Source: Formosa sp. Hel1_33_131 (lineage in GTDB: Bacteria > Bacteroidota > Bacteroidia > Flavobacteriales > Flavobacteriaceae). From it: DNA of 32,000 nucleotides. The stretch lies in NCBI RefSeq assembly GCF_001735745.1, contig NZ_CP017260.1:240001-272000 (forward strand), written 5' to 3'. The translations under genes and the position numbers were made by a program. Positions within the stretch are counted from its first letter, which is position 1. Each line of letters starts with the position of its first letter. Below, one piece after another: positions 1-32,000 of this stretch. The notes below the pieces were generated by a model. It did not search any database and had not been told where the DNA came from. It saw only the letters and a program-made list of their open reading frames with translations.

Positions 1-52
1 TTCCTCTTTTTTTAAGAACTGGATCTCCATAAGCCACAATTGGTAAAATCAT
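1..52 (-). CDS. def: peptide deformylase, N-terminal 17 codons only (gene runs off the left edge)
   Basis: The reverse complement of 1-52 starts ATG ATT TTA CCA ATT GTG GCT TAT GGA GAT CCA GTT CTT AAA and reads MILPIVAYGDPVLKKRG. This is the characteristic N-terminus of bacterial peptide deformylase. It lies 61 nt downstream of ruvX on the same strand and is absent from the ORF track because the window edge truncates it. Confidence 0.6.
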   Translation of the reverse strand, partial: MILPIVAYGDPVLKKRG

Positions 53-69
53 ACTACTGAATATAAGGA

Positions 70-90
70 CTCAAAAATACGATTTTTGAG
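70..90 (-). other. AT-rich hairpin between ruvX and def (9-bp stem CTCAAAAAT / ATTTTTGAG, 3-nt loop)
   Basis: A perfect inverted repeat at 70-78 and 82-90 inside the 61-nt ruvX-def spacer. No adjacent U-tract, so it is not a canonical terminator. Confidence 0.25.
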
Positions 91-113
91 ATTATAAAAT
101 AATACTTCTATAA

Positions 114-524
114 TTATTTATTATGAAGATAGGATTGGAGAATAAGAGTCGCACTAATTTCATCGACAAGCGCCTTGTTTTGACGTTGTTTTTTTTTGAG
201 ACCACTGTCAATCATCGTTTGAAATGCCATCTTAGAAGTAAAACGTTCATCCACTCGTTCAATGGGAATCAAGGGGATTTGTTTTTTTAAGAGTTCAATG
301 AATTTCAAAATTAAAGGCTCACTCTCAGAGAGTTCGTTGTTCATTTGTTTTGGCAAACCGATTAAAAACAGATCTACTGATTCGTCCTTACAATAGGTTT
401 TTAAAAAGGGTATGAGTTTTTTGGTCTCTACCGTAGTCAAACCCGAAGCAATAATTTGCATTTCGTCAGTGACAGCGATGCCACAGCGTTTACTTCCATA
501 ATCAATTGCTAATAATCGTCCCAT
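114..524 (-). CDS. ruvX: Holliday junction resolvase-like protein RuvX (YqgF family)
   Basis: ORF 114-533. The first ATG (524) gives MGRLLAIDYGSKRCGIAVTD, the YqgF/RuvX N-terminal RNase-H-fold motif, and a typical length of 136 aa. The track start at 533 is a TTG three codons upstream. Confidence 0.85.
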   Translation of the reverse strand: MGRLLAIDYGSKRCGIAVTDEMQIIASGLTTVETKKLIPFLKTYCKDESVDLFLIGLPKQMNNELSESEPLILKFIELLKKQIPLIPIERVDERFTSKMAFQTMIDSGLKKKQRQNKALVDEISATLILQSYLHNK

Positions 525-562
525 AAGGGACAAAAATACAATTTAAAAGCTTGATAATCCCT

Positions 563-1384
563 TTAGAGTTGACTGATTCCAAAAGGTGTTTTTATAATTT
601 TCTCCTTTTTAGTTTGAGCCCTGATGTTCAGATTAGCAATGATAGCCGCTTCGTTTTTATAGCCTCTTAAATGAAATAAATGCAGACAAATAGCACTGTA
701 TCTGATTTGTAGCCCTTTGACTTTGTAATTCACTAAACGTTCCCCAAATTCGCGATCCTCTCCCCCATATTGCATTCGGGAATCAAAACCGTTAACCGAC
801 ATAATATCTTTTTTCCAAGCAGAAGAATTCATCCCGTTCCAGGTTGCTTTTGTGACCGTGTATTTGTTTAACAACAATTCTTTACGACCTTTAGAACACA
901 ATTTGTTTAGCTTAAAAGTTTTTTTAAGACCAAGGTATAAAAGCCATTTTGGATCAAAACACGTTTGTGCCTCTATATCTGACTCTGTTATTAAATCTGA
1001 AATTGTTTTAGGAAGTTTAAAATAGCCCCCCGACAAGAAAGAATTGGGAGCTCTTTTTTGATAATGCACTGCTACAAAATCATTTCGAGGGATGCAATCT
1101 CCATCTGTAAATATGAGATAGTCTGAATTAGAGGCAAGAATAGCTTTGTTTAAAATTGTTGTTTTCTGAAATCCTTGGTCTTCATGCCAAACATGAATAA
1201 TTTGTAAGGGTGTTTGTGTTTGAAACTGTTCAATGATTGTTTTTGTGCGGTCGTCAGAACCATCGTCTGCAATAACAATTTCAAAAGAATCAAAGGTCTG
1301 ATATTGATAGCCTAAAAGCGTTTTACGCAACCATTCTGGTTGATTATAAGTACTGATAATGACAGAAATAGTAGGAGACTTCAT
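563..1384 (-). CDS. glycosyltransferase family 2 protein
   Basis: ATG at 1384 (the track start at 1390 is TTG) gives MKSPTISVIISTYNQPEWL...EIVIADDGSDDRT...FTDGDCIP, a GT2 nucleotide-sugar binding N-terminus with a DxD. The C-terminal NGFDSRMQYGGEDREFGERL motif is galactosyltransferase-type. It is a paralog (roughly 55% aa identity by eye) of 4813-5637. Confidence 0.85.
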   Translation of the reverse strand: MKSPTISVIISTYNQPEWLRKTLLGYQYQTFDSFEIVIADDGSDDRTKTIIEQFQTQTPLQIIHVWHEDQGFQKTTILNKAILASNSDYLIFTDGDCIPRNDFVAVHYQKRAPNSFLSGGYFKLPKTISDLITESDIEAQTCFDPKWLLYLGLKKTFKLNKLCSKGRKELLLNKYTVTKATWNGMNSSAWKKDIMSVNGFDSRMQYGGEDREFGERLVNYKVKGLQIRYSAICLHLFHLRGYKNEAAIIANLNIRAQTKKEKIIKTPFGISQL

Positions 1385-1491
1385 AGACAATGGGGATTGT
1401 TTAACTTAAATAAATTTAGGGTTTTACATAGTTTCGACCCTGCTTTCACGAATGAGTCACATTTATTTATTTATTACTTTATTATTAATCT

Positions 1492-1499
1492 TATATTTG
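1492..1499 (+). promoter_or_regulatory. putative Bacteroidota -7 promoter box TATATTTG (dapD)
   Basis: Exact match to the TAnnTTTG -7 consensus, 15 nt upstream of ATG 1515. Confidence 0.45.
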
Positions 1500-1514
1500 C
1501 AAAAAATTAATACA

Positions 1515-2330
1515 ATGGATAACTTACGATCACTTATAGAAACTGCTTGGGAAAACCGAACACTTTTAAACGAAAATACTACAAAAAATGCGATTAGAAA
1601 AATCGTTGATTTATTAGATAAAGGAGAACTTAGAGTTGCTGAGCCCACAACAGATGGTTGGCAGGTGAATGAGTGGGTCAAAAAAGCAGTGGTGATGTAT
1701 TTCCCTATCCAAACGATGGAAACTATTGAGGTTGGACCGTTTGAGTTTCATGATAAAATTCCATTAAAAACAGGCTATGCGGAAAAAGGCATTCGTGTAG
1801 TGCCACATGCAGTGGCGCGCCATGGTGCTTATATTTCCAAAGGAACTATTTTGATGCCAAGCTATGTGAATATTGGAGCGTACGTAGATGAGGGCACCAT
1901 GGTTGACACATGGGCGACTGTAGGAAGTTGTGCGCAAATTGGTAAAAACGTTCACCTTTCAGGCGGCGTTGGTATTGGCGGTGTGTTGGAACCGCTTCAA
2001 GCGGCTCCCGTAATTATTGAAGATAATGCCTTTATTGGTTCGCGCTGCATTGTTGTGGAAGGAGTTCGTGTGGAAACGGAAGCTGTATTAGGTGCCGGAG
2101 TTGTCTTGACTATGAGTACAAAAATCATTGATGTAACTGGTGATAAACCCGTTGAATATAAAGGACTTGTACCTGCACGTTCGGTTGTGATTCCTGGGAG
2201 TTATGTAAAAGAATTCCCTTCTGGAAACTACAATGTTCCTTGTGCTTTGATTATTGGAAAAAGAAAAGAAAGCACCAACAAAAAAACGTCTTTAAACGAT
2301 GCTTTAAGAACGCATAATGTTGCGGTTTAA
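1515..2330 (+). CDS. dapD: 2,3,4,5-tetrahydropyridine-2,6-dicarboxylate N-succinyltransferase
   Basis: MDNLRSLIETAWENR... with a hexapeptide-repeat C-terminal half (GAYVDEGTMVDTWATVGSCAQIGKNVHLSGGVGIGGVLEP), 271 aa. I moved the start from 1452 to ATG 1515 for two reasons. A TATATTTG -7 box lies at 1492-1499 inside the longer ORF, and the 21-aa extension is a hydrophobic low-complexity artefact. Confidence 0.9.
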   Translation: MDNLRSLIETAWENRTLLNENTTKNAIRKIVDLLDKGELRVAEPTTDGWQVNEWVKKAVVMYFPIQTMETIEVGPFEFHDKIPLKTGYAEKGIRVVPHAVARHGAYISKGTILMPSYVNIGAYVDEGTMVDTWATVGSCAQIGKNVHLSGGVGIGGVLEPLQAAPVIIEDNAFIGSRCIVVEGVRVETEAVLGAGVVLTMSTKIIDVTGDKPVEYKGLVPARSVVIPGSYVKEFPSGNYNVPCALIIGKRKESTNKKTSLNDALRTHNVAV

Positions 2331-3100
2331 TCCGTAGATTTAAATACCATTTTTCGACCGCTTCGTTTTAGCTTTTTAGTATCTATTTTTTTCTGAAACT
2401 GACGGCTATAATGAAGCATTCCGCTCTGAATTTCCGTTAGCGGAGTTTCGCTTAATACCGCATACTCTTTAGACATAATTTGTATCATCGCCTTAGACAA
2501 CCAGAGGCGCCTAAAATTATGCATTCGTTTTTTAAAATTCATCGCCTCAAAACGCATGCGATTCAAATCGATTAAATAAAAATCGTATTGAGCCACATCT
2601 GTTTTTACAATGAGTGTATTCCCTGGAGAATGGTCTAAGAAATTGACATTTTCTTCGTGTAGTTTAAACGTGAAAGCTGTAAACTGTTTTAAAATTTCAA
2701 CTCTGTTTGGAAACTTTAAATCATGAATCAATACTCTAAAATCAAAATCATAGGCTACATGCTGACTGACATAGTAACTTTGTTTGAGACCAAACCATGA
2801 TGAGGCTTCAAAATAAGCGATCGGGGTAGGTGTTAAAATAGATTTTTGAGTTAATAAATTTCCATACTCATAGGATCTTCGTGCTTTTGATTTACGAATG
2901 TATTTATAAACAAAGGAATTAAAAACATTTGGGGTTTTAAATTGTTTAATATTCAAATGCAGCCCTTCAATTTTGAGAGATTTTATGGTATTTCGATCTC
3001 CTTTCAGCACGGTAATCCCTGAGGTTTCAAAATCACTTATTGCCTTTGATATTGCAGTAGAATAAGAGGAGAATTTGGAATGTATAATAATATTATTCAT
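2327..3100 (-). CDS. lipopolysaccharide kinase (Kdo/WaaP/InaA) family protein
   Basis: 257 aa. It has a catalytic-loop-like FLDHSPGNTLI (D-x4-N) followed by YLIDLNRMRF (metal-binding Asp), and an upstream LNIKQFK lysine. It sits next to a GT9 gene in a glycan cluster. The family call comes from motifs only. Confidence 0.5.
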   Translation of the reverse strand: MNNIIIHSKFSSYSTAISKAISDFETSGITVLKGDRNTIKSLKIEGLHLNIKQFKTPNVFNSFVYKYIRKSKARRSYEYGNLLTQKSILTPTPIAYFEASSWFGLKQSYYVSQHVAYDFDFRVLIHDLKFPNRVEILKQFTAFTFKLHEENVNFLDHSPGNTLIVKTDVAQYDFYLIDLNRMRFEAMNFKKRMHNFRRLWLSKAMIQIMSKEYAVLSETPLTEIQSGMLHYSRQFQKKIDTKKLKRSGRKMVFKSTD

Positions 3101-3159
3101 GTAAACTTTTAGTAACTTTAAAAAAAGTAATATCTTGCTAAGATAGTCTTTAGTCGTTA

Positions 3160-4218
3160 ATGAAAAAAATACTTGTAATTCAAAATAAGCGAATTGGTGA
3201 TGTACTCATTGCCTCTTTAATCGCAGCGAATATTAAAAAAGTAATCCCAAATTCTCGGGTTGATTATTTGGTTTATGACTACACAACAGGTGTGATCGAA
3301 AACAATCCCAACATTGATAGAATCATTCCATTGAATGAAAAAGAATTAAAGAAAATTCCAACGCTTCTTAAAACGGCTTGGCACATCCGAAAGGAAAACT
3401 ATGATATTATTTTTGATCCGTATTCAAAGTTTCAAAGTAAGTTCATTTCACTGCTCTCAAAAGCCCCCATTCGTGTAGGCTATCAAAAAAAGGGTAAAAG
3501 TTCTATTTTTAATTTTCATACGCATAAGGTGCTACCTTTAGATAAAAAAACACTGCCATGCGGGAAATCTATCGAAGAAAGAGTTCATTTGGTGGATTCA
3601 GCATTTCCATTAGAAGCTCCCATTTACACGCCAAAAATTTATTTAACAGATACAGAAAAAAAGTATTCACAATTAAATAACTATTCTAAACCAGTGGTGA
3701 TGGTTGGTGTTTTGGGAAGTACTCCTCAAAAATCAATGCCGTATTCGTATATCGTGGAGCTCATTGATTACGTCACTTCCAATTTTGAAGTGAATGTAAT
3801 GTTCAACTATGCGCCAAATCAAAAAGCAGAGGCCACTAAAATTTATGAGGCTTGTAAGCACCAAGACGCCATCATTTTTGATCTTTATGAACCGAATATC
3901 AGAGGCTTTATTTCGCTAATGAATCAGTGTAAACTTTTGATTGCTAATGAAGGTGGGAGTGTTCATATCGCTAAAGCACTTGACAAACCAACGTTTACAA
4001 TTTTCTCTCCCTACATCTTAAAATCGGATTGGTCTAGTTTTGAAGATGGACAGCTGCATACCTCTGTACATTTGTTGGACGAAAAACCCGATTTATTTTC
4101 CACTTCAAGAGAGGAACGTCGGAAAATTGAAGAAGACCCTACGTTTTTATACAATCAACTGACCCCAGAAATTATTCTTAAGAACTTAACGCCGTTTTTA
4201 AAACATCATATCTCATGA
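3160..4218 (+). CDS. glycosyltransferase family 9 protein (heptosyltransferase-like)
   Basis: MKKILVIQNKRIGDVLIASLIAANIKK is the typical GT9 N-terminus (R-x-GD-hydrophobic). The C-terminal half has LLIANEGGSVHIAKALDKPTFTIFSP, the GT9 donor-binding region. Length is 352 aa. Confidence 0.85.
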   Translation: MKKILVIQNKRIGDVLIASLIAANIKKVIPNSRVDYLVYDYTTGVIENNPNIDRIIPLNEKELKKIPTLLKTAWHIRKENYDIIFDPYSKFQSKFISLLSKAPIRVGYQKKGKSSIFNFHTHKVLPLDKKTLPCGKSIEERVHLVDSAFPLEAPIYTPKIYLTDTEKKYSQLNNYSKPVVMVGVLGSTPQKSMPYSYIVELIDYVTSNFEVNVMFNYAPNQKAEATKIYEACKHQDAIIFDLYEPNIRGFISLMNQCKLLIANEGGSVHIAKALDKPTFTIFSPYILKSDWSSFEDGQLHTSVHLLDEKPDLFSTSREERRKIEEDPTFLYNQLTPEIILKNLTPFLKHHIS

Positions 4219-4802
4219 GTAAACTAAGTTATTTAGATAAATTTCATATTTGGCGTCGAAAATTACGTTGGAATCGACAGTACAAAAAAGGGCGATGGGA
4301 TTATTTGAGAAATGATGTAGAAGCCCCTCGCTATTCAAAAATATTAGAATTTATAAAACAGCATTCCAAAAAACAAGCTAGTATTTTAGACTTAGGATCT
4401 GGCGAAGGGGTGTTAAGAATGCGGTTAGAAAATGAAGCTATTGGCTATTTTTTAGGTATTGATTTTTCTAAATTCTCTATTGAAACTGCAAATAATTACA
4501 AGTTTAAAAATGCTGATTTTCAGGTTGCGGATTTGCATTACTACAAACCCCCTCAAGAATTTGATGTCATCGTTTTTAATGAAGCTTTTTATTATATTAA
4601 TGACGCCGTTAGAGCCAAGGTTCTGAATCGGATTTTAGGCAAGCTTAAAAAAGATGGGATCTTAATCACGTCTATTTTTAAAGAAGGTTCTGGATGTTGG
4701 AAGTATTTTGACATCCCTGAACTAGAACAATTAGATTTTTCTAAAGTAGCTTCGGAGAAAGGAACTGCCTATTGGAAATTAGGAGTGTACAGAAAGCTAT
4801 AA
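4215..4802 (+). CDS. class I SAM-dependent methyltransferase
   Basis: SAM-binding motif I ILDLGSGEGV and post-I acidic GIDFS, followed by VIVFNEAFYY. The ATGA start/stop overlap with the GT9 gene (4215-4218) suggests translational coupling. Confidence 0.8.
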   Translation: MSKLSYLDKFHIWRRKLRWNRQYKKGRWDYLRNDVEAPRYSKILEFIKQHSKKQASILDLGSGEGVLRMRLENEAIGYFLGIDFSKFSIETANNYKFKNADFQVADLHYYKPPQEFDVIVFNEAFYYINDAVRAKVLNRILGKLKKDGILITSIFKEGSGCWKYFDIPELEQLDFSKVASEKGTAYWKLGVYRKL

Positions 4803-4812
4803 ACGCTTTATT

Positions 4813-5637
4813 TTAAAACATTTTAAAAATACCATAATCAGTCCAAGATCTGTTTGCAGATTTGATGTTTTTTCTGATTTCTAGATTCTTATTAATCGAT
4901 TCTTGAGTTTTATAACTCCGTGGATGGTCGAGATGCACACAAATAGCACTGTATCTAATTTGCTTACTCTTTATGCCATAGTTAAACAAACGCTCTCCGA
5001 GTTCGCGGTCTTGCCCACCATATTGCATGCGCTCATCAAAACCATTAATCGACATAATATCTTTTTTCCAGCCTGAAGCATTGTGTCCATTCCAACTTGC
5101 AGTGGTTGGCGTCAACAAATTCAAAAGCCAAGATTTAAAACCTCTTGCGGTGAGTTTATTGTTTTTAAAAGACATTTTTAAACCGTTTGATTTTAACCAT
5201 TTCAGATCAAAACAACGACCTTCATAAATATCTTCATCGGAAATTAGCTTTGAAATATTCATAGGCAGCATAAAATAACCTCCTGATAAAAACAAACCTT
5301 GTTTTCTATGTTTGACATGAACTTCCACAAAATCGACTCTTGGAATGCAATCCCCATCTGACATAATGATGTAGGGAGTATTGCATTTTTCAATCGCTTT
5401 GTTTAATATTTGAGATTTTTGAAACCCATTATCCTCATGCCACACATGTACAATCGGATAAAAAACTTCTTTTTGAATTTTTTCAATAAGATCAAACGTT
5501 TCTTGATTAGATCCGTCGTCGGCAATTACAATTTCAAATAATCTGTACGTCTGATTATTATACCCATAGAGTACTTTTGCTAACCATTCAGTGGAGTTAT
5601 ATGTGCTTATAACAATAGAAGTGTCTATTTGATTCAT
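4813..5637 (-). CDS. glycosyltransferase family 2 protein
   Basis: ATG at 5637 (the track start at 5646 is TTG) gives MNQIDTSIVISTYNSTEWL...EIVIADDGSNQET...SDGDCIP...NGFDERMQYGGQDRELGERL. It is a paralog of 563-1384. Confidence 0.85.
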   Translation of the reverse strand: MNQIDTSIVISTYNSTEWLAKVLYGYNNQTYRLFEIVIADDGSNQETFDLIEKIQKEVFYPIVHVWHEDNGFQKSQILNKAIEKCNTPYIIMSDGDCIPRVDFVEVHVKHRKQGLFLSGGYFMLPMNISKLISDEDIYEGRCFDLKWLKSNGLKMSFKNNKLTARGFKSWLLNLLTPTTASWNGHNASGWKKDIMSINGFDERMQYGGQDRELGERLFNYGIKSKQIRYSAICVHLDHPRSYKTQESINKNLEIRKNIKSANRSWTDYGIFKMF

Positions 5638-5684
5638 AGGGTGCAAATATAAAGTTTTTTTGTAAGTTTACACTTTAAACGCAA

Positions 5685-6422
5685 ATGCAAACTTTAACCG
5701 TCATAATCCCAACGTATAACGAAGCCCAATATCTGGAGGGCGCCTTATATTCTGTTAAATTTGCAGATGAAATTATTGTCGTGGACTCTATGAGTTCTGA
5801 CGCTACTGTTAAAATTGCAACCGATCACGGATGTCAAGTTATATCTAGAAAGTTTGATAACTTTTCGAATCAAAAAAATCACGCACTACAATTTGCTACT
5901 AGTGATTGGGTTCTGTTTTTAGATGGAGATGAACGCATTACACATGCGCTTCAAAAGGAAATTTTAGAAGCTCTGAAATCCAATAAACACACAGGCTATA
6001 AACTTAATTTCCCTCACTTCTATATGAATCGTTTTTTATACCATCATGACAACAATGTCACACGCTTAGTGGTGAGAGACAAATGTCATTTTGAAGGAAG
6101 TGTGCACGAAAAACTTATTGTTGAGGGCTCTATTGGAACGCTGAAAAACAAAGTATTACACTATACTTACAAAGGCTTATTGCATTATATTGGTAAAAAA
6201 GATTCCTATGCTTGGTTTCAAGCCGAACGAATTTTGTCCAAAGGAAAAGGGATGAATTATTTTCATTTAGCTTTTAAACCGGCCTACAGATTTTTCCATG
6301 AATATATTGTAAGACGTGGGTTTTTAGATGGAATTCCTGGACTGGCCGTTGCAGCGATTAATTCCTACGGCGTGTTTTCGAGATACGCCAAATTGATGCT
6401 CCTCAAAAAAGGCCTAAAATAA
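5685..6422 (+). CDS. glycosyltransferase family 2 protein, WaaE/KdtX-like
   Basis: TVIIPTYNEAQYL...ADEIIVVDSMSSDATVKIA...FLDGDERI...HYTY...GFLDGIPGL. The motif order matches LPS-core GT2 enzymes of the WaaE/KdtX type. Confidence 0.8.
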   Translation: MQTLTVIIPTYNEAQYLEGALYSVKFADEIIVVDSMSSDATVKIATDHGCQVISRKFDNFSNQKNHALQFATSDWVLFLDGDERITHALQKEILEALKSNKHTGYKLNFPHFYMNRFLYHHDNNVTRLVVRDKCHFEGSVHEKLIVEGSIGTLKNKVLHYTYKGLLHYIGKKDSYAWFQAERILSKGKGMNYFHLAFKPAYRFFHEYIVRRGFLDGIPGLAVAAINSYGVFSRYAKLMLLKKGLK

Positions 6423-7136
6423 AGAGAGTTTTCCAAATTTTAATTTGAGTCTGAATTTAAACAAACTGTCTTCTCCTTTAATATCCAATCGGTTTAATTC
6501 ATAATTATTTTTGAAAGGGAGTTTGTTCAGTCTATTTCCAATTCTTAAACCATAAGCAATGTTTTGCTTTTTTAAGACATCAAAAAAAATAGTTTTCTGA
6601 GGTTCTTCTCGTGGGAAATTACCATAGGGATACGCCAAAACATTACACACATTCAATGCATGTTTGGAAACAAAATCATGACATTTTTTAAAATCTTCTT
6701 GTATTAATTCCATTGACAATGAACTGTAGGGACGGTGCTCAAAAGAATGCAACCCAAGTTCTATGATAGCTGGATCTAAATCCTTTAGTTGTGAAACCGT
6801 CATGATTTCTTCAGTACCACCGTTCCATGAATCAGTACTTCCAACAAAAGAAAAAGGTGCATAAAAACATGCTTTTAAATTGTATTTTTTAAGAAGAGGA
6901 TACGCGAATTTATATTGACTCACATACACATCATCAAAAGTAATAATAATGGGGTTTTTAGGATATTCATCTGTTTGTTTAAACTTTTGAATGTCACTAA
7001 AATGCAAACTTGTATAGCCCTGAGCAACTAAATACTGAAACTGTATTTCCAATTTTTCATAAGACAAAGTCAGTCCTTTGCTTTTGGAAGGCTGGTCGCA
7101 AATATTATGATACATTAAAATTGGTAAACGCGGCAT
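6414..7136 (-). CDS. polysaccharide deacetylase family protein
   Basis: MPRLPILMYHNI... and ITFDDVYVSQ (the TFDD catalytic motif of NodB-fold deacetylases), with a later LGLHSFEHR histidine motif. Its 3' end overlaps the convergent GT2 gene by 9 nt. Confidence 0.8.
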   Translation of the reverse strand: MPRLPILMYHNICDQPSKSKGLTLSYEKLEIQFQYLVAQGYTSLHFSDIQKFKQTDEYPKNPIIITFDDVYVSQYKFAYPLLKKYNLKACFYAPFSFVGSTDSWNGGTEEIMTVSQLKDLDPAIIELGLHSFEHRPYSSLSMELIQEDFKKCHDFVSKHALNVCNVLAYPYGNFPREEPQKTIFFDVLKKQNIAYGLRIGNRLNKLPFKNNYELNRLDIKGEDSLFKFRLKLKFGKLSLF

Positions 7137-7216
7137 GGCTCAGTAGCTTATATTAGCTGTAAAATTATTACTTTTGCAGCCGACTACATAATTATTTTTA
7201 ATTAGTTTTATATTTC

Positions 7217-7927
7217 ATGATTAGTGCCATCGTTATTTCGTTTTTTGATCACAGCTATATTAAGGAGTGCATTGCAAGCATCGCCTTTGTAGATGAAATC
7301 ATTATTGTCGGAAAAATAGATCCAACGGTACTGTCCGAAATTCAGCACACACACCCAGTTCAATTTATTGAATCTGAATACATTGATTTTGATTTTTTGC
7401 TTGATAAAGGAAGCTCAAAAGCAAGCCATAATTGGATTGTAGGGTTAGAAGCAAATCATTGTATTTCAAATCAATTGTCAGAAGAAATCACTGAGATTGC
7501 TATGAACCCTGATTCATCAGGGAATTATAAGTCCGAAACCCGTTTCAATTTTATGGGTAAATTGTTGAATTTTTCTGGGTATAGAACTCGCTACACTTCT
7601 CTTTTGTTTCATAAAAACTCACTTGGTACTAAAATTGCAGCTAAAAAATTAAAAGGCCCTGTTGAAGAACTTTATTTAGATTTTGATCGTTATAATGAAC
7701 GACTGACAAAAAAAGCAAAACTTAAAGCTCGAGATTTATATATTAATAAAATACGTCCTCATTTTTTTCATTTTTCATGGAATCCTTTATGGGAACTAAA
7801 AAAAATATTCATTTTTAAACTCGGTTTTTTAGATGGTAAAGAAGGGTTTGTATTCGCCTATTTAAAAGCTTTTGAAGAATTTAAAACCTATTTATTTCTT
7901 TGGCTTATGTACCGAAATATAGAATAA
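7217..7927 (+). CDS. WaaE/KdtX-like GT2 paralog with degenerate catalytic motifs
   Basis: It is collinear with 5685-6422 and 7930-8691 and retains VDEIIIV and the C-terminal LGFLDGKEGF. However TYNE is replaced by SFFDH, VVDSxSxDxT by VGKIDPTV, and the DxD LDGDE by LEANH. Confidence 0.6.
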   Translation: MISAIVISFFDHSYIKECIASIAFVDEIIIVGKIDPTVLSEIQHTHPVQFIESEYIDFDFLLDKGSSKASHNWIVGLEANHCISNQLSEEITEIAMNPDSSGNYKSETRFNFMGKLLNFSGYRTRYTSLLFHKNSLGTKIAAKKLKGPVEELYLDFDRYNERLTKKAKLKARDLYINKIRPHFFHFSWNPLWELKKIFIFKLGFLDGKEGFVFAYLKAFEEFKTYLFLWLMYRNIE

Positions 7928-7929
7928 GC

Positions 7930-8691
7930 ATGATAAAACTATCAGGAGTCATCATAACGTACAATGAAGAGGAGCATTTAAGAAAATGCCTGTCCTCTTT
8001 AGTTGACGTTGTGGATGAAATTATTGTCGTAGACTCCTACTCTACTGATAAAACACAAGAAATTTGTAAGGAGTTTAATGTGACTTTTATACAACAAAAG
8101 TTTTTGGGATATTTTGAACAAAAAAACTTTGCGTTAGAACAAGCAAGCTACAATCATGTACTGTCTTTAGATGGTGATGAAGCGCTTTCTGATAAGTTGA
8201 AATCCTCCATCTTAGAAGTTAAAAAAAATTGGAAATACGCAGGCTATTATTGCAATAGAAGAAATAATTATTGTGGGAAATGGATTCGCTTTTCAGATTG
8301 GTATCCAGATAAAAAATTAAGACTTTTCAAAAAGGACAGTGGAGAATGGAAGGGCATCAATCCGCATGATACTTTTAAATTAAAAAGCAATATCAAAAGT
8401 GGCAAATTAAAAGGCGATATTTTACATTGGATTTATAGAGATTACGACGAACATAAACAAAAAGTTGAACAGTTTTCGACCATTGGCGCAAAATCTTATT
8501 TTGATTTAAAAATTTCGGCTTCTCTTTTTAAAGTTTACTTCAGACCTTCATGGGCGTTTTTTAAATCTTATATTTTAAGACTTGGGATTTTGGATGGAAA
8601 ATATGGATGGCGCATCTGCAAACAAGCATTTATCGTTACCTATTTAAAATACAGTAAATTGAGGCAACATTGGAAAAATTCAAAAGCATAA
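7930..8691 (+). CDS. glycosyltransferase family 2 protein, WaaE/KdtX-like
   Basis: ATG at 7930 gives MIKLSGVIITYNEEEHLRKCL...VDEIIVVDSYSTDKTQEI...SLDGDEAL...GILDGKYGW. The longer track ORF from 7900 would overlap the upstream gene; 7930 lies 3 nt after its stop. Confidence 0.85.
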   Translation: MIKLSGVIITYNEEEHLRKCLSSLVDVVDEIIVVDSYSTDKTQEICKEFNVTFIQQKFLGYFEQKNFALEQASYNHVLSLDGDEALSDKLKSSILEVKKNWKYAGYYCNRRNNYCGKWIRFSDWYPDKKLRLFKKDSGEWKGINPHDTFKLKSNIKSGKLKGDILHWIYRDYDEHKQKVEQFSTIGAKSYFDLKISASLFKVYFRPSWAFFKSYILRLGILDGKYGWRICKQAFIVTYLKYSKLRQHWKNSKA

Positions 8692-8735
8692 ATTGAATAA
8701 AAAATTTAATTAACGTTTAAAACTGCACTAAACAT

Positions 8736-9842
8736 ATGAACCTTTTACAAATTACAGTCTCAGAAGTTTGGAGAGGTCATGAGCAAAAAATAATATATTT
8801 ACACGAAGCTTTCGAGGATAATCCTGACATTCATAATCAATTTATTCTCTGTGCTAAAGACACCCCTGTATATGATATAGCGGTGGAAAAAAAAATGCAA
8901 GTCACTGGACTTAATGTTTCTTCAGAATACGATTTCAAAATTGCAAAACAAATTTCTGAATTCATTAAAGAACATAAAATTGACATCGTGTTCATACACA
9001 GTAGCAAGGCGCATACACTCGCTGTCATTTCACATTTAGTATTTAAACATTCCGCACACCTTGTGCTGTGCCGTACCCTGATAAAACGGGTTGATACAAA
9101 TTTTTTCAGGAAATGGAAGTACAATTATAAGGGCATAAAAAAAATAATTTGCGTCTCAAACCCAGTCGTAGATGTTTTAAAATTTGCCGTGAAAGACCAC
9201 TCAAAAATGTGTGTCGTTGGAAGTGTAACGGACGTCAATAAATTTACTAAAACTGAAAAAAATGGACTTTTGCACAAGGAATTTAACATTCCGAAAGACC
9301 ATAAAATTATAGGTAATATTGCTGAATTCACAGGGTTCAAGGATCATTATACTTGGATCGATGCCGTTGAAGAATTAGTAAAACGAAACAGTTTTAAAGC
9401 GACTTATATTATAGTCGGAAAAGGAAGTCTTGAAAAAGACATCCGAAGTTATGTAAGCGAAAAAAACTTAGAAGCCCACATCGTTTTTGCAGGGTTCAGA
9501 AAAGACATTCCAGAAGTACTGCCAGAATTTGATTTGTTTATGTTCACCTCAAACAATGAGCCTACAGGAGGTGTATTGTTAGAGGCCTATGCATGTCGCG
9601 TTCCCATAGTGGCAGCGAATGCAGGGGGAATTCCAGAAGTAATCGTACACAATGAAACGGGGCTTTTAGCTGAAGTTGGCAACCCTATAGATTTTGCAGA
9701 CAGGGTGGAGTATTTGATGTCTAACCCTAAATTACAAAAAGAATTCACAGAGAACGGCTATCAATACTTAGTGGACAATTTCACAAAAAAGGTCATTGCA
9801 GAAAAAATGTATAAGGAATTAGCTCAAGTAATGGAGCTGTAA
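8736..9842 (+). CDS. glycosyltransferase family 4 protein
   Basis: C-terminal GT4 (Glycos_transf_1) signature EPTGGVLLEAYACRVPIVAANAGGIPEVIVHNETGLLAE. Length is 368 aa. Confidence 0.85.
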   Translation: MNLLQITVSEVWRGHEQKIIYLHEAFEDNPDIHNQFILCAKDTPVYDIAVEKKMQVTGLNVSSEYDFKIAKQISEFIKEHKIDIVFIHSSKAHTLAVISHLVFKHSAHLVLCRTLIKRVDTNFFRKWKYNYKGIKKIICVSNPVVDVLKFAVKDHSKMCVVGSVTDVNKFTKTEKNGLLHKEFNIPKDHKIIGNIAEFTGFKDHYTWIDAVEELVKRNSFKATYIIVGKGSLEKDIRSYVSEKNLEAHIVFAGFRKDIPEVLPEFDLFMFTSNNEPTGGVLLEAYACRVPIVAANAGGIPEVIVHNETGLLAEVGNPIDFADRVEYLMSNPKLQKEFTENGYQYLVDNFTKKVIAEKMYKELAQVMEL

Positions 9843-9845
9843 AAA

Positions 9846-10721
9846 TTAAACTGGCAAGTGTATTAAATCCCCTAACTCTTTATTTAATCTTTCAACGGTG
9901 AGTCTCCTATTTGCTGCCCAAGGGAAAAATGTTAATTCCCCAAAATAAATTTTATTTTCAATAGAGTACAAATCCACACGAACAAAAATAAAATCATTCG
10001 CTAACTTTTCAGAAACCGTCAGTAACTCCTCTAAATTATCTGGTTTTGGAACTTCCTTAGACAAGTAATCTACTTTATTATCATCTGGAGACATTCGATT
10101 CCAATTTAAATCATAATAACAGTTTCTATGTTTCCCGTTGTCAAAAGTTTTCACCCAAATACAAGCAGGTTTTCCATGGATACAGTAAAATTTATAATCC
10201 AAAATATGATCGTTATCTAATTGGTCTAAGTACGTTTCGGCTAAAATTCTTGGCTGTACATCCTTATAAATGCGCTCTCTATATCGATCGTAATAATTTA
10301 GAGACATGAAGGTATTCAATTTTGACTTGGCATCCTTCCAATCCAAACTGCTTTTATCCTTTACAATAACGTTATAACCTGATCCATGTGTACCTTTTAA
10401 TGCAAATTGATTTGGTAAATCGTCTAAATTTATTTCATCGACATGGTTATAAATGGCGATAAAATCATTTAGATAGGACGCGCCTATTTTATCTTCCACA
10501 TAAGATCTGATTTCATATTTGTCAACATAATCTTTATAAGCCTCTGTATATTTGAAAAATTTCAACCATTGTAGTTTTTCAGTGAATTCCGTTGGATTTT
10601 CAATATTTAAGGATCTGTTATTCTTTGACTTATAATATGTTTTCACAAATTGAATATCCGTGCCAAAGTTTTTAAAATATTTTGTGAGGAGTTGATAATA
10701 TTTTCGTTTGAAAAAATTCAT
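9846..10721 (-). CDS. ATP-grasp fold amidoligase family protein (TupA-like)
   Basis: 291 aa with FALKGTHGSGYNVIV, YKFYCIHGKP, and FVRVDLY...IYFGELTFFP motifs. These are typical of the TupA-like ATP-grasp family found in surface-polysaccharide clusters. Confidence 0.65.
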   Translation of the reverse strand: MNFFKRKYYQLLTKYFKNFGTDIQFVKTYYKSKNNRSLNIENPTEFTEKLQWLKFFKYTEAYKDYVDKYEIRSYVEDKIGASYLNDFIAIYNHVDEINLDDLPNQFALKGTHGSGYNVIVKDKSSLDWKDAKSKLNTFMSLNYYDRYRERIYKDVQPRILAETYLDQLDNDHILDYKFYCIHGKPACIWVKTFDNGKHRNCYYDLNWNRMSPDDNKVDYLSKEVPKPDNLEELLTVSEKLANDFIFVRVDLYSIENKIYFGELTFFPWAANRRLTVERLNKELGDLIHLPV

Positions 10722-10758
10722 GCTTTTTTAAAAAATTTTTGAATCTAATTTATAGTAT

Positions 10759-10778
10759 TGATCCATTTAAATGGATCA
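10759..10778. promoter_or_regulatory. perfect 20-bp palindrome TGATCCATTTAAATGGATCA in a divergent intergenic region
   Basis: The 10+10 nt arms are exactly self-complementary with no spacer. The palindrome lies 38 nt from the ATG of the ATP-grasp gene (10721, minus strand) and 57 nt from the tsaC ATG (10835, plus strand). Confidence 0.35.
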
Positions 10779-10834
10779 TAACAAATATATTAATATCTTA
10801 TTGGATATCTTCGCAATATATATTTTTTAAAGAA

Positions 10835-11395
10835 ATGAATACCGAACTAAACAACACTATTAAGACTTTAAAGCAAGGCGGACTTATTCTCTACCCTACG
10901 GATACCGTCTGGGGGTTGGGTTGCGATGCCACTAATTTTGCAGCGGTCGAAAAACTATTTAAACTCAAAAATCGAGAGGATCAGAAAACCATGATTTGTT
11001 TGGTGAGTGATTTTAATATGTTAAATTATTATATTGAAGAAATTCCAGAAGCGGCATACAGTGTTTTAGAATATGCCTCCGCTCCTACCACCATCATTTA
11101 CGATAAACCTTTAAGAGTGACTGAAAATCTTATTGCACCAGACAATACTTTGGCCATCCGCATGGTGAAAGAAGGGTTTTGTGCAAATTTGCTAAAACGA
11201 TTTAAAAAACCAATCGTTTCAACTTCCGCAAATATCTCTGGAAAACCCACTCCAAAATCCTTTCAAGAAATTGAAGACTATATTTTAAAAGGTGTAGACT
11301 ATGTCGTAAATTTGGAGCGCACAAACAAAACGGCTAAACCTTCTTCAATCATTAGATTGAGTAATAATGGAGAAGTAAAAGTTATTAGAAAATAA
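10835..11395 (+). CDS. tsaC: L-threonylcarbamoyladenylate synthase (TsaC/YrdC family)
   Basis: ATG at 10835 gives MNTELNNTIKTLKQGGLILYPTDTVWGLGCDA... and later VSTSANISG, both YrdC/Sua5 domain hallmarks, 186 aa. The track start at 10739 is a TTG with an implausible hydrophobic extension. Confidence 0.85.
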   Translation: MNTELNNTIKTLKQGGLILYPTDTVWGLGCDATNFAAVEKLFKLKNREDQKTMICLVSDFNMLNYYIEEIPEAAYSVLEYASAPTTIIYDKPLRVTENLIAPDNTLAIRMVKEGFCANLLKRFKKPIVSTSANISGKPTPKSFQEIEDYILKGVDYVVNLERTNKTAKPSSIIRLSNNGEVKVIRK

Positions 11396-11425
11396 TTTTT
11401 AGACGCTTTGGAAAGCTTACAAAAC

Positions 11426-12850
11426 ATGAACTACAAACACGCATTAACATCACCAATATTTCAAGTTGTCTCAAAATCTGCAGATGAGCTTGGGGTCGAT
11501 TGTTATGTCGTTGGGGGCTTTGTCCGTGATTTTGTTTTAGAACGCGGTCGCGAAAAAGATATAGATATTGTTGCGATTGGAAGCGGCATTGAACTCGCAA
11601 AACGCGTTGCCAAAAACCTTCCGAACAGTCCTAAAGTTCAAGTTTTTAAAACCTATGGCACTGCCATGATTCGCCATGAAGGTGTTGAACTTGAGTTTGT
11701 AGGTGCACGTAAAGAATCTTACAACGAAGACAGCAGAAATCCCATTGTGGAAGATGGCACTTTAGAAGAAGATCAAAACAGAAGAGATTTCACCATCAAC
11801 GCGATGGCGATTAGTTTGAATTCAGCAACTTACGGACAGCTTCTGGATCCTTTTGATGGCCTTCAAGATTTGACTGACAAATGCATCAAAACTCCTTTAG
11901 ATCCCGCAATCACGTACAGTGACGATCCTTTACGGATGTTGAGAGCCATTCGGTTTGCAACGCAACTGGATTTCGAGATTGAAGCGGCTTCATTTAATGC
12001 AATTAAAGAGCAATCCCATCGGATTGAAATCATCACGAAGGAACGCATCAACGTTGAAATTCAAAAAATATTAGAAAGCAAAAAACCTTCTATTGGGTTT
12101 ATATTACTTGAAGAATCTGGTTTACTTCAGCGTATCATACCTGAGTTGACAGATTTGAAAGGCGTTGATATTCAAGAAGGTCAAAAGCATAAAGATAATT
12201 TTTACCATACTTTAGAAGTCGTTGATAATATTTGTAATCATACGGACAATATGTGGCTCCGTTGGGCAGCACTCCTCCACGATATTGGAAAAGCACCCAC
12301 AAAACGTTTTAGCAAAAAAGTAGGTTGGACCTTTCATGGGCACGAACTTAAGGGCTCGAAAATGGTGTATCATTTATTCAAACGTTTGAAAATGCCTTTG
12401 AATGACAAAATGAAATATGTTCAAAAACTCGTGTTTATGAGTTCGCGACCTATTGTATTGGCACAAGAAAACATCACCGACTCTGCGGTGCGACGCCTTG
12501 TTTTTGATGCCGGAGAATTTGTCGAAGATTTGATGACGCTTTGTGAGGCAGATATTACTACTAAAAACCCTTATAAGTTCAAAAAATATCATAACAATTT
12601 CAAACTTGTTAGAGAGAAAATTATCGAAGTTGAAGAACGCGACCAAGTGCGTGATTTTCAACCGCCCATTTCCGGAGAAAAAATCATGGAGACCTTTGAT
12701 TTAAAACCTTCCAAAGAAATAGGGATTATTAAAGAATTTATCAAAGAAGCTATTTTAGAAGGGATCATCCCAAATGAACCTGAAAAAGCGTTTGAATTGA
12801 TGTTAAAAAAAGGAACCGATTTAGGATTAACACGCGCTGATGAAAAATAA
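11426..12850 (+). CDS. cca: CCA tRNA nucleotidyltransferase (PolyA_pol head plus HD domain)
   Basis: VVGGFVRDFVL...DIDIV (nucleotidyltransferase G-G-x-V-R-D and DxD), RRDFTINAM, DPLRMLRAIRF, then HD-domain LLHDIGK. ATG at 11426 is preferred to TTG at 11408. Confidence 0.85.
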   Translation: MNYKHALTSPIFQVVSKSADELGVDCYVVGGFVRDFVLERGREKDIDIVAIGSGIELAKRVAKNLPNSPKVQVFKTYGTAMIRHEGVELEFVGARKESYNEDSRNPIVEDGTLEEDQNRRDFTINAMAISLNSATYGQLLDPFDGLQDLTDKCIKTPLDPAITYSDDPLRMLRAIRFATQLDFEIEAASFNAIKEQSHRIEIITKERINVEIQKILESKKPSIGFILLEESGLLQRIIPELTDLKGVDIQEGQKHKDNFYHTLEVVDNICNHTDNMWLRWAALLHDIGKAPTKRFSKKVGWTFHGHELKGSKMVYHLFKRLKMPLNDKMKYVQKLVFMSSRPIVLAQENITDSAVRRLVFDAGEFVEDLMTLCEADITTKNPYKFKKYHNNFKLVREKIIEVEERDQVRDFQPPISGEKIMETFDLKPSKEIGIIKEFIKEAILEGIIPNEPEKAFELMLKKGTDLGLTRADEK

Positions 12851-13874
12851 ATTTAGAACCGTCTCAAAAATTGCTTTAGTACTCATTTATTTAGTCATCG
12901 TAGCAGGTGCTGTTGTACGAATGACAGGATCCGGAATGGGCTGCCCAGATTGGCCCAAATGTTTTGGATATTTTATCCCTCCTACCGAGAGCTCCCAATT
13001 ATTATTTGAAGCAAATCGTACTTATGAAGAAGGCATGATGATTCTAATGGATCACGAAGCCTTTTTAGTTGCTAAAACTGATTTTATATCTGGGGAAAAA
13101 TTTAATGCATCCGATTGGGAGGTTTACAGCAAGCACGATTACACGACATACGACCCCGTTCACACTTGGGTAGAATACATCAACCGTTTGACTGGAGTTC
13201 TATCTGGAATCCCTATTTTAATTTTTACAGTCTTAGCGTTTTGGTTTTGGAAAAAAAACAAGTGGATTCCTCTTATTTCTGTACTGACTTTATTTGGCAT
13301 GGGCTTTCAAGCATGGCTTGGAAAAACGGTGGTTGACTCGAACCTAGCACCCTATAAAATTACCATTCATATGGTGATGGCACTGCTAATCGTGGCTTTT
13401 ATTTTGTATCTGATTTTCGCATCTAAAACCACTTATAAACCTCAAAAATATCAAAAGCGTTTTTATAACATTCTTCTTTTAGCACTTGTACTTTCGTTGG
13501 TACAAATTATTTTAGGCACACAAGTAAGACAGTTTATAGATGAACAAACAAAGCTTTTAGGGTTTCAAAAATCACTTTGGTTAGCATCTCCAGAATTGAA
13601 CTTTTACATTCACCGCTCTACCTCCATTTTGGTCTTGGTGTTGAATGGCTATTTGTGGTATCTGAACAGATCAAATTCGTTAGGATTCCATAAAATAAAA
13701 CTGGTCATTTATTGCGTCCTACTGGAAGCAGCAACAGGTATTTTGATGTATTATTTTGATTTTCCATTTTTAAGTCAACCTTTACATTTAGTCATTGCTT
13801 CCATACTGTTTGGAATTCAGTGTTACATACTTCTTGAATGCCTTCATAAAAAAAGAGAAAAACAGCAAGCATAA
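12840..13874 (+). CDS. ctaA: heme A synthase (COX15/CtaA family)
   Basis: Polytopic membrane protein with N-terminal VRMTGSGMGCPDWPKCFG (conserved Cys pair) and His-bearing helices (ITIHMVMAL, FYIHRST). It overlaps the cca 3' end by 11 nt. Confidence 0.8.
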   Translation: MKNKFRTVSKIALVLIYLVIVAGAVVRMTGSGMGCPDWPKCFGYFIPPTESSQLLFEANRTYEEGMMILMDHEAFLVAKTDFISGEKFNASDWEVYSKHDYTTYDPVHTWVEYINRLTGVLSGIPILIFTVLAFWFWKKNKWIPLISVLTLFGMGFQAWLGKTVVDSNLAPYKITIHMVMALLIVAFILYLIFASKTTYKPQKYQKRFYNILLLALVLSLVQIILGTQVRQFIDEQTKLLGFQKSLWLASPELNFYIHRSTSILVLVLNGYLWYLNRSNSLGFHKIKLVIYCVLLEAATGILMYYFDFPFLSQPLHLVIASILFGIQCYILLECLHKKREKQQA

Positions 13875-13887
13875 GAAAAATGCATCT

Positions 13888-13895
13888 TATATTTG
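13888..13895 (+). promoter_or_regulatory. putative -7 promoter box TATATTTG
   Basis: Exact TAnnTTTG match, 17 nt upstream of ATG 13913. Confidence 0.45.
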
Positions 13896-13912
13896 TGTCA
13901 TATTATTAACCT

Positions 13913-14431
13913 ATGATTTTTAGATTTAGAATTGTCTTAGACAACGATACCAAAGAAGATATTTTTAGAGATATTGAGATCAGAAAGACCGATACACTCG
14001 AGGATTTACACAACTCCATCACACAATCCTTTGGATTTGACGGCAGTGAAATGGCCTCCTTTTATTTGAGTGATGAGGAATGGAATCAAGGGGAAGAAAT
14101 CTCTTTATTTGATGTCAGTGAAGGTGGTAGCGACATTCAACTTATGAGCCAAACCGTCATTAGCTCAGTTGTTTCTGAAGGGCGTACAAAATTGATCTAT
14201 ATCTATGACTTTATGAGTATGTGGACTTTTATGGTTGAGTTGGGAGAAATTGTTGAAGAAGCAGATGGTACTGATTATCCTAATTTACTGTTTGTTCATG
14301 GTCAAGTTCCAGATGAAGCACCCGAAAAGGTTTTTGAAGCCGAAGGAGGCGAAGATCATTTTGACGAGTTTGATGATGGCTATAGCACCGATGATTACGA
14401 AGAATTGGATTTTGACGAAAATTGGAATTAA
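13913..14431 (+). CDS. pRiA4b ORF-3-like (IS1096 passenger TnpR-like) family protein with acidic tail
   Basis: MIFRFRIVLDNDTKEDIFRDIEI...LEDLHNSITQSFGFDGSEMASFYLSDEEWNQGEEI...IYIYDFMSMWTF matches the conserved small-protein family as I remember it. The C-terminus is strongly acidic (DEFDDGYSTDDYEELDFDENWN). A TATATTTG box lies 17 nt upstream. Confidence 0.6.
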   Translation: MIFRFRIVLDNDTKEDIFRDIEIRKTDTLEDLHNSITQSFGFDGSEMASFYLSDEEWNQGEEISLFDVSEGGSDIQLMSQTVISSVVSEGRTKLIYIYDFMSMWTFMVELGEIVEEADGTDYPNLLFVHGQVPDEAPEKVFEAEGGEDHFDEFDDGYSTDDYEELDFDENWN

Positions 14432-15492
14432 AAGAAAATTCCTGTGTTTTCTGTTTGGTAATTTCGTTTTACAAAACTGAGTGAATTTCTTAAAATTTCA
14501 CCCATATTTTTACTATTCTTAAAACGAATATCTCCAGTATATTCAAATATTTTTGTTTTCAATAAGGTTTCATGTTCAGGAGTTGAAAGGGTATCTGAAA
14601 TCATACACTGAATCAAACGTTCAATACGGTTTTTGAAACTCAACAAGCGTTTGGCAACGATAGAGCGCTCTTCGAGTTTGTACTGATTGATAGATTGTTT
14701 TTCAAATTTTTGAGTCACTAAATCGACCATTTTAAAGTTCTCTTTAAAAAACTGCGGGCGATACACATTAAATTTACCTTCATAACATTGCTGATCAAAA
14801 TCGATGGCACGAATCGTGTAAACAACATGATCAAAATCATGCGTGGGAACTATCACATAATTATACGAACGCATATCTCCTAACAACCGAATCATACACC
14901 GCTCATTAAATTTTACAAATTCCTTTGCAATCTGTGCCTTTTCTGGTTCAGTACAACTTGGAAGCATATTTGCTATAAATTCATCTCCTGGAATTCCACT
15001 AATATGTTCTTCAATTAAAGTATCTTCATACACCAAGAAATTTAAGTTGTGAGGCGACAACATATGCTCTAACTCTAAACCATAAATTCGTGATGCATCC
15101 GCTTTTTTAACATAAAAATATGCGTAATTATCATTGAGGACATTCCTTATTTTGATGCGAAACGGTTTAGAATTACCAAACGTACAATAGTCAATCGCAT
15201 CCACATTTAGCAAGGGAATCGTGGTTTCATTACCATCAGAATGCAGCTTGGTATATATCTTTTTTAAACTTAAATCGATCTCTTGACGATCAAATTCACT
15301 ATAGTACGTACGCACCCAAAGGGTGTCCTTGTCATTCTTGTCAAACACTTCTACCGACCCTTGAAAACGGAGTAAATCATCATAAAAAATAGGCAATTTA
15401 ATCGTACGATTAAACTTTTGCAAGTATGCCTTTAGTGCTGTATTTACAGGGTATGAGGGTTTTCTAAGTGATATTTTTAAATCGTTTTTCAT
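14428..15492 (-). CDS. uncharacterised protein, possible atypical kinase-like fold
   Basis: Clean 354-aa ORF with an ATG start and no competing ORF. Motif order is YFYVKK (K129/K130), LELEH (E140/E142), LGDMRSYNYVIV (D206-x4-N211) and AIDFDQ (D231-F-D233). This resembles the Lys / Glu / catalytic-loop / DFG-like order of protein-kinase-like folds. The functional call is inference only. Confidence 0.3.
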   Translation of the reverse strand: MKNDLKISLRKPSYPVNTALKAYLQKFNRTIKLPIFYDDLLRFQGSVEVFDKNDKDTLWVRTYYSEFDRQEIDLSLKKIYTKLHSDGNETTIPLLNVDAIDYCTFGNSKPFRIKIRNVLNDNYAYFYVKKADASRIYGLELEHMLSPHNLNFLVYEDTLIEEHISGIPGDEFIANMLPSCTEPEKAQIAKEFVKFNERCMIRLLGDMRSYNYVIVPTHDFDHVVYTIRAIDFDQQCYEGKFNVYRPQFFKENFKMVDLVTQKFEKQSINQYKLEERSIVAKRLLSFKNRIERLIQCMISDTLSTPEHETLLKTKIFEYTGDIRFKNSKNMGEILRNSLSFVKRNYQTENTGIFF

Positions 15493-15560
15493 GTGATAAC
15501 TTGAATTCCAAATTTAACTTTTATTTTTTAATTTGTAACAATTGACGGTAAACATCGTCT

Positions 15561-15568
15561 TATATTTG
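15561..15568 (+). promoter_or_regulatory. putative -7 promoter box TATATTTG (ABC operon)
   Basis: Exact TAnnTTTG match, 21 nt upstream of GTG 15590. TTG at 15542-15544 lies 16 nt upstream as a possible -33 element. Confidence 0.45.
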
Positions 15569-15589
15569 TTATTCATTAAAACTAAAAAT

Positions 15590-16486
15590 GTGAATTCTAT
15601 CCTCAAAATATCAAACCTTACAAAAAAATATGGCTTACTCACTGCGGTCAGTGATCTTTCATTTGACATCGAAAAAGGAAGTGTTTACGGAATTTTAGGC
15701 CCGAATGGCAGTGGAAAATCTACCACCTTGGGAATTGTTTTGAATGTTGTCAATAAAACTTCTGGTGATTTTTCTTGGTTTGGAGGTGCACTGACAACGC
15801 ATCAAGCGCTTAAAAAAGTAGGCGCCATTATCGAACGCCCAAATTTTTACCCTTATATGACTGCCTACCAAAACCTTAAATTGGTTTGTAAAATCAAAAG
15901 CGTTTCTTATGATTCCATAGAAAAGACTTTAGAAATTGTAGGGCTTGACGATCGAAAACACAGCAAGTTTAGTACATTTTCTTTGGGAATGAAACAACGG
16001 TTAGCCATTGCTTCGGCGCTTTTAAATGATCCTGAAATATTAATTTTAGACGAACCAACAAACGGATTAGACCCGCAAGGGATTCATCAAATTAGAGAAA
16101 TCATCAAAGATATTGCCCAACAAGGAACAACTATATTATTGGCTTCTCACCTGTTGGATGAAGTTGAAAAAGTGTGTACTCACGTCGTTGTTTTAAGAAA
16201 AGGTGTGAATCTCTATTCGGGGCGTGTGGATGAATTGATTTCAAGCTATGGGTTTTTTGAATTAAAAACGCATCAAAAAGACGACTTATTAAAACTTCTT
16301 GAAATACATCCAAATTTTTCTCACACAAAGGTTGAAAGTGATTTAATTACTGCTTTTCTTGAGACCCCTATGGAAGCTGAAGAATTCAACCGTTTACTGT
16401 TTAAAAATGGCATTGTATTGAGCCATTTAGTCAAACGAAAAGAAAGTCTGGAAGAACAATTTTTACAATTAACTGACAACCAATGA
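15590..16486 (+). CDS. ABC transporter ATP-binding protein (ABC-2 exporter type)
   Basis: Walker A GPNGSGKST, signature FSLGMKQRL, Walker B ILILDEPTNGLD, H-loop ASHLLDE. I set the start at GTG 15590 (VNSILKISNLTKKYG) because a TATATTTG -7 box at 15561-15568 lies inside the longer TTG-initiated track ORF. Confidence 0.85.
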   Translation: MNSILKISNLTKKYGLLTAVSDLSFDIEKGSVYGILGPNGSGKSTTLGIVLNVVNKTSGDFSWFGGALTTHQALKKVGAIIERPNFYPYMTAYQNLKLVCKIKSVSYDSIEKTLEIVGLDDRKHSKFSTFSLGMKQRLAIASALLNDPEILILDEPTNGLDPQGIHQIREIIKDIAQQGTTILLASHLLDEVEKVCTHVVVLRKGVNLYSGRVDELISSYGFFELKTHQKDDLLKLLEIHPNFSHTKVESDLITAFLETPMEAEEFNRLLFKNGIVLSHLVKRKESLEEQFLQLTDNQ

Positions 16487-17307
16487 AACGATTATTAGAC
16501 TTAGAACTTCAAAAATTATTACTCAACAAAACGAGTAAAATATTGATATTTATATCCTTTATTTTACCCCTTTGCGTCATTCTTTTATCGGCAGTGAAAA
16601 TTAACTTTTTTGGTTTTTTTACGCTAGAACTCGGTGAATTAGGCATTTTTAACTTTCCTATTATATGGCACATTACCACCTTTTTTTCCGCCCTGTTTAA
16701 ATTCTTTTTTGCCATTGTGGTGGTTTCAATGATTGGGAATGAATACAGCAATAAAACACTGAAACAAAACCTCATCGATGGCTTGAGTAAAAAAGAATTT
16801 ATTTTGTCTAAGTTTTATGTTATTGTATTTTTCTCTCTCATCTCAACCCTGATTATTTTTATCATATCCTTAATTCTTGGGTTGATCTATTCGAGTTACA
16901 ATGAATTTAGTATCATTATCCAGCAAATGGAGTTTTTAGTTGCCTATTTTGTAAAACTTGTAGGATTCTTTTCTTTCTGTTTATTTTTGGGCGTCTTGGC
17001 AAAACGGTCGGCATTCGCATTGGCATTTTTGTTTGTCGATTTGATTATAGAATGGATTATTTTAGGACTCATCACATGGAAAAGCAGTTATGAAGTTGCT
17101 CAAAAAGTACAAGACTTTTTGCCTTTAACTTCTATGTCTAACCTTATAAAACAACCTTTTCAGCGCATTGCCATGACAAAATTTCCATCAAACACTGATA
17201 TTAGTTATGATTATGCCGTTCATTTTGACAACATATTAATTGTCCTTTTCTGGACTCTTCTTTTTATATTTTTATCTTATAAATTATTAAAAAAGAGAGA
17301 TTTGTAG
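16483..17307 (+). CDS. ABC-2 family transporter permease
   Basis: 274 aa with about six hydrophobic segments. It has an ATGA start/stop overlap with the ATPase gene (16483-16486). Confidence 0.75.
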   Translation: MKRLLDLELQKLLLNKTSKILIFISFILPLCVILLSAVKINFFGFFTLELGELGIFNFPIIWHITTFFSALFKFFFAIVVVSMIGNEYSNKTLKQNLIDGLSKKEFILSKFYVIVFFSLISTLIIFIISLILGLIYSSYNEFSIIIQQMEFLVAYFVKLVGFFSFCLFLGVLAKRSAFALAFLFVDLIIEWIILGLITWKSSYEVAQKVQDFLPLTSMSNLIKQPFQRIAMTKFPSNTDISYDYAVHFDNILIVLFWTLLFIFLSYKLLKKRDL

Positions 17308-17377
17308 TATATTTCAAACCCATTAATTAAGTATTGTTTTTTGTGATAAAACAAGAAACTTAAACTAATTAGTTTTG

Positions 17378-20300
17378 ATGAAATACGTTGCTCTATTTAT
17401 TTTTCTAATTACATCTTTATCAAGCTTCTCTCAAGGAGAAGCTTCTCATTGGTATTTTGGGAATGGAGCAGGCTTAATATTTGACACAAATACGGATACG
17501 GTTTCCCCTACCAGTGCAGCTTCCTCTACAATAAACACAAACGAAGGCTGTTCTTCCATTTCTGATTCTAACGGGAATTTATTATTCTATACCGATGGTC
17601 GAAATGTGTGGGATAAAAACCATCAAATAATGTCAAATGCGAATTATAACAATGGCAATGGATTGCTTGGAGACCCCTCAAGCACCTCCTCTGGTTTGAT
17701 CATTCCACGTCCGGGAAATCCTGATAATTATTATGTATTTACAGTAGATGAACCGCATCATAATAATGCATGGGCCTATCCAAATCAAGGGCCGGCAGAT
17801 GTCAATGGAAATACGATTTCTCAATACGATGACCCTGGAGGAGGAGGAGGCTCTGTACCAAACGGCGATGACGGTTTTAATAACGGCCTTAACTATTCTT
17901 TGGTCGATTTGACAATGAATGGTGGCAACGGGGATGTTGTAAGTACCGAAAAAAATAGACCTCTTTTAACCTATGATCCTTTAGATCCAGAGCAAGCGAG
18001 TTTTAAGTGTTCTGAAAAAATTACAGCTGTTGAGCATAATGATGGGCAATCGTATTGGGTTTTAAGTCATTTTATGGATGTCTTTTATGCCTTTCGTGTG
18101 GATGCAAATGGCGTGAATACAACTCCCGTTACCACTCAAATAAATCCCCTTATTACACTCAATGGATACCGCCGGAATTCGATTGGCTATTTAAAATCCT
18201 CCCCCGATGGTACTAAATTAGCGATCTGTCATCACGAACAAGGAACGACTCAGGGACAAAGTGCAAACAGTACGGGAAGTTTTTGGCTTTACGACTTTGA
18301 TGACGCCACAGGAATCGTTAGCAACCCGATGAATCTCGGAAGTAATTCTGGCTTTTATGGGGCCGCCTTTTCAACAGACTCCAGTAAACTATATACGAGT
18401 GCTGGGAGTTCTGTCTATCAATTTGATTTAGATGCAACGGATATCTCTGGGTCTCAACAAACCGTTCAGCAGGGTGGTAATTCTATTTTTGCGCTTCAAC
18501 TTGCGCCTAATGGAAAGATATACGGATCGGTTTTCTCCAACAGTTCATTCCTAGATGTCATTAATAATCCAGATGAATTGGGTGCATTGTGTAACTATGT
18601 AGCAGCAGGTCAAGCCTTGGCTCCAGGCACACAGGCTCGTTTAGGCTTACCTCCCTTTATCCAATCTTTTTTCTTAGCTAAAATTGAAGCTGATAATTTA
18701 TGTTTTGGCAGTGCCACTCAGTTTTCTATTGATAGCAATGAAAATTTTGATAGTATTCAATGGGACTTTGGAGATTCTAGTGCAATGAACACTATCGATT
18801 CTCCAACGCATGTTTATGCAAATACAGGAATTTTTACAGTCTCAGCGACCCTTACTTTAGGTACTGAAGTGAATACCTTTTCAAAAACAATAGAAATTTT
18901 TGAAGTTCCAACGGCATTTAGCCCAAATGATGTTTTAGAATGTGATGATGATAACGATGGTGTAGCCGCTATAAACCTCAACCAAACTACGGATACCGAA
19001 ATATTAAATGGACAACTCCCCCTTAATTACACCATTAAATATTACGAGTCGCAAGTAAATGCGGACACTGATATGGGTGCACTGGCAATGCCTTATCAAA
19101 ACACAAGTAATCCACAGACTCTTTTTGCTCGAATAGAAAACAACTCAAATCAAGAGTGTTTTGATACTACATCCTTTTTGTTAACGGTATTTGATACGCC
19201 AACAGCAAATGCTGTTGCGAACAACGAAGTCTGTGATGATTTTGTGGACGGAGATGGAAGCAACGGCCAAAAAATAACGAACCTTCAAATTTTTGATATG
19301 GATGTGTTAGGATCTCAAGATCCTTTAAAATTTAGGGTGAGCTATTATCAGTCACAAACAGAGGCCGATACGAAAACAAATCCACACCCCTATTTATACT
19401 ACAATGTCACCCCTATAACAGAAGAAGTATTTGTTCGAATTGAAACCATTTTAAATGAAAATTGTTTTGACACGACTTCCTTCAACCTAGTTATAAACCC
19501 CTTACCTGAAGTTATGGGTCTCAATCTGTCACAATGTGATGAAGACGGAATCTATGATGGACTCACAATTTTTAACCTCACGGAAATAAATACAACGCTT
19601 ATAAATAATGTTCCTGACCGAGTTACAAAATTTTATACGAGCTTAACATCTGCTCAAAACTCAACGAATGAAATCGATGGAACGGCGTTTAGCAATTCTT
19701 CAAACCCACAAAATGTGTATGTGCAACTTATTAACTCTAACACAAATTGCTTTGATATTGCAGAACTAACCTTGGCAGTAAATGTCACCACAGGAACAGA
19801 TACAACATTAGAGTCTTGCGATTCTGATGGTACCGAAGATGGACTTTTCAATTTCACCTTAACGGATGCCGATGCTGCGGTGCTTGCTGGCTTGCCTGTA
19901 ACTTATACGCTCAGCTATTATGAAACCTACCAAGAGGCTCTTTTAGAAACCAATCCCCTCACGGCTAATTATACCAATACCACTCCTTACAATCAAACTC
20001 TGTTTGCACGTATTGAAAATGACAATAATTGCTATGGCATCAATCAAGTTGAATTGATCGTGCATGAACTTCCACAGATTGTTATTGAGGAGGAACGCAT
20101 TTATTGCCTAAATACATTTCCTGCTATAATTACGTTAGAGGGTGGTGTCCTCAATGGATTTCCGAATTCATTTTTTTATGATTGGTCTACAGGTGCTACC
20201 ACGCCTCAGATTCAAGTCAATTCAACAGGAACTTATACGGTCACTGTGAGCGATGCCAATGGCTGCTCGAAGCTAAGAACCATCACAGTGCTGCCTTCTA

Positions 20301-20782
20301 ATACAGCAACTTTTGATTCCATAGAAATTGTAGATGCTGTTGAAGCTAATTCCGTCACTATTTTTGTGTCTGGAGAAGGTGATTACGAATATGCTTTGGA
20401 TACGGAGTTCTTTGGATTTCAAGACTCAAATACATTTATTGGAGTTGGACCTGGGTTTCATACGGTATATGTGAGAGACAAAAACGACTGTGGGACGGTC
20501 AAAAAGAATATATCTGTGATTGGATTTCCTAAATTTCTCACTCCCAATGGAGATGGATATAATGATCGCTGGCATGTGTATGGAATCAATACTCCAAACC
20601 AAGCAAACAGCAAAGTGTATATTTTTGACCGATATGGAAAATTGCTTATTCAATTAAATCCTTTAGGTGATGGATGGGATGGTACTTATAATGGTGCTAT
20701 TATGCCAACTTCAGACTATTGGTTTTATGTCAAACTAGAAGACGGACGCTTTTTTAAAGGACATTTTACACTAAAAATATAA
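17378..20782 (+). CDS. T9SS type B sorting domain-containing surface protein (propeller-like head, PKD domain, 4 Cys/DxDxDG repeats, Ig-like region, type B CTD)
   Basis: Signal peptide MKYVALFIFLITSLSSFSQ. The N-terminal HWYFGNGAGLIFD...LLFYTDG...YYVFTVD region is common in Bacteroidota type B cargo. PKD signature WDFGDSS...THVYANTGIFTV lies at ~18701-18903. Four repeat modules have first-Cys codons at 18941, 19232, 19535 and 19817. The C-terminus FLTPNGDGYNDRW...IFDRYGKLL...WDGTYNG...DYWFYV is the gliding-motility-associated C-terminal domain (TIGR04131-type, T9SS type B) at 20528-20779. Confidence 0.9.
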   Translation: MKYVALFIFLITSLSSFSQGEASHWYFGNGAGLIFDTNTDTVSPTSAASSTINTNEGCSSISDSNGNLLFYTDGRNVWDKNHQIMSNANYNNGNGLLGDPSSTSSGLIIPRPGNPDNYYVFTVDEPHHNNAWAYPNQGPADVNGNTISQYDDPGGGGGSVPNGDDGFNNGLNYSLVDLTMNGGNGDVVSTEKNRPLLTYDPLDPEQASFKCSEKITAVEHNDGQSYWVLSHFMDVFYAFRVDANGVNTTPVTTQINPLITLNGYRRNSIGYLKSSPDGTKLAICHHEQGTTQGQSANSTGSFWLYDFDDATGIVSNPMNLGSNSGFYGAAFSTDSSKLYTSAGSSVYQFDLDATDISGSQQTVQQGGNSIFALQLAPNGKIYGSVFSNSSFLDVINNPDELGALCNYVAAGQALAPGTQARLGLPPFIQSFFLAKIEADNLCFGSATQFSIDSNENFDSIQWDFGDSSAMNTIDSPTHVYANTGIFTVSATLTLGTEVNTFSKTIEIFEVPTAFSPNDVLECDDDNDGVAAINLNQTTDTEILNGQLPLNYTIKYYESQVNADTDMGALAMPYQNTSNPQTLFARIENNSNQECFDTTSFLLTVFDTPTANAVANNEVCDDFVDGDGSNGQKITNLQIFDMDVLGSQDPLKFRVSYYQSQTEADTKTNPHPYLYYNVTPITEEVFVRIETILNENCFDTTSFNLVINPLPEVMGLNLSQCDEDGIYDGLTIFNLTEINTTLINNVPDRVTKFYTSLTSAQNSTNEIDGTAFSNSSNPQNVYVQLINSNTNCFDIAELTLAVNVTTGTDTTLESCDSDGTEDGLFNFTLTDADAAVLAGLPVTYTLSYYETYQEALLETNPLTANYTNTTPYNQTLFARIENDNNCYGINQVELIVHELPQIVIEEERIYCLNTFPAIITLEGGVLNGFPNSFFYDWSTGATTPQIQVNSTGTYTVTVSDANGCSKLRTITVLPSNTATFDSIEIVDAVEANSVTIFVSGEGDYEYALDTEFFGFQDSNTFIGVGPGFHTVYVRDKNDCGTVKKNISVIGFPKFLTPNGDGYNDRWHVYGINTPNQANSKVYIFDRYGKLLIQLNPLGDGWDGTYNGAIMPTSDYWFYVKLEDGRFFKGHFTLKI

Positions 20783-20857
20783 ATTGTTTTTTGATACTTA
20801 AAACGATCTCAATTACTCTCTTACTGTCTTTCTTAAAAATCTCAATTATTAAACAAT

Positions 20858-21058
20858 GGAATCAATACACACAACGAAGTCAATAGCGAGGTGTATCTTT
20901 TAGACCGGTATATAAAACTGCTTATCAAATTAAACCCTTTAGGTACTGGTTGGGAAGGTACTTATAATGGCAAACTCACTCCTACTTCGGACTATTGGGT
21001 TTATATTATACTTCAAAATAATAAAATATTTCGAGGACATTTCACATTAAAACGCTAA
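20858..21058 (+). pseudogene. orphan 3' remnant of a T9SS type B CTD gene (last ~66 codons plus stop, no start)
   Basis: Translation of 20858-21055 is GINTHNEVNSEVYLLDRYIKLLIKLNPLGTGWEGTYNGKLTPTSDYWVYIILQNNKIFRGHFTLKR followed by stop. It aligns residue-for-residue with the end of the upstream gene (GINTPNQANSKVYIFDRYGKLLIQLNPLGDGWDGTYNGAIMPTSDYWFYVKLEDGRFFKGHFTLKI). An in-frame TAA at 20834-20836 closes the frame upstream and there is no N-terminal part. Confidence 0.8.
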
Positions 21059-21140
21059 TATTTTGTAAGTAAGTTGTTTTTTAAAAAAAAAAGATGTAAT
21101 TTAAATATATATTATTTTAAGGAAGTTAAACTACCCCCAT

Positions 21141-24100
21141 ATGTTTAAATTATTTACAATATTCTTATTTTTCTCATGCGCCATGGTTTGTGCCCAAACT
21201 ATAGCGATTGACTCTAGTGTTCCGGTAGAGGAACTTATAGAAACCCACCTTTTTGATGGTTGTATTGAAGTTTCAAATGTAAGCAGCTCTGTCAATGGGA
21301 GTGTCATTGGCTTAACGAGCTTTGGAACTTTTTCAAAATCAACTTCAAATTTTCCTTTTGATAATGGAATTGTTTTGTCTACTGGAAATACAAATTCTGC
21401 AGGAAATACGGTTATTACAGCAAACTTAAATGAGGGGGATACAAACTGGGGGACGGATTCTGATTTAGAGGATGAACTCGGCATTACCAACACATTTAAT
21501 GCGACTTCCATTGAATTTGATTTTATTTCAGCTCTTGACAAAGTACGTTTTGAGTATATTTTAGCTTCCGAAGAATATCTGCAATCAGCGTATATCTGTA
21601 ACAATCAAGATGTTTTTGCGCTCCTTATAAGAGAAGCGAGCAGTGCAGGACCTTATACAAACATTGCTAACGTGGGTCCTCAAAACGATCCTATTAGTCC
21701 TGGTTCTATACACCCCGAAATATTTGGGTTTTGTAGTGCTAAAAATTAACCCTTTTTTGACAACTACTCAGTAGGAGATACTAATTTTGATGGCCGTACA
21801 ACTCCTATTTCATCAATCGCTAACATCACACCCAATATCCTGTACCATGCAAAGTTAATTATTGCGGATGGCGTTGATCAAAACTTTGACTCGGCTGTAT
21901 TTATAAAAACAAGTGTTGTGATGCCCGAATTAGACTTAGGAAACGATATAAGTAACTGTGCAAGTTCAGTAGATTTGAATGCGGATATAGGTATTACTCC
22001 CTCTACATATGACTGGTATTTTAACAATGTATTGGTTTTAGCAGATGGTGGTACCACCTTCACAGCAACCCAAACAGGAAGTTATACGGTAAAAGTTACG
22101 ATTCTCTTAAACCAAACGGACTGTATTCATGAAGACACCATCAATGTGACATTAAGTTCCGTACAAACTATAAATCCTGTGTCTGATTATGCGCTTTGTG
22201 ACCCCAATGGCGATGGGTTTGAAAATTTTGATCTATCCACTAAAGATTCAGATGTTTTAGCGGCAGCACCCCCCGCTTCCTATGCCATTTCATACCATTT
22301 GACTCTTGCAAATGCAGAAGCAAATATGAGTCCAATTACAACAAGCATCCAAAACAGCAGCAATCCACAAGTTGTTTATGTACGACTCGAAGATACTACG
22401 GGATGTTTGGCGTATGCCCCTATTAATTTAGTGGTCAATCCCATTCCACCACTTCCAACTCTTATGCCGTTTATCGTATGTGACAGTGATGCAGTAAGAG
22501 ATCAAACGACTGCTTTAGGTTTAACGTCTTTTGACCCCACCATTACCAACGGGGATGCTAATCTTGGCGTAAGCTACCATGCATCACTAGTAGATGCTTC
22601 ATCAGGAAATAACCCACTCGCTTCTAATTTTAGTGCTTCATCGTTACAATTGTTTGCAAGAATTTTTAATATAAACACAGGCTGCTCTAATGTGACTCCT
22701 ATTGATGTAGAAGTGTATAATACTCCCGAACTCTATACCGAGCCAATATTTTTAGATGCCTGTGACCCTGATCATGATGGATTTGCAAGCTTCAATTTAG
22801 AAACTGCTCTACCCCTAGTAATAGCAAACTTAACAGGCTTAACTGCTAGTTTTTATACTTCGATGACAAATGCACAAACGAAAACAGATCCAATACCCGA
22901 TCCAACAAATTATACAAATACAACTACCACAGAAGAGGTTGTATATGTGCGCATCGAAGATGATGTGTCAGGGTGTTTTGGTGTGCGATCCTTTGAAATT
23001 CATACCAATTTATTGTTATCAGAAACAGATTTAAGACCCATTACTTTTTGTGATGAAGATGGCGATGGCATGCATACGTTTGATTTAGACCCTGTAAGTG
23101 ATCTAATTAAAAATATGTTGCTAGGACGGACTCACCATCACCTATTACGAAACCCAAGACGACCAAAATAATAACATCCCCATCACAACACCCACATATA
23201 CTTTTACGGGGCCTTCTGTTACCTTATTTATAGATATTGAAAGTAGCAGTTGTCTGGAACAAACTGAGATTGTTTTTGACTTGATAGACGTGGTGCAATT
23301 CGGCAATATTCCAGACCAAAGAATTTGTGATACGGATGATGATGGTTTTACGGTTTTAAACCTCAATAACTTTGATGCTGCTGTAACAGGAAATCAATCG
23401 GGCTTTCAAGTGCTTTATTTTGAATCTCTTACAAATGCTGAAAATAATATTGGAGCACTCCCAAACAACTATATAAATATTACGAATCCTCAAACTTTAT
23501 ACGTGAGTGTTACAGAAAGTGCTACTGCTTGTGCAGATACCAGTTCTTTTGAAATAACAGTGGTTCCTGCAGCTGTCATCAATCCGCCTTCTCCTATTGT
23601 GATTTGTGATGATGATGGGGATGGCTTTTTTATTATTAATTTAGAGGGGTTAATACCTTCTTTAACTTCTACGCCGAATACCGTTGATTTTTCTTTTTTT
23701 ACAAGTTTAAATAATGCAAATCTAGAAATCGATCCTATAACCGCGACTACCGCATTTGATGCCCAAACTCAAACGCTATACATTCGCGCAGAAGAAAATT
23801 TAACAACCTTAAGATGTCCCGTAATTGTTCCTCTCAACGTCATTGTAAATACGCTACCCATTATTCCTACAATTGAAAATTACGATGTTTGTGTCGACAG
23901 TTCTACCAACCCTACTTTCTTAATGAACACAAAGGATAATGAAATTCTAAACGGACAAAATGGCAAAGAAGTATTCTATTACGAAGATGCTGGTTTCACA
24001 CAATTAATTGATAAAAACCAACCCTATATTGGCAACAACTTTCCACAAACAATTTTTGTGAAAGTTGATAACATCACAGACTCTAATTGTTTTTCCACCG

Positions 24101-25950
24101 CTTCTTTTTCAATAAACATCATACCCTTCCCTGTTTATAATGATACTATTAATGTGGATGTTATTGGGTGTGACACTAATCAAATAGATGGGAAAATAGA
24201 CATTGATTTCAATACGATCATCAATACGTTGACACAAGGCATTACCCCTGCTCCAATGATTTCGTTTTTTACGACCTTAAGCAACGCCGAAAACAACACT
24301 GCTGCACTTCCCTTAAATTATGAAAATACCAGCAACCCACAAACCCTATTTATTAGAATTGAAAACAGCAGTAACGGATGCTATTTAACAGATAGTTTTG
24401 GGATTAATGTATTGTCAACTCCTAACGTTAGACAGGTTAATAACCTCACTAAATGCGATACGGATTATGATGGACTCGGTATTTTTAATATAGAAGATTT
24501 TGAAATTGAAATTTTTGATGTTCGACAAAATTTTCTCATTGCAACTTATTATGACAGTTTACAGAATCTTGAAAATGGATTTCCTGAAATCCCAGATGTA
24601 ACCGCATTCCAAACTACTTCCAACCCTCAAATAATTTATATAAAAGTATTAAATACAGCGACACAATGCTTTACTTCAGCTCCCTTAACACTGACTTCAA
24701 TTTTACCCCCTGCTATCAATCCGATATCTGAGTTTGTGATTTGTGATACGGACACCAATACGTTTGAATTATCAGAAATAAATACGGTTTTAACATCAGT
24801 AACTCAAAATATTTCAATCCATTATTTTGATTCCTTAATGAATGCAGAAAACAATCAAAATCAAATTACAATTTTAAACTATCAATCAAGTAACACTCCT
24901 CTTTTTGTTCGAATTCAAAATACCTTAACAAATTGTTTTCATATTCACAATTTCAACTTCATTGTCAATCCACTTCCGATCGCCAATCAACCGCCAAATT
25001 TAGAAGACTGTGATGATGATTTTGACGGAGAATTAGAGTTTGACATATCTCCACAAACCCTTTTAATTTTAGGAACTCAAAGCCCTTCTAATTTTACCGT
25101 CTCTTATTATGAAAACATGGCTGATGCTGAAGTAGGCAACAACCCGTTAAACCTAACGTTTACAGTTGTTAATACAAAATCTATTGTCGCTAAAATTGTA
25201 AATAACACCACACAATGTGAAAACTATACGTCATTTACTATAATCGTGAACCCAATACCAATAGTTGATATTCCTAAGCAAGTAATTTGTTTGGATAACT
25301 TACCGCTTGTGGTGAGTGCTGACACATTTAACAATGGGGATACTTACTTATGGTCTACGGGTCAAACTACTAGTGAAATTATTATTAATACGATTGGAGC
25401 CTATTCCGTAACTGTGACCACCGCAAAAGGCTGTGTAAACAGCTCAAATTTTGAAGTGATTATTTCTGAAGCAGCCACGATAGAATTTACGGAAGTATTA
25501 AATTTCACAGACCCTAACTCTATTACGGTTACTATAGAAGATGGTATTGGGGATTACCGATATCAATTAGATAATGGACCTCTGCAAACTTCAAACTTTT
25601 TCAACAATGTAACTTTAGGGTATCATACCATTACTGTAGTGGATTTAAATGGCTGTCGCGAAACTACCAAAGAAGTACTTGTGATTAATGCACAAAAGTT
25701 TTTTACTCCTAACAATGACACTTATTTTGACACTTGGAATATTGTTGGAATCGAAACACTCCCAGGCTCTGTTATTTATATATTTGATCGTTATGGAAAA
25801 CTTCTTATTAATTTAAATCATGATTCAGGAGGTTGGAACGGTACCTATAGGGGTAATGAAATGCCTGCTACTGATTACTGGTTTTTGGCGAAAATAAAAA
25901 CACCAACCGAAGAATTTGAATACAAAGGCCATTTTACTCTAAAACGATGA
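21141..25950 (+). pseudogene. disrupted giant T9SS type B cargo gene (choice-of-anchor L head, Ig-like region, 11 Cys/DxDxDG repeats, type B CTD); ~1601 codons if repaired
   Basis: Three track ORFs (21141-21749, 21918-23171, 23281-25950) are pieces of one gene. (1) TAA at 21747-21749 is in frame. The text continues across it as ...GFCSAKN*PFFDNYSVGDTNFDGRTTP...YHAKLIIADGVDQNFDSAVFIKT, an uninterrupted choice-of-anchor L domain. (2) A direct GGAC GGAC duplication at 23124-23131 shifts the frame by +1. Deleting one copy restores ...IKNMLLGLTITYYETQDDQNN, which matches sibling repeats (e.g. IANLTGLTASFYTSMTNAQ). The signal peptide is MFKLFTIFLFFSCAMVCAQ. The CTD at 25693-25947 reads QKFFTPNNDTYFDTWNI...IFDRYGKLL...DYWFLAK. 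Confidence 0.85.
24421..25950 (+). repeat. 1.5-kb dispersed direct repeat: modules B'-C'-A' plus tail, collinear with 28330-29859
   Basis: First-Cys codons at 24454 and 28366 are offset by 3912 nt and the stops by 3909 nt (a one-codon indel, TVTIEDGIGDY vs TVMVKGVGDY). Protein text is collinear throughout at roughly 80-85% identity by eye, with long identical nucleotide runs in the CTD. Confidence 0.85.
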
Positions 25951-25995
25951 CTTGAAAATACTCAAAAATTGACATATTAGTAAATCCCCAAATTT

Positions 25996-27180
25996 ATGAA
26001 AATCAATATTAACTTATTTATTATAGCAATTCTGCTATTTAACCTATTGCCCGCTCAAAACATTTCTTTGTTCAACCAATTAAATGGACATTTAGATTAC
26101 ACAGCGATTGGTAACACCCTTAATAAGTCCGAAAATAACGGTTCTTCGAACTGTATAATTAACACGAATTCTTCAGCAACCTTAAACTTATCTCCTACAC
26201 AAACCGTTGAAGCCGCTTACCTCTATTGGGCAGGCTCGGGGTCTGGCGATTTTAATGTGACTCTAAACACCACCGATATCACACCCTCACGAACCTTCGC
26301 TTATAACATAGGTACTAGACGGCACTTTTTTGCAGCATTTGCAGATGTGACCACTTTAATTCAAACGGAAGGAAACGGTTTATATACCCTTAGTGATTTA
26401 GAACAAAACGTATCGACATATTGCTCTCCTAGCACAAATTTCGCTGGTTGGGCCATTACCATCATTTATTCAGACCCCGCACTTCCCTTCAATCAAGTAA
26501 ACGTCTATGATGGCTTAGAAACTGTCCCTCGTAGTATCACAATTCAATTGGACAATCTTAACGTCATAGATACCACAGGGGCAAAAGTAGGTTTTATAGC
26601 ATGGGAAGGCGATGCTGGCTTGGCTGTGAATGAAGTATTACAAATGAACGGAGTAACCTTTAGTAACCGACCTCTTAATCCCGCAAACAATGCCTTCAAT
26701 GGCACCAATAGTTTCACGAACGATTCCAATTTATACAATATGGATATAGATGTTTATTCTATAGAAAACGCTATCAATGCTGGTGATACCTCTGCAGTCA
26801 TACAATTAACTTCTGGGCAAGATTTAGTAATGGTGAATAATATCATCACCGTATTAAATAGTCAATTACCAGATGCGAGTGTCACTATTGACTCTGTTGA
26901 CCAACGCTGTAACCCTCGTGAATTAACCATTGAATATACTGTAAGAAACTTAAATTCTATGCGATTACTGCCTGCAAATACACCCATCGCTTTTTATGTT
27001 GACACTGTTTTAGTCGCCCAAGCACAAACGTCAAACGATATTCCTGGTGGCGGAACCGAATCTAATACGCTCACTTTTACAGTAGATCCTTTGTTTTTGG
27101 ACCCTATTAATCTTACAATTGTGGTAGATGATAATGGTTCGGGAACTGGAATTATCTCAGAAATTAGTGAAACAAATAAC
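25996..27180 (+). repeat. 1.2-kb dispersed direct repeat: head plus CARDB-like region, collinear with 29905-31101
   Basis: The two gene 5' regions align end to end with a 4-codon length difference. Long near-identical runs occur, e.g. TTTGCAGATGT[G/C]ACCACTTTAATTCAAAC[G/C]GAAGGAAACGGTTTATATACCCTTAGT. Confidence 0.85.
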
Positions 27181-29859
27181 TCCGCAGTCATATCTATTGT
27201 TGCCAATCCACTTCCAATCGCCAATCAACCGCCAGATTTAGAGGATTGCGACGATAATTTTGATGGAGAGTTAAAGGTTGATATGTCCACACAAACGGCA
27301 CTTATTATAGGAAGTCAAAATCCTTCTAATTTTACGGTTTCCTATTATGAAAATAGGACTGATGCTGAATCGGGAAACAACCCCTTAGAATTAACGCCTA
27401 TAGTTGTTTATACAAAATCCGTTGTCGCTAAAATTGTAAATAATACAACGCGGTGTGCAAACTATACGTCCTTTAACCTTATCGTTAACCCTTTACCAAT
27501 AGTTGCGCAGACTCATACTATAACGCAATGCGATACCGATTATGATGGTCTTACTATTTTTAATATTAAAGATTTTGAAATTAATATTTTTGATGTTCAA
27601 CAAAATTTTCTCGTTGCAACTTATTTTGACAGTTTACAGGATCTTGAAAATGGAGTTGCTGAAATACAAAATGTAACTGCATTCCAAACAATTTCAAACC
27701 CTCAAATAATCTATATCAAAGTATTAAATACGACGAGCCAATGCTATACGTCAGCGCCTCTCACACTGACTTCAATTTTACCGCCTGCGATCAATCCGAT
27801 ATCCGAATTTGAGATTTGTGATTCCGATACCAATTCGTTTGATTTGTCAGAAATAAATAGTCTTCTAACCACAGAAACGCAAGACATTACTCTTCATTAT
27901 TTTGATTCTTTAACAAATGCTGAAAACAAAATAGACCCCATTACAGTTTTAAACTATCAATCTAATACGACTCCACTCTTTGTACGAATTCAAGATACTG
28001 TAACAAATTGTTTTCATATTCACAGTTTTAATTTCATTGCCAATCCTCTTCCAATCGCCAATCAACCGCCAGATTTAGAGGATTGCGACGATAATTTTGA
28101 TGGAGAGTTAAAGGTTGATATGTCCACACAAACGGCACTTATTATAGGAAGTCAAAATCCTTCTAATTTTACGGTTTCCTATTATGAAAATAGGACTGAT
28201 GCTGAATCGGGAAACAACCCCTTAGAATTAACGCCTATAGTTGTTTATACAAAATCCGTTGTCGCTAAAATTGTAAATAATACAACGCGGTGTGCAAACT
28301 ATACGTCCTTTAACCTTATCGTTAACCCTTTACCAATAGTTGCGCAGACTCATACTATAACGCAATGCGATACCGATTATGATGGTCTTACTATTTTTAA
28401 TATTAAAGATTTTGAAATTAATATTTTTGATGTTCAACAAAATTTTCTCGTTGCAACTTATTTTGACAGTTTACAGGATCTTGAAAATGGAGTTGCTGAA
28501 ATACAAAATGTAACTGCATTCCAAACAATTTCAAACCCTCAAATAATCTATATCAAAGTATTAAATACGACGAGCCAATGCTATACGTCAGCGCCTCTCA
28601 CGCTGACTTCAATTTTACCGCCTGCGATCAATCCGATATCCGAATTTGAGATTTGTGATTCCGATACCAATTCGTTTGATTTGTCAGAAATAAATAGTCT
28701 TCTAACCACAGAAACGCAAGACATTACTCTTCATTATTTTGATTCTTTAACAAATGCTGAAAACAAAATAGACCCCATTACAGTTTTAAACTATCAATCT
28801 AATACGACTCCACTCTTTGTACGAATTCAAGATACTGTAACAAATTGTTTTCATATTCACAGTTTTAATTTCATTGCCAATCCTCTTCCAATCGCCAATC
28901 AACCGCCAGATTTAGAAGATTGTGATGATAATTTTGATGGAGAATTAAAATTTGATATATCTCCACAAACAGCTCTTATTTTAGGAAGTCAAAATCCTTC
29001 TAATTTTACGGTTTCCTATTTTGAAAACATGGGAGATGCTGAATCGGGAAACAACCCCTTAGAATTAACGCCTATAGTTGTTTATACAAAATCCGTTGTC
29101 GCTAAAATTGTAAATAATACAACGCGGTGCGCAAACTACACGTCTTTTAACCTTATCGTTAACCCTTTACCCATAGTTGACATTCCTAAACAGCTTATTT
29201 GCTTAGATAACTTACCTCATTATGTAAGTGCTGAAACATTTAACAATGGGGATACTTACTTGTGGTCTACGGGTCAAACTACCAATAAAATTAGTATTGA
29301 TACGACTGGAACATATTCCGTAACCGTAACCACCCCAAAAGGTTGTGTGACCAGCAGCAGTTTTGAAGCGAATGTCTCGGGTGCAGCTATGATTGAATTT
29401 ACAGAAGTATTAAATTTTACCGATCCAAACTCCATCACTGTTATGGTAAAAGGTGTCGGGGATTATCAATACAAATTAGATGATAACCCCCTTCAAACTT
29501 CAAATTTTTTCAACTATGTAACTTTGGGGTATCATACCATTACTGTGGTGGATTTAAATGGCTGTAGCGAAGTGACCAAAGAAGTATTAGTCATAAATGC
29601 TCAAAAGTTTTTCACCCCCAATAATGACACCTATTTTGACACTTGGAATATTATTGGAATCGATACACTCCCAGGGTCTGTTATTTATATCTTTGATCGT
29701 TATGGAAAACTTCTTGGAACATTAGCATACAATTCAGGGGGATGGGATGGCACCTATAGAGGCTACGAAATGCCTGCTAATGATTACTGGTTTTTGGCAA
29801 AAATCAAAACGCCGACCGAACAATTTGAATACAAAGGCCATTTTGCTCTTAGACGCTAA
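25996..29859 (+). CDS. T9SS type B sorting domain-containing surface protein (unknown ~270-aa head, CARDB-like domain, 7 Cys/DxDxDG repeats in A-B-C-A-B-C-A order, Ig-like region, type B CTD)
   Basis: Signal peptide MKININLFIIAILLFNLLPAQ. The head is shared with 29905-31695. The CARDB-like segment at ~26866-27201 ends in EISETNN. The repeats span 27202-29179 and include an 837-bp tandem duplication. The CTD at 29602-29856 reads QKFFTPNNDTYFDTWNI...IFDRYGKLL...WDGTYRG...DYWFLAK. Confidence 0.9.
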   Translation: MKININLFIIAILLFNLLPAQNISLFNQLNGHLDYTAIGNTLNKSENNGSSNCIINTNSSATLNLSPTQTVEAAYLYWAGSGSGDFNVTLNTTDITPSRTFAYNIGTRRHFFAAFADVTTLIQTEGNGLYTLSDLEQNVSTYCSPSTNFAGWAITIIYSDPALPFNQVNVYDGLETVPRSITIQLDNLNVIDTTGAKVGFIAWEGDAGLAVNEVLQMNGVTFSNRPLNPANNAFNGTNSFTNDSNLYNMDIDVYSIENAINAGDTSAVIQLTSGQDLVMVNNIITVLNSQLPDASVTIDSVDQRCNPRELTIEYTVRNLNSMRLLPANTPIAFYVDTVLVAQAQTSNDIPGGGTESNTLTFTVDPLFLDPINLTIVVDDNGSGTGIISEISETNNSAVISIVANPLPIANQPPDLEDCDDNFDGELKVDMSTQTALIIGSQNPSNFTVSYYENRTDAESGNNPLELTPIVVYTKSVVAKIVNNTTRCANYTSFNLIVNPLPIVAQTHTITQCDTDYDGLTIFNIKDFEINIFDVQQNFLVATYFDSLQDLENGVAEIQNVTAFQTISNPQIIYIKVLNTTSQCYTSAPLTLTSILPPAINPISEFEICDSDTNSFDLSEINSLLTTETQDITLHYFDSLTNAENKIDPITVLNYQSNTTPLFVRIQDTVTNCFHIHSFNFIANPLPIANQPPDLEDCDDNFDGELKVDMSTQTALIIGSQNPSNFTVSYYENRTDAESGNNPLELTPIVVYTKSVVAKIVNNTTRCANYTSFNLIVNPLPIVAQTHTITQCDTDYDGLTIFNIKDFEINIFDVQQNFLVATYFDSLQDLENGVAEIQNVTAFQTISNPQIIYIKVLNTTSQCYTSAPLTLTSILPPAINPISEFEICDSDTNSFDLSEINSLLTTETQDITLHYFDSLTNAENKIDPITVLNYQSNTTPLFVRIQDTVTNCFHIHSFNFIANPLPIANQPPDLEDCDDNFDGELKFDISPQTALILGSQNPSNFTVSYFENMGDAESGNNPLELTPIVVYTKSVVAKIVNNTTRCANYTSFNLIVNPLPIVDIPKQLICLDNLPHYVSAETFNNGDTYLWSTGQTTNKISIDTTGTYSVTVTTPKGCVTSSSFEANVSGAAMIEFTEVLNFTDPNSITVMVKGVGDYQYKLDDNPLQTSNFFNYVTLGYHTITVVDLNGCSEVTKEVLVINAQKFFTPNNDTYFDTWNIIGIDTLPGSVIYIFDRYGKLLGTLAYNSGGWDGTYRGYEMPANDYWFLAKIKTPTEQFEYKGHFALRR
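27202..28875 (+). repeat. in-frame tandem duplication, 2 x 837 bp (279 codons = repeat modules A-B-C)
   Basis: 27202-28038 and 28039-28875 align at offset 837. Reading both copies base by base I found only two differences, 27210 A vs 28047 T and 27765 A vs 28602 G. Both are synonymous, and the translated text is identical in the ORF track. Confidence 0.95.
28876..29179 (+). repeat. partial third copy (module A only), mosaic
   Basis: It is identical to copies 1 and 2 for the first ~40 nt. It then diverges at ~28917-29035, where the encoded FDISPQT and ENM-DAE residues match the neighbour's module A' at 24961-25250, though the nucleotide sequence is intermediate. It is again near-identical to copies 1 and 2 from ~29036 to 29179. 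Homology to the unit ends at 29179, where the tail (DIPKQ...) begins. Confidence 0.8.
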
Positions 29860-29880
29860 CTTTAAAGTAATCAAAATTAA

Positions 29881-29888
29881 TATATTTG
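29881..29888 (+). promoter_or_regulatory. putative -7 promoter box TATATTTG (last adhesin gene)
   Basis: Exact TAnnTTTG match, 16 nt upstream of ATG 29905. No comparable box is visible in the 45-nt gap before 25996. Confidence 0.45.
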
Positions 29889-29904
29889 TAGAACAATCAA
29901 TTTT

Positions 29905-31695
29905 ATGAAACATAAACTAAATATCCCTTTTTTTAGTATAAGTGTAATGCTAATTAACCTCTTAGCAGCTCAAGACATTTCGTTGTTCAATCAACTAAAT
30001 GGACGCTTGGATTATACAGCAATCGGGAATACCCTTAATACTTCCGAAAACAACAGTGCTGTGGACTGTGTCATTAATACAGCTTCTTCGGCAAACTTAA
30101 ATTTATCTACCACACAAACCATCGAAGCTGCTTATCTGTACTGGGCGGGATCAGGATCGGGCGATTTTAATGTGACTCTTAACACCACAGAAATCACCCC
30201 CTCACGAACCTTCGCTTATAGCTTGGACTCGTCACGAGAATTTTTTGCAGCCTTTGCAGATGTCACCACTTTAATTCAAACCGAAGGAAACGGTTTATAT
30301 ACCCTTAGTAATTTAGAACAAATAAACATTTCATCTGACTATTGCTCTACAGGGACAAATTTTGCGGGCTGGGCCATTACTATCATTTACTCAGACCCTA
30401 ACCTTCCACTCAATCAATTAAACGTTTATGATGGCTTAGAAAGTGTCCCAAGTAATATCACCATTCAATTGGACAATCTTAATGTCATGGATACTAATGG
30501 TGCTAGAATCGGTTTTATAGCTTGGGAAGGCGATGCTGGTTTGGCAGTCAATGAAGTCTTACAAATGAATGGCATCACACTTAGTAACCCACCTCTTAAT
30601 CCCGCGAATAACGCCTTTAATGGCACCAATAGCTTTACGAACGACTCCAATTTATACAATATGGATATCGACGTTTATCCCATAGAAAACACCATTAATG
30701 TGGGGGATTCATCTGCAATCATACAATTATCTTCTGGACAAGATTTAGTAATGGTCAATAATATCATTACCGTATTAAACAGTCAATTACCAGATGCGAG
30801 TGTCGTTATAGACACTATTGAACAAAGTTGCAATTCTCGTGAATTAACTGTTGAATATTCTGTAGAAAATCTGAATTCCACACACTTTCTGCCCGCAAAT
30901 ACGCCCATCTCATTTTATGCCAACGCTGTCCTCGTTGCTCAAGCACAAACCCTAAACGACATCCCTATTAATGAAACGGAGTCAAATACAATTAGTGTTA
31001 CGGTTGATCCATCACTTTTAGATCCTGTTAACCTTACAATTGTAGTGGATGATGACGGTACTGGGGCTGGAATTATCACTGAAATTAGTGAAACAAACAA
31101 TACGGCTAACACCTCTATTGAATTTTTAGAATCTCCTGATCCGACTCCTTTAACTCCTTTAATAGGTTGTAATTTCGGAAACAATGAAGCCGTTTTTAAT
31201 TTACGAAATGCTTTAAATGAAATAGATTCTTCATTCGATTTAGAAACCGCTATCTTTTATCAATCCTTAGAAGATTTGATTGATGACCTAGGTGCGTTGA
31301 TAGATCCCTCACAATACATCAATTCGAACGGAGTTGACACCATCTATTTCAGAGTAGATGCAAACCCCTGTTATGAAATTTTTTCAGTGAATTTAGAGGT
31401 CAACGAATGTGACCCTAACATCCCTCAGGGTTTTTCACCCAACGGAGATGGCTTTAATGACTGGTTTAACATAGATGGGCTCTACGATGTGTTTTTACAA
31501 CACGAACTCTTAATATTCAATCGTTTAGGAGCTATTATTTTTAAAGGGAATAACGATCTTAAATGGGATGGAAAAGCCAATTACGGCCCGCTCAAAGGCG
31601 ACAACCTCTTACCTGTTGGAACCTATTTTTATGTATTGTATTTGAATGTTCAAAATGCAAAACCCAGATCTGGTTGGGTTTATATGAATTATTAA
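29905..31695 (+). CDS. T9SS type B sorting domain-containing surface protein (unknown ~270-aa head, CARDB-like domain, 1 repeat, type B CTD)
   Basis: Signal peptide MKHKLNIPFFSISVMLINLLAAQ. The head and CARDB-like region (29905-31101) are about 80% identical by eye to 25996-27180. One divergent repeat module lies at ~31132-31407. The canonical CTD at 31423-31692 reads GFSPNGDGFNDWFNI...IFNRLGAIIF...WDGKAN...GTYFYVL. A TATATTTG box lies 16 nt upstream. Confidence 0.9.
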   Translation: MKHKLNIPFFSISVMLINLLAAQDISLFNQLNGRLDYTAIGNTLNTSENNSAVDCVINTASSANLNLSTTQTIEAAYLYWAGSGSGDFNVTLNTTEITPSRTFAYSLDSSREFFAAFADVTTLIQTEGNGLYTLSNLEQINISSDYCSTGTNFAGWAITIIYSDPNLPLNQLNVYDGLESVPSNITIQLDNLNVMDTNGARIGFIAWEGDAGLAVNEVLQMNGITLSNPPLNPANNAFNGTNSFTNDSNLYNMDIDVYPIENTINVGDSSAIIQLSSGQDLVMVNNIITVLNSQLPDASVVIDTIEQSCNSRELTVEYSVENLNSTHFLPANTPISFYANAVLVAQAQTLNDIPINETESNTISVTVDPSLLDPVNLTIVVDDDGTGAGIITEISETNNTANTSIEFLESPDPTPLTPLIGCNFGNNEAVFNLRNALNEIDSSFDLETAIFYQSLEDLIDDLGALIDPSQYINSNGVDTIYFRVDANPCYEIFSVNLEVNECDPNIPQGFSPNGDGFNDWFNIDGLYDVFLQHELLIFNRLGAIIFKGNNDLKWDGKANYGPLKGDNLLPVGTYFYVLYLNVQNAKPRSGWVYMNY

Positions 31696-31725
31696 TCTGT
31701 TTTTAAAAAATATTTTTAGACTCTC

Positions 31726-31757
31726 TTTGCTCTAGCGCTTTCTTTGCATTAGCTTTG
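31726..31757 (+). promoter_or_regulatory. putative uvrB promoter: -33 TTTG (31726-31729) and -7 TAGCTTTG (31750-31757)
   Basis: The spacing of 20 nt between the elements fits the Bacteroidota TTTG-N19-21-TAnnTTTG consensus. The -7 box ends only 5 nt before ATG 31763. Confidence 0.35.
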
Positions 31758-31762
31758 CAGCT

Positions 31763-32000
31763 ATGCAATTTAAGCTTACTTCTGATTTCAAACCCACTGG
31801 TGACCAACCGACTGCTATAAAACAATTAGTAGCTGGAATTGAGTCCGATGAAAAATACCAAACACTTTTGGGAGTTACTGGGTCTGGAAAAACATTCACG
31901 GTCGCCAATATCATTCAAGAAGTACAGCGACCTACACTTGTGTTGGCGCATAACAAAACCCTTGCCGCACAACTGTATTCAGAATTCAAACAGTTTTTCC
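31763..32000 (+). CDS. uvrB: excinuclease ABC subunit B, 5' end only (runs off the right edge)
   Basis: ATG at 31763 gives [79 protein letters not shown]. This is the canonical UvrB N-terminus with Walker A GVTGSGKT. The antisense track ORF 31732-31914 is spurious. Confidence 0.9.

Follow-up and report, generated by a model that had tools for sequence, protein, structure and literature searches.

Four genes (g1 to g4) and a short remnant between g1 and g2 lie on one strand of the window (i.e. the whole 32,000-nucleotide stretch of Formosa sp. Hel1_33_131 DNA that was analysed), and judged by their sequences they are genes for type B cargo of the T9SS (type IX secretion system), with matches to curated profiles above cut-off. 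They are built from 23 copies of a single module that, from the labels on its homologues, belongs to the catalogued Pfam family PF26689 (FIDD). The array recurs across genera and is a conserved cluster of the Flavobacteriaceae. The FIDD chain is probably an acidic extender or stalk that presents interchangeable heads on T9SS-exported proteins. The coordinates of all the features are given in Table 1.

Table 1. Features of the array and its flanks, in window coordinates.
Feature	Position	Strand	Description
Upstream flank	15542-17307	+	ABC transporter ATPase (matches ABC families) and probable membrane subunit
g1	17375/17378-20782	+	Intact ORF, 1135 aa
g1 PKD	18716-18898	+	PF18911, 37 bits
g1 FIDD 1-4	18932-19216, 19223-19522, 19526-19801, 19808-20089	+	E 8.6e-23 to 5.6e-28
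g1 sorting domain	20519-20776	+	TIGR04131, 112.5 bits
Remnant	20837-21055 (open), 21056-21058 (stop codon)	+	TIGR04131, 64.4 bits
g2	21141-25950	+	Disrupted; choice-of-anchor L head, 11 FIDD modules, Ig-like tail, sorting domain
g2 choice-of-anchor L head	21237-21710 and beyond	+	NF038133, 91.8 bits (cut-off 27)
g2 in-frame TAA	21747-21749	+	Glu in intact allele
g2 FIDD 1-11	22188-25275	+	Profile matches, E 5e-17 to 2e-32
g2 4-nt tandem duplication	23124-23131	+	GGACGGAC (GGAC-GGAC); frameshift within FIDD module 4
g2 sorting domain	25684-25947	+	TIGR04131, 106.7 bits
g3	25996-29859	+	Intact ORF, 1287 aa
g3 g4-type head	26056-26892	+	78-83% nt identity to g4
g3 stalk and tail		+	80-84% nt identity to g2 24433-25950
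g3 tandem repeat	27200-29190	+	837-bp unit (279 aa, three modules), ~2.4 copies
g3 FIDD 1-7	27238-29187	+	Order A-B-C-A-B-C-A'
g3 sorting domain	29593-29856	+	TIGR04131, 103.9 bits
g4	29905-31695	+	Intact ORF, 596 aa
g4 double beta-sandwich head	29968-30810	+	Head model pLDDT 87
g4 divergent FIDD module	31159-31428	+	E 7e-8
g4 sorting domain	31417-31686	+	PF13585, 72.8 bits; TIGR04131, 41.7 bits
Downstream flank	31763-32000	+	Start of uvrB, reads MQFKL...GVTGSGKTF...

Sorting signals, heads and genomic context

The preliminary description had five consecutive loci ending in the type B sorting signature, a PKD domain in the g1 head and a choice-of-anchor L head in g2, and all of these are borne out by curated profiles. 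TIGR04131 (cut-off 35 bits) scores between 41.7 and 112.5 bits in g1-g4 and the remnant, and PF13585 (CHU_C; cut-off 27 bits) matches g1-g4 at 37-73 bits. The PKD and choice-of-anchor L domains match PF18911 and NF038133 respectively, and homologues are labelled PF26766. At the other end of the proteins the translations of g1-g4 each read as a Sec signal peptide, with a hydrophobic core between a short basic start and an A/S-Q site, in agreement with the Q-rule of Bacteroidetes (PMC5837995). In g1 the signal peptide is followed by a head that the preliminary description had called propeller-like, the PKD domain, four FIDD modules and then, after a pair of Ig-like tail domains, the type B sorting domain; this arrangement of head, four modules, tail and sorting domain recurs in other genera. 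Searches of PDB sequences with the g1 and g4 heads returned the PKD match only, together with insignificant lectin matches.

The remnant covers the last 64 residues, at the C-terminal end, of a type B sorting domain (profile positions 22-85) without a gene body. It shares 73% identity with the sorting domain in a gene with a choice-of-anchor L head and two modules that lies at the same position in another locus (L005), and has 77% nucleotide identity to the sorting domain of g1.

The flanking ABC transporter and uvrB genes are context, and lie outside the system. The same flanks are found in loci L001 and L005, and in L001 the gene that follows the array carries UvrB Pfam labels. A 274-aa hydrophobic ORF in the upstream flank has no family match, and a scan for sigma-70 promoters and terminators performed no better than on shuffled sequences. 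Since the downstream gene is uvrB there is no PorP/SprF-like gene directly after the array, and none adjoins it on the other side. Type B cargo is anchored at the surface through association with PorP-like proteins (PMC9143113). A cognate shuttle gene beside the cargo gene is frequent but not obligatory: cargo that lacks one has been described, and such orphans can employ a shuttle whose gene lies at another place (PMC12618676).

The type B sorting domain is shared with SprB and other type B cargo of Flavobacterium johnsoniae, and the route of export and anchoring is presumably the same (PMC12618676, PMC9143113). That cargo has cognate PorP/SprF shuttles; no shuttle gene adjoins the array here. 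Given the common sorting domain, the long and repetitive character of the proteins, and the naming of some homologues as 'gliding motility-associated-like protein', the products might be SprB-like mobile adhesins that the gliding machinery moves along the cell, instead of static surface proteins. We consider this very unlikely, as the name is owed to the sorting domain only, the Pfam-A scan gave no match to an SprB-repeat family, the array has no sprF/porP-like gene next to it, and motility adhesins are a minority among type B cargo proteins (PMC12618676).

The repeated module belongs to the FIDD family

An iterated profile search finds four, 11, seven and one copies of the module in g1 to g4 respectively, the counts that had been read by the preliminary description. 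The modules of g1-g3 have E-values of 5e-17 to 1e-34, far beyond chance, and the g4 copy is divergent. Over the 23 copies the module is 87-100 aa long, with a repeat period of 89-101 aa.

It had been suggested that the module was a candidate for an undescribed family. This idea falls, since homologues that are 98-99.7% identical already carry the label PF26689. The assignment is indirect, made via these precomputed labels on homologues. The label is found on a protein 98% identical to g3 (P0152), on another 99.7% identical to g2 (P0173), on the genes of the syntenic locus L001 and on a 118-aa fragment consisting solely of module sequence (P0001). Among the matches listed for g3, 120 of 120 homologues are labelled PF26689, nearly all with PF13585 as well. 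Scans of Pfam-A and NCBIfam with whole proteins and single modules gave no match to the module down to E = 10, because PF26689 is newer than the copies of these libraries that were used; the empty scans are thus an artefact of library date and not evidence of novelty. The module is therefore a curated domain. A literature search on the family found nothing relevant and no functional study, though the Pfam entry may already assign it a function. The exact protein sequences of g1 and g3 are not on record.

When searched with a profile of the window modules, at least 5,805 cluster representatives (at 50% identity) give a match, and single proteins carry as many as 30 copies; all but one of the named carriers are Flavobacteriaceae. 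This extent comes from an exhaustive search; a word-indexed search with the same profile returned one match.

The modules in the window are Cys-bracketed, as originally described, each with exactly two cysteines spaced by 64-77 residues; the g4 copy has an additional third at the junction with the sorting domain. Both are kept in ~100% of 1,482 distinct modules from 81 loci, the set used for conservation across the family. The acidic loop that had been noted in most copies lies on the N-terminal side of the module and is present, as read by eye, in the canonical form C-D-x-[DN]-x-D-G in 13 of the 23, and in altered or insertion-bearing form in four more; it is degenerate in about six, including CNFGNNE of g4. 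In the family set the conservation of the loop is 0.87 (D5), 0.53 (D7), 0.79 (D9), 0.81 (G10) and 0.86 ([DN]15), and that of other polar positions is 0.77 (D40), 0.83 (N46), 0.71 (N54), 0.60 (Q59), 0.75 (R64) and 0.63 (N67). The invariant or near-invariant columns are mostly of core type (Cys, aromatics, Gly and Pro). The array proteins are acidic, with pI ~4.05-4.09.

Covariation ties the acidic loop to a conserved N-x-x-N-P-Q loop (pairs 9-56, 8-58 and 13-53). Weak covariation at 2-81 and 8-85 does not obviously place Cys4 beside Cys72, and for this pair the mean-field method is uninformative, invariant columns giving rise to artefacts.

The fold of the module

The AlphaFold model of the module (pLDDT 91) is a compact domain of ~90 aa in which strands and helices are mixed. 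No solved structure was found for the FIDD family, and the model has no close neighbour in the PDB (best E 0.019, TM 0.45); sequence searches of the PDB with profiles of 19 and 50 module sequences reached only E 0.6. The weak structural neighbours are extracellular rod or adhesion domains, i.e. the base of the GhpA grappling hook, cadherin EC1, Ig and PKD domains, and neither structure nor profile comparison gave significant similarity to an Ig-like, PKD or cadherin fold. The top neighbour is GhpA, the grappling-hook protein of Aureispira (PDB 9fly; E 0.019, prob 0.97). However, the TM score is only 0.45 over 97 columns with 14% identity, and there is no PDB profile match to GhpA. The likeness does not speak for homology.

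FIDD was also compared with the Ig-like tail domain next to it, from which it might have diverged after duplication; the hhalign probability was 3.5%, and this view was therefore dropped.

Large bacterial adhesins and cadherins use tandem extenders rigidified by calcium, such as the EC repeats of cadherins and the Ig-like repeats of RTX adhesins. Like FIDD, these form long chains of extracellular domains of ~90-100 aa that run from an anchor to a ligand-binding end and have acidic motifs of calcium type near the boundary between domains, and cadherin EC1 is among the weak fold neighbours of FIDD. By contrast, there is no relationship in sequence, the similarity in fold is weak (TM 0.3-0.46, E > 0.01), FIDD possesses two helices together with an invariant pair of cysteines, and its proteins would leave by the T9SS where RTX-type extenders use the T1SS; calcium binding, established in those extenders, is something we infer for FIDD.

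Recombination and lesions within the array

To judge from its nucleotide identities g3 is a recent chimera, in which a g4-type head has been placed on a stalk and tail derived from a g2-type gene. Its modules A, B and C are akin to g2 modules 11, 9 and 10 respectively. The first two copies of the 837-bp unit are ~100% identical to each other; this repeat was missed by Tandem Repeats Finder because of a period limit of 500, and was revealed by direct comparison. Metagenome alleles of g3 are 729/731, 1008/1010 and 1287/1289 aa in length, i.e. they differ in steps of whole three-module units, carrying one, four or seven modules with head and tail unchanged.

The earlier reading of g2 as disrupted holds, with an in-frame stop codon and a frameshifting duplication (Table 1). 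Reconstructed g2 differs from the intact 1601-aa homologue P0173 by four substitutions in addition to the stop codon and the frameshift. Since only four residues differ from the intact allele, any inactivation of g2 in this sequence would be of very recent date, unless the lesions are errors and the gene has been misread. In the closest genome (locus L002) g2 is split too. Together with the sorting-domain remnant, these lesions might indicate that in this genome the array is in decay and has for the most part lost its function, as a set of pseudogenes and recombination debris. That seems highly improbable, given that g1, g3 and g4 are intact, that g2 is so close to an intact allele, and that other genera have kept the cluster with its module counts.

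Conservation across genera

The module counts of four and 11 are seen again in other genera, among them Winogradskyella, Gaetbulibacter and Pontimicrobium. Position by position, each module of g2 has its best match in the corresponding module of orthologues from Winogradskyella and elsewhere, and paralogous modules inside g2 have only ~28% identity. PF26689 proteins annotated 'T9SS type B sorting domain-containing protein' occur in Psychroserpens, Winogradskyella, Kordia, Aureivirga, Lutibacter and Flavobacterium. They share the module, tail, sorting domain, and choice-of-anchor L and CARDB-type heads, and their loci are syntenic with the window in gene order and module counts. Nothing of substance is different; the window adds the g3 chimera with its 837-bp expansion, and the broken g2.

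A probable stalk for interchangeable heads

By virtue of its Sec signal peptide each product would be exported to the periplasm and fold there. The C-terminal type B sorting domain would then be recognised for passage across the outer membrane, with retention at the surface probably via a partner of PorP/SprF type whose gene lies in another part of the genome. In architecture the proteins consist of a variable N-terminal head, the FIDD chain, and a common tail of two Ig-like domains and the sorting domain. One disulfide per module and calcium at the acidic loop probably stabilise the stalk, the number of modules would set the distance between head and cell, and recognition would be performed by the heads, which are probably ligand- or glycan-binding. 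Diversity would be generated by recombination, as in g3, where a g4-type head is joined to a g2-type stalk and the three-module unit is expanded. The analysis shows the family, the sorting signal, the architecture and its conservation; that the candidate stalk binds calcium, contains the disulfide and is rigid, and that the proteins are displayed at the surface and serve in adhesion, we infer.

A role as a stalk is supported by the shared module lying behind unrelated heads (at least three), by the recurring counts of four and 11, by the orthology of modules at matching positions across genera, and by the variation of module number while head and tail are constant. Stabilisation is favoured by the invariant Cys pair, the conserved loop positions, the low pI and the covariation of the two loops, and the weak fold neighbours, as extracellular rod or adhesion domains, are in keeping with the stalk. 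On the other side, D40, N46, N54, R64 and N67 could equally form a ligand site, in which case the modules would be binding units rather than spacers. Stabilisation by calcium is less easily reconciled with the ~6 of 23 degenerate loops in the window and a D7 that is just 53% conserved family-wide, and the weak covariation at 2-81 and 8-85, the want of an adjoining PorP/SprF-like gene and the two lesions in g2 also count against our explanation.

If the modules were themselves the binding units, they would form a multivalent, calcium-dependent lectin-like array for algal or particle polysaccharides, with the heads as accessories. The conserved surface-type polar residues (those above and Q59) are consistent with this, the module-by-module orthology across genera could mean position-specific ligands, and the hosts are marine Flavobacteriaceae. 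Nevertheless it is unlikely, since paralogous modules have diverged so far, the invariant positions are mostly of core type, module number changes freely among relatives of g3 and g4, and searches of Pfam-A, NCBIfam and the PDB gave no match of the modules to a carbohydrate-binding family.

Returning to the stalk, a more specific form of it may be put forward tentatively. FIDD might be a distinct fold that forms a calcium- and disulfide-locked rod, with a copy number tuned by unequal recombination that sets the reach of lectin-like heads, and the cluster would then be a cassette for diversifying adhesins. If true, this would provide bloom-associated marine bacteria with a means of diversifying their surface adhesins. 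Marine Flavobacteriaceae rank among the major degraders of algal biomass, and to our knowledge the large T9SS surface proteins of these bacteria are mostly uncharacterised.

The array is no new kind of system. What it adds to the FIDD family is a confident structural model without a close solved neighbour, an invariant Cys pair with a mostly conserved acidic loop, the keeping of module order and of the counts 4 and 11 across genera, and natural variation by three-module units and by recombination of head and stalk. In practical terms, work on structure and calcium binding now has a defined target.

Orthologues of g4 and a possible CARDB-like domain

Orthologues of g4 carry zero or one module; those of 596 aa are mostly labelled PF26689, and those of 506 aa are without the label. 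We note that the domain between the head and the module of g4, which is also present in g3, may be CARDB-like. No Pfam match to CARDB (PF07705) was found in g3 or g4 at E <= 0.1, and the PF07705 label on some homologues and g4 orthologues supports the assignment indirectly.

The genes of the array

ORF analysis of the plus strand between 17375 and 31695 reveals four large open reading frames, here termed g1 to g4, together with a fragment between g1 and g2 that we call the remnant. Each ends in a type IX secretion system (T9SS) sorting domain of type B; against NCBIfam TIGR04131 (cut-off 35 bits) g1, g2, g3 and g4 score 112.5, 106.7, 103.9 and 41.7 bits respectively and the remnant 64.4 bits, with which Pfam CHU_C is in agreement. 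The N-termini of all four genes encode Sec-like signal peptides that end in A/S-Q, in keeping with the Q-rule of the Bacteroidetes on signal peptidase I substrates (PMC5837995). The pI of the array proteins is about 4.05-4.09.

Features of the array and its surroundings (window positions)
Feature	Position	Strand	Description
Glycosyltransferases	7900-9842		two genes, upstream of the array
ABC transporter pair	15542-17307		ATPase closest to the lantibiotic-protection and GldA types
g1	17375-20782	+	1135 aa, intact
g1 signal peptide	17375-17440
g1 Ig-like tail domains	20081-20518
Remnant	20837-21058	+	sorting-domain fragment; 73-codon open stretch 20837-21055
g2	21141-25950	+	readable only by bridging the in-frame TAA and a frameshift near 23125
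g2 signal peptide	21141-21200
g2 nonsense change	21747-21749	+	GAA>TAA relative to P0173
g2 frameshift	23124-23131	+	4-nt GGAC tandem duplication relative to P0173
g2 Ig-like tail domains	25276-25683
g3	25996-29859	+	1287 aa, intact
g3 signal peptide	25996-26060
g3 head (common to g4)	26056-26892
g3 repeat	27200-29190	+	2.4 copies of an 837-bp three-module unit; copies 1-2 about 100% identical
g3 Ig-like tail domains	29188-29592
g4	29905-31695	+	596 aa, intact
g4 signal peptide	29905-29975
g4 head (common to g3)	29968-30810

Iterated profile searching from a single seed module detected four copies in g1, 11 in g2 and seven in g3, with E values per copy from 5e-17 to 1e-34, plus a single divergent copy in g4 (E 7e-8), giving a total of 23 in the window with periods of 89-101 aa. 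Every copy contains exactly two module cysteines, spaced by 64-77 residues; the g4 copy has a third where the module joins the sorting domain. Read by eye, the acidic loop C-D-x-[DN]-x-D-G is canonical in 13 of the 23 copies, inserted or altered in four and degenerate in six. The module count, coordinates and motifs of the preliminary description were thus accurate.

The module belongs to Pfam family PF26689 (FIDD)

The module gave no match in our local Pfam-A and NCBIfam libraries, even for single modules at E = 10. This is an artefact of the date of the library, the release of which predates PF26689; the precomputed labels on database proteins derive from a newer one (PF13585.13, compared with PF13585.12 locally). 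The sole match of a word-indexed search was P0001, a 118-aa fragment comprising module sequence only, and this carries the precomputed label PF26689. Its home contig is a fragmented syntenic copy of the cluster that ends at uvrB, where every gene with modules is labelled 'PF26689:FIDD' and the g2-type heads 'PF26766:Choice_anch_L'. Among the matches listed all 120 of 120 g3 homologues have the PF26689 label, and nearly all have PF13585 in addition; P0152 (98% identical to g3) is one of them. The label is also present on P0173 (which differs from the reconstructed g2 by four substitutions and the two lesions), and on most 596-aa orthologues of g4. Since these labels lie on module-only and near-identical proteins, the module is a curated Pfam family, and not the undescribed domain that had been proposed.

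A literature search found no paper using 'FIDD' or 'PF26689' in the sense of this family, which, going by the sources available, appears to be functionally and structurally uncharacterised. The array genes are further members of an already catalogued family, and their residual interest is modest.

Distribution and conservation

Scoring 1.84 billion cluster representatives with a profile built from the 19 distinct modules of the window gave 5,805 matching proteins at a threshold of E <= 1e-3 and 1,589 at E <= 1e-30; a single protein can have as many as 30 matched stretches. Among the matches listed all named carriers but one are Flavobacteriaceae (Psychroserpens, Winogradskyella, Kordia, Pukyongia, Aequorivita, Aureivirga, Lutibacter and Flavobacterium), the exception being a MAG labelled Glaciecola sp. 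In the homologues examined the source names of the proteins were taken from the sorting domain or head, never from the module.

Conservation was analyzed in 81 loci fetched around relatives of g4, which yielded 1,679 module matches, 1,482 of them distinct and near full length. In the latter both cysteines are conserved at about 100%. Within and close to the acidic loop conservation is 0.87 for D5, 0.53 for D7, 0.79 for D9, 0.81 for G10 and 0.86 for [DN]15, and further along the module it is 0.77 for D40, 0.85 for A41, 0.83 for N46, 0.71 for N54, 0.75 for R64 and 0.77 for P86.

The gene architectures of the cluster recur across genera: a head with four FIDD modules, tail and C-terminal sorting domain; choice-of-anchor L with 11 modules, tail and sorting domain; often choice-of-anchor L with two modules, tail and sorting domain; and the g4 head with a CARDB-like domain and one module. 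The counts of four and 11 are kept across genera (L002-L081, e.g. L011, L016, L065 and L005). In almost every case a given module of g2 finds its best match in the module at the same position in the orthologues from Winogradskyella, Gaetbulibacter and others, while identity among the modules inside g2 is only about 28%. It follows that the arrays are old, keep a set order and length, and have not been homogenised by concerted evolution.

Predicted structure and role of the module

AlphaFold2 modelling of one module with a 19-sequence alignment gave six strands and two main helices, with pLDDT 91 and pTM 0.77. Covariation over the 1,482 modules recovered sensible hairpins and coupled the acidic loop to a conserved N-x-x-N-P-Q loop, although the method is unreliable for the invariant cysteine columns. 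The module would be stabilised by a predicted disulfide bond and by putative calcium binding at the DxDxDG-type loop.

The last FIDD module is separated from the sorting domain by two conserved Ig-like domains, the first having the motif C-L-D-N-L-P ... Y-L-W-S-T-G-E-T-T ... G-C. These gave only sub-threshold matches in Pfam (Ig_2, PKD_6 and Ig_7). Homology between FIDD and the neighbouring Ig-like domain was not supported by profile-profile comparison.

The best-supported reading is that the FIDD chains, which lie between exchangeable heads and a shared tail plus sorting domain in predicted T9SS type B surface proteins, are acidic extenders. Its chief competitor takes the modules themselves to be multivalent binding units. 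It is less likely that the array proteins are SprB-like motility adhesins.

Heads and genomic context

The head of g1 contains a PKD domain, its remainder having no assignment, and that of g2 is a choice-of-anchor L domain. The head shared by g3 and g4 has no Pfam or NCBIfam match; it is modelled with confidence as an all-beta domain, a double beta-sandwich (pLDDT 87). Its fold matches are all weak (E about 1e-4, TM <= 0.32), and comprise glycoside-hydrolase accessory or carbohydrate-binding modules, PNGase F, Cry toxins and double-jelly-roll capsid proteins. The model is compatible with a glycan-binding domain.

The array is flanked by the ABC transporter on the upstream side and by uvrB; tsaC and a CCA-adding enzyme lie further upstream of the transporter, as do the glycosyltransferases. 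There is no PorP/SprF-like gene beside the array in the window, nor is there one in the syntenic loci, so g1-g4 are 'orphan' type B cargo as PMC12618676 uses the term. PorP-like proteins anchor type B cargo (PMC9143113).

Recent changes in the array

Gene g2 is 99.7% identical to P0173, an intact metagenome allele of 1601 aa with 38 member sequences; its two lesions mean either that it became a pseudogene very recently or that the sequence is in error. The remnant is closest (73% identical) to the sorting domain of a choice-of-anchor L gene with two modules (L005 2717-5074), and some relatives have a complete gene of this type at its position; it is probably the leftover of a deletion. That the array is undergoing simple decay, as favoured by the g2 lesions and the remnant, is less likely given the conservation of module number and order across genera and the intact state of g1, g3 and g4.

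Gene g3 is chimeric, joining a g4-type head (78-83% nucleotide identity with g4) to a g2-type stalk and tail (80-84% with g2 modules 9-11 and tail), the module order in terms of g2 being 11-9-10-11-9-10-11. Its alleles in close relatives are of 729/731, 1008/1010 and 1287/1289 aa, corresponding to one, four and seven modules, and a variant copy that is last in the window is first in P0152. The lengths and the shifted variant point to unequal crossing-over. Assembly collapse is an alternative; such repeats can be collapsed in short-read assemblies. Orthologues of g4 also fall into two size classes: those of 596 aa have one FIDD module, those of 506 aa carry the sorting-domain label alone, and the gap between the two is exactly one module.

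An uncultured Formosa sp. MAG is the genome closest to the window, with a g4 that is 90% identical. We note that its g2 orthologue (L002 5140-9951) is likewise split by a stop codon, located elsewhere than in the window.

Follow-up and report, generated by a model that had tools for sequence, protein, structure and literature searches.

The window, i.e., the whole stretch of 32,000 nt that was analysed, contains four paralogous genes (gene0 to gene3; Table 1). One of them, gene2, encodes a protein of 1287 aa comprising a predicted signal peptide, a beta-sandwich head, a stalk of the form [A-B-C][A-B-C]A', an Ig-like tail, and a type B C-terminal sorting domain, in this order. The stalk consists of seven modules of ~93 aa each, the boundaries of which were taken from an in-house module HMM. 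The C-terminus matches TIGR04131 with 103.9 bits (cut-off 35) over residues 1200-1287 and CHU_C (PF13585) with 37 bits (cut-off 27); with scores above these curated cut-offs, the gene2 product is, as judged from its sequence, a type IX secretion cargo with a type B sorting domain, and it is predicted to be exposed at the cell surface. The type IX machinery itself is likely to be present in the host because of the affiliation of the latter with Flavobacteriaceae.

Table 1. Coordinates (positions within the window) of gene2, its parts, and its paralogues
Feature	Position	Strand	Basis
gene0, paralogue, 1135 aa: PKD domain, four modules, tail, type B sorting domain	17375-20782	+	
gene1, upstream paralogue: choice-of-anchor-L head, 11 modules, tail, sorting domain	21141-25950	+	
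gene2, host gene, 1287 aa, type IX secretion cargo	25996-29859	+	ORF list, translation, TIGR04131, CHU_C
Predicted Sec signal peptide, MKININLFIIAILLFNLLPAQ	25996-26058	+	Hydrophobic N-terminus judged by eye from the translation
N-terminal head: all-beta jelly-roll and CARDB-like Ig domain	26059-27201	+	AlphaFold2 model
Tandem unit 1 (279 codons)	27202-28038	+	A 27202-27486, B 27487-27771, C 27772-28038
Candidate crossover interval, unit-1 coordinates	27211-27242	+	One marker in a three-way A alignment
Tandem unit 2 (279 codons)	28039-28875	+	A 28039-28323, B 28324-28608, C 28609-28875
Module A' (partial third unit)	28876-29160	+	92% nt identity to A, mosaic pattern
Ig/PKD-like tail domains	29161-29592	+	Weak Ig_2 and PKD_6 matches; conserved in paralogues gene0 and gene1
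Type B C-terminal sorting domain and stop codon	29593-29859	+	TIGR04131, residues 1200-1287
gene3, downstream paralogue, 596 aa: head as in gene2 (78-83% nt identity), one degenerate module, type B sorting domain	29905-31695	+	

Neither the head nor the modules matched any Pfam entry in the library used, which was without the FIDD and choice-of-anchor-L models. The head, modelled by AlphaFold2 with a pLDDT of 85.7, is widely conserved across Flavobacteriaceae, and its homologues carry PF07705 (CARDB). A profile search of the PDB with the head returned nothing significant. The sole hint as to binding comes from Foldseek, in which the head fold resembles the N-terminal sugar-binding jelly-roll and Ig domains of GH2 enzymes with E ~1e-6 but a TM score of only ~0.2. 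Concerning the modules, PF26689 (FIDD) is precomputed for orthologues of 97-99% identity and, in related loci, for each of the four paralogues, such that the ~93-aa two-cysteine module is probably FIDD, although the matched residues are not displayed on the orthologues and the assignment to the module is to this extent indirect. A literature search for 'FIDD' yielded nothing relevant, no sequence relative of the module was found in the PDB profile search, and Foldseek gave weak Ig/cadherin-like matches only (E of at least 0.09, TM of at most 0.46). The module has a confident predicted fold and no solved structural neighbour, and constitutes a reasonable target for structure determination.

In the window genome, the upstream paralogue is interrupted twice, once by a stop (21747) and once by a duplication of 4 bp (23124-23127). 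ORF 21918-23171, considered as the missing head of this gene, exhibits no similarity to the gene2 head and was rejected as such; instead, it represents the central portion of the disrupted gene1. The final B-C-A'-tail part of gene1 has 80-84% nt identity to gene2.

The initial annotation had described an 837-bp (279-codon) in-frame duplication with only two differences, both synonymous, followed by a partial third unit that brings the array to 2.36 units, and direct alignment reproduces this exactly. The two units share 835 identities over 837 columns, which cannot be due to chance. In the frame of ORF 25996-29859, the differences are 27210 A versus 28047 T (CCA/CCT, Pro) and 27765 A versus 28602 G (ACA/ACG, Thr). 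In an offset-837 identity plot, the repeat begins at ~27200, and positions 28876-29175 still match 28039-28338 with ~92% identity before the plot falls to background; the partial third copy, of ~300 nt, equals one added A-type module, A'. Across all three A copies, the segment 27361-27455 and its counterparts are 100% identical (95 nt perfect). Tandem Repeats Finder did not report the repeat because the longest period it considers is 500, and its silence is therefore no counter-evidence. The further statement that all other modules are far more diverged holds for A, B, and C within the gene (mutual protein identity of only 26-27%) and for the nearest other copies of the modules, which are situated in the upstream paralogue (80-84% nt identity), but not for A' with its 92%.

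Copy numbers in relatives were all read from assemblies. No record matched the gene2 protein or P0001 when exact protein sequences were looked up. A scan of contigs with one genome per species gave no relative closer than 79% aa identity, and for this reason the strain comparison was drawn from a protein collection and its contigs. The C-to-A junction had no match in a scan of metagenome DNA, and a protein-guided metagenome scan found four loci and added nothing. Near-identical orthologues (96-99% aa identity) have lengths of 1287, 1008, and 729 aa, i.e., steps of exactly 279 aa, and a corresponding series of 1289, 1010, and 731 aa is found in a sister lineage (87%). Among conspecific contigs with flanks of 99.3-99.5% identity, either one unit (L081, L083) or two units (L091-L096) are present on backgrounds nearly identical to that of the window (differences at 5/2794 positions upstream, 0-1/537 in B-C, and 0/684 in the tail). 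The second site at which the units differ (column 564 of the alignment) carries A in unit 1 (27765) and G in unit 2 (28602); this pattern is common to the window and the six environmental two-unit contigs, and the one-unit alleles carry G. In the sister species (88% nt identity), two units are found in L084 and L102-L104 and one in L085-L090, the flanks being 99.8% identical. The comparison of close strains that the initial annotation had proposed thus yields a 279-aa ladder, and the supposition that copy number is polymorphic in the population is supported by the occurrence of one and two units in conspecific contigs as well as in the sister species. Unit number accordingly appears to differ among closely related strains, although the short-read alleles may be collapsed.

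We consider it probable that a genuine A-B-C duplication is present in the stalk of a type IX cargo and that it is polymorphic in length through recombination between A-type repeats. Because the A-B-C block is trailed by one more A-type module, A-type sequences lie 837 bp apart and would serve as direct repeats. Homologous recombination between misaligned copies, be it by unequal sister-chromatid exchange or by template switching at the replication fork, would add or remove exactly three modules and keep the frame, and gene conversion among the A-type copies would shuffle and homogenise their sequence. The expected outcome is a natural series of one-unit and two-unit alleles, in which the head and the C-terminal anchor are constant and the length of the spacer differs; such a mechanism is suggested by the sequences, and the length may have an effect on reach, binding, or antigenicity.

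When the three A copies are aligned, the middle one in the window has T, the marker of A', at column 9 and is of the A type from column 42 on; in the sister species the middle copy, independently, agrees with the 5' marker of A' at columns 6 and 165. A middle A copy with the 5' marker of A' is the outcome predicted by unequal exchange between A' and A, and the window would then place the crossover in the candidate interval given in Table 1. The column-9 marker is itself variable (A in L083_A2, L091_A3, and L096_A3), and conversion in other alleles allows histories other than a crossover at 27211-27242. Among the alleles, the variant blocks a and a' are combined in at least ten different ways; this reshuffling of A-module variants from allele to allele points to gene conversion. 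The environmental two-unit alleles show 21 differences between their units, as compared to two in the window, and the additional identity in the window appears to be a conversion tract covering the first 160 bp of module A. Of the two possibilities offered by the initial annotation, a very recent duplication or ongoing homogenisation, the latter is supported by these counts; the two-unit allele is established rather than very recent, because its column-564 marker is common to the window and six further contigs.

Bacterial direct repeats, when arranged in tandem or at short distances, are known to rearrange both with and without RecA, and these two routes cannot be told apart from sequence. Slippage or template switching independent of RecA between the A copies spaced 837 bp apart, instead of RecA-dependent unequal crossing-over, is conceivable if somewhat unlikely: the candidate switch interval in the window comprises only 32 nt of perfect identity and the conversion-like patches are short (50-160 bp), whereas the available homology is long (95 nt perfect, ~300 nt at 92-99%) and ample for RecA-dependent exchange.

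A further explanation would hold that the duplication is real but fixed at two units, the 1008-aa and 729-aa forms being artefacts of collapse or consensus. The zero-unit alleles without exception, and the one-unit alleles for the most part, were assembled from short reads; L097, P0011, P0008/P0010, and L083 match the product expected from collapse of a known two-unit allele; the short-read one-unit and zero-unit alleles, as judged from their sequences, look like collapse artefacts. The 729-aa alleles, all short-read and equal to the predicted collapse product, were accordingly rejected as proof of a zero-unit state. L083 shares the 4-bp frameshift in gene1 with the window and thereby belongs to its strain lineage, yet it shows one unit. 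In the sister species, the one-unit allele equals the two-unit allele minus unit 2, so that by sequence alone it is inseparable from a collapse. Moreover, the copy numbers of the two species agree in all five samples in which both were assembled (2/2 in four, 1/1 in one). With the margins fixed, Fisher's test gave p = 0.2 for this concordance, which was not accepted as significant; it could reflect a technical effect at the level of the sample.

The contigs of the ERZ106466xx series also bear on this question. Their names follow the style of Flye, and conserved genes in them, e.g., uvrB, are disrupted by isolated 1-bp indels; from these features they look long-read in origin; reads of several kb, if they are of this kind, should span the 837-bp repeat. 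Two units are present in 6/7 contigs of this species in the series, which agrees with a fixed number of two. Against it stands the one-unit L081, a 492-kb contig of the same apparent long-read kind and with the same error signature as the six two-unit contigs. Its second A copy reads T9 / a' / a / a into the tail and its column 564 is G, and since deletion of one unit from the co-occurring two-unit allele yields a different haplotype, the L081 haplotype, on this comparison, cannot be derived by simple collapse. The sister species, in addition, has one unit in seven contigs (six of them listed, L085-L090) and two in at least four, on clean backgrounds of 100-180 kb. A copy number fixed at two is therefore regarded as improbable.

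The initial annotation had also cautioned that the assembled number might be inexact, which applies to the short-read assemblies but is not supported for the window genome: its protein is identical to P0121, which derives from a closed genome of 2,735,158 bp, and two units recur in six independent environmental contigs. That unit 2 of the window is a false expansion of a one-unit gene can practically be dismissed, since, although tandem repeats are in general prone to over-expansion and the two differences might conceivably reflect strain variants that were wrongly threaded through a de Bruijn loop, such a loop would require a k of at most 31 at the 32-nt shared stretch, and the closed genome, the common column-564 marker of the six contigs, and the two-unit contigs of the sister species all argue against it.

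With a genuine and length-polymorphic duplication as the preferred reading, the repeat is an ordinary, albeit well-documented, length-variable surface-protein repeat, and the general understanding of repeat variation is unchanged by this locus. The most familiar repeat proteins of variable length are those of pathogens, and the locus provides a clean example in an abundant marine flavobacterium, with an allelic series of one and two units and many conversion mosaics visible in public metagenomes, and with the polymorphism seen again in a sister species. Short-read assemblies of the locus probably under-report copy number, such that gene lengths of 1008 or 729 aa should be treated with caution when they come from metagenome-assembled genomes. 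A far-reaching suggestion, to which we assign very little probability, is that stalk length is ecologically sorted and not neutral, the two co-occurring species (88% nt identity) independently maintaining one-unit and two-unit alleles with copy numbers that match per sample. If this were so, the length variants might track a common condition (particle attachment, bloom phase, phage or grazer pressure), and the three-module block might serve quite generally to switch the length of type IX cargo that consists of such modules.

In the Alp/Rib (alpha C, Rib), Esp, and Bap proteins, near-identical in-frame stalk repeats vary in number between strains by recombination or slippage. Gene2 resembles them in possessing near-identical in-frame repeats in a stalk between head and anchor, and with its units of 835/837 identity and varying number it falls into the functional class of variable-number tandem-repeat surface proteins. 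There are, however, differences: Pfam and NCBIfam searches found neither Rib, Bap, or Esp domains nor an LPXTG anchor in gene2, and its host is a Gram-negative member of Bacteroidota with type IX export, whereas the others belong to Gram-positive cocci. Furthermore, its unit consists of three dissimilar modules (26-27% aa identity) instead of a single one, zero to two units and not a dozen have been seen, and immune selection is no obvious driver in seawater. Gene2 is thus an analogue and not a member of these families.

Closer in phylum, secretion route, and sorting class (TIGR04131/CHU_C) are SprB and RemA of Flavobacterium johnsoniae, likewise large repetitive cell-surface proteins, the surface location of the gene2 product being predicted. 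Partners resembling PorP/SprF reportedly retain type B cargo at the cell surface (PMC9143113). Unlike in SprB, the gene2 module is the ~93-aa two-cysteine domain (probably PF26689), and the SprB repeat (PF13573) is not among its Pfam matches; a general look through the gene calls beside the cluster, in the window and in related loci, brought no sprF/porP-like gene to notice. SprB and RemA are mobile adhesins; for the gene2 product, the term adhesin is a plausible label.

A similar organization is that of the proteins of Flavobacteriaceae with a choice-of-anchor-L head, FIDD modules, and a type B sorting domain (gene1 and its homologues, e.g., in Psychroserpens and Winogradskyella), which agree with gene2 in module type, tail, and sorting domain. 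They differ in the head (PF26766 versus the jelly-roll/CARDB-like head of gene2), and their triplet duplications are older (~90% identity). Their module numbers also change in threes (11, 14, 17). The same holds across the paralogues, where the numbers are 1/4/7, 11/14/17, and 1/4, and such shifts in threes over four paralogues explain growth and shrinkage of the stalk. In the sister species, gene0 possesses only one module (846 aa), and gene1 contains an older three-module duplication of 846 bp with 90% identity.

The two units of the repeat (each a three-module block A-B-C of 837 bp) are identical in 835 of 837 columns by direct alignment, and the sole differences between them, CCA/CCT (Pro) at 27210/28047 and ACA/ACG (Thr) at 27765/28602, are both synonymous in the frame of the host gene, here called gene2. 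In an offset-837 identity plot, the repeat sets in at around 27200, and unit 2 is followed by about 300 nt more at around 92% identity, beyond which only background is found. The 837-bp duplication reported in the initial annotation, with its boundaries, its two synonymous differences and its partial third unit, is thus right in all details. Tandem Repeats Finder missed it on the window, because the maximum period (500) was below the repeat length.

Features of the paralogue array and of the repeat (positions in the window)
Feature	Position	Content
gene0	17375-20782	PKD domain and four modules
Remnant after gene0	20891-21058	ORF, 55-aa type B sorting-domain remnant
gene1	21141-25950	choice-of-anchor-L head and 11 modules, type B sorting domain
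gene1, stop	21747	
gene1, 4-bp duplication	23124-23127	GGAC
gene2	25996-29859	host gene of the repeat, 1287 aa
gene2, head	26059-27201	381 residues
gene2, unit 1	27202-28038	A-B-C
gene2, module A	27202-27486	modelled module
gene2, unit 2	28039-28875	A-B-C
gene2, partial third unit	28876-29175	
gene3	29905-31695	gene2-type head and one degenerate module

Protein P0121, of an NCBI record of 2,735,158 bp, has the same sequence as the gene2 protein, so that the window stems from a closed genome, and its head domain groups the window with Formosa-like marine Flavobacteriaceae. In a protein search, the lengths of the orthologues form a ladder in exact 279-aa steps: 1287, 1008 and 729 aa among those 96-99% identical to the gene2 protein, 1289 and 1010 aa among those about 87% identical, and 731 aa in an 81% identical relative (P0016). 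Concerning contigs of the same species, L081 and L083 (99.3-99.5% identical to the window) contain one unit each and L091-L096, six contigs from six samples, two units each; with the head and the A modules set aside, conspecific strains differ from the window at only 5 of 2794, 0-1 of 537, 0 of 684 and 1 of 1816 positions. In a sister species (88% nucleotide identity to the window), two units are found in L084 and L102-L104 and one unit in L085-L090, and the flanks of L084 (two units) and L088 (one unit) are 99.8% identical and gap-free. The copy number, suspected to be polymorphic from the outset, is indeed so in this comparison of assemblies, with one-unit and two-unit alleles in conspecific contigs and in the sister species.

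Contigs of the series ERZ106466xx bear Flye-style names, and its lower-coverage members contain isolated 1-bp indels splitting conserved genes (e.g., uvrB), which is the signature of a long-read consensus, as judged from names and indels; PacBio HiFi/Flye bloom metagenomes of comparable kind are published. Reads of several kb span the 837-bp repeat, such that one and two units are both credible in this series. In the one-unit allele of L081, the second A copy reads T9 / a' / a / a (a and a' being sequence variants within A modules) and runs into the tail, and the B module possesses G at column 564 of the unit. The co-occurring two-unit allele does not contain this allele as a subset, and more than one switch is needed to obtain it from the allele of L091-L096; L081 thus represents a distinct, real haplotype. 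The 729-aa alleles all come from short-read assemblers (MEGAHIT k141 for L082, SPAdes for L097); L097 is the exact product expected of a shortcut via the 240 bp that the first and third A copies (A1, A3) share in the common two-unit allele, and several short-read alleles of 1008 aa (P0011, P0008/P0010) likewise match expected collapse products. The short-read contig L083 shares the 4-bp frameshift of the window in gene1 and hence belongs to the same strain lineage; given that the window has two units, its one-unit state is probably a collapse. In our reading, alleles with one and with two units are real, those with zero units are only putative, and the copy number is under-reported here by short-read data. 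On L082 (7749-10126 versus 28874-31250 of the window), the 729-aa allele agrees with the window at 99.3% as far as module A; downstream of it, identity is no more than 91.8% and the sequence is similar to that of the sister lineage. Either natural recombination or a chimeric join made by the assembler in the repeated module accounts for this.

Both species were assembled in five samples (ERZ10646643, 649, 655, 663 and 685; loci L081, L087, L084, L091, L093, L095, L096 and L102-L104), and their unit numbers agree in all five (2/2 in four, 1/1 in one), a concordance that is not significant (p = 0.2, conditional on the margins) and may be due to chance, to a technical effect at sample level or to parallel ecological sorting.

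Concerning its age, the duplication had been taken as very recent or as being homogenised, and only the second part of this view holds. Column 564 is A in unit 1 and G in unit 2 in the window and in 6/6 environmental two-unit contigs (G in one-unit alleles), so that the two-unit allele is established and not a private recent event. The units of the environmental two-unit alleles differ at 21-22 sites, 20 of them within the initial 160 bp of module A, a part in which unit 1 is of type a'; in the window, this part is of type a in both units, leaving only the two differences, so that a conversion tract largely accounts for the near-perfect identity. At least 10 arrangements of the a and a' blocks over the A positions are found in alleles with 98-99% identity otherwise, and in the DNA the switching is block-wise. 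Such mosaics are the pattern expected of repeated gene conversion between A copies, and some of those from short reads may be assembly chimeras.

The unit is bounded by A-type modules situated 837 bp apart. Unequal exchange pairing A', the additional A-type module after unit 2, on one template with A on the other would yield a middle A copy that matches A' on the 5' side and A towards the 3' side. In the window, column 9 of this copy matches A' and the sequence from column 42 on matches A, which places the switch within the identical stretch of 32 nt at 27211-27242; in the sister species, it has A' bases at columns 6 and 165. Both copies fit the prediction, the exact history in the window being uncertain as it depends on a single marker (column 9), itself variable in other alleles. 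RecA-independent template switching, which would look the same in sequence, is a possible but less probable substitute for RecA-dependent exchange. The module counts are 1, 4 and 7 in gene2 orthologues and 11, 14 and 17 in choice-of-anchor-L paralogues across genera, and gene0 has 4 in the window species versus 1 in the sister species. In gene1 of the sister species, an older tandem duplication of three modules (846 bp, 90% identity; L084, 7598-8421 versus 8444-9270) explains its 14 modules versus 11. The stalk thus grows recurrently by the triplet, and DNA similarity is presumably highest between modules three apart. Unequal recombination is a well-known source of variation in repeat number; the interest here lies in an allelic series documented in nature in two marine species that co-occur, in the conversion mosaics, in module counts stepping by three and in a module whose fold has no solved relative.

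The gene2 protein ends in a sorting domain of type B for type IX secretion (TIGR04131 with 103.9 bits, cut-off 35; CHU_C with 37, cut-off 27). An HMM derived from the repeat recognizes seven modules of about 93 aa in the order A-B-C-A-B-C-A', among which A, B and C share only 26-27% protein identity with one another. The module is probably the FIDD domain, as precomputed Pfam matches in near-identical orthologues are PF26689 ('FIDD') and PF13585. Judged by these domains, the product is a type IX secretion cargo of type B, assembled from probable FIDD modules; PorP-like partners reportedly retain such cargo at the cell surface (PMC9143113). The AlphaFold2 model of module A is confident (pLDDT 92.9) and compact, comprising six strands and two short helices, and two cysteines are invariant across the module alignment. 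No solved relative of module A was found by sequence, the best Foldseek match among solved structures had E = 0.09 (TM ≤ 0.46), and the fold may not yet be among solved structures. The head, all-beta in its model (pLDDT 85.7), resembles the N-terminal sugar-binding jelly-roll and Ig domains of GH2 enzymes (E about 1e-6, TM only about 0.2). A modular stalk topped by a putative binding head would fit this match, with adhesion as no more than a possible function. The locus behaves like those of the variable-repeat surface proteins Alp/Rib, Bap and Esp, whereas its protein is not a member of these families, having neither Rib or Bap domains nor a sortase anchor; SprB repeats are likewise absent.

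In the window, gene2 is the third of four tandem paralogues. Its head is 78-83% identical in nucleotides to that of gene3 (25999-26718 versus 29914-30639), and from B-C-A' through the tail to the sorting domain it shares 80-84% identity with the last part of gene1 (27508-29741 versus 24433-25832), which suggests that gene2 is a chimera born of recombination inside the array. In the head, 20 of the about 30 differences to conspecific contigs lie within 1206 bp (1.7% versus 0.1-0.2% elsewhere), at least one of them resembling the sister species (NIGTRRHFF for NTSPRREFF; SVGTRRHFF in the sister species), which suggests an imported recombination patch. Broken by a stop and a 4-bp duplication, gene1 is a pseudogene in the window and intact in L081 and L091 (1601 aa); the nonsense change (TAA versus GAA) is found in neither L081 nor L083. 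A single head-bearing gene is situated in a Formosa MAG (L001, 4857-12087; 84-88% identical to 20856-32000) where the window has gene2 and gene3, so that the gene number of the array also varies between species. The remnant just downstream of gene0 (20856-21058 being 77% identical to the gene0 end, 20580-20736) appears to be what is left of a paralogue that was lost or truncated. At the equivalent site, the sister species has an ORF of 100 aa with a weak CHU_C match. Within this intergenic region, a short GT-rich stretch at around 20899 exhibits two 1-bp gaps and several substitutions relative to L081 and L083 (GTGTATCTTTTAGAC versus GTGTGTGTGTGTTTGAC).
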